A DNA stretch of 64,000 bases from an uncultured Bdellovibrio sp. (GTDB taxonomy: Bacteria; Bdellovibrionota; Bdellovibrionia; Bdellovibrionales; Bdellovibrionaceae). This document shows, in pieces, positions 1-64,000 of this stretch. Numbering within the stretch: position 1 is the first letter of the stretch; every line of letters begins with the position of its first letter. The notes beneath the pieces were generated by a model. It saw only the letters and a program-made list of their open reading frames with translations. It made no database searches and was not told the origin of the DNA. The translations under genes were made by a program, and so were the position numbers. The DNA lies in NCBI GenBank assembly GCA_963932905.1, contig CAWVRN010000001.1:192001-256000 (forward strand). Direction: 5' to 3'.

Positions 1-2
1 TT

Positions 3-1610
<1,608 letters not shown>

Positions 1611-1675
1611 ACGAAACTAGAATTTTTTAATTATTGGTCTCTAGAATTTGAGACTTGGAAGAGGTGTTTATGGAA

Positions 1676-4141
1676 ATGGAAAAAGGGATTTCTACCATTG
1701 ATATAAATAAAGAAATGCGTGAAGCGTACTTACAGTACTCAATGTCCGTTATTGTAGGACGTGCTTTGCCTGACGTTCGTGATGGATTGAAACCAGTTCA
1801 CCGTCGTATTTTATTTGCTCAACATGAGATGAGTAATACTCATGATAAACCATACAAGAAATCAGCCCGCGTGGTTGGTGACGTAATCGGTAAGTACCAT
1901 CCACATGGTGATACTGCGGTTTATGATTCTATCGTTCGTATGGCTCAGGAATTCTCACTACGCTACCCGCTTGAAGATGGCCAAGGAAACTTTGGTTCTA
2001 TCGATGGCGATTCTCCAGCGGCGATGAGGTATACGGAAATTCGTATGACTCGTTTGGCAGAAGAATTACTAGAAGACATCGATAAAGAAACAGTTCCATT
2101 TGGTCCGAACTACGATGATTCATTAGAAATTCCGCTAGTATTACCTGCAAAATTTCCATGCTTGTTGGTGAATGGATCGTCAGGTATCGCGGTTGGTATG
2201 GCGACAAATATTCCGCCACACAACTTGGGTGAAGTTATCGATGGTTGTATCCATTTAATTCAAAATCCAAAATGTTCGATTGATGATTTGATTGCTAAAA
2301 TTCCTGGGCCCGATTTCCCTACTGCGGGCGTAATTGCCGGTCGTGAAGGTGTTATCCAAGCTTACAAAAAAGGTCGCGGAATTATCACAATCAAAGCCGT
2401 TGCTGAAATCGTGACTAAAAAAGATCACGAAGAAATCATCGTGTCTGAAATTCCATATCAAGTTAACAAAGCAAAATTGATTGAAAGTATCGCGGACCTA
2501 GTTCGGGAAAAAACTATCGAAGGCATTTCTGATATTCGTGATGAATCATCACGCGAAGGCATGCGTATCCTAGTGGTTCTAAAACGCGGGGAAAACGCTA
2601 GCGTTGTTTTAAATCGTTTGTACAAATACACTCAAATGCAAGTTAGTTTCGGTATTATCATGCTGGCTCTTGATAAAAAGAACCAACCGATCACTTTCGA
2701 TTTAAAACAAATGTTAGAAGCGTTTGTTGATCACCGCCGTGAGGTTGTGACTCGCAGATGTTTATTTGATTTGAAGAAAGCGCAAGAAAAAGCACATATT
2801 TTAGAAGGTTTGAAGAAAGCGTTAGATCACATTGACGCCGTAATCGCCACGATCCGTGGGTCTTCTGAGGCATCCGTTGCTAAAGAGCGTTTAATAGCGC
2901 AATTCGAATTCTCAGACCGTCAAGCCGTTGCGATTTTAGAGATGCGTTTACAACGCTTAACGGGTTTAGAGCGCGATAAGATCTTGAACGAACTTTCTGA
3001 ACTACTAAAACACATCGATTGGTTGAAGTTCATCCTTAGCGACGTTAACGAAATTTACAAATTGATCGTTGCTGAGCTTGAAGAAATCAGAACTAAATAT
3101 TCTGATAAACGTCGTACTCAATTAGAGGGCGGCACTGATGATCTTGAAGATGAAGACTTAATTGCAGATGAAGAAGTAGTCGTGACTATCACGAACACGG
3201 GTTACATCAAACGTATTCCTACTGACGAATACCGCACGCAAAAACGTGGTGGTAAAGGAACTAAAGGTATGGAAACGCGCGAAGAAGATTACGTCACAGA
3301 CATCTTCACAGCGTCGACTAAAACAATGCTTCTTGTTTTCACAGACAAGGGTAAAGTTTACTGGTGTAAAGTTCATAAATTACCACTTGGTAGCCGTACA
3401 TCAAAAGGTAAAGCGATTCACAACGTCGTACAAATCGATTCGAACGAACGCGTAAGAGCGATTTTGCCAGTTGAAGAATTCTCGGAAAATAAATTCGTGG
3501 TGATGTTGACTGAAAAAGGTGTGATCAAGAAAACTTCTTTGGATGCATTCTCTAACCCAAGAACAAACGGTATCATTGCATTAACGACAGATCTTGAAGA
3601 TGGCGTTATCGATGCACAAATTTCGGATGGTACATCAGATATTTTCATCGCAACTAAAGAAGGTATGTCGATTCGTTTTGATGAATCTGATGTACGTGCC
3701 ATGGGACGCAGTGCTCGCGGCGTAAAAGGTATCACTCTTGAAAAAGATGATGCTGTAGTAGCGATGACTGTTCTGGAAAGAAACTCGAAATCAACAATCT
3801 TGATGGTGACCTCTAAGGGCTACGGCAAGCGTACTAGCATGGAAGAATACCGTACTCAAGGTCGCGGCGGCGTAGGTATCATCACCCAGAAAACAACAGA
3901 CAAAGTTGGTTTTGTTATTGGAACTAAAAAAGTTGAGGATACTCAAGATTTGATGATTTCTACAGATAAAGGCCAAGTGATTCGTATGGGTATCGGCAGC
4001 ATCTCTGTTATTGGTCGTAACACTCAAGGTGTTCGTTTGATCAACTTAGATGACAAAGACGAAGTCGTATCGGGATTTGCCGTTATCGATCAACTAGAAG
4101 AACCTACTGAAGCCACGCCGGCTCCTGAAAACAAGCACTAG
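1676..4141 (+). CDS. gyrA: DNA gyrase subunit A
   Basis: RALPDVRDGLKPVHRR, KYHPHGD, AAMRYTE with catalytic Tyr, GyrA-box QKRGGKG. GAGGTG RBS at 1661 favours the ATG at 1676 over the TTG at 1655. Confidence 0.98.
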   Translation: MEKGISTIDINKEMREAYLQYSMSVIVGRALPDVRDGLKPVHRRILFAQHEMSNTHDKPYKKSARVVGDVIGKYHPHGDTAVYDSIVRMAQEFSLRYPLEDGQGNFGSIDGDSPAAMRYTEIRMTRLAEELLEDIDKETVPFGPNYDDSLEIPLVLPAKFPCLLVNGSSGIAVGMATNIPPHNLGEVIDGCIHLIQNPKCSIDDLIAKIPGPDFPTAGVIAGREGVIQAYKKGRGIITIKAVAEIVTKKDHEEIIVSEIPYQVNKAKLIESIADLVREKTIEGISDIRDESSREGMRILVVLKRGENASVVLNRLYKYTQMQVSFGIIMLALDKKNQPITFDLKQMLEAFVDHRREVVTRRCLFDLKKAQEKAHILEGLKKALDHIDAVIATIRGSSEASVAKERLIAQFEFSDRQAVAILEMRLQRLTGLERDKILNELSELLKHIDWLKFILSDVNEIYKLIVAELEEIRTKYSDKRRTQLEGGTDDLEDEDLIADEEVVVTITNTGYIKRIPTDEYRTQKRGGKGTKGMETREEDYVTDIFTASTKTMLLVFTDKGKVYWCKVHKLPLGSRTSKGKAIHNVVQIDSNERVRAILPVEEFSENKFVVMLTEKGVIKKTSLDAFSNPRTNGIIALTTDLEDGVIDAQISDGTSDIFIATKEGMSIRFDESDVRAMGRSARGVKGITLEKDDAVVAMTVLERNSKSTILMVTSKGYGKRTSMEEYRTQGRGGVGIITQKTTDKVGFVIGTKKVEDTQDLMISTDKGQVIRMGIGSISVIGRNTQGVRLINLDDKDEVVSGFAVIDQLEEPTEATPAPENKH

Positions 4142-4163
4142 GCTCGGGATAATTTAAAACGTA

Positions 4164-4964
4164 ATGTTTAAATTTATTCTGGTAGTTTTGATTTTTGCGC
4201 TGATGAGCTGCTCACCTCCTGAAAAAAAAGAATTTCAGCGAGGTGAAAGTAGTGTCGCTAGAAAAGAATTTAAAACGGCCATTGTACATTTCGACAACGC
4301 TATAAAAGTAGCGCCTGAATCAGTTTGGGCGCTGAAATCAGCTAGGGAAGCGGCTCGCGTGGCCCACTACTTAGAGAAAGATTTCAACACGGCGATCAGG
4401 TTCTATCGTCATATGGTTCTTTATTCCGATAATTCGGAAGAAAGAAATAAATCACAAAAAGAAATTGCCTATCTTTATTTTGATTCTCTACAGAATTATC
4501 CACAGTCCATTATTGAATTTTATAAATTATTGCAGATGTCGGACAAGGATTTTGAAATCGCGACCTACAAACTGGCCATTGCACGTGCGAACTATTATTT
4601 GAATCAGTTTAATCAGGCGTTAAGCGAGATTGGTGAAATCATTCGTTTGAAAATTACAGAAGAGTTGCAGTTTGATACTCAGCTTCTACAGGGAAATATC
4701 TACGTGGCTCAGAAATCTTTCGTGAAAGCGATCGTTGTTTTTACGGAGTTACTTAAGAAATTTCCAGAGAAATCAGATAAAGAAAACGTCGCGTTGACCC
4801 TAACCGTTTGTTATGAAGAAAACTTTCAATACAAAGAAGCGATTCAAATTTTAGAAACCTTAAGAAATAAATATCAACCCAAAGAATACATTGAGTTGCG
4901 AATTAAACGAATTAACGAGCGTATTAAAAATCAGCCGGGCGCAAAGGGATTACATAGAAAATGA
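4164..4964 (+). CDS. TPR-repeat lipoprotein
   Basis: Lipobox ALMSC followed by TPR-like helical repeats (e.g. GNIYVAQKSFVKAIVVFTELLKKFP). Confidence 0.75.
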   Translation: MFKFILVVLIFALMSCSPPEKKEFQRGESSVARKEFKTAIVHFDNAIKVAPESVWALKSAREAARVAHYLEKDFNTAIRFYRHMVLYSDNSEERNKSQKEIAYLYFDSLQNYPQSIIEFYKLLQMSDKDFEIATYKLAIARANYYLNQFNQALSEIGEIIRLKITEELQFDTQLLQGNIYVAQKSFVKAIVVFTELLKKFPEKSDKENVALTLTVCYEENFQYKEAIQILETLRNKYQPKEYIELRIKRINERIKNQPGAKGLHRK

Positions 4965-5173
4965 ATAAGTATATTGTCTTTGCGGGAATTGGTTTTGAAC
5001 TTGTTGGTTTGATTGTTGTAAGTGTTTATGCGGGTGAATATCTAGAACAACTGAAGCCAACAAAAGGCCTTTGGGTTGCGGGGTTGATACTATTATCACT
5101 GGTCGGCTGGATGATTCAGCTGGTTTACATGTTAAAAAATACCGAGAAACAAAAATCAGAAAATTCTAATTAG
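4961..5173 (+). CDS. AtpZ/AtpI-family small membrane protein
   Basis: Two TM helices, GIGFELVG...GEYLE pattern, lies upstream of the atpI-atpB-atpE block. Confidence 0.7.
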   Translation: MNKYIVFAGIGFELVGLIVVSVYAGEYLEQLKPTKGLWVAGLILLSLVGWMIQLVYMLKNTEKQKSENSN

Positions 5174-5612
5174 GTAGGCATGCAATTTCTGTAGACCATC
5201 CATTACGATGAGAAATTGAAATTGTAGAAGGATTTGACTTGGCCTCGATAAATTCATAGCGGGTTTCAAATCGATCTGAATCAGGGACTGCGGTTACTAC
5301 TAAGCCTAGTGATTTGGTAAAACCGATTCGAAATACCTGAACTTGACCACGCAAGTTCGCTTTAAAATCTAAAAGATAAGGTTTCCTGAAATCTAACCGT
5401 TGAGCTTCTAAACCTATTAAGGTTCCTGGGCTGTGAGTTTGAATTAAGTACTGTGATAGAGCGCCATTAGATACTGACGACCCCCTGGAAACTAGAGTTG
5501 GAGCTAGTATTTGCCCTGCGGCTTTTGTTTTAAGGACACAGTAATAAGACTGCGCTTGAGCGAAAACGGAGAATGCAAAAGAGAATAGGAAAATAATGGT
5601 TAGAGCTTTCAT
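5166..5612 (-). CDS. hypothetical secreted protein
   Basis: Sec signal peptide (MKALTIIFLFSFAFSVFAQA), beta-rich, one Cys near each end; no family recognised. Confidence 0.6.
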   Translation of the reverse strand: MKALTIIFLFSFAFSVFAQAQSYYCVLKTKAAGQILAPTLVSRGSSVSNGALSQYLIQTHSPGTLIGLEAQRLDFRKPYLLDFKANLRGQVQVFRIGFTKSLGLVVTAVPDSDRFETRYEFIEAKSNPSTISISHRNGWSTEIACLPN

Positions 5613-5725
5613 AGGGACCTAATTTACCCAGTTTTTTTGCTGTAGCCAATGAACAGGGTTTATACATATAAAAAAGGAAGTTAACCTAATGCCCAGGTAA
5701 GACATTGAAATGACTTGGAAAACAG

Positions 5726-6106
5726 GTGAACTTGGGGTACATCAAGGTTGTGTTGGCATTTCGTTTTATAATTTGGATTACGGCTGTTCAGGTTTTTCTG
5801 ACTGTTTTAGCGGGCTTCTTTTGGCCTTTGAAATGGATTTCCATTGCCTGCGGAAGTGCAATTTCCCTAATTAATTTGTGGGTTTTGGCACTAGCCTGGG
5901 TTTTCATTTTTTACAAAAAAAGAGTTGCCCCTTCTATTAGTGTTGTTGTAATTAAATACGGAATTTTGATTTTAATTTTTTCCCAAGTACCGCAGGTAAA
6001 ATGGGTAGACCAAAACGCCCTTGTTTTAGGTGTACTGATAAACCCCGTATCGCTGCTTCTAGGTGGAATTTTAGCAGGATTCACTCAAACGAATAGAGGA
6101 AGTTAA
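5726..6106 (+). CDS. atpI: ATP synthase protein I-like membrane protein
   Basis: Four hydrophobic segments, stop overlaps the atpB start (TAATG). Start codon uncertain. Confidence 0.7.
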   Translation: MNLGYIKVVLAFRFIIWITAVQVFLTVLAGFFWPLKWISIACGSAISLINLWVLALAWVFIFYKKRVAPSISVVVIKYGILILIFSQVPQVKWVDQNALVLGVLINPVSLLLGGILAGFTQTNRGS

Positions 6107-6792
6107 TGTCATTCAACTGGACACAGTACGCAGTCGGACACGAAAATGCTCATATAGCTACTTTGGGAATCGCAAGCGTGGCTGCCTTAACCATGGGTCT
6201 GATCGCAAAATCCCAGCTAGGTACTGGTGAAAAAGCTCTGGTTCCAGCAGGAAAGTTTTCATTACGCGCTTTGTTCGAAGTTAATGTTGAATTCATTCAT
6301 AAATTGGCGCTTTCGATCATTGGCAAAAACGGCGGTAAATACGTTCCTTATTTTTCTGCTCTTTTTGGTTTCATTTTCTTGAATAACTTAATTGGTGTTA
6401 TTCCCGGAATGACTCCAGCGACTGAAAACATAAACACCGCATTTGCTTTCGGCGTTTTTTCTTTCTTATCGTACAATTTCGTTGGAGCAAAAGAAGGTGG
6501 CTCTCATTATTTTGCCCACTTTTTAGGTCCAATCTGGTGGTTAGCTCCTTTGATGTTAATCATTGAACTGGTAGCTCACTTTATTCGTCCATTAACTTTA
6601 GGTTTACGTTTGTCCAATGTAATGACTGGTGATCACACGGTGCTTTCGGTGTTTCTGAATATCGTTCCGTACCCTATTTTGATTCCGATCCCATTCTACA
6701 TACTGGGCTTAATAGTTTGTTTTATCCAAGCGTTTGTTTTTACTTTATTATCAATGGTTTATATCGCTTTAGCGCAGGCATCAGATCATTAA
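6106..6792 (+). CDS. atpB: F0F1 ATP synthase subunit a
   Basis: IRPLTLGLRLSNVM with the essential Arg; IQAFVFTLLSMVYI. Confidence 0.97.
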   Translation: MSFNWTQYAVGHENAHIATLGIASVAALTMGLIAKSQLGTGEKALVPAGKFSLRALFEVNVEFIHKLALSIIGKNGGKYVPYFSALFGFIFLNNLIGVIPGMTPATENINTAFAFGVFSFLSYNFVGAKEGGSHYFAHFLGPIWWLAPLMLIIELVAHFIRPLTLGLRLSNVMTGDHTVLSVFLNIVPYPILIPIPFYILGLIVCFIQAFVFTLLSMVYIALAQASDH

Positions 6793-6852
6793 TAAGAAGA
6801 AACAATAGAGTTTGGGAAAAAAATAAATAATTGTCTTAATTAAGGAGATAAA

Positions 6853-7185
6853 ATGAAAAAGTTAGTAACGGTTTTGGCAACAGTTTTGGCATCAGCTTCT
6901 GTATTTGCACAAGAAGCAGCGACTCACACAACTACAGCGGCAGCAACTGCTGGTGATAACAAAGGTATGTTTGCAATTGCAGCTGCTCTTTGTATGGGTA
7001 TTGCGGTTCTTGGCGGTACTTTAAGTCAAGGTAAAGCAGCTTCTGCAGCACTTGAAGGTATCGCTCGTAATCCAGCAGCTCAAGATAAAATCTTCACTCC
7101 AATGTTGCTTTCATTGGCTCTTATCGAGTCACTAGTAATTCTTGGTTTCCTAGTAGCTTTCGTAAAAATCGGTGGTTTATTATAA
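6853..7185 (+). CDS. atpE: F0F1 ATP synthase subunit c with N-terminal signal-like extension
   Basis: GIARNP loop, LIESL with the ion-binding Glu, AAGGAG RBS. Confidence 0.96.
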   Translation: MKKLVTVLATVLASASVFAQEAATHTTTAAATAGDNKGMFAIAAALCMGIAVLGGTLSQGKAASAALEGIARNPAAQDKIFTPMLLSLALIESLVILGFLVAFVKIGGLL

Positions 7186-7231
7186 TCTGATTTTCCTCGC
7201 GGAAAATAAGTATTATAAAATCGACAAGATT

Positions 7232-7261
7232 TTAAAAAGGAACCTTTGGGTTCCTTTTTAA
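7232..7261. terminator. intrinsic terminator hairpin after atpE
   Basis: TTAAAAAGGAACC-TTTG-GGTTCCTTTTTAA perfect inverted repeat with A/T tracts on both sides. Confidence 0.8.
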
Positions 7262-7305
7262 TTTTGTGTTTCAGAATTATGAGGTTCGAGTTTGATTCTG
7301 AAAAT

Positions 7306-7341
7306 AAAAAAGCCCACTTTATCGGTGGGCTTTCTTTTTTT
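7306..7341. terminator. second intrinsic terminator between convergent atpE and PMM/PGM
   Basis: AAAGCCCAC-TTTATCG-GTGGGCTTT flanked by A and T tracts. Confidence 0.7.
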
Positions 7342-7369
7342 CAAAGCTTATATTTGGAATTCGTTTCAA

Positions 7370-8734
7370 TTATAAGTACGGATTAACAACCGCTTCGACC
7401 TGTTTTCTGATTTTTTCTAAACCTTCTTTTGTGTCAGATTCGTAGCGTAGAACTAGCACGGGTTGTGTGTTAGAAGCTCGGCATAGGGCCCAGCCATATG
7501 GGAAAGAAATACGGATACCATCCGTCAGATTCACTTTGTAATCACCTCCTTGAGAGAAGGCTTCTTTCATTTTCTCAACGATCATTATTTTTTTCTCTTC
7601 CGTAGTATCAATACGCATTTCTGGTGTATTGAAGGCCGGAGGTAGGCCTTCTAATAATTGAGGCAGATTTTTGCCGGTTTTAGAAAGGATCTCTACCAAG
7701 CGAACTGCCGCGTACGGAGCATCGTCGTAGCCGTAATTACGATCTGCGAAGAATATGTGACCACTCATTTCGCCGCCAAACGGTGCTTTTTCTGACTTAA
7801 CTTTTTCTTTGATCAAACTGTGACCTGTTTTCCACATGATAGGAACGCCACCATGTTTTGCGATATCATCATATAGGCGGTCACTGCATTTTACGTCCCC
7901 GATAATTTTTGCACCTTTATTGGATTCCAAAACGGCTCGCGAGATAACAACCATGAGCTCATCACCATAAAGCATGCGGCCAGTGTGATCAATAACACCG
8001 ATACGATCGGCATCGCCGTCGAAGCCGATTCCAGCCACCGCGCCCGTTTTCAAAACTTCGTTACGCAAGTGAATTAGATTTTCTTCTACCGTTGGATCTG
8101 GATGATGATTTGGGAATGTACCATCTGGTTTTTCAAATAAAATAATTGGATCAAGGCCAACAGCATTGAACAGTCCGCGCACAACAGAACCACCAGCACC
8201 ATTGCCGCAGTCAAGCACCACGTTTACCGGTTTTAAATTTCCAAATTCTTTTTTGTAACGTGCATAATACTGTGGAAAAATGTCGTAAGTCGATTCAATG
8301 CCTTTGCCGGTGATGAAATCTTTCGCTTCGATAATTTTTCTTAAGTTTTGAATCTCTTCACCGAAGATAGTTGTTTTCCCTAAAGAAATTTTAAAGCCGT
8401 TGTATTCAGGTGGATTGTGCGATCCAGTGATTTGCACAGCTCCATCCACACCCGGAACCTCGAATGTTGAAAAATAACATACCGGAGTCGTTACTAGTCC
8501 TAAATGCTTTACGTTCACACCGGATTCTAGGAACCCTTTAGTTAACGAAGCTTTGATTTCAGCACAAGATAAACGTGCATCGTGTCCCATTGTGATTGTT
8601 AAATCTTTCTTATTTGTTTTTTTACTTAAGTAAGAAGCAAATGCTTTTCCAAGTAGGTAGGCAAAGTCTTTATCGAACTCTCCGTTGTAAACGCCACGAA
8701 TATCGTACTCTCTGAAAATTACATTTTTATACAT
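7370..8734 (-). CDS. phosphomannomutase/phosphoglucomutase
   Basis: FREYDIRG, TGSHNP phosphoserine motif, FDGDADR, GEMSGH, RASNTQP. Confidence 0.95.
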   Translation of the reverse strand: MYKNVIFREYDIRGVYNGEFDKDFAYLLGKAFASYLSKKTNKKDLTITMGHDARLSCAEIKASLTKGFLESGVNVKHLGLVTTPVCYFSTFEVPGVDGAVQITGSHNPPEYNGFKISLGKTTIFGEEIQNLRKIIEAKDFITGKGIESTYDIFPQYYARYKKEFGNLKPVNVVLDCGNGAGGSVVRGLFNAVGLDPIILFEKPDGTFPNHHPDPTVEENLIHLRNEVLKTGAVAGIGFDGDADRIGVIDHTGRMLYGDELMVVISRAVLESNKGAKIIGDVKCSDRLYDDIAKHGGVPIMWKTGHSLIKEKVKSEKAPFGGEMSGHIFFADRNYGYDDAPYAAVRLVEILSKTGKNLPQLLEGLPPAFNTPEMRIDTTEEKKIMIVEKMKEAFSQGGDYKVNLTDGIRISFPYGWALCRASNTQPVLVLRYESDTKEGLEKIRKQVEAVVNPYL

Positions 8735-8851
8735 AGAAATATCTCCTAAACCGAATACAGGATGATAGAGTTGTTACTTTTTAAGTTCAACGAGTTTTCA
8801 GCTGAACATCCAGAAATTACCGTAATTTCAAAACAATCGGGCAAAAATGGC

Positions 8852-9826
8852 CTATCTTAGAAGCCGCTCCGCAAGTAAGAGCGCCTCTTTCATGGAGTTG
8901 GGGTTGGCCAGGTTTTTTCCGAAAATTTCTTTTGCGGTGCCATGATCGACACTTGTTCTTATAAACGGTAAACCGAGCGTCACGTGCACGCCGGAGTCTT
9001 GACCATGAATTGTTTTAAACGGGATCAAGCCTTGGTCATGATAAGGACACAAATAAATACTGTATTTATCCCAATTGGATTTTAAAAAAGCCGCATCAGG
9101 AACTAGAGGGCCTACTAGTTTTAAATCTTGCGTATCACTCTTAATCTGCTTAGCGAGGTAATCTTCTTCGCCGGTTGAAATCATTCCTTTTTCGCCAGCG
9201 TGAGGGTTTACTCCAACCACGGCAACGGGTTTTTTATTCTGCCGCATGCCTTTGCGAAATGAACCAACAATAGTAAAAACATTTTTCCAATCAATACGTT
9301 TAAGTTCTTTGGAAACTTGGCTTAGCGGAACATGACCGGTTAACAACATCACATTAAAATACTTTCCAACGAAACCCATGTATAAAGATTTTGTTTTTGA
9401 AACGTGAGCCAATATTTCCGTGTGACCTATAAAAGGATAGCCAGCTTCTTTTATCAAAGTTTTGGAAAGCGGTCCTGTCACAAGTGCCGTAGTTCTCGAG
9501 TTGTTCAAGCAAATCTTGGACAGATTAACAATCCAGTCAGCCGGTGAATCCAGAGCAATTACAAAATTAAGTACCGGTTTGTTTGACAGAATAGATAAAT
9601 CCCACAAATCAAAATCAAGTGAAGTCGTAGTTACGCAATTAAGGGTGAAATGTTTTTTCAAAAGATTGAAATATTTTTTTTGATATTTACGAGTAACAAA
9701 CAGAAATACGCGATTGATTTTACAGAAACTGACTGGCAGTTGAACGAGAGCCTTTGTGGCCACCTCGAAACCTACGCCATCGGCGTCGCCCGTAGTGACC
9801 AATATGTTTTTTTTACTTAGTTTCAT
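8852..9826 (-). CDS. pdxA: 4-hydroxythreonine-4-phosphate dehydrogenase (PdxA family)
   Basis: GHTE, GVNPHAGE, YHDQG, GLPFIRTSVDHGTA; directly downstream of surA. Confidence 0.92.
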   Translation of the reverse strand: MKLSKKNILVTTGDADGVGFEVATKALVQLPVSFCKINRVFLFVTRKYQKKYFNLLKKHFTLNCVTTTSLDFDLWDLSILSNKPVLNFVIALDSPADWIVNLSKICLNNSRTTALVTGPLSKTLIKEAGYPFIGHTEILAHVSKTKSLYMGFVGKYFNVMLLTGHVPLSQVSKELKRIDWKNVFTIVGSFRKGMRQNKKPVAVVGVNPHAGEKGMISTGEEDYLAKQIKSDTQDLKLVGPLVPDAAFLKSNWDKYSIYLCPYHDQGLIPFKTIHGQDSGVHVTLGLPFIRTSVDHGTAKEIFGKNLANPNSMKEALLLAERLLR

Positions 9827-10778
9827 TTATTTTTAAATACGATTCGTCTTTTTTAGATTGAAGCCAAATTTTCAACTGACGCTTGAAATTTCTTTCAACT
9901 AACTGAGCCGTGATACCTGGTTTTTGTTTTTCAAAATTAGGATCTTTGATTGATTTCTGATCTAACAATTTAAAAATATGAAAGCCCTGTTTCGTTTGGA
10001 TAACAGATGTCACATCACCGACATCGATTTTTTTAATGGCCTCTTCGATATCTTTAGAGAATTCTCCAGAACGGAATGTTCCAAGCAATCCGCCCGCCGA
10101 AAAATCTGGATCTTCGCTGTTTTGTTCTGCTAACGTTTCAAACTTTTCACCACGCTTAAGGCGATTGTAAACTTCTTGTGCGCGAGCCATAACAGCGTCT
10201 GGGGTTGTGCCTTTTTTTATGCGAAATAAAATTTGCGCGATTTTAAATTCAGATGCGGCGCTTTTTGCGTTTGGATTTTTTCTTAGGTACTCAGAAAACG
10301 CGTCTTCTTCAGTTACGCGAATTTTTGAAATGATTTCTTGCTCTAACAGGTTTTGGCGTTCGATACGATTTTTCAAAAAGTCTTGGTATTCAGAAACACT
10401 CATACCTTGAGCTTTAACTGCCGCTAAAACTTCGTCTGCAGTGATGTTATTTCGTTTACCCATTTCTTTGATTTCCATCTGCACGCGCTCCATGGTTACA
10501 GATAGGTTTAGGCGTTTAACTTCTGAATCTAAAAGGCGCTCATTAATCAAATAGTTCAACTGGGCCGAGCGATCTTTAGCTAAAGTATCCTGATCAGTGT
10601 CGACTAACGATTCGTCTATCATGCCTGATCCATGAAGTTTGTTTTTTAAATTTTGAAAATCAGATTCTAAAATAATTTCTGAATTAACAATGGCTACGAT
10701 ACGATCGACAAGTTCAGCTTTTGCGAAAAATGCGACTGATAAAATCGCGGATAAAATTAGAAGACTAGCGTTTCTCAT
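9813..10778 (-). CDS. surA: SurA-like periplasmic chaperone/PPIase
   Basis: Signal peptide, VDRIVAIVNSEII, parvulin domain (FETLAEQNSED...GGLLG...GFHIFKL), surA-pdxA synteny. ATG at 10778 preferred. Confidence 0.85.
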   Translation of the reverse strand: MRNASLLILSAILSVAFFAKAELVDRIVAIVNSEIILESDFQNLKNKLHGSGMIDESLVDTDQDTLAKDRSAQLNYLINERLLDSEVKRLNLSVTMERVQMEIKEMGKRNNITADEVLAAVKAQGMSVSEYQDFLKNRIERQNLLEQEIISKIRVTEEDAFSEYLRKNPNAKSAASEFKIAQILFRIKKGTTPDAVMARAQEVYNRLKRGEKFETLAEQNSEDPDFSAGGLLGTFRSGEFSKDIEEAIKKIDVGDVTSVIQTKQGFHIFKLLDQKSIKDPNFEKQKPGITAQLVERNFKRQLKIWLQSKKDESYLKINETK

Positions 10779-11742
10779 TTTGACTGCCTCGTGTTTCAAT
10801 TTTTAGACTTGATATCAATTCGATATCTTTGAATACAGAGCTACTACGCAGCTCCTTGTCTATCCAAGAAACATAGGCCGATTTTTCTTTTAGTTCAACG
10901 ATTCTTCGTTTGATTTTAGGCTTTTCTTCGTCCAGCGTAGGTACGCGTTCAGGCTCTTTTTTTGTGATTTTTATGACGTGGACGCCAAACGGTGAAGTGA
11001 TAATATCGCCCACTTGATTTAGCGGCCACTTGAAAATAGGCGCAAAGAAATCTACAGTATCCTTTTCAATCCAACCCACAACGCCGCCGCTAGATGCCTC
11101 TGGCGCGATCGAATATTTTTTAGCAAGGACGTCAAAAGGCTGTTTTTTAAGTTCAGTTTTAATGTACTCGGCGCGGGCTTGATCTTTTAAAACGATTTGC
11201 TGAACGAAAACACGTTCTTTTTTTCTGAAACTTTCTTTGTTTTCGTTGTAGTAAATGCGAATTTCTTCTTCAGAAGGATTGACCACGTTTTTGTTAATTT
11301 CAGTGGATACTTTTTTCTCGAGAAGATTTAATTTCAAGTTGGCTTGCCAGTCAGCAAACGACGTACTTTCTTCCGCTAGCATACGTCGAAAAGCCAAATC
11401 ATCTGGATATGATGCCCGGATTCGATTTGTTTCGGCTTCTACTTCTGAATCGGATATCGAGATCTTGTTTTTAAGCGCCCAATCGATCATCAGACTTCGA
11501 ACGATAAATGAATTTACTATTTCATCTTTCACTCGCGAATTTACATTTGGATCTTTCGCGGCCAACGAATCCAGTTCACGCAGGCGCATGGCCAATTTGT
11601 TTGCAAACTCTTTGGCGGACATAACATTTTCGTTAACTTTTAAAACAGGTTTGTTTGAAAGGGACGGCGCTTGATTTGTACATTGTAAGGTAGCTAGGAC
11701 AATAAGCCCGACGATACAACGTACAAACACGGAATTACTCAA
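10765..11742 (-). CDS. PpiC-type PPIase, probable lipoprotein
   Basis: Possible lipobox ATLQC, SurA-N-like helices, FDVLAKKYS...GGVVG...SPFGVHVIK. Confidence 0.85.
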   Translation of the reverse strand: MSNSVFVRCIVGLIVLATLQCTNQAPSLSNKPVLKVNENVMSAKEFANKLAMRLRELDSLAAKDPNVNSRVKDEIVNSFIVRSLMIDWALKNKISISDSEVEAETNRIRASYPDDLAFRRMLAEESTSFADWQANLKLNLLEKKVSTEINKNVVNPSEEEIRIYYNENKESFRKKERVFVQQIVLKDQARAEYIKTELKKQPFDVLAKKYSIAPEASSGGVVGWIEKDTVDFFAPIFKWPLNQVGDIITSPFGVHVIKITKKEPERVPTLDEEKPKIKRRIVELKEKSAYVSWIDKELRSSSVFKDIELISSLKIETRGSQNEKR

Positions 11743-12562
11743 CTAACGCAGGATTAGATTTGATACTGTAGTTCTTTTTCAACTTTTCCATGTATTCGTC
11801 GAAAATCTTTTTACGTTTTTCTTCAAATACGGACAGGCGAACCGCACGTTTACTTGCATTTTCATACGTGCGTTTATCCGTGATTTTGATGATGTGGAAA
11901 CCAAATTGAGTTTCAATTAAACCCTTAATATCTCCGGGTTTACCCGATAGTGCCGCATCGTAAAGTTGAGGCACAATAGTTAAGCGAGATTGCCAGCCAG
12001 CGTCCCCGCCGACTTGTTTTGACAAAGGATCGTCAGAATATAATTTAACTAACTCAGGGAACGGTCGTTTTGATTTTTTAACTTCGTCGAAAACTTTATT
12101 AGCACGATCTAAAGCCTCTTGGCGCTGTTCAGGTGTTGGGTTCGGCTTTAGTTCGAATAAAATGTGGCTAAAACGAACTTCTGGATTACGTTTATAGTGT
12201 TCCACCATTTCTGCTTCGGTGATCGGCATGTTTTGAACTTTCATACCGAGTTCCTTTTCGAGAAGACCTTTGTAAAGTTCGCGTCTCATGGCATCGCGAA
12301 CGATTGGGTCGCGATCTAAGTTTCTTTTTTCAGCTTCTTGTACACCGACTTCGAAGCGAATTAGTTCTTCAAGAAATTGTTTTTTAGTAGGGAGTGGATT
12401 TACAGAGTTTTTAAAAGCTTGATTGAATTTATCGTTGAAGTCTTTAACAGTTATCTTTGTATTTCCAATGGTTGCTACTACTTCATCTGCTTTTTTCTGT
12501 CCGTAAGAAAATACGGAACACATAATGGCTCCAGATAAAATAACCCATGCGAACTTAGGCAT
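11735..12562 (-). CDS. PpiC-type PPIase
   Basis: Signal peptide; SHIL, LYSDD, GGDAG and ETQFGFHIIK parvulin motifs. Confidence 0.9.
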   Translation of the reverse strand: MPKFAWVILSGAIMCSVFSYGQKKADEVVATIGNTKITVKDFNDKFNQAFKNSVNPLPTKKQFLEELIRFEVGVQEAEKRNLDRDPIVRDAMRRELYKGLLEKELGMKVQNMPITEAEMVEHYKRNPEVRFSHILFELKPNPTPEQRQEALDRANKVFDEVKKSKRPFPELVKLYSDDPLSKQVGGDAGWQSRLTIVPQLYDAALSGKPGDIKGLIETQFGFHIIKITDKRTYENASKRAVRLSVFEEKRKKIFDEYMEKLKKNYSIKSNPALVE

Positions 12563-12627
12563 TTAAAAATCCTTTTTTAAAATTTTATATCGCGTACTTA
12601 AAATGGTTCTCTTAAAATCTAACACCG

Positions 12628-13287
12628 TTATTTAGAGTGATCAAACAGTTCCTTGGCCTTTGATCTAGCTGAAATCAGAAGTGATTCGGCCTCTTCTAAT
12701 AATTTTGGATCTCGAGGGTCTTGATCTTTACCGTAAGGGCCGAAAGGTCCTAGCCAAAGGATATCGATTTTTGCAAAAGGCTTTGGCAAAAATGTTTTGT
12801 TCCATGATTTTGGAAAATGAATCGCGCGGTCACAGTGAACGCCGCCATAATAAATATATCCATCGACTAATCGTGAAACTTCAAACACGCCCGGTTTAAC
12901 TTTGAAAATAGGTCCACGCGGTCCATCAACCGCCATGCTGGCGTTGTAGTGATCTTTTTTCATCAATTTAACTAGACCTTTAAGAGCTTCGACAGCACCT
13001 CGGGACGAAGAACCTCGCGATGTGGCCCCGCCCAATAGGCGAATGATCATACTCATCATCTCGCCGTCTTTGCTTTTAGATGACATGGTCGAAATACGAT
13101 AACGACCTACCAATTGTAACAAAGAAATTTCATCGCCATGAAAATGTGCGAAAATAATGGGCTTACTTTTATCGACTAATGTTTTTTTAAGCTCCGGCGG
13201 TTCGTGTAAACGCAACCGCCAGGTAAATGACAAAGATTTATAGATAATCCAGACAAGTGTAGAGAGAAAATACTTTCTAAATATCAA
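12628..13287 (-). CDS. DUF374 / lysophospholipid acyltransferase-like protein
   Basis: FHG, SKSKDGE, RGSSSRG, VDGPRGP and SW..LPKPF motifs. Confidence 0.85.
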   Translation of the reverse strand: MIFRKYFLSTLVWIIYKSLSFTWRLRLHEPPELKKTLVDKSKPIIFAHFHGDEISLLQLVGRYRISTMSSKSKDGEMMSMIIRLLGGATSRGSSSRGAVEALKGLVKLMKKDHYNASMAVDGPRGPIFKVKPGVFEVSRLVDGYIYYGGVHCDRAIHFPKSWNKTFLPKPFAKIDILWLGPFGPYGKDQDPRDPKLLEEAESLLISARSKAKELFDHSK

Positions 13288-13303
13288 TTCAGAGTTCCCG
13301 CAA

Positions 13304-14272
13304 TTACTTATGAAGTAATTTTTTAAATTCTTCAGTTAATTTAGGCACCACTTCAAACAAGTCACCTACGATACCATAAGTGGCTTTTTGAAAGATCGGC
13401 GCATTTGGATCATTGTTGATTGCAACAATAACTTTACTGCCCGTCATACCTGCCAAATGCTGAATCGCTCCTGAGATACCGACAGCGATATACAAGGTTG
13501 GAGCTACCGTTTTACCGGTTTGACCTACTTGCATGGAATGGCTAACCCAACCGGAGTCCACAACAGCACGTGATGCACCAACAGTAGCGCCAAGCACGTT
13601 CGCCATGTCTTCCAGCATTTTGAAATTTCCAGCTTCTTTTAAACCGCGGCCACCTGAAACAATAATGTTTGCTTCCGTTAAATCTAGTTTTTCAGACGCA
13701 CCCTTAACGACCTCTTTCAAAATCGTTTTCAAATCTACTGCGGGTAAAGCTAGCGTTTTCACGGCGCTTGCATTGGAAGAACCAGCTGCCGCAACTGGAA
13801 GTTGATTGGCGCGCATTAACACGATTTGAACTGGCGAATCTTTTAAGGTTACTTGTGCAAATGCTTTTCCTGCGTACAAAGGTTTTTTAGCTACAAAAGC
13901 ATCGCCGTCTACACTTAAAGCAACACAATCACTGGCTAGAGATGAATCAAGTCGTGCCGCTAAACGTGGGAACACGTCTTTGCCTGCCGATGACGCTGGA
14001 GCCAGAACATGTTTAGCTCCCGATTGTTTAATAGCAGCCTCTAAAGCCGCTAAATATAACTCTGGGTTATAGCCGTTAAGCTTAACATCGTTGAAAAGCA
14101 ACACTTCAGAAGCGCCATTGGCCGTTGCTTGTTCTGCGGCTTTTTGACCGTCAGCACCCAATACGACGCCGACAACGTCAAAGTTTTTAGACTTTCCGAA
14201 TTGAAGAAGTTCAATGGAGCTTCTTTTTAAGTTTTGATTTTGGTGTTCGCAAAAAACGATTAATTTACTCAT
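13304..14272 (-). CDS. etfA: electron transfer flavoprotein alpha subunit
   Basis: VSGGRG, GASRAVVD, QVGQTGK, GISGAIQH. Confidence 0.96.
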   Translation of the reverse strand: MSKLIVFCEHQNQNLKRSSIELLQFGKSKNFDVVGVVLGADGQKAAEQATANGASEVLLFNDVKLNGYNPELYLAALEAAIKQSGAKHVLAPASSAGKDVFPRLAARLDSSLASDCVALSVDGDAFVAKKPLYAGKAFAQVTLKDSPVQIVLMRANQLPVAAAGSSNASAVKTLALPAVDLKTILKEVVKGASEKLDLTEANIIVSGGRGLKEAGNFKMLEDMANVLGATVGASRAVVDSGWVSHSMQVGQTGKTVAPTLYIAVGISGAIQHLAGMTGSKVIVAINNDPNAPIFQKATYGIVGDLFEVVPKLTEEFKKLLHK

Positions 14273-14283
14273 AATAATTTCCT

Positions 14284-15054
14284 TTATAGAACTTTAGCTT
14301 CGTCGCGAAGCAAGCGAGCTAATTCTTGAGCCTGAGCCGAAGCATCGCCAGTGATCATTTTTACAGCAGTTTTGTCATCTGGCATGGTGAAGTTAGAGGC
14401 TTTCGATCTGCTAGCCCCTGCCGCCAATGTTTCTGCTTCGTATTCTTTTAAAACTTTTTTCTTAGCTTTCATGATGCCCGGAAGACTAGCATAGCGAGGC
14501 ATGTTTAAACCCTTGTTCGCTGTCAGTACGCAGGGAAGGGGGACTTCGAAAACTTCCTTAGCCCCGCCTTCTATATCGCGCTCAACTTTAGCGGTTGTGC
14601 CCGAAAGTTCTAATTTGCTGACGACACTCACGTGAGGAAGACCAAGTAACTCAGCGACCATGGGGCCAACCGAACTGCCGTTGTCATCAATTGCTAGTTT
14701 ACCTAGCAAAAGAAGGTCGCAACCACCCTCAGTTTTGATAGCTGCGGCTAGCGCCTTGGCAACGCCCAAGTTATCTAGCTCGGTGTTTGAGTTAACTACT
14801 ACGCCTTCGTCGCAACCCATAGCCAGCGCGGTTCTTAGGACCTCAGAGGCTCTTTGTTTCGGACCCAATGTGATCGCAAAAACGGTAGTTCCCGGGTTTT
14901 TTTCCTTAATTTTCACGGCTTCTTCGATAGCGAATTCATCGTATGGGTTTACGATCCATTTAACTCCGGTCAAATCAACACCGGCGGCATTAGGAAGAAG
15001 TTTGATTTTAGTTTCCGTATCAGGAACCTGCTTGATTCCGACAAAAATTTTCAT
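14284..15054 (-). CDS. etfB: electron transfer flavoprotein beta subunit
   Basis: KQVPDT, NPYDEFAIEEA, ALAMG, PRYASL. Confidence 0.96.
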   Translation of the reverse strand: MKIFVGIKQVPDTETKIKLLPNAAGVDLTGVKWIVNPYDEFAIEEAVKIKEKNPGTTVFAITLGPKQRASEVLRTALAMGCDEGVVVNSNTELDNLGVAKALAAAIKTEGGCDLLLLGKLAIDDNGSSVGPMVAELLGLPHVSVVSKLELSGTTAKVERDIEGGAKEVFEVPLPCVLTANKGLNMPRYASLPGIMKAKKKVLKEYEAETLAAGASRSKASNFTMPDDKTAVKMITGDASAQAQELARLLRDEAKVL

Positions 15055-15264
15055 AAAGTTCCTTTCAGAAAAGGGATCATGTTAAACGCTAGACTTATTA
15101 CTTAAAACTCATCAGGGAAATAGGCAATGTTTGAATGTCTATTCTTCATTTTTTTCTTTGCTTGTTGGTGCGAAGCGTGGTGCTTGTCCGTTATAGAGAA
15201 AATTTTAGACAAATTTTGATCTAAGCTGTACTTTAAATGAAAACTAAAAGACAAGAGGAAAACA

Positions 15265-15936
15265 ATGGTTTCTTTCATTCAATCGACCGTGGGAAAAAAG
15301 TATCTCATGGGACTTAGCGGCCTGGTTTGGGCCGGATTTATTTTTGGGCACATGGCCGGCAACATGACTATTTTAGTCAGTCCTGATCTGTACAATGCCT
15401 ATGGACACTCAATCGTAAGCAATAAAATTTTGCTTTATGGAACAGAGATCGCTCTGGTTTCAGCGCTTTTGGTGCACGTAATTTTAGCTGTTTTGCTGAC
15501 CAAGCAAAATCGCCAATCGCGTGGAACTCGTTATGCGTCTAAACCAAATGGCGAAAAGGGGGCTTCGTTTGCGTCTGAATGGATGGCGGTTCATGGCTCG
15601 ATCATTTTGGTTTTTATTATTTCACACTTGGTGACGTTTAAATACGGTCCTTATTATGAAACAACAGTAAATGGCGTTGTGATGCGCGATCTGGCGCGAT
15701 TGATTTACGAAGTTTTCTCTAATCCAGGTGCTGTGGGTTGGTACTTAATATCGCTGGTGTTACTAGGTTTCCATTTAACTCACGGTGTGCGCTCGATTTT
15801 CCAATCGTTTGGACTTTTGCATCCGGCGTATCAGCCAGTGATCAGAAAAGCGGGAGTCATTTATTCAATTGTGGTTGCGGGTGGATTTATTTCTCAACCG
15901 CTTTTTGTATTCTTAACCCGCGCAGTGGCCGCATAA
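15265..15936 (+). CDS. sdhC: succinate dehydrogenase cytochrome b subunit
   Basis: STVGKK, HMAGN, five TM helices with heme-ligand His (HL, HLTHG); upstream of sdhA. Confidence 0.92.
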
Positions 15937-15949
15937 TCGGGAGAAAAAA

Positions 15950-17869
15950 ATGGCAACAAATAGTAAATTAGATAGTAAAATTCCGGGTGGTCCAGTTGAA
16001 ACTATGTGGGAAGACTACAAGTTTAAAATGAAACTTGTGAACCCCGCCAACAAGAAAAAACATTCCGTGATCGTTGTAGGCACAGGCCTGGCTGGCGCAT
16101 CGGCCGCAGCTTCTCTGGGCGAGATGGGTTACAAAGTTAAAGCGTTCTGCGTTCATGAATCTCCGCGCCGAGCCCATTCAGTGGCCGCCCAAGGCGGTAT
16201 TAATGCTGCTAAAAATTATCAAAATGATGGTGATTCTGTTCATCGTTTATTTTATGACACAATAAAAGGCGGTGACTTCCGAGCGCGTGAGGCCAACGTT
16301 CATCGTTTAGCTGAAGTTTCTACTTCGATCATCGACACGTGCGTAGCTCAAGGTGTTCCTTTTGCTCGTGAGTACGGCGGAACATTATCAAATCGTTCAT
16401 TCGGCGGCGCTCAAGTTTCTAGAACATTCTATGCTCGCGGACAAACAGGTCAGCAGTTGTTGATTGGTGCCTATTCAGCGATGATGAGACAGGTTGATGT
16501 TGGACAAGTGGATTTATACACTCGTCGTGAAATGCTAGATGTCGTTGTCGTTGATGGCAAAGCTCGCGGTATCACGGTTAGAAATTTACTGACGGGTGAG
16601 ATTGAATCTCACGAAGCAGATGTTGTTGTTCTGGCGACAGGTGGATACTCAAATGTATTCTACCTTTCTACAAACGCAATGGCGTGTGCGGTAACTGCGG
16701 CTTGGAAGGCGCACAAAAAAGGCTCTTTCTTTGCGAATCCTTGTTACACTCAAATCCATCCGACTTGTATTCCCGTTCATGGGGAGAACCAATCTAAGTT
16801 AACGTTGATGTCTGAATCATTACGTAATGACGGACGCGTTTGGGTTCCAAAAAATAAAAATGAAACTCGCGCAGCGAAAGATATTCCTGAAAGCGAAAGA
16901 GATTACTACCTAGAGCGCATCTACCCTAGTTTCGGGAACTTGGCTCCTCGTGACGTGGCGTCTCGTCAGGCTAAGTTTCGCTGTGATGAGGGATTTGGTG
17001 TTCAGGGACAAAATGCAGTTTACCTAGATTTCGGTGATGCAATTAAACGTTACGGCGAAGATAAAATCGCGGAACGTTATGGTAACTTGTTTCAAATGTA
17101 CGATAAAATCACGGGCGAAAACCCATATAAAATGCCGATGAAAATTTATCCAGCACCTCACTACACAATGGGTGGTTTGTGGGTAGATTACAATTTGATG
17201 AGTACAATTCCAGGGCTATTCGTTGCAGGTGAAGCGAACTTCTCGGATCATGGCGCGAATCGTTTGGGTGCTTCGGCGTTGATGCAAGGCTTGGCGGATG
17301 GATATTTTGTTCTGCCGTACACGATCGGTGATTATATCGCCAACACGAAATTAGATAAAGTTTCGACGGATAAATCTGAATTTAAAGATTCTAAAAATGC
17401 AGTGGAAACAGAAATCAGCAAGCTAATGAATATCAAAGGGGCCCGCACTGTGGAAAGCTTCCACAAAGAACTTGGCCGCGTAATGTGGGACAAGTGCGGA
17501 ATGTCTAGAACTGCAGGTGGTTTAACAGAAGCGATTAAACAAATCGGAAAAATCAAAGAAGAGTTCTGGCAAAACCTTAGAATTCCAGGTGCCGCTGCTG
17601 AGTTAAATAACGAACTCGAAAAGGCCGGGCGCGTAGCCGATTACATCGAGCTGGGTGAACTAATGTGCCGTGACGCTCTAGAAAGACAAGAGTCTTGCGG
17701 CGGTCACTTCCGTGAAGAATATCAAGAAAATGGTGAGGCGAAGCGTGATGACGAAAAATTCTGTCACGTGGCTGCTTGGGAATGGAATGGGGCTAACAAA
17801 CCACAAACTCGCAATACAGAAGAGTTAAAGTTTGAAAACGTTAAACTCGCTACAAGAAGTTACAAATAG
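15950..17869 (+). CDS. sdhA: succinate dehydrogenase/fumarate reductase flavoprotein
   Basis: [16 protein letters not shown] covalent-FAD motif, QIHPT, HYTMGG, HGANRLG. Confidence 0.97.
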
Positions 17870-17877
17870 AGGGAATT

Positions 17878-18666
17878 ATGGCTGAAAAAAATATTACGAT
17901 TACACTTAAAGTTTGGCGCCAAAAAAACCAACGAGAAGCCGGAGCATTTAAAGAATACGTTGCTAAAAACGTTTCAACAGATGCGTCTTTCCTTGAGATG
18001 CTGGATGCGGTTAACGAAGAGTTAATTTCTAAAGGCGACGATCCGATCGCGTTTGACCACGACTGCCGTGAAGGTATTTGTGGAAGTTGTGGTTTCATGA
18101 TCAACGGTAATGCCCACGGTCCTTTGAAATCAACAACAGTATGTCAACTTCACATGAGAAATTTTAACGACGGTGATTTTTTAACTCTTGAACCTTGGCG
18201 TGCCCAAGCGTTTCCATTGATCAAAGATTTAACGGTAGACCGGTCAGCGCTTGATCGCATCATTCGTTCTGGCGGCTATATTTCTGTAAATACAGGAAAT
18301 GCTCCAGATGGTAATGCAATCATGATCCCGAAAACCGCTGCTGACGAGGCATTTAATGCTGCCACATGTATCGGGTGTGGTGCTTGCGTAGCTTCTTGCA
18401 AAAATGCATCAGCTGCACTTTTTACTTCTGCGAAGATTTCTCATTTAGGCTTACTACCTCAGGGTGCGGTTGAGGGTGAAAAACGGGCGCTAAAGATGGT
18501 TGGGCAAATGGACAAAGAAGGCTTTGGAGCTTGCACTAGTACTGGGTCTTGTTCAGCGTCTTGCCCTAAGGATATTAGCCTAACGAACATTGCTCGTATG
18601 AACAGAGACTATATGAAAGCCTCGTTTTCTAAGAAACCAGAGACTCATGCGGGAGACGGCGTATAG
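17878..18666 (+). CDS. sdhB: succinate dehydrogenase iron-sulfur subunit
   Basis: [32 protein letters not shown]. Confidence 0.97.
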
Positions 18667-18766
18667 TCGAACGTCTAAATAACGTCGATGTTGTAGAAAA
18701 CTGACATGTCAATGGTCCCCGAACCTTCTATCTTTTATATATAGAGATAGTTTTGGGGGACCAACC

Positions 18767-20401
18767 ATGCGTATTTTTTTCTTTCTTCTGTTGTCTATTG
18801 CAGCCACTGCTAACGAGACAAAACCAACTTCAGTTCCAGGCGAATATGTTGTTAAGTTTAAAACTAGCAACAAAAGTTCGCTTTCTTTGATGGCCAATCA
18901 AATGAAAGAGCAGACGGGATTGGAAGTAAAAGCTTTGATTCCCTCAATGAACGTTTCTGTTTTTAAAGGAAATGGCGAAAAACTAAACCTCAAATACTTC
19001 AAACGAGCGAATCCAAACATAGAAATTATTGAACCCAACTTTATCTATTCCATAAATCAAGTACAGGGGACGAAACCAAACGATCCAAACTTGTCGAAAC
19101 TTTGGGGTATGTTGAATATCGGACAACCCGATTCAACTGGTCAAGTCGGCATTCCTGGGGTGGATATTAATGCTACTAAAGCATGGTCAGTTCAAACGGG
19201 ATCATCGGATGTGATCGTTGCTGTAATCGATACGGGCGTTAATTATAAAAGCAAAGATTTAGCTGATAATATGTGGATTAACCTAGCCGAGAAAAACGGG
19301 AAGAAGGGTGTTGATGACGATAACAACGGATACGTTGACGATATTTACGGTTGGAACTTTGTTCCAGGCGCAAAGAATCCATCGGACCCATTAGATGACC
19401 AAGGTCATGGATCGCACTGCTCCGGAACTATTGGTGCTACCGGAAATGATAAATACGGCATTGTGGGCGTAGCTTGGAAAACGAAAATCATGGCGCTTAA
19501 GTTTTTAGGAGCCGACGGATCAGGCTCGCTAGATGGGGCTTTGCAGGCGATTGATTACGCAACTAAAAACGGCGCAAAAGTCCTTAGCAATTCATGGAGC
19601 GGTGGTGAATATTCTGAAATTCTAAAAGAGGCGATTGAGCGAACAAACAAAGCGGGAGCGATTTTCGTGGCGGCGGCTGGAAATAACTCGTCTAACAACG
19701 ACAAAGAAGAAAGGTACCCAGCCAACTATGATGTTCCTAATGTTCTCTCTGTTGCCGCAATTGATAACAGAGGTCAGCTAGCGAATTTCTCTAATTATGG
19801 TAAAACTAAAGTTCACATTGGTGCTCCGGGTGTAAATATTTATTCTACAATTCTTAAAGGCTATGATTCTTGGTCGGGAACTTCAATGGCGACTCCGCAT
19901 GTTTCAGGGGCGGCGGTTCTAGTAGCGTCTCAATACCCGACAATGACCGGTGTTCAAATAAAAGAAACGATTTTAAATGCAGCGAAACCAAACAAAGCAC
20001 TTAGAAATAAAGTTTCTACCGCAGGAAATTTAGATACATATGCGGCGCTCATTCAAACAAAAGTAGAACCTGATCCAGAAGATCCCTACAACTGGGCCAG
20101 TAAAATGGAATATCAATTATCGTCGGAACATCCATATAAACCAGAGCAAAAAAACACTTGGGAAATCAATGTTCCAAGCGCAAACAAGATAGCACTTTAT
20201 TTTGAAAAAACAGATATTGAGTTTAAATACGACACTATTAAACTCTATGATTCGACGGGAAAATTAGTTCAAATTATTACAGGCGACGCCAGTGATTCAT
20301 ATTCAGAGCCCATCACCGGCAACTATGTAAAAGTAGTCTTTGAAACGGACACATCAGTTGAAAAATATGGTTTTGATATCACTAAAATTAACTACAAATA
20401 G
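18767..20401 (+). CDS. secreted S8 subtilisin-like serine protease with C-terminal CUB-like domain
   Basis: Signal peptide, propeptide, triad DTG / HGSH / GTSMATP, oxyanion AAGN. C-terminus SEHPY...YD...FETDTSV..YGF is CUB-like. Confidence 0.93.
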   Translation: MRIFFFLLLSIAATANETKPTSVPGEYVVKFKTSNKSSLSLMANQMKEQTGLEVKALIPSMNVSVFKGNGEKLNLKYFKRANPNIEIIEPNFIYSINQVQGTKPNDPNLSKLWGMLNIGQPDSTGQVGIPGVDINATKAWSVQTGSSDVIVAVIDTGVNYKSKDLADNMWINLAEKNGKKGVDDDNNGYVDDIYGWNFVPGAKNPSDPLDDQGHGSHCSGTIGATGNDKYGIVGVAWKTKIMALKFLGADGSGSLDGALQAIDYATKNGAKVLSNSWSGGEYSEILKEAIERTNKAGAIFVAAAGNNSSNNDKEERYPANYDVPNVLSVAAIDNRGQLANFSNYGKTKVHIGAPGVNIYSTILKGYDSWSGTSMATPHVSGAAVLVASQYPTMTGVQIKETILNAAKPNKALRNKVSTAGNLDTYAALIQTKVEPDPEDPYNWASKMEYQLSSEHPYKPEQKNTWEINVPSANKIALYFEKTDIEFKYDTIKLYDSTGKLVQIITGDASDSYSEPITGNYVKVVFETDTSVEKYGFDITKINYK

Positions 20402-20414
20402 TTAACCGTCTCTA

Positions 20415-21533
20415 CTACCCGCCGCCAAAATCCGTAGGTGGTGGTGTTACCAGTTTGCATGTATTAGATACGAATTGAATGTATCCATTGCGGCACAAGA
20501 AATTGATACTGCCTTCGTAAGTCCGAGTTGTCCCATATCCGTCGCCGCGGCGATAATAACATTTGTGCGTACTATTCGTTGCGCATTCGGATGTGTGAAT
20601 CGTAGGAACATCAGTCGAGCATTCTATTGAGAAGTTCTGGTTATTAGAAACATCGGTACCTAGTGTGAAATAACTAAAACCAAGGCGACCGATTTGACCA
20701 ATAAAGTTTTGAAGCTGCATCATTTGAATGGTTGGATTATTTTGCGAAACTAACCATTTTATATTTCCACGATAAAACAAGTCGTTAAAGTAAGTGTAGC
20801 CGTCATTTGGATTTGTTCTAATAGATAGATCAATAAAATAATTTCCGCGACCACACAGTTTAGGTGTCATGCGAATTTGAGCTTTGGATGAAGTTAATTT
20901 AGATCCTGAACCATCAGTAACAATGACGTAGTAGTTACCTTCTTTATAAATACGATCAAGAACATCGGAATAGCTTTCATAGTGAACGGTTCCATATTTG
21001 GGAGCTAGTTTTTCGTTATCACGATACCATTCAAATGTATAAGGAGCGCGTCCACCCGAGATAGTAACGCCCACGAAAAATTCCGTACCTTCACCGATGG
21101 TTTTCGATGCGGGTTGAGTTTTAATTTTAAAGGTGGTATCGCCACTACTACCAATACCCGTGCCGCCGCCAGATCCCCCGCTACTGCCAGATCCGCTGCC
21201 ACAACCTAAACATGTTCCCGAGCCTGAACTCGAAGATCCACCCGATGAGCCACCACTGATAGAGCCGGCAGACCGACCATTAACTCCACCGAAACCGCTA
21301 GAGCTTGATGATGAGCTACCGCCAGTGATACCGCGTGCATTACCTGAATTTAAACCTGAACCAGATTTGCTGCCGGAAGACGAACCCGAGCCAAGAGTAG
21401 AAGATGAAGATTTATTTCCTGATGTAGACGAAGAATCAGGAGTCGAAGCGGTGCTTGGACCACTACAGTTTTGGAACGACACCATCAATACAGAAAATCC
21501 CAAAATGATTCTGACTTTTTTTAAATTCACCAA
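20415..21533 (-). CDS. lipoprotein with Gly/Ser linker, Ig-like domain and Cys-rich C-terminal domain
   Basis: SFQNC lipobox, about 105-aa Gly/Ser tract, I-set-like QPAS...FEWYRD...GNYYVIV. Confidence 0.8.
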   Translation of the reverse strand: MVNLKKVRIILGFSVLMVSFQNCSGPSTASTPDSSSTSGNKSSSSTLGSGSSSGSKSGSGLNSGNARGITGGSSSSSSSGFGGVNGRSAGSISGGSSGGSSSSGSGTCLGCGSGSGSSGGSGGGTGIGSSGDTTFKIKTQPASKTIGEGTEFFVGVTISGGRAPYTFEWYRDNEKLAPKYGTVHYESYSDVLDRIYKEGNYYVIVTDGSGSKLTSSKAQIRMTPKLCGRGNYFIDLSIRTNPNDGYTYFNDLFYRGNIKWLVSQNNPTIQMMQLQNFIGQIGRLGFSYFTLGTDVSNNQNFSIECSTDVPTIHTSECATNSTHKCYYRRGDGYGTTRTYEGSINFLCRNGYIQFVSNTCKLVTPPPTDFGGG

Positions 21534-21559
21534 TCCCCCACCCGAACAGTTTAATTAAG

Positions 21560-21575
21560 TGCAAACTAAGTTCCG
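21560..21575 (-). promoter_or_regulatory. putative sigma-54 (-24/-12) promoter
   Basis: Minus strand CGGAACTTAGTTTGCA = GG-N10-GC with TTGCA at -12, about 27 nt upstream of the lipoprotein start. Confidence 0.6.
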
Positions 21576-21588
21576 GGTCCACACCATT

Positions 21589-21615
21589 TTATCGGCTTAG
21601 ATAGGAGTGACTTTA
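21589..21615 (-). promoter_or_regulatory. putative sigma-28 (FliA) promoter
   Basis: Minus strand TAAA-N15-GCCGATAA, an exact match to the sigma-28 consensus. Confidence 0.8.
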
Positions 21616-21693
21616 AACACTGTCGAAAAAAACTACGACGTTTCAAAATGAGAACTCGAGGATTGTCTAAATTTCAAACACTAATGAAACAAT

Positions 21694-22578
21694 TTAGTTA
21701 TTTTTATCGACGCCAATCTTTAAGAATGAACGAATCTTTAGATTGATGTAATCAGGAAAGTCTAGCTGTGTACAGTGGCTGCCATAAGGAACTTCGACGT
21801 ACTCTGATTCGTGGATCTTGTTGGCCATTTCTTCTTGGTAGGACTTTGGCGTCACGTTGTCGTTTTCACCAGAGATAATGAGCGTAGGGACGTTTATATT
21901 TTCTAAAACTTTTTCGCCATTAAACTTCATCATGTCTTCAAATAAGCCCAAGAAAACCTGCAGATCTAGTTCTGCAACTCCTTTAGCGTACACTTCGATA
22001 TCTTTGAAGTGAGTTAGTTTTAAATTGAACCCGCCAACAAGAGCGACGGCTCGCATCGAGATTGGATTGTACACAGCGGCTTTCCAAATGCGCGTAAACA
22101 GCTCCGGAGAATTCTCAAACTGACTTTTTGCCCAATAGAAAAAAGGCTCCGCAAGATCTAAACCAAACATGCCTTTGATTGGGTTACGTGCAAATCCATT
22201 GATCAACGTGATACTTTTAAACCGTTCAGGGAATTGGTCAAACGCCGAAAAAATAACGGGCGCGCCAAAACTGTGGCCTGCAAAATGAGCCTTCTCAATT
22301 TTCAAATCATCTAAAATGGCCTCGATATCTTTCGCGGTGGACGCAATATTCAAATTATTTTTGTCGGCTACTGGATAGCTTTGGTGATGACCGCGCAAAT
22401 CAAAACAAATGACCTTATTGAATCGGCTAAAGTATTTTATCTGATGATGCCAGTGATTCATAAGGCATGCGATTCCGTAAACAAAAACAATCGGCTCACC
22501 CTGCCCGCGACATTCGTAATAAATTTCTGTTCCATCGAAACTTTTTATTTTTTTTGAAGATTTTTGAATTACGTCCAT
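21694..22578 (-). CDS. alpha/beta hydrolase
   Basis: FDLRGH, GHSFG nucleophile elbow, GENDNVTP acid, GSH His. Confidence 0.9.
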   Translation of the reverse strand: MDVIQKSSKKIKSFDGTEIYYECRGQGEPIVFVYGIACLMNHWHHQIKYFSRFNKVICFDLRGHHQSYPVADKNNLNIASTAKDIEAILDDLKIEKAHFAGHSFGAPVIFSAFDQFPERFKSITLINGFARNPIKGMFGLDLAEPFFYWAKSQFENSPELFTRIWKAAVYNPISMRAVALVGGFNLKLTHFKDIEVYAKGVAELDLQVFLGLFEDMMKFNGEKVLENINVPTLIISGENDNVTPKSYQEEMANKIHESEYVEVPYGSHCTQLDFPDYINLKIRSFLKIGVDKNN

Positions 22579-23267
22579 TACTCTAAAAACAACACTTTAA
22601 TGATGCTTTCTCCTACTTTGATTCGATCGCCGCTAATCAGAACTTGCGACTCAAAGACAGTATCATTCAACATAACACGACTTAAATCAAAGTTTACAAT
22701 ACGCGCGCCTTCCGGCGATGGAACAATTTTAAATGCTAATTCTGGTGCTTCCGCTTCATGCAAAGCAATGTCTAGCGACCAGAAACCAGCTGTACGGGGC
22801 CCGAATGTTAGAATCTTGCTCTCGTCTGTTTGAATACCCTGGATGAACTGAAGTTCTACTTTAGGGTTAAAGGCTGCTAAATCCTGAGGCGGCATAGTGT
22901 TTAAAGCGCTATGACTAATTTCGTCCGCCAGCAAATCTCGCCACGTTTTTGTGGGAAAGTACTCTTCCATCTGCTCGTCAGTGAAGACTTTAACGATGAA
23001 CTCAGTATTTCCCACCATAAACTTAGTTTCAGGGTAAAGGGCTACTTTTCTCACCACGGCGTCGTTGACGATAAGTCCATTTCTAGAATTTTGGTCGACA
23101 AGGATAGGAATTCCGGCTTCGTCAAATAGGACAGTGGCGTGTAATGTGGATACATTAGGGTCTTTAATTACGATATCGGCTTTCTTACGACCGACCGTCA
23201 TTTTATCGACTAATTTGAATACTTCACCTTTTTGAATTCCCTCAAGAATTTCAATAACTAAGCCCAT
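22578..23267 (-). CDS. FHA-domain protein (one canonical and one degenerate FHA)
   Basis: VGR...DPNVSTLHA...DQNSRNG; second FHA-like unit ending SGDRIKVG. Confidence 0.85.
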   Translation of the reverse strand: MGLVIEILEGIQKGEVFKLVDKMTVGRKKADIVIKDPNVSTLHATVLFDEAGIPILVDQNSRNGLIVNDAVVRKVALYPETKFMVGNTEFIVKVFTDEQMEEYFPTKTWRDLLADEISHSALNTMPPQDLAAFNPKVELQFIQGIQTDESKILTFGPRTAGFWSLDIALHEAEAPELAFKIVPSPEGARIVNFDLSRVMLNDTVFESQVLISGDRIKVGESIIKVLFLE

Positions 23268-23347
23268 ACTAATATCAGACCACTATTTAAATTTTTCGTC
23301 CAATAACTTTATCTTGAGGATGGACCAAAGCCATGATAGATCCTAGC

Positions 23348-23414
23348 TTCCTTGCTCATAGCTTTAGCAAACATTTTGCTTATTTCATTGGCCGTGGGCA
23401 CTAACCGAAAGGAA
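23348..23414 (+). promoter_or_regulatory. S6:S18 ribosomal-protein leader RNA
   Basis: TTCCTT-GCTCAT...GTGGGC-ACTAA-CCG-A-AAGGAA. The outer stem pairs with the SD, there is an inner stem, and the internal loop carries the diagnostic CCG. Confidence 0.75.
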
Positions 23415-23419
23415 CGAAA

Positions 23420-23863
23420 ATGAAGGTAAAGTACGAATATCCCAAGATTATTCACTTCTATGAAGGCGTGTTAATGCTACACCCTGACACGACAGCTGAA
23501 GAACAAAAAGAATTCTTTAAACGTAATAAAGAAATCCTAAAGTCTTTCTCTGGCGAGTATCATTCAGTAGAAACTTGGGGCAAAAGAACACTAGCGTACC
23601 CAATCGCTAAAATGAAAAAAGCGTTATATTTCCACGCTTTATTCAAATCTGAGCCGGCGGCTATCGCCGAACTTGAGCGTACAATGCGTATCAACGAAAA
23701 AGTTGTTCGCTTTATGCACACTCGTCTAGACGACCGAAAACCTCTAGCGAAGCACTCAGAAGATTTTAAAAATCAATTAAAAGTATCAGCGGAAAGAGAA
23801 CGCGAACGCGAAGCTAAGATCCAAGCACGTAAAGCTGCTAGGGCTGCTTCTATCGCTGAGTAA
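23420..23863 (+). CDS. rpsF: 30S ribosomal protein S6
   Basis: YEGVLMLHP, WGKRTLAYPI, ELER..RINEKVVRFM. Confidence 0.96.
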   Translation: MKVKYEYPKIIHFYEGVLMLHPDTTAEEQKEFFKRNKEILKSFSGEYHSVETWGKRTLAYPIAKMKKALYFHALFKSEPAAIAELERTMRINEKVVRFMHTRLDDRKPLAKHSEDFKNQLKVSAEREREREAKIQARKAARAASIAE

Positions 23864-24762
23864 TGACGTTAACGAAGGGTTCACTCTCTAGACTGTCTGT
23901 TATCTCGAGCATCGCTGTGTTGATGTCGTTGTTAACGGTAGTGTTTGGAACCCCCTTCCTTAGAGTTATTAGGAACGTATACGGTTCTTTGATATTTTGG
24001 GGTTTAGTATTTTTGTTTTTAGGCGGAACAACGCTGTTAAAAGCAGACTGGCTAAGTTTCGTAGTTGGGTCTGTGTGGATTACCACCGGAATCAGTTTAG
24101 AACTCGAGAAAAAGAAAGTTTCTTTTTTAACGAATTCGATACTGAGTTTAACTACTGGATTTATTCTGTGTGCGGCGGGGTTGTGGGGAGTTCTGAAACG
24201 CTTAGGGGTCAATGACCTAGCTCGAGCGACAGAATATTTCCAGGAGGCTGTAAAACCGTTAGTGAAGGGACAAATGAATCAGGAGCTGGATTACACCGCC
24301 TTGGTTCTACAAATGCCTTCCATGCTGTTTATAGCGCTTCTTCTAAGCTTAGCCATTGGATTTCTGATGGAACGTAGAATTCGCTTCTGGTTTCGACTAA
24401 CGAAGCAAGGCTATGTTTATAAGTTTGATTTTTTGAAGTTCAGAGTCAGCGATAAGTTAATATGGGTTGCCCTATTTTCCTTATTGTTCAGTGTTCTGGG
24501 TGGATTTGGTCCAAACTTTAAAGCATTAGAAACGGTGGGCTCGAATTTGGTGAATGTTTTTATAGTGGTTTATTTCTTTCAGGGATTAGCTGTTTTAGAA
24601 CACATTTTAATTCAAATCAGAGCCGGAGTATTTTTAAGAACCTTTAGTTATTTTATTTTTTTAGGACAATTATTTTTAGTTTTATCTATCGTCGGCTTTT
24701 TAGATTTTTGGTTCGACTTTAGATCAAAGATAAAAATAGGTATAAATAGGCAAGCCACCTAG
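23863..24762 (+). CDS. DUF2232/YybS family membrane protein
   Basis: Multi-TM, YFFQGLAV and GFLDFWFDFR motifs; typical position between rpsF and rplI. Confidence 0.85.
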   Translation: MTLTKGSLSRLSVISSIAVLMSLLTVVFGTPFLRVIRNVYGSLIFWGLVFLFLGGTTLLKADWLSFVVGSVWITTGISLELEKKKVSFLTNSILSLTTGFILCAAGLWGVLKRLGVNDLARATEYFQEAVKPLVKGQMNQELDYTALVLQMPSMLFIALLLSLAIGFLMERRIRFWFRLTKQGYVYKFDFLKFRVSDKLIWVALFSLLFSVLGGFGPNFKALETVGSNLVNVFIVVYFFQGLAVLEHILIQIRAGVFLRTFSYFIFLGQLFLVLSIVGFLDFWFDFRSKIKIGINRQAT

Positions 24763-24803
24763 ACAAACACAAACGGCGGGCCCTACGAGGAAAAGAGGAT
24801 TTT

Positions 24804-25247
24804 ATGAAAGTTATTTTACAAAAAGACGTTAAAGAATTAGGTCGCGCAGGCGATTTGTTAAATGTTTCTACTGGTTATTTTAGAAACTTTTTATTCCCAA
24901 AAAACTTAGCTATCGAAGCTACTGAAACAAAAGTTAAAGAATGGGAACACTTAAAGAAAGTATCTGAAGCTAAAAAAGCTAAAGCTATGGAAGAGAAAAA
25001 ACAGGTTGTTTCAAAATTGAATGGTTTATCTTTAACTTTCAAAGCAGTTGCTGGTGAAAGCGATAAATTATTCGGTGCTGTTACTCACGGTGATATCTCT
25101 AAAGAATTAGAAAAACAGGGTTTCTCTGTTGATAAACGTGACGTAGTACTTGAAGAGCCAATCAAAATTTTGGGTAAACACAAAGCTCAAGTTAAATTCT
25201 CTGAAGGTTTAGTGGCTGACATTTCTATCAACGTAGAAAGACAGTAA
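24804..25247 (+). CDS. rplI: 50S ribosomal protein L9
   Basis: MKVILQKDVKELG, GYFRNFLFP, KLFGAVT. Confidence 0.98.
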   Translation: MKVILQKDVKELGRAGDLLNVSTGYFRNFLFPKNLAIEATETKVKEWEHLKKVSEAKKAKAMEEKKQVVSKLNGLSLTFKAVAGESDKLFGAVTHGDISKELEKQGFSVDKRDVVLEEPIKILGKHKAQVKFSEGLVADISINVERQ

Positions 25248-25280
25248 TTAGTTACAAATTTTAATTAAATTTAAATATGG

Positions 25281-25312
25281 AAAAGGGATTCAATTTCTTG
25301 AATCCCTTTTTT
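25281..25312. terminator. intrinsic terminator after rplI (probably bidirectional)
   Basis: AAAAGGGATTCAA-TTTC-TTGAATCCCTTTT followed by further Ts. Confidence 0.85.
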
Positions 25313-25322
25313 GTTTTTACGA

Positions 25323-25778
25323 CTAGAAAAATACCTCTACGCCGCTATTGCATTTGTAGTAAGGCTGATTATCTAAACTGTAATAGCAATTGAGTTTCTT
25401 CGATTGGTAATAAGTTGCTCCGATCGCAATTTCTTTTACCGCAATTGCCTTGTAAGCCTCCATGAATTTAAAGAACTCATTGGAGTTTGGAATTTTCTTA
25501 TTCACGGTTTTGCCGTCAATTTCAAAATCTGCCGTGCACTTAAAATTTTTTATATCGCTACTGCCGTGAACGCATTCGATGTTGCTGGCTTCTATGGACA
25601 TCGGCGCTTTAAATTTAACTTTCGCATTTTTTGCGAGCATTAGATTCTCAAATATTGTTTGAGTTGCGACTAGGGAAATGTTGGGCGGAGGCGTGTAGCC
25701 CTCTTCGGGCACGACCACTTTGCGTGCGAAGGTCGTATTAGATACAAATAACGATAAAATCAAAATAGTGAATTTCAT
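25323..25778 (-). CDS. hypothetical secreted protein with 4 Cys
   Basis: Signal peptide ending TFA, AAGGAG RBS, two Cys pairs. Confidence 0.7.
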   Translation of the reverse strand: MKFTILILSLFVSNTTFARKVVVPEEGYTPPPNISLVATQTIFENLMLAKNAKVKFKAPMSIEASNIECVHGSSDIKNFKCTADFEIDGKTVNKKIPNSNEFFKFMEAYKAIAVKEIAIGATYYQSKKLNCYYSLDNQPYYKCNSGVEVFF

Positions 25779-25872
25779 GGGAGGTCTCCTTAATCAGTTA
25801 TCCTAATTACGAATGACCGCGCGAAATCTTAGTCTAGTTTTTTAAGTCGATTTATTTCAAGATGATCGTATC

Positions 25873-25904
25873 AAAAAGAAAAAGGGCTTTTTAACGGCCC
25901 TTTT
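25873..25904 (-). terminator. intrinsic terminator after the 70-aa gene
   Basis: Minus strand AAAAGGGC-N9-GCCCTTTT-TCTTTTT. Confidence 0.6.
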
Positions 25905-25931
25905 AATAACAACAATTTGGGTGTGAGATCG

Positions 25932-26144
25932 TTAGGCGTATTTAGCTTCGGCTTGAGCTTCTTCTTCTAGAATTAAAGCTTGCAAATAGTCCGCTAAAAC
26001 TTCGCGAAGTTGATCTAGTTCAAGAGTTTCTGGGTTCAAAGAATAATTCTGAATCAGTGTTCCCATTTGGCTATCGAAAAAGCCTTCATCCAATCCCGCC
26101 GTTTCTCTTAATTCTGCAATCAGTGTCGTCCCTTTTAGACCCAT
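25932..26144 (-). CDS. small acidic hypothetical protein
   Basis: GGAGG RBS upstream, helical acidic sequence, own terminator. Confidence 0.7.
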   Translation of the reverse strand: MGLKGTTLIAELRETAGLDEGFFDSQMGTLIQNYSLNPETLELDQLREVLADYLQALILEEEAQAEAKYA

Positions 26145-26376
26145 CGAAAAGCCTCCATGCTTTCTTCGCCCCTGCGGTGTGATCCGCTCATCTGTAGGAC
26201 ACCATCAGATTTTGTTTGGGTTAAGAATTTTTTATCGACGAGGAAAACAAATAACCTTTAGTCTAGCCTGGAACGCTAGACTTATAAGCAACTTTCATAG
26301 TGATTCTAAAAGTTCTCGTGATTTCTTGAAGCTAACTAAACGCACGTTAAGAAACCGTTAGATAGAAATCAGAGGA

Positions 26377-27780
26377 CTATGGATTTTGTCCGGGAGCGTG
26401 ATTTTTTGGACGATTGAAATGTTGGTTCGGTGGCACTTGCGGTGGAGGCAATGGATTCATTGATTCCACATCAGCATCACGGAATCTATTGAACTTAGCA
26501 TCAAAGCGCAGCTTCACAGTTCCCGTCGGACCATTACGTTGTTTACCAATAATAACTTCGGCATGTCCTGCTTTTTCTGGATCATCTTTATCGTAATAGT
26601 CATCACGATATAACATCATGATCACGTCGGCATCTTGCTCGATCGAACCCGATTCACGAAGATCTGATAACATAGGACGACGATCCGCACGACCCTCAAC
26701 CCCACGATTCAACTGCGCAAGTGCAATCACAGGGATACTTAATTCTTTTGCGATTACTTTTAACATTTTTGAAATTTCGGATACGGCTCGCTCGCGGCTT
26801 TCAACTTTCAATTTCAAATCCATTAACTGCAAGTAGTCGATCATAATACAGTCTATTCCATACTGAGCTTTCAAACGACGGCAACGCGCGCGAATCTCGA
26901 ATGGTGAAACACCCGACGTATCATCGATGAAAAGTTTAGATTCACTTAATTGCGAAGCGGCTGAAATTAATTTCGGCCAACTCGAATCTTGTACACGGCC
27001 AGTTCTGATTTCAGACATAGATACGCGTGATTCCGCAGAGAGCACACGCATCATAACCGCCTCTTTACCCATCTCGAGTGAAAAATATGCGCATGTCTTT
27101 TTCTGACGAAGTACAATATGAGACGCCACGTTCAAACTGAACGCGGTTTTACCCATCGACGGACGAGCCGCGATGATAGTTAATTCGCCAGGATGCATAC
27201 CTGCCGTCATTTTGTCTAATTCTGTAAATCCAGTGGCAATACCCGTGATGTCGGCTTGTTGTTGGTAAAGAGCTTCGATTTTCTTGATACTTTCTTTAAC
27301 GATATCCATCGAGCCAACAAGGCCGGAAGCGGCTTTCTTTTCACCGATCTTAAAAATATCCTGTTCGGCTTTATCTAATATAGTGTCGACTTCCATTTTT
27401 TCACTATTGTAAGCCGACTCGATAATTTCAGTACTCGTCGAGATTAATTTTCTAAGAAGTGATTTTTCTTTCACGATCTGAGCGTAGGTCGCAATATGTG
27501 CTGACGAGATAGTGCGCTCAAGAAGACTAGCTAGATAGACATAACCACCCACCGCATCGAATTCATTTCGTGAACGAAGAGCATCCGTTACCGTGACTAA
27601 ATCAATTGGGCGAGATTTAGAATTTAAATCTAAGATCGCTTGGTAAATTTTTTGATTTGCAGGAGAATAGAAGTCTTCCACCGAGATAATATCACCGATT
27701 TGGTCGAACGATTCTCTTTCGAGCATCAGACCGCCCAATATAGATTGTTCCGCTTCAAGATTTTGTGGTGGCAGACGCAC
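26377..27780 (-). CDS. dnaB: replicative DNA helicase
   Basis: PPQNLEAEQSILG, AARPSMGKT Walker A, IDYLQLM, SDLRESGSIEQDAD, KQRNGP. Confidence 0.98.
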   Translation of the reverse strand: MRLPPQNLEAEQSILGGLMLERESFDQIGDIISVEDFYSPANQKIYQAILDLNSKSRPIDLVTVTDALRSRNEFDAVGGYVYLASLLERTISSAHIATYAQIVKEKSLLRKLISTSTEIIESAYNSEKMEVDTILDKAEQDIFKIGEKKAASGLVGSMDIVKESIKKIEALYQQQADITGIATGFTELDKMTAGMHPGELTIIAARPSMGKTAFSLNVASHIVLRQKKTCAYFSLEMGKEAVMMRVLSAESRVSMSEIRTGRVQDSSWPKLISAASQLSESKLFIDDTSGVSPFEIRARCRRLKAQYGIDCIMIDYLQLMDLKLKVESRERAVSEISKMLKVIAKELSIPVIALAQLNRGVEGRADRRPMLSDLRESGSIEQDADVIMMLYRDDYYDKDDPEKAGHAEVIIGKQRNGPTGTVKLRFDAKFNRFRDADVESMNPLPPPQVPPNQHFNRPKNHAPGQNP

Positions 27781-27917
27781 TTAGTTTCCCCTTCCCTAAA
27801 CGCTCTTATAGAAATTTCACTATGCCATTGTTTTGGGCATACGTCATCCGGATTTGTTTGGATTTCTTTATTTTGAAAAGATTTTTTCCGGTGACGGTTT
27901 TGTGGTGTTTCACAAAA

Positions 27918-27966
27918 TAAAAAACGATGCCTGCGTTAACTCGTGATTGCGGGGCATCGTTTTTTA
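27918..27966 (-). terminator. intrinsic terminator after fis
   Basis: TAAAAAACGATGCC...GGCATCGTTTTTTA inverted repeat with T tract. Confidence 0.65.
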
Positions 27967-27996
27967 GATTTTTTAATTATAAGTAATATTTTAAAA

Positions 27997-28314
27997 TTAC
28001 TGTGGAGTTAAAAGAAGACCGGCTTTTTTAACTTTGATTTTGTAGTTATCGATTTTCTTTTTAAGAGTGTTACGGTTGATACCTAACATCTGTGCTGTTT
28101 TAACTTGGTTGCCATTATAAGCGCGTAATGCAAGTTCAAGAAGAGGTTTTTCAACTTGTTCAATGATCACGTTGTATAGACCATTAAGTTCTACTTGAGC
28201 TTCTTTTTGTTGCTGGAACAAAACTTCTAGTTTGCTCTTTACTAATTTTTCTAAACTTACTTGTTGAAGGTTTGCAACGAAAAGATTGTCTGAACTATTC
28301 AAATTCGGCGTCAT
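27997..28314 (-). CDS. fis: Fis family HTH protein
   Basis: LYNVIIEQVEKPLL...GNQVKTAQMLGINRNTLKKK. Confidence 0.85.
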   Translation of the reverse strand: MTPNLNSSDNLFVANLQQVSLEKLVKSKLEVLFQQQKEAQVELNGLYNVIIEQVEKPLLELALRAYNGNQVKTAQMLGINRNTLKKKIDNYKIKVKKAGLLLTPQ

Positions 28315-28392
28315 GGAGCTCCTACGATTTTCAAAATTTATGATTAAGTGTTAACGAGTGTTGTAGGTATATATAGAAAAAATTTTTTAAGG

Positions 28393-29031
28393 TCAAACGC
28401 CTCTTGCATCGTGAGCCCAAATTTTTTTGTGTAACTGAATTTGCATTCTAGCTATTGAATTTTTCGTCAGAATTCGCTCGGCAAGCCATCTTTCAGAGAC
28501 TTCCCCGTATGATGGGCTGTATAAAACTGTATATTTTCCGAATAAATCATGTTGACGACAAAATTCTTCTGACCATTCGAAGTCTTTTTCACTGCAAATG
28601 ACAAATTTGAACTCAGTCAACTCATTACTAAACGCCAAATTGGAAATAAGAAAGCTATCTGCGGCACCGCTGTCAGGAGTTTTTACATCAAGGATTGTTT
28701 TTACTTTCGGATTTACATTTTCAATTGACTTAGAACCGCTGGTTTCCAAAGACACTTGGTAATTTTGACTCACTAATAAGTCCATCAGTGGAAAAATTTC
28801 TTTTTGAAGCAGGGGCTCGCCGCCAGTTAGGCATACGTATTTAGTTTTATGTTTGGCGATCTCATTAAGTAGAGTTTCTGTTTCTTGAAATGCACCCTCG
28901 TAATATGAGTACTTTGTGTCACAGTAGGTACAGCGAAGGTTACAACCGGTCGTACGCACGAAAACGGTAGGATGTCCAACCCAGCTCGACTCCCCCTGGA
29001 TGCTGTAAAACACTTCGTTTATCTTTAACAT
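28393..29031 (-). CDS. queE: 7-carboxy-7-deazaguanine synthase (radical SAM)
   Basis: EVFYSIQGE, CNLRCTYCDT, LTGGEPLLQ, QLHK. Start taken at MLKINE. Confidence 0.9.
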   Translation of the reverse strand: MLKINEVFYSIQGESSWVGHPTVFVRTTGCNLRCTYCDTKYSYYEGAFQETETLLNEIAKHKTKYVCLTGGEPLLQKEIFPLMDLLVSQNYQVSLETSGSKSIENVNPKVKTILDVKTPDSGAADSFLISNLAFSNELTEFKFVICSEKDFEWSEEFCRQHDLFGKYTVLYSPSYGEVSERWLAERILTKNSIARMQIQLHKKIWAHDARGV

Positions 29032-29120
29032 ACAGAAATCTCTGGACTTTATTAGTGCTAAAGTCAAGGCGATGGATTTTGAAGCTACCTTCACCAATTA
29101 AAAAAAAGTAAAATTTATAA

Positions 29121-31487
29121 ATGCAGGCCTTATTCAAAAAATTTCAAAAAGACATCAAAGCTATCCTATTCATCGGTATCGCGGTTTTCATAGCCATGGC
29201 GTTATTCAGTTACTCGCCAAAAGATCCGTCGTTCAACTCTATGGGTAGTAAGCTAAGCCCAACAAACTACTGTGGCTGGCTGGGTTCATTTCTGGCTGAT
29301 TTATTCTATCAAGGTTTGGGGATTAGTTCATGGCTTATATCGTTTGCTTTCCTTAGGCTTGGAATCGGCACCCTGCGCGGTCAAGATGTTCGCCTGCGTA
29401 GTTTAAGTATCGTGTGGTTAACTCTGTTGATTGTGAATGTATCAGCACTGACTGCATTTTATTTTCCTCAGGCGCGCTTGTTTAACCATGAAATCTTTTT
29501 ATCGGGAATTATTGGGCTATCGGTTTCAAATGTTTTGTACAAACTTCTTAATTTTGCCGGCTTGCAGATCTTTTTATGGAGTAATCTGATTATCCTAGTG
29601 CTTTTCTACACAGAGAAAAGCCTTCAGCAATGGGGTGTTCTAGCGAAAAACCACACAAGCTTACTGGCCGCAGGTTTTATTGTGGTTAAAAAGTGGCTGG
29701 CATCCATGGCACCAGCTGCCGAGCCAAAAAATAAAGAGAAAAAAGCCAAAGCAGAAAAAGAAGCTAAGGCCAAAGACACAGTGGGCGCTGAATCTGACAA
29801 TTTAAGAGATTGGAATAATAAGGCTGAAGAGATCTCGAAGCTAACTCAACTGAATTTCTTTGATGAAGAGCCAGACACTGAAGAAGCCGTATTAGCACCT
29901 AAAGAGGACATAGACCGCATACCAAAACGAAAAGTGATTATGAAGGCGAAACCACCCAAAAAGATTGAAAACTGGGATATGCCGAAACTAAGCCTTCTAG
30001 AAGACCCGCCATTAACGCGTGTTAAGTTAGACGAGAAAGAGATTCGCAAAAAAGCCGAGATTTTAACTGATAAATTAAAGAATTTCTCTATTGAGGGTGT
30101 AATTACAGATGCTAAACCAGGGCCATTGGTAACAATGTTTGAATTCAAACCCAATGCGGATGTTAAGCTCAGCAAGATTACAGAACTGCAAGACGATTTA
30201 TCCCTAGCTCTATCTAGCGAATCGCTGCGTGTGATTGCACCAATCCCTGGGCGCGATGTGGTCGGTATTGAAACGTCTAATTCGCGACGTGAAACAGTAT
30301 ATTACAAAGACCTTCTGGCGGAAGACGCCTTCTGGAGTGATGAACTAAAACTCCCGATTGCCCTAGGTAGACAGGTGAACGGCGATGCAAAGATCGTAGA
30401 TTTAAGAAAAATGCCTCATTTAATGGTGGCGGGTACAACCGGTTCTGGTAAGTCGGTTTTAATTACGTCTATTATTAGTGGCCTCTTGTTCCGTCACTCT
30501 CCTAAAACACTTCGTCTGATTTTGGTGGATCCAAAACAAGTGGATTTGGCAGCGTTCTCTAAAGTGCCACATTTAATTATGCCACCAGTAACAGATCCTA
30601 AGAAGGCCGTTTCAGCATTGAAATGGGCTATTAGAGAGATGGAAAAGCGCTATAAATCCATGAGTAAATTCGGGGCTCGCGGTCTGGAGAGTTATAATGA
30701 AACGGTAGCTAATTTACCGGCAGACAAAATTGCGGAACACGAAAAAATAAATCAAGAATACGAAACTCAAGGCGTGATGAAGCTTGAGCAGTACTACTAT
30801 CAGCCACTTCCCTATATCGTTGTTGTAGTAGAAGAGTTTGGTGATTTGATGGCCGTGGACAAACAAAATGTTGAACACGGAGTAGTTCGTTTAGCGCAAA
30901 TGGCGCGTGCGTGCGGTATTCACTTGATTTTAGCAATGCAGTCGCCTCGTAAAGAAGTCGTTACTGGCCTTATCAAAACAAATATTCCAGGTCGCGTTGG
31001 CCTAAAAGTGGCTTCAAAAATGGATTCCAGAATTATCTTGGATGAGGGCGGGGCTGAACGTTTACTGCCAAATGGAGACATGCTGTTCTTGGCTCCGGGT
31101 GTATCGAAACCGATGCGCCATCATGGACCTTATTTAAGTGAAAAGGAAATCAATGGCCTGGCGGCCCACTGGTCAATGCAAGCAGAACCTGAGTTTGATC
31201 CCATTGCAGTCAAGGCGCTAGAGGGCGGATTTTCTGAGGGTGGTGGCGGCGGAGCTGGCGGTGATGAATATGGCGGCGGCGATGAGGACTATGACGAAAT
31301 GTATGATCAGATCCTAGCGTGGGCGGCGGAACAAAAAGAAGTCAGTGCGTCTTTGATTCAGCGACGATTCCGTTTAGGCTACCCGCGCGCAGCCCGTATA
31401 ATTGAAACCTTTGAACGCGAAGGCGTAGTTGGTCCGGCTAATGGCAGCAAGCCACGATCGGTACTGATTCACGCGATGCCAGAATAA
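29121..31487 (+). CDS. ftsK: DNA translocase FtsK
   Basis: N-terminal 4TM region, AGTTGSGKS, RLAQMARACGIH, gamma domain SASLIQRRFRLGYPRAAR. Confidence 0.97.
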   Translation: MQALFKKFQKDIKAILFIGIAVFIAMALFSYSPKDPSFNSMGSKLSPTNYCGWLGSFLADLFYQGLGISSWLISFAFLRLGIGTLRGQDVRLRSLSIVWLTLLIVNVSALTAFYFPQARLFNHEIFLSGIIGLSVSNVLYKLLNFAGLQIFLWSNLIILVLFYTEKSLQQWGVLAKNHTSLLAAGFIVVKKWLASMAPAAEPKNKEKKAKAEKEAKAKDTVGAESDNLRDWNNKAEEISKLTQLNFFDEEPDTEEAVLAPKEDIDRIPKRKVIMKAKPPKKIENWDMPKLSLLEDPPLTRVKLDEKEIRKKAEILTDKLKNFSIEGVITDAKPGPLVTMFEFKPNADVKLSKITELQDDLSLALSSESLRVIAPIPGRDVVGIETSNSRRETVYYKDLLAEDAFWSDELKLPIALGRQVNGDAKIVDLRKMPHLMVAGTTGSGKSVLITSIISGLLFRHSPKTLRLILVDPKQVDLAAFSKVPHLIMPPVTDPKKAVSALKWAIREMEKRYKSMSKFGARGLESYNETVANLPADKIAEHEKINQEYETQGVMKLEQYYYQPLPYIVVVVEEFGDLMAVDKQNVEHGVVRLAQMARACGIHLILAMQSPRKEVVTGLIKTNIPGRVGLKVASKMDSRIILDEGGAERLLPNGDMLFLAPGVSKPMRHHGPYLSEKEINGLAAHWSMQAEPEFDPIAVKALEGGFSEGGGGGAGGDEYGGGDEDYDEMYDQILAWAAEQKEVSASLIQRRFRLGYPRAARIIETFEREGVVGPANGSKPRSVLIHAMPE

Positions 31488-32341
31488 TGAAACGTTGTTT
31501 TGTTTTTCTTTTAGCAGCTAGCTTTATCGCCGGGTTCTCGCTCGCTGCTGGCACCAGTAAATCAGCTGCAAAGAAAGAAGACTCGGCAGCACAGTCCCGA
31601 GAAATTATAGAAATTGCGCAAAATCTTGTTCTGCAAAAAGACCGTGATCAAGCTATTCGCCTTCTCAACAAAGCACTTTTAACCGAGAAAAACAAAACAG
31701 TAGTTACGGAAATTCGATCGATTTTAAAGGACATCGGTAGCTTGTTTCTATTTGATAAATCACAGCAAGAATATGAGTCGAGTATTAGCTTTAAAAAAAC
31801 AGAGCCTAGTAAATGGCTCGCGTCAGTAGAGCGTGCCCAAAAGATTGAACCCGACAATACCTTGATTATGTTGGAACTGATTCGCAATCAGGTCGGTAAA
31901 AAGAATTTAGGTAAAGCTAAAGAGATACTAGAGGAGTTTCGCGTTAAAAATGCATTTGATAAAAACGTTATTTTAGCCGGAGTGTTTTTGGGTGTGGCTA
32001 GTTCCGACGGGAAAGACATTTCGATATTAAAAACGAGGGTTAAAGACCTACAACTTCCAAACTTCGCGGCCATTAACAGTTATATCGAGCTCCTGGAGCG
32101 GGTTTTAGCCGGCAACAAAGAAAAAGCGTTGCAAGCACTTGCGATCTGGAAGAAGGAGGATTCTCTAAATCCTCAGACTACTTACTGGGAAAAGCGCATT
32201 AATGGCAGTTCTAAACCGGACGACGAGCTTATCTGCGAGTCCTTCCCAGAGCATCTTTATAGACGCTATTATTACGACTTATTCTTTTGCTCTTCAGCAT
32301 TGGAGAACTTTTTTAAGTTCAAAGATGTCAACCAGCCCTGA
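31487..32341 (+). CDS. secreted helical/TPR-like hypothetical protein
   Basis: Signal peptide, helical repeats, translationally coupled to ftsK. Confidence 0.6.
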   Translation: MKRCFVFLLAASFIAGFSLAAGTSKSAAKKEDSAAQSREIIEIAQNLVLQKDRDQAIRLLNKALLTEKNKTVVTEIRSILKDIGSLFLFDKSQQEYESSISFKKTEPSKWLASVERAQKIEPDNTLIMLELIRNQVGKKNLGKAKEILEEFRVKNAFDKNVILAGVFLGVASSDGKDISILKTRVKDLQLPNFAAINSYIELLERVLAGNKEKALQALAIWKKEDSLNPQTTYWEKRINGSSKPDDELICESFPEHLYRRYYYDLFFCSSALENFFKFKDVNQP

Positions 32342-32360
32342 ACTATGTTAGATAGTTCAT

Positions 32361-32585
32361 ATGAAGGCACATGTACTATTTTTAGTTCTACTTTCTATTC
32401 TAACTTTTGAAACCGGCTGCGGCGTAAAAAGTAAACCATTGGCACCACTAAAAGAGCCGTGGATTTCAACTGGCGATATAGAAAAAGATAAAGAAAAAAA
32501 ATATAAGATAAAACGCCCAGCTCAACCGGCCGATGAACGCGCTGAATTCAATCCATCTTCCTCCTTTGATGAAAAAGAGCGATAG
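32361..32585 (+). CDS. small lipoprotein (LptM/YifL-like)
   Basis: TGCGVKSKPLAP resembles the CGxKGPLxP lipoprotein that precedes dapF in many Gram-negatives. Confidence 0.6.
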   Translation: MKAHVLFLVLLSILTFETGCGVKSKPLAPLKEPWISTGDIEKDKEKKYKIKRPAQPADERAEFNPSSSFDEKER

Positions 32586-32586
32586 A

Positions 32587-33405
32587 ATGAAAATGGAATT
32601 CGAAAAAATTTCTGGTGCTAAGAACATTTTTCTATTCACTCAAAAGACGGCTTTAAATGCAGAAGCTCAACAAAGATTAATTAAAAAAGTTTGTGATCCC
32701 TATGAGGGATTCTTTGCCGACGGCGTTGTTTTCATGGAACAACTCAATGGTTCTGAATTCAAATGGCACTTTTTTAATTCGGATGGCTCTAGCGCTGAAA
32801 TGTGCGGGAATGCCGCTCGCTGTGCACATAAGTTTATTCAATTAAAGTATGGGAATTTGGAATCGGTTTCGATTCAGACATTATCAGGAAAAATTACGTC
32901 AACGTTTAAGAATAATCTCTTTCATGTTCAAATGACGACGCCCAATCGCACGAGTGAACTAAAAATGGATGTGTCGTTCTTTGAATCGGAAGTAGATTTT
33001 ACTGCATTTAAAAAAGTAGCTTCGGCAGACGTGTATTTCGCCGACACGGGCGTTCCCCATCTGGTTATTCCGGTTAGTCAGTGGGATGAAGCTTTAAAAT
33101 TAAAAGCGACGTGGTTGTTTTTAAGAAAGCATAAACATTTTGAAAAGGGAACGAACGTAACGTTAGTTCAAAACCAAAATGATGGATCTACAAAAGCGAT
33201 TTCGTTTGAACGCGGAGTTGATGATTTTACGCAAGCTTGTGGTACAGGCGCAACGGCCGCTGCTTTGTACGTTAAACATAAAGAAAATAAAAAATTGGTT
33301 ACGATCGCAATGCCTGGTGGACAACTGAGGGTGGATTTAAATCAAGATTCACCGGTTCTGATCGGCGAAGCAGTTGATATCGGCCAAGTGATTGTAAATA
33401 TATAA
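32587..33405 (+). CDS. dapF: diaminopimelate epimerase
   Basis: NSDGSSAEMCGNAARC, TGVPH, ERGV..TQACGTGA. Start taken at ATG 32587. Confidence 0.93.
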   Translation: MKMEFEKISGAKNIFLFTQKTALNAEAQQRLIKKVCDPYEGFFADGVVFMEQLNGSEFKWHFFNSDGSSAEMCGNAARCAHKFIQLKYGNLESVSIQTLSGKITSTFKNNLFHVQMTTPNRTSELKMDVSFFESEVDFTAFKKVASADVYFADTGVPHLVIPVSQWDEALKLKATWLFLRKHKHFEKGTNVTLVQNQNDGSTKAISFERGVDDFTQACGTGATAAALYVKHKENKKLVTIAMPGGQLRVDLNQDSPVLIGEAVDIGQVIVNI

Positions 33406-33417
33406 AAGGAGTTAGCT

Positions 33418-34302
33418 ATGTCTTCACAATTTAAAGGTGTTTTCACCGCTCTAATCACACCATTCAAAAATCAAAAGATTGATTACGCAAGTTTAGAAAA
33501 GCTAGTTAAGCAGCAGCTTGCTGGTAAAATCGAAGGATTTGTGGTTAACGGCACCACCGCCGAATCGCCAAATCTTAAGGATGAAGATGTCGCCGAGTTA
33601 TTTAAGAAAATCAAATCATGGACTAAAGGAAATGTTCCTTTAATTCTGGGAACTGGATCAAACTCAACCGAAAAAACAGTAGAGAATACTCGACAAGCTG
33701 GTGAAATGGGTGCAGACGCGGCTCTAGTCGTAGTTCCTTACTACAACAAGCCACCGCAACAAGGTTTGTATATGCATTTTAAAACCGTGGCAGAGGCTTC
33801 AAAAATTCCAGTTATTTTATACAATGTTCCGGGGCGTACGATCACTAGCCTAGAACCAGAAACAGTATCTAGATTAGCGGAGGTTAAAAATGTTATCGGT
33901 ATCAAAGAGGCTACTGGTAATATGGAAATCGAAAGAAAAATTATTGAAAAAACTCACAAAGATTTTGTGATGCTCTCTGGTGACGACGGCACCTATGCAG
34001 AGTTCCTAAAAAACAAAGGCCACGGGGTGATTTCAGTGGCGACGCACGTAATTCCAGAAGCGTTTGTTAACATCACAAATTTTGCAAGAAAAGGTCAGCA
34101 TGTTGAAGCCGAAGCATTATTAAAAAAATACAAGACACTGATCGACTTATTGTTTATCGAAGCCAATCCAATCCCAGTTAAGCGCGCGATGCAATTCATG
34201 GGTATTATCGAATCAGCGGAATTACGGTTACCTCTTGTAGAGATGTCGCCAGAAGGAAGCGAAAAATTAAAAGCGGAAATGAAAAACCTAGGTTTAGTTT
34301 AG
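33418..34302 (+). CDS. dapA: 4-hydroxy-tetrahydrodipicolinate synthase
   Basis: ALITPF, GTTAE, PYYNKP, LYNVPGRT, GIKEA, NPIPVK. Confidence 0.97.
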   Translation: MSSQFKGVFTALITPFKNQKIDYASLEKLVKQQLAGKIEGFVVNGTTAESPNLKDEDVAELFKKIKSWTKGNVPLILGTGSNSTEKTVENTRQAGEMGADAALVVVPYYNKPPQQGLYMHFKTVAEASKIPVILYNVPGRTITSLEPETVSRLAEVKNVIGIKEATGNMEIERKIIEKTHKDFVMLSGDDGTYAEFLKNKGHGVISVATHVIPEAFVNITNFARKGQHVEAEALLKKYKTLIDLLFIEANPIPVKRAMQFMGIIESAELRLPLVEMSPEGSEKLKAEMKNLGLV

Positions 34303-34303
34303 T

Positions 34304-35002
34304 ATGAAGCAATTAAAAGTCGGTGTTGTTGGTGCGTCTGGAAAAATGGGTAAAGAACTTCGTCATGTTATTTGCGAAGCTGGGTTTATTCCTTTTTTAG
34401 GAATGTATAATTCCAAAAAACCAGAAGGTTTTGAACACACAGCGAACTCTTGGGCCGATAAAAAAGCGGAAGAGGTAGATTTGTGGATCGATTTCTCGCT
34501 GCCAGAAGCATTTGATCAAGCCATCAAGGCGATGGCAAAATTTAAGAAGCCGATCGTTTCAGGAACAACAGGAATTTCGGTTGCACAGAAAGAACTTTTG
34601 AAAGAAGCATCTGCTCAAGCGCCCATATTGTGGTCATCGAACATGAGCGTTGGTGTTGCGTTCGTAAATAAAATCCTTAGCCAGTTCAAAGACATCAAAG
34701 ATTTCGATTTCCAAATTGAAGAACTGCATCACAAACATAAAAAAGATGCTCCAAGTGGGACCGCGAAAACGATGCAGGAAAATTTAGAAGCTGCGGTCGG
34801 AAAAAAAGTTCCGCCTACGCTAAGTATTCGTGGCGGCGGAATTTTTGGTGTTCACCGTATTTGGGCCATGTCCGATCAAGAAGTGATTACTGTTGAACAT
34901 CAGGCGCTGAATCGTCGAGTTTTTGCCGAAGGTGCGCTTAAAGCTGGATTATCGATATTAAATAAGGGACCTGGCCTTTATTCTATGAAAGATATATTCT
35001 AG
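34304..35002 (+). CDS. dapB: 4-hydroxy-tetrahydrodipicolinate reductase
   Basis: GASGKMG, GTTG, EELHHKHKKDAPSGTA. Confidence 0.96.
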   Translation: MKQLKVGVVGASGKMGKELRHVICEAGFIPFLGMYNSKKPEGFEHTANSWADKKAEEVDLWIDFSLPEAFDQAIKAMAKFKKPIVSGTTGISVAQKELLKEASAQAPILWSSNMSVGVAFVNKILSQFKDIKDFDFQIEELHHKHKKDAPSGTAKTMQENLEAAVGKKVPPTLSIRGGGIFGVHRIWAMSDQEVITVEHQALNRRVFAEGALKAGLSILNKGPGLYSMKDIF

Positions 35003-35011
35003 AATAGATTC

Positions 35012-35485
35012 ATGAATGTTTGTCTTTTCGCCTTTCGATTTAAGGTAAGTACAAAGGAAGAACGGATTATCCGTATTCTTGGTGATTTTCACAGATTGTT
35101 TAGAATTAAAAACATTTCGTCAGTTTATAAAAAAACAAGCGATGAAGCAACGACCAGGCTTGATGAAGAGATGTCGTTTGCAATCACTACTGAAACTGCT
35201 TTGAATGTCGAAAATTTACTTGCAGCCAAGACGGCACTGCAAGGTTCCGACTTTAAAGTCGATCTTTTGGTGTATAACAATGAAATTCAATGGACTCCCG
35301 AGCTTCCACTGCCGTCGCCGCTTCTACATTTTGATCCGTTAGTGTTACACTGTTGTGCTGAAATCGCACCGGCGTATGTTCATCCGATCTTAAAAGAAGA
35401 TCTGAAGACATTAGATATCAATAATATCCGGACTGACTTCGAGTTTCTGTTCCAAGGCAAAATATATATTGATCAACTTACCTAA
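35012..35485 (+). CDS. degenerate HPPK (FolK)-fold protein
   Basis: Retains SSVY, T.L....LL, DLLVY, L.LPSP and EIAP...HP. Lacks GSN and the RxxDLD catalytic motif. Confidence 0.7.
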   Translation: MNVCLFAFRFKVSTKEERIIRILGDFHRLFRIKNISSVYKKTSDEATTRLDEEMSFAITTETALNVENLLAAKTALQGSDFKVDLLVYNNEIQWTPELPLPSPLLHFDPLVLHCCAEIAPAYVHPILKEDLKTLDINNIRTDFEFLFQGKIYIDQLT

Positions 35486-35505
35486 CCGTTCTTAAATAAT
35501 TAAGA

Positions 35506-35937
35506 ATGTATAAATTTTTGTTCCTTAGCCTGCTTATTTCACTCGTTGTCGGTTGTGCCGGTCCTGGTACTTATATTCATGAATCAGACATAAGTCTTAC
35601 CGAGTCGCGTAAAGCTTTAGTAAAATTGTATGGTGAGCCCAGAAGTATTTCCCAAAATGGACGCGAATTTTTGACAAACTACATGGACAAAAAAGGTCGT
35701 ATATTGGAATCAGCGAAGAAAGCAAAAGAACGACGCTATGCTCATATCAAAATCCTGGGCGAACGTCGACCTTATGACATCCTTGTGAATGTTGTCGTTC
35801 AAACCCAAGTCGATGGCAACTACGAGACTTTAGACGATGATGAAGCTTTATCTAAACAGCTTGCGGTTGAAATAAAAAAAGAACTCCTCAAAAGTCTCGA
35901 AAACCGCAATATCATTGACGATTTCAACGCGTTTTAA
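35506..35937 (+). CDS. hypothetical lipoprotein
   Basis: Lipobox VVGC. Confidence 0.7.
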   Translation: MYKFLFLSLLISLVVGCAGPGTYIHESDISLTESRKALVKLYGEPRSISQNGREFLTNYMDKKGRILESAKKAKERRYAHIKILGERRPYDILVNVVVQTQVDGNYETLDDDEALSKQLAVEIKKELLKSLENRNIIDDFNAF

Positions 35938-35953
35938 CATCCTATAAGAGTAG

Positions 35954-38113
35954 ATGAAGATACTTCGAATCGTTCTGCAAATTACTACGTTCGCTTTTAC
36001 TTTTGGTTATCCATCAAAAATGGATAATCACGTGAATATTTTTTTAAGTAAAAAAGTTTCCATCACTGTGAATAAAAGTCATCCATCTTATGTAGCGTAC
36101 GATGCCGTGAATATCAAACGCACCATCGAACTGAGTAAGCAACCGATGCGTGTTATCCAATTATCCACAGATGCTGCTGCGAATAGGCAAGATGAACAAG
36201 AAATGCTTAATCACTTTCATCCGTTGGCTAAAAAAATGGTGTTAAATCCCATAGTCATCAAAAAAGATGTCGAAGTATTTAACACCCAGGCAATAAACGA
36301 AAATTATATTCGACACACCAATCTTGAAGATAACACCGGCAAACTAAATCAAAACATTTCTCCTTGGGATCAGAAAAATTGGGTTGCAGAATTTAAACCA
36401 TATTTTAGAAAGAAAGTTCAAGAAGGAACGTTTTCCGCAAATTGGACTCAAGCAGCCAGCGACAAGAACTTGAACGCGGGTTCTGTGAATGTTGGGACTG
36501 CGCCAAAGAAAACAAAAGAAACTTTTGTTACGTTTGGACCGGCATCTTCGCCAGCAGGTAATTCGAAAAATTTTGAACCTCAACGAAAACTAGCTGCAGA
36601 AAAAGAGGTATCTGAAAAAGCTGTCTATGCAAGTGCTACGGCTACTTACGACGACGGCCCATCCGCAAATAGAATTGTTGGCATTTTTGAAATTCAAAAA
36701 GGTCTTTTGTATTCTAATGAAGATCGCATCGAAATTCGTCGATATGAAGAAGGTGTATTTCGCGAAAAAGGTTCAATTAATTTACATGATTCTACCTACG
36801 AAATTTTTCCAAATGATTTCAAGGGATTTTTGTTAGGACGAATGATTGATAAGTATGGAAAAATTAAGGGTGAAGGTGTTGTACGCGTTTCTGACTCCTT
36901 ACCTAAACAAAAAGGCACATATCAAGGCCCTAAAATTACTTTAGTGGTTAAATCTGATGTCGGCGGTCGTGCCGTTAGCTCATATAATATAAATGGTAAA
37001 AATCCACTTTCTCAGCCAGCCAAAGCATCCATCTTTCAAGGCCAAGTGGAAAAACCTGTGGGCAAAGACGGACTGATTAAATTTGATAATGTCGTTAAAA
37101 ACTCACCAACTAACATAGTCATAGAAAGTAAAGGTCACTTTGCATCTCAACAAATCATATTGGCGGGCGAGAATTTTTCAACGGAACTAATTCCTGAAAA
37201 AATGGGTACGGCTTTAAAACAAATCGTGTCTGATTTAAGACAACAAAACCTGAATGATCCAAATTTATCTGTTATTTTAGGAAAAGTAAGTTTTGATGGC
37301 CAGCCGGTATCTGGTGTCAGTTTAAAAATAGAAAACGAAAACGAAATTGAACCAATCTATTTTAATTCCCTGATGTTGCCAGATAGTAGATTAACAACGA
37401 CATCGGAAAATGGTTATTACGCATTTATTGTTGATGGTGGCGAGATGCTGACCTTGATGGCTTACCGAGGGGATAAATATTTCGGGCACATCAACACGGT
37501 GGTCAGCCCAGGTATGACTTCATTTGCTGAAATCAAGAATACAATTAAAACAGAATCAGTCGAAATCAAAGTGTACGACCCGTTTTCAGGAATGCCTGAA
37601 TTTTCTGATGTCAGTTTGCAAGGTCAGCAAGAAACAATTACGATTGAAAAAGGTATAGGCGAAGCACAGCTACCTTATTTAGGGCGCTGGAGTTTTCTAT
37701 ATTCGAACCCAATCGATAAATACGTACCGGCTCATTACACTTACGTAGAAAATTCTGACTATATATATGTGCCATTGGTTAGCAAAGAATGGGTAACTTA
37801 TCTTTTTTCAAATGCTAAATTAACATTCTATCCCGGCAGTAACTTAGTTATTGGCTTCGTGATCGATGAAGATTTTGAGGTGGATATTCCAGGTTTAGAC
37901 CAAATTAAAAACCATATCGTCTATTTTGACTATTCGGGAAAGCCGACAAGTCGAGGAACGCAAGGCGGAGGGTTTGTTCTTTATAATTTACCAGAAGGTG
38001 TTTACGAACCTCTAGTTTTCGGAACTCATTCACAGAAAATCTATTCACGAATTGCGCCTCTTAAATCAGGCGATGTCTTTATATTTACGTATAAACTTGA
38101 TGGCTCCCTGTAG
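35954..38113 (+). CDS. large hypothetical exported protein with beta-sandwich (carboxypeptidase-regulatory-like) segments
   Basis: Hydrophobic N-terminus; GKV..DGQPVSGVSL, TSENGYYAF and LYNLPEGVY patterns. Confidence 0.6.
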   Translation: MKILRIVLQITTFAFTFGYPSKMDNHVNIFLSKKVSITVNKSHPSYVAYDAVNIKRTIELSKQPMRVIQLSTDAAANRQDEQEMLNHFHPLAKKMVLNPIVIKKDVEVFNTQAINENYIRHTNLEDNTGKLNQNISPWDQKNWVAEFKPYFRKKVQEGTFSANWTQAASDKNLNAGSVNVGTAPKKTKETFVTFGPASSPAGNSKNFEPQRKLAAEKEVSEKAVYASATATYDDGPSANRIVGIFEIQKGLLYSNEDRIEIRRYEEGVFREKGSINLHDSTYEIFPNDFKGFLLGRMIDKYGKIKGEGVVRVSDSLPKQKGTYQGPKITLVVKSDVGGRAVSSYNINGKNPLSQPAKASIFQGQVEKPVGKDGLIKFDNVVKNSPTNIVIESKGHFASQQIILAGENFSTELIPEKMGTALKQIVSDLRQQNLNDPNLSVILGKVSFDGQPVSGVSLKIENENEIEPIYFNSLMLPDSRLTTTSENGYYAFIVDGGEMLTLMAYRGDKYFGHINTVVSPGMTSFAEIKNTIKTESVEIKVYDPFSGMPEFSDVSLQGQQETITIEKGIGEAQLPYLGRWSFLYSNPIDKYVPAHYTYVENSDYIYVPLVSKEWVTYLFSNAKLTFYPGSNLVIGFVIDEDFEVDIPGLDQIKNHIVYFDYSGKPTSRGTQGGGFVLYNLPEGVYEPLVFGTHSQKIYSRIAPLKSGDVFIFTYKLDGSL

Positions 38114-38138
38114 TTGTTCTTAATAACTAGTTTTTGTA

Positions 38139-38154
38139 TGGAACATTCATAGCT
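38139..38154 (+). promoter_or_regulatory. possible sigma-54 promoter
   Basis: TGGAACATTCATAGCT fits GG-N10-GC, about 225 nt upstream of the 38378 gene; the -12 element is imperfect. Confidence 0.3.
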
Positions 38155-38377
38155 AAAAATTGACGTATCCCTTTGTATAGACGAATGTTTTTGCAAACAC
38201 CACTTAGGTTTAAAAAGATTTTATTAACCGAAATGAGAATGCGCGCACTCTTAAAAAAAGCGGACAAAGGATGTCTAGACTAATAGCGAGTAAGGAAAAG
38301 GAATGTGGCCAGTTGACATTATGTCTCGTAGCTGAAAATCTTTATCTGTAAATAGAAAAATAAATTTTGGAGGTACC

Positions 38378-39916
38378 ATGGTTAAGTTCTGGTATGGCGC
38401 TATTTGCGCATCAGTCTTATTTGTCGGCGCATATTTTATGTTTGGTATGCAAGTAAAAGGCAATCATTCAGTTGGAGATGTGCCTGCGGTTGAGCAACCA
38501 GCTAATCCTATCGAGGGCTTATCACGTGTTCCTAATAGCGACGGTGATCACGAAGCCAAACTGAATGCATTTATCTACAACATCAAAACAAAAGAGGATG
38601 TAGACAAAGCGATTACTGGTATCAACGAATATGAAAAAGCTAACCCTACAAGTACGGCCGCGCAAATTTATAAAAACTTTGTCGCACCCGTTAGGCTTTT
38701 CAAAGGTATGGCCTGGAGACTGCGTTTCCTAGTAGAACCTGTCGATGCTGCCTACATCGCATCGATTTCATACTTGCGGGCATTTAAGCGCAATAGCGAT
38801 CGTCGCGCTCCACATATCGATGCACTATTTGCTTACGTAACGGAGCCAAATCCGGGTGAAAATATTGAAGGTCAAACAGGTTTGTTTAAAACAGCGGGTG
38901 ACCTTCAAGATTTTATGGCGACAAAAGTGGCCGTAGCAGTTAAAGCGCAAAACGAAGCGTACAAAAAGATTTTGATTAGCCATGGCGACAACAATGCACC
39001 GCTATTTAACTTTGATGCTGGTTTAGTGTTAGGCGAAAGCGAAGTTAAAAATACTGCTTCGCAAACAATGCGTTGGAGAAAGTTCATGCCAGGTCACCTA
39101 AAAGGATTGATGGCAAATATGTACGAGCGCATGGGATTAGGCTTGTACGTCGCAAGTTATGATTTAGAAGCGCTTCAGTATTTCATGAACACATTAACAG
39201 CACGTTCGTTGGTAGCTAAAAAAAGCACAGTTGATGCAAAAACTAAAGTCGGTAATTTAGTAACAACGGTATTCGATGTTCATCTTCAATCCCCTAAGGA
39301 AGTGAGTGAATTACTTGCCTCAATGGGTAAAGATGGCGCTAAATCAGCCAAAGGAAGATTCTTAACTCTTCGCCCGGCAGCTAAATCTGGTAAGTATTTG
39401 AACGAATCATTATCAATGATCCGCAATGCTATTAACTACCGAATTGAAGCCCACAAAGACATGGAAGCATTGGCAAACAAAGGTAACCAAAAAGAATACT
39501 TTGCGAATGCTGACTTCCTAACGTCGCGTCCGGCAATCACATTGGCAGCATTAGAAAAACGTAAAAAACTATTATTTTCAAACGGACCAACTGAATTCAA
39601 AGATCGCGTGGATAATTCGGCTTTTGAAGTAAATATCTCAGCTATGTTCAATCCAAACAATCCCTACGTGAATGATCTTAAAAAATTGTACCCAGCACCT
39701 AATCAGTTTGCAGCGACGAAAGAAACCGACGGTGGTCCTCGTGAAACATTTAAATGGAACTACGATTACGGAACTCCGCAAGCTTGGCCAGATGTCACTT
39801 TCGGTGGCGTTCTACCTAATACAAACAGCCCGGCTGATTACAAAAAGAAACTAGTTAGTATTTCGCGAGATGCTTCGACTCCAGCATTAACGTATTGGTT
39901 ACGTCTATTTATGTAA
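38378..39916 (+). CDS. hypothetical exported/membrane-anchored protein
   Basis: GGAGG RBS, N-terminal hydrophobic segment; paralogous to 53640-54890. Confidence 0.75.
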   Translation: MVKFWYGAICASVLFVGAYFMFGMQVKGNHSVGDVPAVEQPANPIEGLSRVPNSDGDHEAKLNAFIYNIKTKEDVDKAITGINEYEKANPTSTAAQIYKNFVAPVRLFKGMAWRLRFLVEPVDAAYIASISYLRAFKRNSDRRAPHIDALFAYVTEPNPGENIEGQTGLFKTAGDLQDFMATKVAVAVKAQNEAYKKILISHGDNNAPLFNFDAGLVLGESEVKNTASQTMRWRKFMPGHLKGLMANMYERMGLGLYVASYDLEALQYFMNTLTARSLVAKKSTVDAKTKVGNLVTTVFDVHLQSPKEVSELLASMGKDGAKSAKGRFLTLRPAAKSGKYLNESLSMIRNAINYRIEAHKDMEALANKGNQKEYFANADFLTSRPAITLAALEKRKKLLFSNGPTEFKDRVDNSAFEVNISAMFNPNNPYVNDLKKLYPAPNQFAATKETDGGPRETFKWNYDYGTPQAWPDVTFGGVLPNTNSPADYKKKLVSISRDASTPALTYWLRLFM

Positions 39917-40562
39917 CCCTAAGAAGTCCTCGAATATACTTCGAGGACTTGTCTTGAACGTACGAGAAATTCTTTAGAGCTCGCTCCCCATCAAAAAATT
40001 CATTTTGATTGTACTTAAATTCCACAATTTTTAGGTCGTCGGGCTCTTCATTCCAAATGATCGAATGGACCGCTTTATGTAAAATTCGCTCATCTAAAGT
40101 TAGCCGCACTCTCTCATTCGCAGAAATAAAGTACGAACGGTAGTAGCGATTATATAAACTAGGAACTAAGTGTGACAAAGATTCCTGCAGTTGTGCTGGA
40201 GCTGTGGTGTGCTTCATAATATCGATCAAAGATATATTCTTATCTAAGTGAATATCATAGGAAACCGGAAACGAGAGCTTAGTTCCAACGGTTCCTTCTT
40301 TTTTTTTAATTTCTAGCACGGGGTTGGTGATTTTTTCAAAATCGCCATACCAGCGCAGGCGCACCTTAGCGCGTTGAGGGTAGCCATAAATGTGGTCGTG
40401 GAAACAATCTAAATCTAGGGTATCAAAATACAGGTTATTCACCGTTCTGGGTGTAAAAAGAGGACGGAACATTAATGGATTTAAGTGAATTTCATTTAGT
40501 AGATTAGAGACAGACGAATCTTTTACAACGATTTTAGTTTCATAGCGCCAGATATCACTCAT
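39909..40562 (-). CDS. VTC-domain (polyphosphate polymerase-like) protein
   Basis: RYETK, NNLYFDT, RAKVRLRWY, LEIKKK, YYRSYF, RLTLD, VEFKY, SKY. Confidence 0.88.
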   Translation of the reverse strand: MSDIWRYETKIVVKDSSVSNLLNEIHLNPLMFRPLFTPRTVNNLYFDTLDLDCFHDHIYGYPQRAKVRLRWYGDFEKITNPVLEIKKKEGTVGTKLSFPVSYDIHLDKNISLIDIMKHTTAPAQLQESLSHLVPSLYNRYYRSYFISANERVRLTLDERILHKAVHSIIWNEEPDDLKIVEFKYNQNEFFDGERALKNFSYVQDKSSKYIRGLLRVT

Positions 40563-41274
40563 AAAACTCCCGAAGGTTCACGGGTAAAAAGTGGGAAATG
40601 GATAAATTTCCGTCATTGTCCTTTTGGTAATAGACTGAAACCTCGGTGACCCATTTGCCTTTATTGTCTATATTACTTTCGTCAATAATCTTTTTCCATT
40701 TACCAGAAACCGACTTAAAGTCTTTGTCATTTAGTGCTTCGGCAATAGTGAGGGAATCAAGATCGTCATTATTTGGAAGATCTATTTTAAAATACGAATG
40801 GCGATGAAGTCCGTTTGTTTTCAAATTTACAAGCTGAGTATCATGACTGTCTTTGATAACTCCGGACGCTAGCTGAGTGGTAAGGTCAACATAGGATTTT
40901 GCCGCCTTAGTCGGTGATAGCAGCATAAACGGATTTGTATCTTCCTCTGACGTAATAAAGTAACTTAACAAATCGCGACTGACATCGCTTAAAGGCTCGG
41001 GCATGGAACTGATTTTTATTGGAATAGATTTCTGGCCAAGTAGAATTTTAGCATTCAATTCAGAAATGTCCATCAAAGGTGTGTTGAATTCGTTTTCTGA
41101 TTTAGCAAAGTATTCTAATTTTCTTTGCGTAATAAAGTCTAATGACAAATTGTAGTCGCGATCTTCTGGCATATTTGAAGAAATAGCTAAGCCAATATAG
41201 GCAGTTAAGGAAAACAAAACTAGGCAAGCTAACCACCCGCCCGAGTATTTGCGAAGTTGAGCCCTATGTTTCAA
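40555..41274 (-). CDS. membrane-anchored hypothetical protein, possibly a truncated CotH-like protein
   Basis: One N-terminal TM. VNLKTNGLHRHSY resembles the CotH V.L.vNG...G.Y motif. Lies between the DUF4956 and VTC genes. Confidence 0.45.
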   Translation of the reverse strand: MKHRAQLRKYSGGWLACLVLFSLTAYIGLAISSNMPEDRDYNLSLDFITQRKLEYFAKSENEFNTPLMDISELNAKILLGQKSIPIKISSMPEPLSDVSRDLLSYFITSEEDTNPFMLLSPTKAAKSYVDLTTQLASGVIKDSHDTQLVNLKTNGLHRHSYFKIDLPNNDDLDSLTIAEALNDKDFKSVSGKWKKIIDESNIDNKGKWVTEVSVYYQKDNDGNLSISHFLPVNLREFYE

Positions 41275-41960
41275 TCAAATAATCCCTGATATTCCATCAT
41301 GTTAATGTTCCAGTCGGGAATTTGCTTTCTCAAATTATCACGGAGGGATTGCACGTTGGCTATATCTTTGAATTCAACCAGGAATGATAGTTCGGATGCG
41401 CCCGCATTTTCTGACACACGCTTTAAATTCCAACGAACGGAATGTTGAGGCAATAACTCTGAAACAACTTTCAGGGGTGTTTCTGTTGATTTGCTTGAAG
41501 TTAAAAGTAAATGCATGCTAGTCGATCCAGCCCACTTAAATTGGCGCATGCGGAAAATAATAAATCCAGCCAGAATGATAAAAAATCCGATCAACGTGAT
41601 TTTCTTTTGATCAGCCCCCATTCCCAAACCGACGGCAATGGAAATGAATAAAAATGATAGTTCTTCAGGATCTTTGATCGCTGTTCTAAATCGAACGATG
41701 GACAGCGCGCCGACCAACCCCAGAGAAAGTGCTAAGGACGACTTTACGACTGTGATCACCAGCATAGTGGCCATCGCTGTTAAAATAAAATTTGTCGCAA
41801 ACACCGAGCGATTAGAGTGAGACTTGCCAAACTTTGAGTACGCCCATGCCAATAGCGTTCCCATGATCCCCGTAATACCAAGTCCGATGATGAATTGTCC
41901 CAGATCAACTTGCGGTACCTGATTTGTTAAATAGTCCTCAAAAGTTCTTACAGCGCTCAT
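41271..41960 (-). CDS. DUF4956 family membrane protein
   Basis: Signature SSLALSLGLVGALSIVRFRTAIKDP and GLGMG, plus an ACT-like C-terminal domain. Confidence 0.92.
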   Translation of the reverse strand: MSAVRTFEDYLTNQVPQVDLGQFIIGLGITGIMGTLLAWAYSKFGKSHSNRSVFATNFILTAMATMLVITVVKSSLALSLGLVGALSIVRFRTAIKDPEELSFLFISIAVGLGMGADQKKITLIGFFIILAGFIIFRMRQFKWAGSTSMHLLLTSSKSTETPLKVVSELLPQHSVRWNLKRVSENAGASELSFLVEFKDIANVQSLRDNLRKQIPDWNINMMEYQGLFD

Positions 41961-41962
41961 CT

Positions 41963-44239
41963 TTAGGTCCTTTCTGCAGATACCCGCAAAGATAAATTTT
42001 TAGTCATTCTCTTAGAATATAATAAAGCTGGCAAGACAAACATATCTCCGCAAAGCCCAAGGATCAAAGAAAGCACTAGGATCAAGGCCACTTGCGAGAA
42101 CATCAGAATATCTGTTAGAAAAAATGTCGGCATTGTTAAAGTAAAAATGAACGTGGTGCTAACCAATGAAACCGAAGTTTCTTGCAGGGAGTAAGAGATC
42201 GCTTCGTTTAGGTCGCCAGTTGCGCGTAATTTTTTTAGCAAGTAGTAAATGAAATGGGTCGTATCATCGACAGCGATCCCGAAAATAATCGCCACAAGAA
42301 CGATTAGATTATAATCCACCGTCATATCCATCATCTTCATCAAGCCACCTACCGCAACAAGGGGCAGGATATTCGGAATTAATGCCAGTAAGGACCAGCG
42401 CAGGGATTTAAAAAAGAATAAGAAGCACAAAAAAATTCCGACGAAATCCAACAGAAATGATTTTATAAAACCAGAAAAAATAGAGTTAAAAATATTGCTT
42501 CGGATAGTAGAAAATCCTTCCACTGAAGATTCAAAAACAGAGGCGTATTCAGGTTTTTGATAAATGGTACGTATTTTATCTTGGGTTTCTACTAACGTTT
42601 TCGAATCTAATGTTTTTAAATAAACAGTCATTCTGACTTCGTTGTGCGCGAGCGGATACGTTCCGTCTAGGACATTGAAATCTTCAAAAAGACTAAAGAT
42701 ATCATAGAGGTCTTTATCGGAATTAAAACCCGCAGACGCGGACTTTGTTGGATATGATTCACGTATGTATTCTTGAAAATTGCCCAAAGATTTAATATGC
42801 GCGACGGAATCAATTTGCGAAATCTCTTTTTGCAGGCTTAATAAACTATTTTCAACTTCCGGTTTTAAAAAATCGTCGCGATTTTTAGTTAATATGACGT
42901 CAACGGAACCGGTGAAGTGAAAATATTTATCCATGGCTACAATGGCTTGGCTCAACGGATGAGTAGGGACAAACTTAGTATATAAATTGTCGCCGGCTTC
43001 AAGTTTAGAGCTCAAGTATCCGAACCCGACGATCACGATGAAGAATATAACAATGATGGCTGTTCGAAATCGACGAACCCAGTCCATTAACGGAATGCCT
43101 TCAAATTTTAAAAGCGATTCCCCTATTTCTAATTCTAAATCAAAAAGCGATACCAGACATGGAATCAATTTGAATGTTAACAGGAAACAAATCGCAACAC
43201 CAAAGGCGCAATAGATCCCGAAATTTTTTATAGGCGGAATATCTGAAACCACTAATGACAACAGGCCCACCCAAGTAGTCACCGCACACATAAAACAAGG
43301 GTCCCAGATATGTCCGATGGCTTCTTTAAATTTGTCTGGCAAGGTGGCCGCTTTTGATTTCGACACGGCTGAAAATAAATGCACTATATCGGCGGTCGAG
43401 ATAATAAAAATAAACAGAAGCGCGAAACTGGAAAAGGGATTGATGCTGCCTTCAATTCCGATGATTAAACCAACCGTCGCTACGTACGATAGGCCCATCA
43501 CATATAATGAAAGCAAACATACCTTCCATGATCGGAACAATGCGAACAAAAGAGAAATGATTATGAATAACACTAACGGAAGAATTTTGACTTGGCTTTT
43601 AATAATTTCTTTTACGAAATAGTCGCGCGCAATTTCAGTTCCGATCAAGTGCACCTTTAAATCAGGATAATTTTTCTCTGTTAGACCTTTGATAAAATTA
43701 AGGCTAGCGATAACTTGCTTGATTTGCTTAGGAGATAAATCGTTATGAATATTCACATAGATTAAAGAAGCCTTTTCGTCGGGGCTTAAATAGCTATAAC
43801 GAAAAACGGGACTGTTTTGCAAAAGATCACGGCCTTTTTCTGATAAGGCCTTGTTTTCGAAAAACGTTTTCAAAAATAATTTATCGCCATCCATTTTTAC
43901 GTATTCGACTTCATTAAGAGATCGAATGGTATTTAGGTAATCGACTTTCTTAATTCTTTCGGCAGTCTCAAAAATGATATTGTAGAAATCGGGACGTGTT
44001 GGAAATGGTGTGGGTGATTCAATCAATAAATAGGCGTCATTTTCGTCATTATATTTTTCTAAATGCTGCTTATATTTTATGAGTGTTGGATCATTCGGAT
44101 CTAAAACGCTGATAATATTATAAGGTTTGATATTCTTAACGACGATAATGCCGGTGACTACAACAAGCAGGATGCTTAAGGCGACAATAAGTCGACGTAG
44201 ATGTACCTTCAACTGATTATCCATTCCGCCGCTATCCAA
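41963..44239 (-). CDS. MMPL/RND family transporter
   Basis: Two-fold 1+5 TM repeat with periplasmic loops; ISTADIVH and GIAVDDTTH. Start may be ATG 44224. Confidence 0.9.
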   Translation of the reverse strand: MDSGGMDNQLKVHLRRLIVALSILLVVVTGIIVVKNIKPYNIISVLDPNDPTLIKYKQHLEKYNDENDAYLLIESPTPFPTRPDFYNIIFETAERIKKVDYLNTIRSLNEVEYVKMDGDKLFLKTFFENKALSEKGRDLLQNSPVFRYSYLSPDEKASLIYVNIHNDLSPKQIKQVIASLNFIKGLTEKNYPDLKVHLIGTEIARDYFVKEIIKSQVKILPLVLFIIISLLFALFRSWKVCLLSLYVMGLSYVATVGLIIGIEGSINPFSSFALLFIFIISTADIVHLFSAVSKSKAATLPDKFKEAIGHIWDPCFMCAVTTWVGLLSLVVSDIPPIKNFGIYCAFGVAICFLLTFKLIPCLVSLFDLELEIGESLLKFEGIPLMDWVRRFRTAIIVIFFIVIVGFGYLSSKLEAGDNLYTKFVPTHPLSQAIVAMDKYFHFTGSVDVILTKNRDDFLKPEVENSLLSLQKEISQIDSVAHIKSLGNFQEYIRESYPTKSASAGFNSDKDLYDIFSLFEDFNVLDGTYPLAHNEVRMTVYLKTLDSKTLVETQDKIRTIYQKPEYASVFESSVEGFSTIRSNIFNSIFSGFIKSFLLDFVGIFLCFLFFFKSLRWSLLALIPNILPLVAVGGLMKMMDMTVDYNLIVLVAIIFGIAVDDTTHFIYYLLKKLRATGDLNEAISYSLQETSVSLVSTTFIFTLTMPTFFLTDILMFSQVALILVLSLILGLCGDMFVLPALLYSKRMTKNLSLRVSAERT

Positions 44240-45096
44240 AGCAGGCGTGCACCCAGCAATGTCTTAATCAGACTTCCGTAGCGGATTTTTGTATTGTCAA
44301 ATGGCGTGCGTGACCATTTGTACATTTGTACAACACCGAGCAGGAAAAACATGTTAAATCCAAAAAACAAAATCATTGAACTAAAGCCTGCCTGTTTCGG
44401 AAAAAACAGAATCTGGGTTAAATCTGTGATAACAAGGCCCGCAATCAAAAGTGCTGCCCCTACTTTAAGCGCTCGAGTAGGTCCTAATAATGTTGTGAAA
44501 TTGCGCCCGACAGCATAGGTATCGCTCGCTTTAAGTTGAAATATTTGTGTTGCGGGATAAGATCCAGCTACCGTGATAGTGAATGAAATCGCAAATAGAA
44601 CAGTCGCCACATCCGGAAGACTGTCGCTAAAAGTCGCTCCCATCATAACGCCAACAAAACCGCAACCAAGTGCATTTATCAAATTATCGATAACGCCAAC
44701 TTCTTTTCCCCGCCAAGTAAAACCCGGAAGTTTTACCGAATACAACACAGATAGTACCAAGGAAAGTGCCGCCATCGTCATCGCCCATTGGCCAAATTGG
44801 GAACTTAAAACTACGGCTAGAAACATTAAAATAATTCCAAAGTGACCCAAGTACTTTGGTTTCTCTGGTGGGTTTTCTAGGAAATTCAAAGGCCCGTTGT
44901 CGTTATCGAAGTGCGTGTTCAATGCACACGTTCCGCCGAAAAGTAGGACACTATAAATAAAAAATAAACTCAGTAGTTCAATCGCGATCGATACATGAGC
45001 ACCTTTCTGAGGATTTATCGCATATCCTGTGAGCGCAAATGTAAAGCTGGGGATGAATGATTTGGGTCTAAGATGCAGAATATAGTTTTTGATCAT
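44209..45096 (-). CDS. UbiA-superfamily prenyltransferase (YPxTQI-type)
   Basis: HLRP, NTHFDND Asp-rich motif, LYS...K, YPATQIFQ...D, multi-TM. Confidence 0.8.
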   Translation of the reverse strand: MIKNYILHLRPKSFIPSFTFALTGYAINPQKGAHVSIAIELLSLFFIYSVLLFGGTCALNTHFDNDNGPLNFLENPPEKPKYLGHFGIILMFLAVVLSSQFGQWAMTMAALSLVLSVLYSVKLPGFTWRGKEVGVIDNLINALGCGFVGVMMGATFSDSLPDVATVLFAISFTITVAGSYPATQIFQLKASDTYAVGRNFTTLLGPTRALKVGAALLIAGLVITDLTQILFFPKQAGFSSMILFFGFNMFFLLGVVQMYKWSRTPFDNTKIRYGSLIKTLLGARLLWIAAEWIIS

Positions 45097-45995
45097 TCTT
45101 TTTCTTCCTTATGAAAATGACTTGAAGAACTTAAATATTTAGAACGTGTACTGACACCGGCACCCCAAACGTCTGCCATTTTTTTTTCGAGGTCATTTAG
45201 TAAAATAGTACCTAGTTTCCTGGGTCGATATTTGTTTTCTATTTCAAGCTCATGGACAACCCATTCATCTTTTTGATGAGTTAAGGCGTCTCGAAATACA
45301 GCACGATCGTAAGATGCTTCCATTAACCATATGTTTTCAGGACGAGTTTTAAAAAACTCAGGAACTAGAAATATATTTTTCTCTGAATGCTTGATGAAGT
45401 AGGCCTTTGCAAGTGGGCTATTTTTGTCTGTGTAGATATGGTAACGTTGGCGCACAGAATGTCCCCAAACGACGGGGCGCATTTGTCTGGAATCGATACC
45501 CAAGTCTCGCATTTTTTGAAAGGGAGCCAGACTAGAATCTTTTTTTCGAGCCATCCATTGAGTGAATTTTCTAGACACTTCTGATCGAGCAGCTTCGTCA
45601 GTGATAAATTGGTTTATTAAATCGGTCATCGGGACATTATCGACTTTTTGCTTAGAAAAGTCTTTATATTCAAGTTCCATACGAATTTGTCCGGCTTCGG
45701 TCATTTCGCTTTTAATTTGGACCGCATATTCCCATTTGCCCTTTTTCTTTTCCACGCGACGCAGGCGGAAGCTGTGCGATGATCGTCTGATATTCCAATC
45801 GGGTGTATCAAAATAAATATCGTAAGTAATGTATTGTGAATGTGGATGAAAAACGAATGGATAAATAAGATTTAGTTTGTCGCCTTCAAGCTTTGTAGGG
45901 TCTATGATATATTTGCGCTGTTCTTCAACGCCAGTGCTGGCATGCAATGTCTGACAGGTTATCATTGCTACTAGAAAAATTTTGAAAATTACCAT
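45093..45995 (-). CDS. exported CYTH / triphosphate tunnel metalloenzyme
   Basis: Signal peptide, EEQRKY, DIYFDT, FRLRR, QIK, RMELE, ELEIE, SKY. Confidence 0.8.
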   Translation of the reverse strand: MVIFKIFLVAMITCQTLHASTGVEEQRKYIIDPTKLEGDKLNLIYPFVFHPHSQYITYDIYFDTPDWNIRRSSHSFRLRRVEKKKGKWEYAVQIKSEMTEAGQIRMELEYKDFSKQKVDNVPMTDLINQFITDEAARSEVSRKFTQWMARKKDSSLAPFQKMRDLGIDSRQMRPVVWGHSVRQRYHIYTDKNSPLAKAYFIKHSEKNIFLVPEFFKTRPENIWLMEASYDRAVFRDALTHQKDEWVVHELEIENKYRPRKLGTILLNDLEKKMADVWGAGVSTRSKYLSSSSHFHKEEKE

Positions 45996-47554
45996 CCAAA
46001 ACCTCGGAAGCGGCCTTTGTCGTGGAGCAGACCCTGCGGGTAGATCTCTTCGCTGGGTTCTTCGACTAAAAAACCATCTTTTACTATCCAGCGTTCTTGA
46101 TCGCGATAAGAATACATTCTATTAATTGTAATGGGGTGGGCATCCTCAATTCCAAACACAGATAAAATTTGTTTTCGACGCTCAGCCAGTTTGAAAAGGT
46201 AAAGTTCTTGAACGTAACTTGGCCAGCCAGAGTATGACAGACAATCGCGTAAGATTTTTTCGTCAATTTGAGCTATTTGACCGGCCATCCATTGAAGGTC
46301 TTCATATTGGGCTGATGTGTAGGTCTTTAAAATCGCATTTACGTGGCCGTTAAATTGAATTTTTCCGTTTTCGATGGAAACTAAATCCCAAGGAAATTCA
46401 TTGACTAGGCTAGCTTTGATATCACGAGGAAATCGATTTATCTTCACGCCCATGCTGACTCCCAGATCGCTGAACGATCCAATCAGTTTGGTTTCTGATC
46501 TTTCATTCATAAATATGGACAGCAAAGTATTTATTTCTTTGATATCCCATACACCTAACCACAACAGCGCTAAAACAGCGCCGCGCAGTTCGCGTCGGTT
46601 TATATTGTCAGGATGGCCCGATAACATTCCACCTAGGCGAAGCTCATCTTTGGGACGCGCATCGATGGCGGCTGATTTAAAAGAAACAAAATATTGACCA
46701 CGAAATGGTCCAAGCTCTGGAAATTTTGAAATTAAAGCCCGATCAATACGACCGACATTCTTAATAAAAGGGCTTAGGTTGATTTGGTATCCGTTATAGA
46801 TAAATTTTACGAAGTGAGCCACAGAACGTTTTTTCTTGTTCTCTGTTTTCCCAAGGATCAAATTTATTTCCCCTGGCTTCGAGTAATAGGGATAATCTGT
46901 GTTAAAACCAAGTGCAGAAAAAATTCGAGATGCAACAGGGTCAGAATTTACCTCGTCGCCCCATTTCATTAGCCACCGACTTCCCGTCGCTAAATCTATG
47001 ATATGAGCTTTCGGCGCGCTGCCTTTGACTTCAAGTCGATCTAAGCTTGCCCACCGAAAAGAACTTTTAATTCCATGCTCAGCTGCTTTTCTATCAAATT
47101 CTTTTTCGCGCGGACCAGCTGGTTGCGCCCAAAAGATCGAAGGCTCGATTTCAGTAATTTGCTTAATACTCTCTGGAATTTTGTAGCGCAGAAAAAAAGA
47201 ACTGAATTGATGACTCGCGCCCATCATCATTATGTCAAAAATCCCAAGTCCTTCATCAAATTTAAATTTCTGAATCCAAGAATCACGAATGTATTTTAAA
47301 TCTAAAAACAGCGCCGTTGAGCTGGGATCATCTATCTTGCCTTCATCCAAAGCTTCTTCCAGAGCCTCACAATTTCTACGAACGTGAATCAACAACTGAT
47401 CCTTACGTTTTTCTATTTTGTAACCGTCGATTTCTTTAGAGGAATCGTTTGTGAGTTCGTTACAAAGCGATCTAATTTCTGCAATGGAATTCGACGCTAA
47501 ACAAAACGCTGGCGCCGCGCAGACCAAAAGACCCAGGATAAATTTGGATACCAT
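45989..47554 (-). CDS. exported atypical kinase-fold protein
   Basis: Signal peptide; KGSAPK, WLMKWGDE, WDIKEIN (DxKxxN) and SDLG (DFG-like) in kinase order. Confidence 0.65.
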   Translation of the reverse strand: MVSKFILGLLVCAAPAFCLASNSIAEIRSLCNELTNDSSKEIDGYKIEKRKDQLLIHVRRNCEALEEALDEGKIDDPSSTALFLDLKYIRDSWIQKFKFDEGLGIFDIMMMGASHQFSSFFLRYKIPESIKQITEIEPSIFWAQPAGPREKEFDRKAAEHGIKSSFRWASLDRLEVKGSAPKAHIIDLATGSRWLMKWGDEVNSDPVASRIFSALGFNTDYPYYSKPGEINLILGKTENKKKRSVAHFVKFIYNGYQINLSPFIKNVGRIDRALISKFPELGPFRGQYFVSFKSAAIDARPKDELRLGGMLSGHPDNINRRELRGAVLALLWLGVWDIKEINTLLSIFMNERSETKLIGSFSDLGVSMGVKINRFPRDIKASLVNEFPWDLVSIENGKIQFNGHVNAILKTYTSAQYEDLQWMAGQIAQIDEKILRDCLSYSGWPSYVQELYLFKLAERRKQILSVFGIEDAHPITINRMYSYRDQERWIVKDGFLVEEPSEEIYPQGLLHDKGRFRGFGW

Positions 47555-48076
47555 TTAGGTCCTCGATTTTCCTTTGTAGTCAAATATTTCATGATGACCA
47601 ATGTAAGAATAACTTAGGAAAATAATTACGAAGCACGCATGTAGATACCAAGGCAAATCACCGAAACCGCGGTATTGAAAAAAGAATCCCCAAATAAAAG
47701 TGATCGCTGTTCCTGCGTGGATGCAAATCCACATTCCAAGGTGCACTATTGTTTCAAATTCTGTACAACGCGGTAAATGCCAGAACATTTCATCTAAAGT
47801 TTCATGCAAAGTTCTAGTGACCCAGCAGCCAATAAAAAGCGGCAACGCGATCCAGGGAACCCAGGCCATCAAAAGCAAGCTAAACATCAAACCGTAACTA
47901 GCATAGAGAATCATTCTGTGCGTACGAAGCTCACCATCGGAGATATCTTTTTTCCAAATTTGTAAATGAGTCTTATGATCAGTGTACCAAAGGACACCAA
48001 ATATAAGACCAAAGATGATCATACCTAAAGCGAAATAAAGGGCGGGAACGTCGTTGAGTTTGTTTAAAATATCCAT
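47555..48076 (-). CDS. His/Glu-rich integral membrane protein
   Basis: About 5 TM segments with DHKTH, ELRTH, HETLDEMFWH and ETIVH. Confidence 0.7.
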   Translation of the reverse strand: MDILNKLNDVPALYFALGMIIFGLIFGVLWYTDHKTHLQIWKKDISDGELRTHRMILYASYGLMFSLLLMAWVPWIALPLFIGCWVTRTLHETLDEMFWHLPRCTEFETIVHLGMWICIHAGTAITFIWGFFFQYRGFGDLPWYLHACFVIIFLSYSYIGHHEIFDYKGKSRT

Positions 48077-48894
48077 AGTTGAGTCATTCTACCCACAAAT
48101 ACTAAGCTGCAGGCAAGAATATTAAACTGCTGCAACAAGATTGAGGACATATTTTTTCTGCGTATGACTTCAATAAGGCCAAAACGATAAATAACAATTA
48201 AAACCCACATTAGCCAAAGCGCTTTTAGTTCAGGAACTAGAATAGATCCCAAATACAAAGTGGCCGCACTTAGCAGATTGATACCGTGTAGCGCATAGGC
48301 CGTTTTTTCCACACCTAATACAATAGGAAACGTGGCAACTTTATTCCGGCGGTCTTCTTCAATATCGTCTAAGTCACGGATAACACTGCCAATAGTTACT
48401 TGTAAGGTGAAAAAAAGAAACGTTACAAAAACAGATTCTAGCGAAAAGTGATCAGAACCTAGGAAAACAAGTAATCCCCAACCGACACCAATTAAAAAGT
48501 TTTTTAAAATGAAGAAAGATTTTAAACGAATGTTAAAATGATCGCGATCATGACGAAATGAATACAGAGTGCCGATGAATAGAATAAGAAGCGCGGAAAT
48601 AAAACTAGTCCAACCCAGCGTGAAGAAGGTCAAAAATGTGCAGGCAATAGACGAAATTCCAAGCCAGCGAACGCTTGGAATTTTGAAGTAGGCTAGTGTT
48701 ACTTCACTATCCATAACGTCATCAAATCCATAAACAAAAAGGACCAAGAAAATAGTTGTAATTGTAACGATCAAAAAGTGAGTCAATGTGATATCGGAAT
48801 TAAAAGTAAACCCCGTCCACGTTACACATAAGGCAGCCAATAATAAATGCTGAATAGATTTACGTTGCCAAGGCCAATTGCTAGGTGGCTTCAT
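48064..48894 (-). CDS. UbiA-superfamily prenyltransferase
   Basis: YGFDDVMD, LYS...RLK...KN and RDLDDIEEDRRNKVATFP; multi-TM. Confidence 0.85.
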   Translation of the reverse strand: MKPPSNWPWQRKSIQHLLLAALCVTWTGFTFNSDITLTHFLIVTITTIFLVLFVYGFDDVMDSEVTLAYFKIPSVRWLGISSIACTFLTFFTLGWTSFISALLILFIGTLYSFRHDRDHFNIRLKSFFILKNFLIGVGWGLLVFLGSDHFSLESVFVTFLFFTLQVTIGSVIRDLDDIEEDRRNKVATFPIVLGVEKTAYALHGINLLSAATLYLGSILVPELKALWLMWVLIVIYRFGLIEVIRRKNMSSILLQQFNILACSLVFVGRMTQLWIF

Positions 48895-50392
48895 TTTTTA
48901 TCCGTCGTGGAACAGCACCAACTGCGTGGATCAGATGCGCTAACTCCATGCGCATGTATCGCGACAACCAAAGAAAACTCAAAAATAAAGCATAAATATA
49001 TATGTAAGGCTTCTTTGGAACCCGGGCAAAACTGAATGTCTTGCGTTTGTAGTTAATTTTCGTCGTGATTCCAAGTTCCTTACGTTTATGGTAAAGAGAC
49101 AGCATTCGTTCTCTAAACCATTTGTAAAAGGGACGAATGATCGGATTAAATCGCGCTGGGTATTTTAAAAGTTTTGGAAATAAAATACTTGGATGGATGA
49201 CGAACATATAATAGCCAGCAAAATCCAACTGAGTCATCAAACCATATAATTCCTGATCACCCATCAAAGCATAACGCTTTTCATAGAGCAAAATACGGTC
49301 TTCGAATGCTTGAGAGAATAGTTTTTCATATCTCAGCCAAGAACGTTCACAGTAATGACCTGTTTTTAAATGATCTAAAATCAAAGGAGCCAACCATAGG
49401 CTTTGCTGACTATTAAATTCCATACCTGGACTAAATAAAGGATCAACAAACGCAGCTGCGTCGCCGATCAATGCCAAACCTGGTTCGCGGTATTTGCGAC
49501 TAGTGTATGGTAAATGAGGATAGTGCTTGAAACCAGTTCCTGTTGCCTCTGACGTTAGCTCACCTAAACTAGGATGATTTTTTACAAATTGGAAAAAGAA
49601 ATCCTTCGGGTGCAGTCCGTTTGTTTTCAGAATTCTTTGATCATAGACAATACCGATACTGACTGTATTATCAGATAAAGGAATGGTCCAAACCCAATAA
49701 CCTTCACCCATAAAATGAGTAGTGGCATAGTGACGATCACCGATACACCATTTATCCCAGTGAACTGATTTATGACCGTCGATACTTGAAATTTTTTTTA
49801 CATTTTCAAAATGCGCCCAAGACGAGGCTGTCATTAATTGGTTAGCCGGCATTCGCCAGTTCCACTTTTTAGAAACGATACCTTGGCGACCGGAAGAATC
49901 CACTAACCATGTTGTGCGCAGAGTTTTAATTTCTTCGCCCATTTTTACAGTTACTTGTGAATTAAAGGCCGAATAATTGAAATCCATCACATGAGCCGGT
50001 CTTATAACCTCAGCACCCAGTTCTTTAGCGTATTCCAGAAGATCATTATCAAATGTCGAACGATTTACTTGAAACCCATTGGCTTCAGATAAGATTGACG
50101 GACTTGAATAGTCGCTGGCATCCGTGATTTTCTTTGTAGCCTCGTCATGGAAAATAAAACGCAGGCCCGTTTTTCTTTGTTGTCTTTTTAGAATGTGATC
50201 AACATTGAATCGATTAAAGAAAATAGCCGTGACGTCACTGAAGCTCTCCCCTACTTTTTTAGGGAATTCAGTTGATGTCTCGATCATGGCAACGCGAGTT
50301 TCCGGTCTTTGGCGAAGAATATTAATGACCAGAATGCTAGCGGCCATGCCCGCACCCATAGTTATGATGTCGTATTTTTCAGAATTATCCAT
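48881..50392 (-). CDS. flavin-dependent halogenase-like oxidoreductase
   Basis: GAGMAA FAD motif, KVGES, K-x-G-x-x-F (RKTGLRF), WVWTIP, GDAAAFVDPLFSPG. Confidence 0.8.
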   Translation of the reverse strand: MDNSEKYDIITMGAGMAASILVINILRQRPETRVAMIETSTEFPKKVGESFSDVTAIFFNRFNVDHILKRQQRKTGLRFIFHDEATKKITDASDYSSPSILSEANGFQVNRSTFDNDLLEYAKELGAEVIRPAHVMDFNYSAFNSQVTVKMGEEIKTLRTTWLVDSSGRQGIVSKKWNWRMPANQLMTASSWAHFENVKKISSIDGHKSVHWDKWCIGDRHYATTHFMGEGYWVWTIPLSDNTVSIGIVYDQRILKTNGLHPKDFFFQFVKNHPSLGELTSEATGTGFKHYPHLPYTSRKYREPGLALIGDAAAFVDPLFSPGMEFNSQQSLWLAPLILDHLKTGHYCERSWLRYEKLFSQAFEDRILLYEKRYALMGDQELYGLMTQLDFAGYYMFVIHPSILFPKLLKYPARFNPIIRPFYKWFRERMLSLYHKRKELGITTKINYKRKTFSFARVPKKPYIYIYALFLSFLWLSRYMRMELAHLIHAVGAVPRRIKNEAT

Positions 50393-50575
50393 TTCCTACC
50401 AAAAATCTTTGCATATGGACTTTGGGCAAACAACACAAATTTTATTAAATCATAAATATATTCGGTGTTTGTCCTTACTCGTCCAGTGTCATTTGTTAAT
50501 GTTTAGACGCACACCCTATCAGACACTTGGCTTGGCATAAGTGGTTAAAATAAAAGGTTAAGTTTCAGACAAAAT

Positions 50576-51871
50576 TTAGAATTGTTCAAACCATTGACGG
50601 AAAAACTCCCCGCGAGTTTCAAAGCTTGTAAATTCATCCTGACTAACTCCCCCGGGACTAAATAACACAACAGAGTCTATTCCTAGTTTTTCGGCGTTTA
50701 AGTTTCTTAGAAGTAAATCTAGAGTCTGAAACTCAGGAGCTAAAGAGCCTAATGTCTGTTTGATGGTGGATCCGTGTTCGCCGAAAAAATAGAGGTTAAT
50801 ACTAGGATCAGAAACCGATGATTTGAGTTCGATCCAAGGAAGTTTTTTATCTCGGCCACCCAGTAATAAATTAATTTTCAGATTAGGAAAGGACTCCTTC
50901 GTAGCGTCAATAGCTGCTTTTACACTGTCGATAGTTGTGGCTTTGCTGTCATTGATGAAAATCACATTCTTTTTTAAGCCCAGATTTTCCAGACGATGCG
51001 ATAAGCCTCGAAAAGACTTAATTCCCTTGAAATAAGACGCTGGGAAACTGCATTCGATACCTAATGTCGCTGCCATGGCCAAGTTGTCCTGATTGTGTTT
51101 ACCTATTAGATCTGCTTTTTCCAACTCGTATGCCTTAAGATCGCTGTTTTCAGCACACGACCATTTCAATTTTTCCGATGATTTGCCCCGAGTGAAAGTT
51201 TTTAAATCGCCGCCATGTTCATTTAAAAACATTTTGTTTTTAGTGCGGTTTAAAAGAGTCCACTTTGTTTCATAGTATTCGTTTAACGAATTATACCGCT
51301 CCAGATGATTCGGTGACAAAAATGTCACTAAACTATAATCGACAGATAATTTTTCTACGTTTTCTAATTGATAGCTTGAAAGCTCAAGTACTATCCATTG
51401 CGCTTTTTTACTGGGATCTTTGTAAATAGACAGTGCGTATTCGCAAAAGGGAATACCTAAGTTACCACCTACAAAAACATGGGGATCAAATGTTTGAATA
51501 CCCGCACCGATGATACTTGTCGTGGTGCTCTTTCCCAGTGATCCCGTGACGCCGATAATTTTTTCTGTCGTCACTTGGCTGAGAGCTAAATTAATTTCGC
51601 TTGTAATAACAACGCCTTGATCACGCCATTTTTGTATGAACTTTTTTTGTAACGGCACTCCGGGGGAAATCACCGCAGTTTTGATATTTGTAAGGGTGTA
51701 TAATTCTGCCTCTGTTTTGTACTGGGCGTCTGGTTTGTTTTCATCAAAAGTTAAAATGTCTTTTTCTTGAAAACCAGATTCAAGTAGTAGTTTCTTTGCA
51801 GCAATTCCACTGCGGGCTAGGCCAACGATGATAACTGGAGGTTGTATTTGAGTTTTCAAATTAAACGACAT
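50576..51871 (-). CDS. murD: UDP-N-acetylmuramoyl-L-alanine--D-glutamate ligase
   Basis: GLARSG, SPGVP, GVTGSLGKSTT, LELSSYQL, HLERY, HRLE, NDSKAT. Confidence 0.92.
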   Translation of the reverse strand: MSFNLKTQIQPPVIIVGLARSGIAAKKLLLESGFQEKDILTFDENKPDAQYKTEAELYTLTNIKTAVISPGVPLQKKFIQKWRDQGVVITSEINLALSQVTTEKIIGVTGSLGKSTTTSIIGAGIQTFDPHVFVGGNLGIPFCEYALSIYKDPSKKAQWIVLELSSYQLENVEKLSVDYSLVTFLSPNHLERYNSLNEYYETKWTLLNRTKNKMFLNEHGGDLKTFTRGKSSEKLKWSCAENSDLKAYELEKADLIGKHNQDNLAMAATLGIECSFPASYFKGIKSFRGLSHRLENLGLKKNVIFINDSKATTIDSVKAAIDATKESFPNLKINLLLGGRDKKLPWIELKSSVSDPSINLYFFGEHGSTIKQTLGSLAPEFQTLDLLLRNLNAEKLGIDSVVLFSPGGVSQDEFTSFETRGEFFRQWFEQF

Positions 51872-51882
51872 ACAGTTTATTT

Positions 51883-53307
51883 ATGACGACTGAAGATTTC
51901 AGTAAAGCAAATTATACAGCTATTATCAGTGACTTGCATTTATGCGAGGCTGAACCGGTACATCCTAAATACCCATTGTGGAAAAAATTTAAAACAAAAG
52001 AATTTTTCTTTGACGATGAATTCGAAGGTTTTTTGAAATTAATCTCGTCTCTAGCCAATGGAGACCGCATTGAGCTGGTGTTAAATGGTGACATTTTCGA
52101 TTTCGACTCGGTCACGTCCTACCCTAAAGACGCTGTTTACAAGATTTCCTGGCTAGAAAAAATTCGTGGAATGAAACCTCGTGAAGAACGCTCTTTATAT
52201 AAAATCGATAGAATTATAGATGACCACCCGTTATTTTTTTCGGCCTTAAGTGAATTCATCAAAGCTGGCAACAGAGTCATTTTCATTATGGGAAATCACG
52301 ATGTAGAATTGCATTATAAATCGGTACAAAAAGCGATTTTGAATTCCTTACGATTGACTCCTGATTTGGAAAGCCGGGTACGATTTAACGAATGGTTTTA
52401 TATTTCTAATCAAGACACGTTGATTGAGCACGGTAATCAGTATGATCCTTATTGCATCTACGACGACCCGATAAATCCGTTCGTAAAAGGCTATAATTAT
52501 TACTATTTGAAATTGCCGTTCGGAAATCTGGCTTCTCGTTACATCATGAATGGGATGGGCTTTTTTAATCCACATTTTGATTCCAATTACATTATGGGAG
52601 TCAAAGAGTATATTCGAATATTTTTTAAGTACATGTTGAAAGCTCAGCCATTTCTAGTGGTTTCTTGGTTTGTGGGTTCCGTTTGGACTTTGTTTTACAC
52701 CGTGAAAGATCAGTTTGCTGAACCTTTGAAAAATCCACTTAAAACAGAAGAACGGGTAAATGAAATTGCAACTAAAGCCAACGCTACGCCAAGACAAGTT
52801 CGCGAGTTAAAGGAACTATTTGTCGATAACTCTAGCCGTGATCCGATGTTGATCATGAAAGAGCTTTGGCTTGATCGTGCGTTCTTAATCGTATTTAGTT
52901 TTTATTTGGTTTATTTATTATTTTCGATTTTAAAAAGTATCTTTGATATTTCTCTGTTTTGGGGATTGATTCCGTTAGTTTTTCTGTTTCCGTTTTTTCT
53001 GTTTTATTCAAAATCTATTGTTTCACACGTTTCAGGATACAAAGAACCGGATGAAAAAATCTTAGCCGTTGCTGGTCATATCAGCGCGGTATCCCGCATT
53101 GTATTTGGGCATACGCATATCCCGCGCCACGAAATGATTGGTGGAATTGAGCACTTAAATTCTGGGACGTGGTCGCCGGGATACCTTGATATTGAATGCA
53201 CTAAGCCGATCGATCTAAAGAACTTCGTGTGGATTTCACCTTCGGATCAAGAGGGCAAGCGCAATGCAGAATTAGTTAAGTACAAAAATTTGCACGGCGT
53301 CAAATAA
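51883..53307 (+). CDS. calcineurin-like metallophosphoesterase with inserted TM helices
   Basis: SDLH, GDIFD, GNHD, EHG, GHTH and NSG; hydrophobic hairpin before the last motifs. Confidence 0.88.
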   Translation: MTTEDFSKANYTAIISDLHLCEAEPVHPKYPLWKKFKTKEFFFDDEFEGFLKLISSLANGDRIELVLNGDIFDFDSVTSYPKDAVYKISWLEKIRGMKPREERSLYKIDRIIDDHPLFFSALSEFIKAGNRVIFIMGNHDVELHYKSVQKAILNSLRLTPDLESRVRFNEWFYISNQDTLIEHGNQYDPYCIYDDPINPFVKGYNYYYLKLPFGNLASRYIMNGMGFFNPHFDSNYIMGVKEYIRIFFKYMLKAQPFLVVSWFVGSVWTLFYTVKDQFAEPLKNPLKTEERVNEIATKANATPRQVRELKELFVDNSSRDPMLIMKELWLDRAFLIVFSFYLVYLLFSILKSIFDISLFWGLIPLVFLFPFFLFYSKSIVSHVSGYKEPDEKILAVAGHISAVSRIVFGHTHIPRHEMIGGIEHLNSGTWSPGYLDIECTKPIDLKNFVWISPSDQEGKRNAELVKYKNLHGVK

Positions 53308-53376
53308 GAAAACTTTTGTCCAGCTCAAATATAGTGTGCAACCATCAAATCTCATTGAAATAACTGGAGGCTAGAA

Positions 53377-53571
53377 ATGGCAGACATTCTTGTAGTGACA
53401 AGCAAAATTAAAAAAATCATCAAAGAAAAAGGTGATATGAACACTTCAGCAGCGACTATAGAAGTATTAAGCAAAGCTGTTGAGCGTCTTTGCATGAAAG
53501 GTATCGAAAGTGCGAAAGCGGACGGTCGTAAGACTGTTATGGATCGCGATATCATCATCGACCACATCTAA
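53377..53571 (+). CDS. bacterial histone (Bd0055/HBb-like)
   Basis: 64 aa; LVVTSKIKK..K...MNTS and AKADGRKTVMDRD (histone L2 loop, R-D clamp); GGAGG RBS; own terminator. Confidence 0.92.
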   Translation: MADILVVTSKIKKIIKEKGDMNTSAATIEVLSKAVERLCMKGIESAKADGRKTVMDRDIIIDHI

Positions 53572-53617
53572 TTCATTTTAGATTCGTATCGAGATAAACC
53601 TAAGATTTAGAGTTTAT

Positions 53618-53649
53618 TAGGGCCTTTGATAAAAGGGCCCTATTTTTTT
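53618..53649 (+). terminator. intrinsic terminator of the histone gene
   Basis: TAGGGCCTTT-GATA-AAAGGGCCCTA then TTTTTTT; overlaps the stop codon of the convergent gene. Confidence 0.75.
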
Positions 53650-54890
53650 GCTTTAATCATGGTCGCTGTATTCAGCGCTATATTAAGTGGAAACGGCAAG
53701 CCGCCCGGAAAGTAGTCGGCCAGTGCGCTAACATGAAAAGCCACTTCCTCGTTCGATCTTAGATTCGGAAAGATAGCCTTGTAGCTATCTACATCCCATT
53801 CCAATGGTCTTTTCTTATCATCAAACTTCGTCGGCATAAAATTTTTCAAGTCTGGATTTGGATTGTCAAAAAGTGCCGCTAAATTCACTAACACCACTTT
53901 GCCTTTAAATGCTATCTGATGATTTCCTAGAAACGCGTTGCTTAATTTTGTCTGAGTTGAATCCAGTCTAATTGAAACCGCGATATACATTTTGTACCAC
54001 TCATAAGAGTATTTGAGCCATTTTTTCGACTCTCTACCAATACTAAGCAATGAAAAATAATCTTTCATGGCCGAACGAATTTCAAAATCAGAATTATTAA
54101 ATGTAACGATATTTGGGCCAGCTTTTGAAGATCCTTCGATGACTGTTTTAGAATCAGCCGTTTTGCGAATACCAAAAAGATCGCTGTATTTGTAAGCAGC
54201 CTGATACCCTAATTTCGCGCTGATAAGAGAAAGATTTTTTAGGGCCACAAGTGGTGTCACAGTTTTGTTGCTGGAACATGAGAATGTGCACTCGGTTTTG
54301 TAAGTGCCTTGTTTTAAGTCGTAAACTATCTGAGACGCTAAATTAACTCTTGAAATGAATTCCTTTTCTAGATGATATTGAACATCATTCGGAGAAATTG
54401 TTTTACGTTTACTTTTTTCAACTGAATCGTTTAAATAGCTATTGATAACGCTATTTTTTTTCCATGCAGACGTGTCCATCCCCGTTGCTAGTGTAAGGAA
54501 ATCGGTACCCAACATACCGATTGAATTTTGATTTAACATCGTGTTGTAAGCACGGAATGGCTTTAGAAGTAAAAGTTCTGCAGCTAGAACTCTTTCTACT
54601 TCTGCAACGGCCTTGTAGTTTTTTTCAATATTTGCGATCAACACTTCTAGTTCATCTGGGGTTTTTACTTTTGCAAAATCTTTTTCTAAAGAATTGGCCT
54701 CGGCAGATATGTTACGATCAGCGGTAGGAACGCTATCAAACAATGCTAATTCTGCCGGCGGAAACCAATCGTCCTTTGGACCGGAAGAATCAGTAGATTC
54801 GATAGCAACGACGCTTTCTTTTTTCTGCGAATGCGTGCAGCTGATGATTAATAAACAAGACGTTAAAATGTAGATTAAAAATCGAAACAT
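53640..54890 (-). CDS. hypothetical lipoprotein
   Basis: Lipobox IISC; paralogous to 38378-39916. Confidence 0.75.
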   Translation of the reverse strand: MFRFLIYILTSCLLIISCTHSQKKESVVAIESTDSSGPKDDWFPPAELALFDSVPTADRNISAEANSLEKDFAKVKTPDELEVLIANIEKNYKAVAEVERVLAAELLLLKPFRAYNTMLNQNSIGMLGTDFLTLATGMDTSAWKKNSVINSYLNDSVEKSKRKTISPNDVQYHLEKEFISRVNLASQIVYDLKQGTYKTECTFSCSSNKTVTPLVALKNLSLISAKLGYQAAYKYSDLFGIRKTADSKTVIEGSSKAGPNIVTFNNSDFEIRSAMKDYFSLLSIGRESKKWLKYSYEWYKMYIAVSIRLDSTQTKLSNAFLGNHQIAFKGKVVLVNLAALFDNPNPDLKNFMPTKFDDKKRPLEWDVDSYKAIFPNLRSNEEVAFHVSALADYFPGGLPFPLNIALNTATMIKAKK

Positions 54891-54946
54891 GGCAGCCCCT
54901 ATGTATAAGGAACTTCTCGGTTTTCAATTAGACCGTCGCCAGACGA

Positions 54947-57046
54947 CTAAGGTCCATTTTCAATCATCTTCAGGACCTCGTCCCAACCGATCACAGTGAC
55001 GCCTAAATTCGTTGCTTTATCCAACTTAGATCCAGGGTCATCACCGACGACAAGGAAATTAAGCTTACTAGAAACACCGCTTAGTAATTTACCGCCATTT
55101 TCTTGAATTTGGGCCTGAGCTTTATCTCGTGCGATAGGTAGAGTTCCCGTAATGAGAAAACTTTTCCCGCTTAAGGGTCCAGAGGTATTTACCTTGGCTT
55201 CTGCAACGCTGATTCCGGCCGCGATTAATGCTTTTACCTGACCGCGATTCGTTGTGCTGGATAACCAAGTTAAAACAGATTGCGCTACTTTTTCGCCAAT
55301 CTCTGGAACCTTCATCAATTCTTCTTCATTCGCATCAACAAAACGTTCTACGTTTAAAAAATGATCAGCCAAATGTTTCGCGGTTGTTTCGCCAATATAA
55401 CGAATTCCAAGTGCATAAATAAATCGCGCCAAAGTAGTTTTCTTGCTTTGCTCGATAGATTTTAAAATGTTGTCTGCTGATTTTTCACCTTGTCGATCTA
55501 GATTTAATAAGTCGGATTTTTTCAACACATAAAAGTCCGCAAATGATTTTACAAGATTACTATCTACAAAAGTTTCTATCCAGCGATCGCCCATTTTTTC
55601 AATATTCATCGCGCGTCGACTGGCAAAATGTTTTAATGATTCTTTTAAAATCGCCGGACATTCTGGATTTATACAGCGAATGACGGCTTCATCTGGATTT
55701 TCGTGAAGCTCGCTATTGCAACCGGGGCAGTGGGTTGGCAGTTTATATGGCTTTGATTTTTTATCGCGTTTTTCAGGAATTGATTTCACAATTTCAGGAA
55801 TAACGTCACCCGCGCGTTGGATAACGACGGTGTCGCCTACGCGAATATCTTTGCGATCGATTTCTTCCTGATTATGCAGCGTCGCGTACGTTACCGTAAC
55901 ACCGCCAACCTTCACTGGCTTCATCAACGCTACTGGGGTAATGGCGCCGGTACGGCCGACTTGGCAAAAAATTTCTTCAACGATTGTTTCAACTGTGTCG
56001 GGTTTAAATTTAGCGGCTGTTGCCCACCGCGGACTTTTTGCGACCATTCCTAATTCTTCTTGAGTTTTAATTGAATTTACTTTGACCACCAGACCGTCGA
56101 TATCGAATGGAAGTTTGCTCTTCGTATGTTCAAGCTCGTTGTAGTATTCTACCACCGCTTGAATATTTGTACATTTACGTGTGGCCAGAGCGTATGTCGG
56201 AATTCCTAACGTTTTAAATTTTTCATACACATCAGATTGGCTAGAAAAGCTAATTCCATTAACTTCGCCCAAATTATAACCGAAAAATTTCAAAGGGCGT
56301 GACGCCGTAATTTTTGAATCTAGCTGGCGAATCGATCCCGCCGCGGCATTGCGAGGATTCGCAAATGTCGGCAGACCTTCTTTTTCTTGGAACTCATTTA
56401 ACGATTTGAAGTCTTCTTTTGTGATCAAAACTTCGCCGCGAACTTCAAGTAGCTTCGGAGGGTTTTTTGAATTTAACCTAAGCGGAATGGATTTAATCGT
56501 TTTTACGTTAACGGTAACATCTTCACCTGTGATACCGTCTCCGCGAGTCAGTGCTTTAACAAGAATGCCATTCTCGTATATCAATTCCATCGACAGACCG
56601 TCGAATTTTGGCTCGCAAAAATATTCAAATTCAGATTCGATTTTTAAGAAATTTTGAATGCGTTGATCGAAGTCCAGCAAATCTTCTGGATCATAACTAT
56701 TTGCTAAAGACAGCATCGGAATGCGATGTGTTCCCTTGGTAAATATAGGCAGGACTGCGCCGCCGATTCGGTGGGTGGGTGAACTGGCCGTCAGCCAATT
56801 CGGATGGCGTAGTTCAATTTCTTTAAGAGCCGAGAAAAAATCGTCATATTCTTTATCAGAAACCAGAGGTTTATCTAACGTATGATAGTTGTAATCCAGC
56901 TGATGGACCCAGTCGATAAGCAGGTGATAATCCTCTTCAGTGATCTCCATGAGACTAGTTCGTACTTTATTGAATATTTTTTCCGCAGATTTTTTTTGGT
57001 CCTTAACAGAAGACATAAAATATTTAGACTTCATTTTTCGCTTCAA
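54947..57046 (-). CDS. ligA: NAD-dependent DNA ligase
   Basis: EPKFDG adenylation motif, TRGDG, ANPRNAAAGS, CPGC zinc finger, HhH, BRCT. True start may be a downstream ATG. Confidence 0.98.
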   Translation of the reverse strand: MKRKMKSKYFMSSVKDQKKSAEKIFNKVRTSLMEITEEDYHLLIDWVHQLDYNYHTLDKPLVSDKEYDDFFSALKEIELRHPNWLTASSPTHRIGGAVLPIFTKGTHRIPMLSLANSYDPEDLLDFDQRIQNFLKIESEFEYFCEPKFDGLSMELIYENGILVKALTRGDGITGEDVTVNVKTIKSIPLRLNSKNPPKLLEVRGEVLITKEDFKSLNEFQEKEGLPTFANPRNAAAGSIRQLDSKITASRPLKFFGYNLGEVNGISFSSQSDVYEKFKTLGIPTYALATRKCTNIQAVVEYYNELEHTKSKLPFDIDGLVVKVNSIKTQEELGMVAKSPRWATAAKFKPDTVETIVEEIFCQVGRTGAITPVALMKPVKVGGVTVTYATLHNQEEIDRKDIRVGDTVVIQRAGDVIPEIVKSIPEKRDKKSKPYKLPTHCPGCNSELHENPDEAVIRCINPECPAILKESLKHFASRRAMNIEKMGDRWIETFVDSNLVKSFADFYVLKKSDLLNLDRQGEKSADNILKSIEQSKKTTLARFIYALGIRYIGETTAKHLADHFLNVERFVDANEEELMKVPEIGEKVAQSVLTWLSSTTNRGQVKALIAAGISVAEAKVNTSGPLSGKSFLITGTLPIARDKAQAQIQENGGKLLSGVSSKLNFLVVGDDPGSKLDKATNLGVTVIGWDEVLKMIENGP

Positions 57047-57073
57047 GGCAAGCTTTTGAAACGGACTGCTGAC

Positions 57074-57102
57074 TTGCTTGATCTAACGAAAGACGTTATG
57101 CT
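57074..57102 (+). promoter_or_regulatory. putative sigma-70 promoter
   Basis: TTGCTT-N17-TATGCT; implies the hydrolase starts at TTG 57126 rather than 57102. Confidence 0.45.
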
Positions 57103-57125
57103 TGGCAAGCAATCGGAGATTTGAA

Positions 57126-58097
57126 TTGAAGGCAAAATTAAATTGGAAAATAGGTTTGGTTTTAGGTGTCGTCGGTCTTGGCGCCTTGACGTTTTTTTCG
57201 CTGCAAAAGCCATTTGTTCCTGCCCCATATTCCAGTTACAAACCCGTTTGGTCAACCTCGGATCTAAGCCGATTACAGGCAGGAATCGATAAAAAAGAAA
57301 AAACATTTCCCAATTTAAAGCGTGATAATGAAAAAAAGATTGGGTTTCACAATGGGCCTCAGCCCACAGAGTATTCCTTCATTTATATGCCGGGATTTTC
57401 GGCGACTCGTAAGGAAATTTTTCCGGTAGTTGAAAGCCTGGCAAAGCAGTTTTCGGCCAACTATTTTTTAACTCGCTTTCCGGCTCATGGTGAATCGGCG
57501 ATGGATTACAAAAATTTAAAAGCTCAGGATCTATTCGACACGGGTCATGAAGCGATCGAGATAGCGCCGAAGCTGGGAAAAAAGAAGATCTTTGTAGGCA
57601 CATCGACAGGGGCTGCGATTTTGTCGTCCGCCTTAGTCCAAGACTTGGATATTGATGCGGCAGTTTTCGTATCCCCTGCGTTTGCGGTTTATCCGGCGAA
57701 TTCTTGGTTGCTGAGCACTCGTATTGGGCCTATTCTAAATAAAATTTTAATAGATGAAGTTCGATCTTGGACACCAAGAAACCCGGTAATGGAACAATAT
57801 TGGAATACGTCTTATCACCGCAATAGTCTTATTGCACTGCTACAGAGCGTAGAGTATGTTCGCAGTCTTGATTTTTCGTTGATCAAGAAACCAGTTTTAG
57901 TTTTATTCACTAAAAACGATGATGTGGTGGTTGTGGATGCGATTTTATCAAAATTTGCAGAAATTAAACATCCTCATAAACGTTTGGTAGAAATTCCCGC
58001 GTCTAGTCATGTGCTAGCTGGAGAATTTACCTCGCCGGAAACGACTGAAATTGTGATCAAAGAGATCCATGATTGGATTCAGTCCCTGGACCTTTAA
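57126..58097 (+). CDS. membrane-anchored alpha/beta hydrolase (esterase/lipase-like)
   Basis: N-terminal TM, PGFS oxyanion, GTSTG nucleophile, NDDVV, SHVL; GGAG RBS at 57115. Confidence 0.85.
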   Translation: MKAKLNWKIGLVLGVVGLGALTFFSLQKPFVPAPYSSYKPVWSTSDLSRLQAGIDKKEKTFPNLKRDNEKKIGFHNGPQPTEYSFIYMPGFSATRKEIFPVVESLAKQFSANYFLTRFPAHGESAMDYKNLKAQDLFDTGHEAIEIAPKLGKKKIFVGTSTGAAILSSALVQDLDIDAAVFVSPAFAVYPANSWLLSTRIGPILNKILIDEVRSWTPRNPVMEQYWNTSYHRNSLIALLQSVEYVRSLDFSLIKKPVLVLFTKNDDVVVVDAILSKFAEIKHPHKRLVEIPASSHVLAGEFTSPETTEIVIKEIHDWIQSLDL

Positions 58098-58111
58098 AAA
58101 ACAACAGATCG

Positions 58112-58140
58112 TTGAACTCAAAACTAAAGTGTCCTAAGCT
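58112..58140 (+). promoter_or_regulatory. putative sigma-70 promoter of gatCAB
   Basis: TTGAAC-N17-TAAGCT upstream of AGGAG RBS. Confidence 0.5.
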
Positions 58141-58167
58141 ATTAGCAGCCTAAACTAGGAGTTTACT

Positions 58168-58446
58168 TTGGACGCTGAAACGCTAAAAAAAATGGCCCAC
58201 TTAAGTCGACTTGAGCTTTCTGAAGCTGAGTCTAATCAACTTGGTAAAGACTTGGGTAAAGTTCTAAATTTTTTCAATCAAATTGCGGAAGTAAATACGA
58301 AAGGTGTTGAGCCCATGGTAACACCGGTTGAGATCGAAACTTTTCTACGCGAAGATGAAAAGAATAATGAAATCACAACCGAAGAAATCATGGCGAATGC
58401 GCCATCGCGTGCCGGAAATTTATTTAAAGTTCCTCCTGTCGTATAG
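58168..58446 (+). CDS. gatC: Asp/Glu-tRNA amidotransferase subunit C
   Basis: AHLSRL, LRED, NAP, FKVPPV; TTG start with AGGAG RBS. Confidence 0.95.
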   Translation: MDAETLKKMAHLSRLELSEAESNQLGKDLGKVLNFFNQIAEVNTKGVEPMVTPVEIETFLREDEKNNEITTEEIMANAPSRAGNLFKVPPVV

Positions 58447-58454
58447 GATTTAAA

Positions 58455-59936
58455 ATGGACATATTAAAATCATCTCTAAAAGAAATCAGCTCCGCTGTTC
58501 GAGCAAAGAAAGTTTCGGTTAAAGAAGTCGCAGAATTTTATATGAAACGCGCAGCCACTCATAATCCGAAACTAAATGCCTATATCACAATGAATGATCA
58601 GGTTCTTGAGCAAGCTAAAGAAATCGATTCCAAAATTGCTAAGGGCGAAGATTTATCCTCGAAAAAATTATTGGGTGTTCCATTCGGCATCAAAGACATG
58701 CTTTGCACGAAAGGTCTTAAGACTACGGCTGCTTCAAAAATCCTAGAGAACTTTGTTCCGCCTTATGATGCCACGGTTGTTAGTCGTATTAAATCGAACG
58801 GTGGCTTAATTTTAGGAAAATTAAATCAAGATGAATTTGCAATGGGAAGTTCGAATGAAACCTCATTCTATGGTTTATGTCGCAACCCATGGGATTTAGA
58901 TCGCGTTCCGGGCGGATCTAGCGGTGGCTCGGCAGCCGCTCAGTCAGCGGGTTTGGCCGCAGCGACAATCGGAACAGACACCGGTGGCTCAATCAGACAG
59001 CCAGCCAGTTATTGCGGTGTTGTGGGTGTAAAGCCAACGTATGGTCGTGTCTCGCGATACGGAATCATTGCGTATGCATCTAGTTTAGATCAAGCGGGTC
59101 CTATGGTTAATTCCGTGGAAGATGCGGCGTTGGTGTTAGAAAGCATTTGTGGTTTTGATCAAATGGATTCAACGACCTCTCAACGTAAAGATATTCAATT
59201 CAGCCAAAACATTAACAAATCAGTTAAGGGTTTGAAGATTGGAGTGCTGAAAGAATTTTTCTCGGACCAATTAGATTCCGACGTTAAAAAAGCGCTTGAG
59301 CTATCAATTGAAAATTTAAAAAAACAGGGCGCCGACATAGTCGAAGTTTCAATTCCGTTAACTAAACATGCGGTTCCGATATACTACTTGATCGCTTCCA
59401 GCGAAGCGTCTTCTAATTTATCTCGTTATGATGGCGTGAAGTATGGGTATCGTCATGACTTTAAAGATTTATCAAGCGTCAGCCTGGATTCTTTTTATTC
59501 AAAAACTCGCGGTGATGGTTTTGGTTCTGAAGTGAAACGAAGAATCATCATGGGTACGTATTGTTTATCCAGCGGTTACTATGAAGCGTATTATGGAAAA
59601 GCCTCTCAAGTTCGTAGGATGCTGAAAGCACAGTTCAGTGATGTATTTAAATCGTGTGATGCTTTGATTTCACCGGTATCAACGACTCCGGCGTTTAAAA
59701 TTGGTGAACGCATTGATGATGCCCTAGCAATGTATTTGAATGATATCTTTACGGTATCTACAAATTTAGCGGGAATTCCGGGAATGAGTATTCCGTATTC
59801 ACTGAGCCAAAAGAATTTACCAATTGGTATTCAGTTAATGTGTAAAGATTTTGATGAGCAGAAAATGTTAAACATTGCGGCCGCCTTAGAAGAGACGTCG
59901 TCAGTTCGCGGTGCTCTACCAAAGGGGTTTGCATAA
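58455..59936 (+). CDS. gatA: Asp/Glu-tRNA amidotransferase subunit A
   Basis: GGSSGGS, GTDTGGSIRQPA, SNLSRYDG. Confidence 0.98.
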   Translation: MDILKSSLKEISSAVRAKKVSVKEVAEFYMKRAATHNPKLNAYITMNDQVLEQAKEIDSKIAKGEDLSSKKLLGVPFGIKDMLCTKGLKTTAASKILENFVPPYDATVVSRIKSNGGLILGKLNQDEFAMGSSNETSFYGLCRNPWDLDRVPGGSSGGSAAAQSAGLAAATIGTDTGGSIRQPASYCGVVGVKPTYGRVSRYGIIAYASSLDQAGPMVNSVEDAALVLESICGFDQMDSTTSQRKDIQFSQNINKSVKGLKIGVLKEFFSDQLDSDVKKALELSIENLKKQGADIVEVSIPLTKHAVPIYYLIASSEASSNLSRYDGVKYGYRHDFKDLSSVSLDSFYSKTRGDGFGSEVKRRIIMGTYCLSSGYYEAYYGKASQVRRMLKAQFSDVFKSCDALISPVSTTPAFKIGERIDDALAMYLNDIFTVSTNLAGIPGMSIPYSLSQKNLPIGIQLMCKDFDEQKMLNIAAALEETSSVRGALPKGFA

Positions 59937-61378
59937 TGGCTTACGAAATTCGCGGCTTTGAAGCCACTATTGGTATTGAAATCCATGTTCAGCTAAACAC
60001 TAAGAGCAAAATATTTTCTTCTGACGGAACTGAATTTTCAGCCGGCGATAACGAAAATATTTCGACAGTCAGCGCGGGGCTTCCCGGCTCGCTACCCGTT
60101 TTAAACAAGAAGGTCGTAGACTTAGCGATTAAAACAGGTTTGGCTTTAGGATGTAATATTCGCCAAAAATCTATTTTTGCGCGCAAAAATTATTTCTATC
60201 CTGATTTACCTAAAGGTTATCAGATTTCCCAATACGAAGAGCCGATCTGCGAGCATGGTTCGATCATGCTTAAAATGCCTGATTATGAAAAGAAAATCAG
60301 CATTACACGCGCGCATTTGGAAGAAGATGCGGGTAAGTCCACACATCATGGGGACGTGACCCTTCTTAACTACAATCGTGCGGGTGTGCCGTTACTTGAA
60401 ATCGTATCTGGTCCTGATTTAAGTTCGCCTCAAGAGGCCGCCGAATATGGTAAAATCATGCGCCAGATTGTTCGCTACCTTGATGTGTGTGATGGAAACC
60501 TAGAAGAAGGATCTTTGCGCTGTGATTGTAACGTCAGCGTAAAGCGTATCGGCGAAAAAAAATTAGGAACCAAAGTTGAATTAAAAAATATCAATTCCTT
60601 CCGCTTTATTGAAAAGGCTGTCGAATATGAAATCGATCGCCAGATTGATGCGGTCGAAAGAAACGAGAAGATCATTCAAGAAACTCGTTTGTATGATTCG
60701 GACAAAAACAGAACGTATTCCATGCGCGTAAAAGAAGATGCGCAAGACTATCGCTATTTCCCTGATCCTGATCTGCTACCGATCATTATTCCAGATAAAC
60801 AAATTGCCGATATCAAAGCCACTCTTCCTGAATTGCCACAGGCTCGCCAAGCTCGTTTCGTGAGTCAAATGGGCCTGCCGGCATATGATGCCGACGTGTT
60901 AACGGAAGAAAAAGACATCGCTGATTTCTTTGAATCTGTGGCGAAAGCTTGTAACAATCCCAAAGCAGCCTCAAACTGGATTATGACGGAAGTGATGCGC
61001 GAAATGAAAGAATCGCACATAACGATCGGACAATCAAAAATGACGCCGGCTTTATTAGCAGAGCTAATCACATTGATCGACAAACAAGTAATCTCGGGAA
61101 AAATTGCGAAGACTATTTTCCCGGATATTTGGCAGACAGGTAAAAATCCACAAAAATTAGTGGATGAAAAAGGTCTGGGTCAAATTAGTGATGATTCGGT
61201 GATTGAAAAAATAATCGATGGCGTTTTAAAAGATAATGAAAAGAACGTGGCGGAATATCGTTCAGGGAAAACAAAAGTTTTTGGATTCTTCGTGGGTCAG
61301 ATCATGAAATTATCTAAAGGCCAGGCTAATCCTGATAAAGTAAATGAAATCTTGAAAAAGAAATTGGAACAAGGATGA
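59936..61378 (+). CDS. gatB: Asp/Glu-tRNA amidotransferase subunit B
   Basis: GIEIHVQL, RKNYFYPDLPKGYQISQ, HLEEDAGK, YRYFPDPDL. Confidence 0.98.
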   Translation: MAYEIRGFEATIGIEIHVQLNTKSKIFSSDGTEFSAGDNENISTVSAGLPGSLPVLNKKVVDLAIKTGLALGCNIRQKSIFARKNYFYPDLPKGYQISQYEEPICEHGSIMLKMPDYEKKISITRAHLEEDAGKSTHHGDVTLLNYNRAGVPLLEIVSGPDLSSPQEAAEYGKIMRQIVRYLDVCDGNLEEGSLRCDCNVSVKRIGEKKLGTKVELKNINSFRFIEKAVEYEIDRQIDAVERNEKIIQETRLYDSDKNRTYSMRVKEDAQDYRYFPDPDLLPIIIPDKQIADIKATLPELPQARQARFVSQMGLPAYDADVLTEEKDIADFFESVAKACNNPKAASNWIMTEVMREMKESHITIGQSKMTPALLAELITLIDKQVISGKIAKTIFPDIWQTGKNPQKLVDEKGLGQISDDSVIEKIIDGVLKDNEKNVAEYRSGKTKVFGFFVGQIMKLSKGQANPDKVNEILKKKLEQG

Positions 61379-62301
61379 GCCGCAAGATAGCCACGATCGA
61401 CATTGGATCGAATTCGTTTTTGTTGTTGTTATGTCATGCGAATGAAAATGGAATCACATCGATTGAAAAAGATGTCGTAGAGATCGTTCGTCTTGGGCAA
61501 GGCCTTGCAACCAATAAAAAATTTCTGCCGGAAGCATTGCTGCGGGCAGAAACTACGTTGAAAAAGTTTAAAGCCATGATCGATGATTTTCGACCAGATG
61601 TTATCCTGCCTAAGGCAACTGCGGCTGCTCGTATCGCTGAAAATCGCCAAGATTTGCTAAATATTGGAAAGAAGCTTGGTCTGGATATCGAAACGATTCC
61701 GGGCGAACAAGAAGCCAAAGTGACCTATCAAGGTGTCTTTTGGGGTCAGAAGACCGACGAATCTGGATATAACCTATTAATAGATATCGGCGGGGGCTCA
61801 ACGGAACTGATCGTCGGTAAAGGGTCTCGAATTGAATACAGTATTAGCATTCCTTTTGGTGCTGTACTGTTAACGGAGAAGCTAATTAAAAATCATCCTG
61901 TCACATTAGATGATGAAAAAGCTTTACTCGAAGTTATTGAATCCGGAATTGCGCCCGCGATTAAAGCTATTTCTAAATTTCCAATTAAAACGGTACTGGC
62001 GGTTGCAGGAACACCGACGACTTTGGCCCAAATTATTTTGGGTGGATACGACGATAAAAAAATTAACGGGTATTCTTTAGCATCAGAAAAATTGTTGGAT
62101 CTAGAGAACAATTTAAAAATCAGGTCGGTCGAGCAGCGAATTCAGGAACTAGGCGTTCCTAAAGGCCGTGCGGATATATTATATTCCGGCGCCCTGTTGC
62201 TTAGAAAAATAATTGAAGCCGTCAATTTGAAATCCGTGACAGTTTCCACACGCGGTGTTCGTCACGGCATCGTCGCAGACTATTTTTTAAGTCGGCATTA
62301 A
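61375..62301 (+). CDS. Ppx/GppA family phosphatase (short form)
   Basis: IDIGSNS, ATAAAR, GEQEA, DIGGGSTE, RADI, GVRHG. Confidence 0.92.
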   Translation: MSRKIATIDIGSNSFLLLLCHANENGITSIEKDVVEIVRLGQGLATNKKFLPEALLRAETTLKKFKAMIDDFRPDVILPKATAAARIAENRQDLLNIGKKLGLDIETIPGEQEAKVTYQGVFWGQKTDESGYNLLIDIGGGSTELIVGKGSRIEYSISIPFGAVLLTEKLIKNHPVTLDDEKALLEVIESGIAPAIKAISKFPIKTVLAVAGTPTTLAQIILGGYDDKKINGYSLASEKLLDLENNLKIRSVEQRIQELGVPKGRADILYSGALLLRKIIEAVNLKSVTVSTRGVRHGIVADYFLSRH

Positions 62302-62317
62302 AAAGAAAGGTATACGC

Positions 62318-62773
62318 ATGAAATTTCTTTCGTCATTAATAGTTGTGTTTTTAGTATGCTTATCGATACAAAGTTTCGCAGATGGTCCCAAGTTTAAAAA
62401 AGGGACTATTCAAATCAACTCAAAAACTATCAAAGCAGAATTTGCTATTTCAGATGCCGAACAACAACACGGGTTAATGAATCGGACGGAAATCCCAGAT
62501 GATTTTGGGATGTTGTTTGTATTTGAAGACGAGGACTATAGATCATTCTGGATGAAAAACACATTTGTTAATTTATCAATCGCCTACATCGGTGCGAATA
62601 AGAAAATTTTAGAAATTATCGATATGGAAGCTTCAAAAAGTTCCTTAGATGCCAATCCCAAAACGTACCCAAGCAGTGCCAAAGCGAAGTATGCTCTTGA
62701 GGTAAAACAGGGTTGGTTTGCTAAGAACAAGATAAAAGTCGGTGATTCAATTAAGAAGATCAACATCAAATAG
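62318..62773 (+). CDS. DUF192 family exported protein
   Basis: Signal peptide; GLM, GMLFVF, FWMKNT, YALEV..G. Confidence 0.9.
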   Translation: MKFLSSLIVVFLVCLSIQSFADGPKFKKGTIQINSKTIKAEFAISDAEQQHGLMNRTEIPDDFGMLFVFEDEDYRSFWMKNTFVNLSIAYIGANKKILEIIDMEASKSSLDANPKTYPSSAKAKYALEVKQGWFAKNKIKVGDSIKKINIK

Positions 62774-62883
62774 CTCAACAAAGTAGCTGGTTTAGCTGAT
62801 CTTTAGCACAGATTTCCTGGTCCGAAGAATTGATTCTAGGCTGTAAGTCTAGAAAGAAAAAAATTTCTGGAGTCCTGTACCTA

Positions 62884-62911
62884 TAAAAGAATTGATTGTC
62901 TATGCCGATGT
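62884..62911 (+). promoter_or_regulatory. putative sigma-28 promoter
   Basis: TAAA-N16-GCCGATGT upstream of the LysM lipoprotein. Confidence 0.5.
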
Positions 62912-62976
62912 GCTTAAATAAAAAGTGAAACTTTAAAGAAAACGTTGGTTTCGAATATAGATCAAGGATGAAATAT

Positions 62977-64000
62977 ATGAAAAAAATATTATTGATTCTC
63001 CTAGCTTCCACTGCACTTGTGATTTCGAGTGTTCGATGTACATCAAGTGACACTAGCGGAGAAACAGGTGACCAAATTGCCTCTGAAGGTGGCGAAAACC
63101 CAGAGTCAGTCTCTCCTGAAGCTTCGGTTGGAGATGCAACTGGTGAAGTCGGCTCAGCTGAAACTTTATCAGAAGGGAATCTAGCAGATCCGAATCTAGC
63201 AGATCCGAATGCAGCAACTGATCCGTCTCTGGATCCAAATGCAGTAGCCGGCGGGACAGACACAGCTCAAGTCACCGATCCAAACCAACAAGCTTTGGAC
63301 GCTAACGGAAATCCAGTTGATCCAGGTTTACAAACTCAGTCAACGCCTCCTGCTGAAACTCAGCCAGCGCCAACAGCTACAGATACTTTAGCGACCAACC
63401 CACCTACTGAAACAGTCCCAGCGCCAGCCGTAACTGAAACAGCTCCGGTAGTTGCGGAAGTTCCAAAAGCTCCGCCGCCTCCAGAATATCAAAAAATGAA
63501 AACTGAGCCTTGGAAGTCTGCTGACGGTAAAAATTTAAATACAGTATATTTCGCTCGTAAAGGTGACACAGTAAAATCAATCTCTGAAAAATTATTCGGA
63601 GATGCAACTCATGTAAAAGAACTTAAGAAAAATAATCCGGTTCTAAAAAACAGAGAAGCTAAAGTTGGCGATAAAATTTACTACACGTCGACAACTCGTC
63701 CAGATGATAGCTCTAAGATCATTACATACTACGAAGACAAAGGGATCCAGCCTCAAGTTTATACGGCTAAAGAAGGCGATAAAGTTAAGAACGTAGCGAA
63801 AGAGCTTTTAGGCTCATCCGATGGTTGGAAAGAACTTTACGGTTCTAATTCATTTGAATCTAGAAAAACATTGGATCCTGGCACGGAAGTTAAGTATTGG
63901 AAAGACGATGCAGAGGCAGCAGCCCCTGCAGTAGCTAAAAACGATTTACCTCCTCCGCCACCGGCAGAGACAGCTCCGCCACCGCCAGTGGAAACAGCGG
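62977..64000 (+). CDS. LysM-domain lipoprotein with Pro/Thr/acidic linkers (3' truncated; not in ORF track)
   Basis: Translated by hand: MKKILLILLASTALVISSVRC signal/lipobox, LysM-like YFARKGDTVKSISEKLFG...NP and YTAKEGDKVKNVAKELLG...N; no stop before the window end. Confidence 0.85.
   Translation, partial: MKKILLILLASTALVISSVRCTSSDTSGETGDQIASEGGENPESVSPEASVGDATGEVGSAETLSEGNLADPNLADPNAATDPSLDPNAVAGGTDTAQVTDPNQQALDANGNPVDPGLQTQSTPPAETQPAPTATDTLATNPPTETVPAPAVTETAPVVAEVPKAPPPPEYQKMKTEPWKSADGKNLNTVYFARKGDTVKSISEKLFGDATHVKELKKNNPVLKNREAKVGDKIYYTSTTRPDDSSKIITYYEDKGIQPQVYTAKEGDKVKNVAKELLGSSDGWKELYGSNSFESRKTLDPGTEVKYWKDDAEAAAPAVAKNDLPPPPPAETAPPPPVETA
63177..63206 (+). repeat. 15-bp in-frame tandem repeat (2 copies)
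   Basis: GAATCTAGCAGATCC x2, encoding NLADP NLADP. Confidence 0.85.

Follow-up and report, generated by a model that had tools for sequence, protein, structure and literature searches.

What might a bacterium do with ten closely packed genes that include a flavin-dependent halogenase, two UbiA-family proteins, an MMPL transporter, a kinase fold and two triphosphate-tunnel-like proteins, and do these genes belong together? In the window, the whole 64,000-nucleotide stretch of uncultured Bdellovibrio DNA analysed, the ORF list has ten minus-strand ORFs at 39909-50392, whose junctions are overlaps of 14, 13, 0, 7, 4, 31, 4 and 8 nts with a single 2-nt gap (Table 1), exactly as in the original prediction. 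The gene block of the putative operon described there is borne out by the packing and by family calls for eight of the ten; g3 (173 aa) and g9 (239 aa) are without a family. The packing is not that of a chance run of ORFs, since the same order recurs with 59-96% protein identity in four congeners and with 28-56% in a genome of another family (G040).

Table 1. Features of the island and of its murD side, in window coordinates
Feature	Coordinates	Strand	Basis and remarks
Eleventh island gene, 512-aa protein, N-terminal hydrophobic segment	38378..39916	+	no family; convergent on g10
g10, cytoplasmic VTC-domain (Vtc4-like triphosphate tunnel) protein, 217 aa	39909..40562	-	Pfam VTC
g9, 239-aa protein, one N-terminal hydrophobic segment	40555..41274	-	no family
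g8, DUF4956 membrane protein, 229 aa	41271..41960	-	Pfam DUF4956
g7, MMPL / HAE3-type RND transporter, 758 aa	41963..44239	-	Pfam MMPL; variable member
g6 (UbiA2), divergent UbiA-family protein 2, 295 aa	44209..45096	-	Pfam UbiA; Bdellovibrionota loci only
g5, predicted Sec-exported CYTH / triphosphate-tunnel-like protein, 300 aa	45093..45995	-	Pfam CYTH; core gene, always directly after KIN
g4 (KIN), predicted Sec-exported atypical protein-kinase-fold enzyme, 521 aa	45989..47554	-	fold and catalytic residues; core gene
g3 (TM173), membrane protein, 173 aa	47555..48076	-	five long helices, four invariant (D/E)xxxH motifs; core gene
g2 (UbiA1), UbiA-family prenyltransferase 1, 276 aa	48064..48894	-	Pfam UbiA; core gene; 13-nt overlap with g3
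g1, flavin-dependent halogenase-like enzyme, 503 aa	48881..50392	-	Pfam Trp_halogenase; conserved hydrophobic C-terminal tail
murD-g1 spacer, 183 nt	50393..50575	.	only sizeable non-coding gap
murD	50576-51871	same strand as g1-g10	directly upstream of g1

Flanked by murD and a conserved 719-aa gene, the block forms an accessory island, counted as eleven genes (38378-50392) since the convergent 512-aa gene, whose 3′ end overlaps g10 by 8 nts, travels with it. This gene adjoins the cluster in every island-bearing genome of the genus whose contig reaches that end, and also in G040 and at locus L031, and was not found in any of the five congeners that lack the cluster; its product has 15 homologues, all unnamed. 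The murD-g1 spacer is likely the site of a putative promoter of the island's own, though a promoter scan of it scored no better than shuffled sequence, and no Rfam family matched there. The island is present in five of the ten genomes of the genus. A KIN orthologue occurs in the window's own genome, in four of nine congeners and in G040. Gene order is complete in G006, G008 and G009, and in G003 it holds as far as the contig reaches; G040 has nine detectable homologues, among which the halogenase gene stands at the opposite end. That close relatives might lack the block next to murD proved correct: in both G007 and G004 the 719-aa gene occurs near murD and a metallophosphoesterase gene, and no gene of the eleven intervenes. 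The three genes of G007 are immediate neighbours; in G004 a single unrelated 487-aa ORF separates murD from the 719-aa gene.

Beyond the genus, 185,579 species genomes yielded 41 KIN orthologue loci, of which eight are Bdellovibrionota-type by title, 32 Bacteroidota and one 'Arenicella'; carriers that can be cultivated include strains of Putridiphycobacter roseus and Crocinitomix algicola. With L016 and L018 added, the 43 loci contain KIN (43), CYTH (39), TM173 (30), UbiA1 (28), halogenase (14), UbiA2 (7), MMPL (6), DUF4956 (6) and VTC (6), counts which are lower bounds because many of the contigs are short. Four genes, UbiA1, TM173, KIN and CYTH, are the core common to Bdellovibrionota and Bacteroidota, with the halogenase and the MMPL exporter frequent add-ons to it; some Bacteroidota variants hold an MMPL, an ABC transporter or a KS/ACP/FabA-like/SDR set within the cluster. 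The genes are inherited together and co-occur elsewhere, in congeners, in G040 and in loci of both phyla, so that the refuting outcome named in the original prediction did not arise. The ten do not form an indivisible unit, however, as across phyla only the four core genes stay together, and the eleventh gene was not in the original set. Among 81 genomes of a Bacteroidota family CYTH is found in eight, all with TM173 on the same contig (five of the eight are already known carriers), and three genomes have TM173 without CYTH. Among 41 relatives the KIN orthologue, TM173 and CYTH share the same six genomes, which amount to about two independent lineages; such genome-profile matches overstate the support, as related genomes are not independent.

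KIN has no Pfam or NCBIfam match. In a VIA-wide fold search with its AF2 model (pLDDT 92.2), kinases fill the best 14 places, and matches include CtkA (Z 12.6), Fam20C (11.5), PI4KIIalpha (11.4), CotH (10.4), MavQ (9.8) and HipA (9.5). The catalytic Lys, Asp, Asn and Asp are intact on this Fam20/CotH/CtkA/PI4KII-type atypical-kinase fold, K197, D337, N342 and D363 being invariant in 32 sequences. With signal-like N-termini in 34 of 38 orthologues, the fold and these residues agree with the earlier call of an exported kinase-fold enzyme, as predicted from sequence and model. Its constant neighbour, g5, matches Pfam CYTH over residues 52-110 only (26.9 bits, cut-off 23.2) and adjoins KIN in 39 of the 43 loci, the contigs of the remaining four stopping at KIN. 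Export of the CYTH protein, likewise predicted before, is suggested by signal-like N-termini in 33 of 34. By alignment of 21 sequences it keeps the full set of charged tunnel residues: E24, Q26, K28, R77, R79, K95, E97, R105 and E107 are invariant, as are R182, R184, E226, E249, E251, E253 and K255. Its signature is ExQxK where the canonical one is ExExK, and for this reason it may bind rather than hydrolyse. Complex prediction for the pair gave 0.58, 0.60 and 0.42 (best of three controls 0.00), the runs agreeing in at least 85% of contacts with partner pLDDT at least 82. Of 157 solved complexes 116 reach the mark, as do two of 215 mismatched pairs, and those passing it at 0.60 or below comprise only 18 of the 157 and both mismatches; the models thus lend weak support to KIN-CYTH contact.

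Bdellovibrionota is a phylum that includes predators. Since the relatives of the window bear Bdellovibrionota titles, and the fold matches include a Helicobacter kinase that is secreted (CtkA, the best of them) and a Legionella effector (MavQ), KIN and CYTH could be effectors or toxins that are secreted to attack prey or competitors and that draw on the ATP of the target cell, the membrane genes then being an unrelated or protective lipid pathway. We consider this very unlikely, as the same pair is kept in 32 Bacteroidota loci and is always coupled to inner-membrane enzymes, and no secretion-system gene, immunity gene or sign of a polymorphic toxin was seen; neither PADLOC nor PHROGs gave a match.

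The inner-membrane members of the core are UbiA1 and TM173. UbiA1 (Pfam UbiA 63.4 bits, cut-off 34.2) has R173, D174, D177 and D181 invariant in 19 orthologues, and its nearest solved chains are digeranylgeranylglyceryl phosphate synthase (8.2e-6) and decaprenyl-phosphate phosphoribosyltransferase (0.075). TM173 is a new 5-helix membrane protein that matches no family in Pfam, NCBIfam or PHROGs; its 26 homologues are unnamed or 'hypothetical protein'. In 19 sequences the pairs D33/H37, E49/H53, E96/H100 and E108/H112 are invariant, together with R88, E92, D95, R103, C104 and E163. A fold search with its AF2 model (pLDDT 91.4) gave nothing informative, the best Z of 8.4 being noise for a helical bundle. 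One reading of these genes is that KIN and CYTH phosphorylate an envelope or matrix protein or a glycan in the manner of Fam20, CotH or POMK, with UbiA and TM173 making the lipid carrier or anchor of the target and not the substrate. The nearest solved relatives of UbiA1 do act on phosphate-bearing lipid carriers, and the nearest folds to KIN include CtkA, Fam20C, actin-fragmin kinase and CotH (Z 10.4-12.6), but the lipid kinases PI4KIIalpha and MavQ match equally well and the loci have neither a glycosyltransferase nor a candidate substrate protein in common, which makes a protein or glycan target quite unlikely.

The identification of g1 as a halogenase is sound. Pfam Trp_halogenase matches at 6.7e-12 (45.4 bits, cut-off 21), 18 of 20 PDB sequence matches are halogenases with PltA first (2.5e-22), and K74, W233xW235xI237 and GDxxxFxDPxxSPG are invariant across 13 orthologues; CmlS is the best NCBIfam match (1.2e-24), far under its cut-off (86.7 vs 900 bits). 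The nearest solved relatives, PltA, ChlB4, CmlS and CndH, are enzymes which we take to be mostly carrier-protein-dependent. No carrier protein gene is present in the window, nor, by Pfam and NCBIfam, an aromatic-precursor, polyketide or prenyl-diphosphate synthase gene. Seven full-flank loci (L031, L033, L036, L050, L053, L068 and L069) have no halogenase within 10 kb, so the core must be able to function without halogenation. UbiA, a flavin mono-oxygenase, a Coq7-like di-iron hydroxylase and a UbiB/Coq8-like atypical kinase would be the ingredients of a quinone-like redox lipid made by ubiquinone logic. The enzyme classes are indeed similar to those of that pathway, g1 has weak matches to UbiH/UbiF-type models (7.2e-8 and weaker) and TM173 has paired carboxylate/histidine motifs. 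However, g1 is far closer to halogenases and keeps the WxWxI motif, the signal-like N-termini of KIN and CYTH point to export, the best 50 KIN fold matches contain no Coq8/UbiB chain, and Pfam and NCBIfam give no methyltransferase or decarboxylase in the cluster; a quinone product is hardly credible.

Wherever a Bdellovibrionota-type locus extends far enough downstream, CYTH is followed by UbiA2-(MMPL)-DUF4956-x-VTC (L031, L032, L033, L039, L018 and the genus itself, at 28-54% identity), and only in Bdellovibrionota are UbiA2 and DUF4956-x-VTC linked to the core. UbiA2 (Pfam UbiA 45.7 bits, cut-off 34.2) has N60, D64, D66, D137 and D192 invariant in eight sequences, in which no canonical second DxxxD (Asp-rich) motif is recognisable. 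The MMPL protein (Pfam MMPL 82.7 bits; NCBIfam HAE3 1e-35 and HpnN 9.6e-16, both under their cut-offs) is absent between UbiA2 and DUF4956 in L032, L033 and L039. DUF4956 (56.8 bits, cut-off 30.6) accompanies VTC in all six Bdellovibrionota-type loci reaching that far. A gene of similar size to g9 always lies between the two, its hhalign probability against g9 being 8-13%; g9 itself matches no family in Pfam, NCBIfam or PHROGs. The VTC protein (Pfam VTC 1.4e-24, 87.4 bits, cut-off 23) has R6, E8, K10, R64, K66, R68, R70, E84, K86, K88, R142 and R153 invariant in nine sequences.

Could two unrelated systems lie side by side, the core with or without halogenase, and a generic VTC-DUF4956 polyphosphate module (g8-g10, perhaps g6-g7) that serves cell phosphate economy and does not feed KIN? 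The 32 Bacteroidota core loci have no VTC or DUF4956 within 10 kb, and ten of the 15 VTC-bearing genomes among the 41 relatives lack a KIN orthologue. VTC-DUF4956 pairs stand alone elsewhere in the Bacteroidota carriers; their occurrence in five of five carriers, unlinked to the core, says nothing specific, as 63 of the 81 genomes of that family have VTC whether or not they carry the core. Against this, the Bdellovibrionota parts stay adjacent, same-strand and overlapping in every locus with enough sequence, in spite of their divergence. The VTC gene of the island is the sole one of its genome, and no genome of the genus gives a full VTC match outside the island (in G002, which lacks the cluster and is 83% complete, a VTC fragment of 40 residues lies where a contig ends). 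Further, in G040 a 1206-aa KIN paralogue lies ~0.4 kb downstream of a second VTC gene, a pairing repeated in G028; near 39 paralogues of the wider kinase family (loci L071-L109) there is no VTC, CYTH or UbiA partner. In a streptococcal pel operon, too, a VTC-like protein and a 4-TM protein have been noted together with a CotH-like secreted kinase, and left unexplained (10.1101/2024.04.20.589940). Separate systems are, on balance, an unlikely if respectable explanation.

The reading we prefer, tentatively and at somewhat less than an even chance, is that the island serves to build, tailor and export an envelope lipid with a prenyl anchor, and that KIN and CYTH phosphorylate this lipid or a nearby envelope target outside the cytoplasm. 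UbiA1, translationally coupled to a putatively metal-binding TM173, would prenylate and modify a membrane-bound acceptor, which the membrane-tailed halogenase, where present, would chlorinate or brominate. The HpnN-like MMPL protein, or an ABC system in some Bacteroidota, would move the lipid outward, and the KIN/CYTH pair would work at the periplasmic face. As the periplasm lacks ATP, polyphosphate or triphosphate is the proposed phosphoryl donor: VTC and DUF4956 may supply it in Bdellovibrionota, the cytoplasmic VTC protein making it and, with DUF4956 and g9, passing it through the inner membrane. The literature yielded no characterised pathway with this gene set, in line with the original prediction, and the island may show how bacteria run phosphate chemistry where ATP is missing.

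The ten minus-strand open reading frames behind the original prediction of a single operon, g1 (halogenase) to g10 (VTC), agree exactly in coordinates and junctions with the ORF listing. At eight of their nine junctions the genes overlap or abut (14, 13, 0, 7, 4, 31, 4 and 8 nt), and at the other there is a 2-nt gap. GC content is flat over the block and its flanks (0.38–0.41). The block is preceded, at a distance of 183 nt and on its own strand, by murD (TIGR01087, 268.9 bits versus 211.95), and an ORF for a 512-aa protein converges on the last gene, g10, which it overlaps by 8 nt. Seven products have family assignments by Pfam and NCBIfam: g1 (Trp_halogenase), g2 and g6 (UbiA, here UbiA1 and UbiA2), g5 (CYTH), g7 (MMPL/HAE3), g8 (DUF4956) and g10 (VTC). 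The products of g3 (designated TM173) and g4 (a kinase, KIN), the 239-aa product of g9 and the 512-aa protein have no match in either database. Neither database assigns a family to the flanking genes, which encode proteins of 719 and 416 aa. The first of these is present in all four congeners searched, with 80% identity in G008 and 44–69% in three without the cluster, and is a marker of the island's insertion site.

An orthologue of the kinase is found in four of nine other genomes of the genus and in G040, which is from another family of the same order. Gene order from the 512-aa gene to murD is fully kept in the congeners G006, G008 and G009, and in G003 as far as its contig end. The question raised at the outset, whether close relatives lack the block next to murD, is answered by two complete congeners, which have the 719-aa gene, murD and a metallophosphoesterase gene without the island. 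These three are immediate neighbours in G007; in G004, murD and the 719-aa gene are separated by a single unrelated ORF of 487 aa. The 512-aa gene was looked for in the five cluster-less congeners and was found in none of them. Given this result and the empty sites, the island is taken to comprise eleven genes. G040 has nine detectable homologues with 28–56% identity, together with a same-sized gene at the g9 position, and there the halogenase gene has relocated to the opposite end of the cluster, adjoining the 512-aa homologue. That the cluster is rearranged there yet retained is good evidence for functional linkage of its genes. Compared with its positional counterparts in other loci, g9 reaches hhalign probabilities of 8–13%, so homology to them is not claimed; the gene at that position in G040 matches the group of L031, a Bacteriovoracia locus, at 96%. 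A promoter/terminator scan gave counts no better than those of shuffles (28 versus 35.5; 15 versus 11.4), Rfam at E ≤ 1 gave no match over 38000–52000, and neither PHROGs (4 proteins) nor PADLOC (11 proteins) gave one, which lends no support to a role in phage or defence.

A scan of one genome per species in 185,579 species yielded 41 loci with kinase orthologues (31–51% identity) and 39 with paralogues (24–34%). Eight of the orthologue loci have Bdellovibrionota-type titles, 32 are from Bacteroidota (mostly Crocinitomicaceae, including Crocinitomix algicola and Putridiphycobacter roseus) and one is from an 'Arenicella' MAG. The co-occurrence of the cluster genes elsewhere, on which the original prediction hung, is real: it is seen in G006, G008, G009 and G040 and, for part of the gene set, among the orthologue loci, in two phyla. 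Among 1.84 billion representatives there are 491 relatives of the kinase, 25 of them at E ≤ 1e-30. The 'Arenicella' locus (L066, JBLFXO010000209.1, Arenicella sp.) bears the only gammaproteobacterial title and has the gene order of a Bacteroidota variant, L062, reflecting either transfer or a binning error. The paralogue loci encode proteins of 600–700 and 1100–1300 aa that share the kinase core, residues ~170–470, at 24–28% identity and have no Pfam family. They are abundant in MAGs titled Riflebacteria/Ozemobacteraceae, often with several copies per genome.

Clustering of ORFs over 43 loci (the 41 orthologue loci plus L016 and L018) gave family counts that are lower bounds, many contigs being short. 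KIN is in all 43 and CYTH in 39, with the four contigs that have no CYTH ending at KIN. TM173 is in 30 and UbiA1 in 28, followed by the halogenase (14), UbiA2 (7), MMPL, DUF4956 and VTC (6 each) and the 512-aa gene (3). Where TM173 is absent from the locus it is elsewhere in the genome in three of five cases. In a set of 41 related genomes, the six that carry the kinase orthologue are also the ones with TM173 and with CYTH; they represent about two independent lineages. Eight of 81 genomes of the Bacteroidota family have CYTH (five of the eight are already known carriers), all eight with TM173 on the same contig, and three more have TM173 without CYTH. The synteny counts and the agreeing genome profiles indicate that the ancient unit is UbiA1-TM173 plus KIN-CYTH. 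What had been proposed as one system of ten genes stands as a conserved mobile cluster, but it resolves into this ancient four-gene core and lineage-specific modules. One module, UbiA2-(MMPL)-DUF4956-x-VTC, comes after CYTH wherever a Bdellovibrionota-type locus extends sufficiently downstream (L031, L032, L033, L039, L018 and the genus) and in none of the Bacteroidota loci examined. The halogenase gene, absent within 10 kb in L031, L033, L036, L050, L053, L068 and L069, is a frequent but dispensable member.

Two further features of these loci deserve mention. A protein of about 200 aa (family of 209 aa) with a signal-like N-terminus and no Pfam family is encoded directly beside the kinase gene in 20 of the 43 loci, all from Bacteroidota; on visual inspection of the sequence it is a candidate for a small beta-barrel of the outer membrane. 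One Bacteriovoracia MAG (JBKHVI01) has two kinase-CYTH pairs, one in the full cluster of L031 and the other, L060, on its own, with neither UbiA1 nor TM173 in its flanks.

Coordinates of the island, its flanks and the variant features at other kinase-bearing loci
Feature	Sequence	Positions	Strand
Ten-gene block, g1–g10	window	39909-50392	-
512-aa gene	window	38378-39916	+
Eleven-gene island	window	38378-50392	
719-aa flanking gene	window	35954-38113	+
416-aa flanking gene	window	53640-54890	-
~200-aa signal-bearing protein	L035	8991-9620	-
~200-aa signal-bearing protein	L037	8643-9239	+
Cluster variant with ketosynthase/ACP set	L062	12428-21455	
Cluster variant with ketosynthase/ACP set	L065	1898-17046	
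Cluster variant with most of the ketosynthase/ACP set	L066	1574-6601	
FMN reductase gene	L032	13199-13693	
FMN reductase gene	L033	15217-15711	
FMN reductase gene	L039		
Cyclopropane-synthase-like group	L031	3449-7711	
Cyclopropane-synthase-like group	L033	522-4778	
Cyclopropane-synthase-like group	L034		
Second VTC-kinase locus	L115 (G040:C1:32000-48000)	2575-11269	
Second VTC-kinase locus	L116 (G028:C59)		

The AlphaFold model of g4, built from 32 sequences (pLDDT 92), has a bilobal protein-kinase-like fold with a full catalytic set: K197 (the lysine), D337 and N342 (catalytic loop) and D363 (metal-binding) are invariant in the 32 sequences. In a structural search against representatives the best 14 matches were all atypical-class kinases, with Z of 8.9–12.6, including CtkA of Helicobacter (12.6), Fam20C (11.5), the lipid kinase PI4KIIalpha (11.4), actin-fragmin kinase (11.4), CotH (10.4), the lipid kinase MavQ (9.8) and HipA (9.5). 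A signal-like N-terminus is present in 34 of 38 kinase orthologues. Given the fold, the invariant residues and these N-termini, the early call of an exported kinase was right. With Fam20C, CotH, CtkA, PI4KIIalpha and MavQ the model shares the fold over ~205–258 aligned residues (Z 9.8–12.6), the catalytic Lys, Asp-x-x-x-x-Asn and metal-binding Asp of atypical kinases are kept, and there is a signal peptide as in Fam20/CotH. However, identity is 7–15% with no sequence-family match, and a three-helix domain at the N-terminus and an extension at the C-terminus are peculiar to g4. Membership of the CotH family (PF08757) by sequence was rejected, since there is no Pfam match at E ≤ 0.01 and the likeness to CotH, at 7% identity, is of fold only. 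Searches of the PDB gave no match with phmmer at E ≤ 10 and none with Foldseek at E ≤ 0.001, where the top-ranked rows inspected were all kinases. Atlas matches were to unnamed clusters (0.96–0.97), the kinase-type named clusters at 0.82–0.84 being leads only.

Its partner g5 exceeds the CYTH cut-off (PF01928, 26.9 bits versus 23.2) over residues 52–110 only, and its profile has weak matches in the PDB, to class IV adenylate cyclases (0.0045) and inorganic triphosphatase (0.092). The canonical N-terminal motif of CYTH proteins, or triphosphate tunnel metalloenzymes, is ExExK. g5 does not have it; instead there is ExQxK (E24, Q26, K28), invariant in 21 sequences, and the other charged tunnel residues are kept. 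A signal-like segment is present in 33 of 34 orthologues, with the tunnel strand beginning a few residues later. Predictions of a KIN-CYTH complex scored 0.58, 0.60 and 0.42, the best control scoring 0.00, with contact agreement of at least 85% between runs and partner pLDDT of at least 82. Of 157 solved complexes, 116 attain the mark applied to such predictions, as do 2 of 215 mismatches; just 18 of the 157 attain it with a score of 0.60 or under, and so do both of the mismatches that pass. The models thus lend weak support to direct contact of the two proteins. That this exported pair is so constant suggests phosphate chemistry on the outer face.

The other half of the core is in the membrane. 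The model of TM173 has five long helices (pLDDT 91). Its invariant residues are four (D/E)xxxH pairs, further acidic residues and one Cys, which we read as a putative metal site. In the structural search against representatives the top matches, among them bestrophin, TTYH and designed bundles, do not exceed Z 8.4, a level within the noise for helical bundles. A search of the Atlas gave unnamed clusters only, and no homologue has a name. The UbiA prenyltransferase superfamily is characterized by two Asp-rich motifs. UbiA1 (g2) scores 63.4 bits against PF01040 (cut-off 34.2), and in its orthologues RDxxDxxxD is invariant, with the first motif being NDxxD in the majority and DDxxD in g2 itself. 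For UbiA2 (g6) the score is 45.7 bits versus 34.2; NxxxDxD is invariant and the canonical second DxxxD motif is not seen.

Flavin-dependent halogenases are diagnosed by a GxGxxG FAD motif, an active-site Lys and WxWxIP. g1 scores 45.4 bits against Trp_halogenase (PF04820, cut-off 21), and 18 of its 20 PDB sequence matches are flavin-dependent halogenases with PltA first (2.5e-22), the best being the PltA/ChlB4/CmlS/CndH group (2.5e-22 to 1.8e-13). GAGMAA at residues 13–18 fits the FAD motif. All 13 orthologues compared share K74 (the putative active-site Lys), W233xW235xI237 and GDxxxFxDPxxSPG, and the Pro of WxWxIP is confined to Bdellovibrionota members. The score, the matches and the motifs argue, at the level of sequence, for the halogenase identity first given to g1. 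As it is far under the cut-off of the NCBIfam CmlS equivalog (86.7 bits versus 900), g1 is taken only as a halogenase-family enzyme. It shares the FAD motif, Lys74, WxWxI and FxDPxxSPG with PltA, ChlB4, CmlS and CndH, but differs in a conserved hydrophobic C-terminal tail, and the window has neither a carrier protein nor a flavin reductase. (A gene for an NADPH-dependent FMN reductase, family f32, is immediately or shortly after the VTC gene in L032, L033 and L039, three loci with no halogenase nearby.) The transporter g7 scores 82.7 bits against Pfam MMPL (cut-off 20.5) and is under the NCBIfam subfamily cut-offs for HAE3 (123 versus 351.9 bits) and HpnN (56.9 versus 751.85 bits). Like the HpnN/MMPL lipid exporters it is an MMPL/HAE3 transporter, here adjoining lipid-tailoring enzymes, though the HpnN cut-offs are not reached.

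Neighbouring genes at other loci bear on the product. MMPL is among the variable neighbours in L046 and L065, and the L037 group has an ABC ATPase and an ABC-2 permease. Between KIN-CYTH and halogenase-TM173-UbiA1, L062 has genes assigned by Pfam to a ketosynthase, ACP, FabA-like dehydratase, SDR, zinc dehydrogenase and alpha/beta hydrolase. The same set in L065, and most of it before the contig end in L066, are assigned by sequence family only. This variant, known from two Bacteroidota MAGs and the 'Arenicella' MAG, may give a clue to the acyl or aryl moiety of the product. Just upstream of UbiA1 in L031, L033 and L034 are two cyclopropane-fatty-acyl-phospholipid-synthase-like genes, a DUF1365 gene and one for an amine-oxidase-like flavoprotein; the group may be a lipid-modifying neighbour or a coincidence. 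Lipid-related neighbours, a halogenase with a membrane tail and two UbiA enzymes all suggest that a membrane lipid is made; that the product is a lipid is likely. The original reading has partial support. Behind it is a conserved mobile cluster with an exported kinase, an exported CYTH protein and, as likely, a lipid product, but not one ten-gene unit.

Comparison with known pathways shows common enzyme classes and distinct combinations. Aryl-polyene/flexirubin-type clusters pair halogenases with MMPL or LolA-like export, and UbiA, kinase, CYTH and VTC genes are to our knowledge missing from aryl-polyene clusters. Some enzyme classes recur in the island, but it lacks the ketosynthase pair and ACP that define clusters of this type (Pfam and NCBIfam find neither ketosynthase nor ACP in the window), whereas L062, L065 and L066 carry some or all of the ketosynthase/ACP/FabA-like/SDR set. 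With ubiquinone synthesis, too, enzyme classes are common, but there is no methyltransferase or decarboxylase and the kinase is exported. As had been noted at the outset, the cluster has no PKS, NRPS or terpene-synthase core, and so a halogenase-containing cluster without any of these exists. No description of this gene set was found in the literature covered, which took in few of the subscription journals.

There remains the VTC module. g10 scores 87.4 bits against VTC (PF09359, cut-off 23), and R6, E8, K10, R64, K66, R68, R70, E84, K86 and K88, a Vtc4-type basic tunnel, are invariant in 9 sequences; its PDB sequence matches to Vtc4 are marginal only (0.077). It is the sole VTC gene of its genome, and within the genus the full VTC match occurs only in the island, the cluster-less G002 having a short fragment at a contig end. 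The eukaryotic VTC complex, with the Vtc4 tunnel and Vtc1/2/3 membrane domains, links the synthesis of polyphosphate to its movement across the membrane of the vacuole. g10 keeps the VTC domain and basic tunnel residues, and its gene adjoins one for a membrane protein. In contrast to the eukaryotic protein it has 217 aa and no SPX domain, and the membrane partner is DUF4956 rather than a Vtc1-type domain. (The part of PMC10657179 available treats eukaryotic VTC only.)

In the Bdellovibrionota islands the core is extended by a Vtc4-like tunnel enzyme of the cytoplasm and a membrane protein of the DUF4956 family. The periplasm has no ATP for a kinase. That VTC-DUF4956 exports polyphosphate as the donor for kinase/CYTH is attractive but unproven. 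In such a scheme the cytoplasmic tunnel enzyme would make polyphosphate from ATP, and DUF4956, with g9, would thread it through the inner membrane to the exported CYTH protein. CYTH would be docked on the exported kinase of Fam20/CotH fold, which would use this polyphosphate, not ATP, to phosphorylate an outer-envelope lipid. The substrate would be prenylated, at times halogenated, and made by UbiA1 and the putatively metal-binding TM173. A link between kinase and VTC module is favoured by their pairing in the Bdellovibrionota islands, by the restriction of the full VTC match to the island within the genus, by a second VTC-kinase locus and by the pel operon described below. Against a general link are the VTC genes of Bacteroidota, unlinked to the core, and the partnerless paralogues. 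The full chain, in which exported polyphosphate powers extracytoplasmic phosphorylation of this lipid, we consider improbable. The Bacteroidota core carriers have a VTC-DUF4956 pair elsewhere in the genome in all five checked. VTC is in 63 of the 81 genomes of the Bacteroidota family, core or no core, and was discarded as uninformative as a marker of carriers. A general kinase-VTC rule was also discarded: the wider kinase family has no cluster partners nearby, and no VTC gene was found near the paralogues in the 39 loci. Separately, two genomes of one genus (G040 and G028) have a second, unrelated VTC-kinase locus, another such pairing with phospholipid-type enzymes. Its order is a HAAS-domain, a PLD-like, an endonuclease/exonuclease/phosphatase-family, a 259-aa and a VTC-domain protein, a 175-aa protein and a 1206-aa kinase paralogue.

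A close parallel is in Gram-positive bacteria. In the part of the source available, a streptococcal pel operon is described with three members that are left unexplained: a secreted kinase resembling CotH, a VTC-like and a 4-TM protein (10.1101/2024.04.20.589940). These accessory genes, as described there, resemble the island in that a single operon combines an exported kinase of atypical type with a Vtc4-like tunnel enzyme of the cytoplasm and a small membrane protein with several passes (10.1101/2024.04.20.589940). They differ in that the island's kinase is not CotH by sequence and has an exported CYTH protein as its constant partner, and in that the set is joined not to a polysaccharide synthase but to UbiA, halogenase and an RND exporter, in a two-membrane organism. 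The island is a variation on this noted but unexplained association of secreted kinase, VTC and DUF4956.

The kinase, the 512-aa protein and TM173, in which the (D/E)xxxH motif occurs four times, define three protein families so far without annotation. One transferable unit joins an exported kinase of unannotated family, an exported triphosphate-tunnel protein and VTC with its membrane partner, the polymerase domain being cytoplasmic and of yeast type, and the same unit holds prenyl-lipid enzymes and a lipid exporter. It bears on the open question of the phosphoryl donor of exported bacterial kinases where ATP is absent. Since two cultivated Bacteroidota carry the four-gene core, knock-outs, lipidomics and donor assays are feasible.
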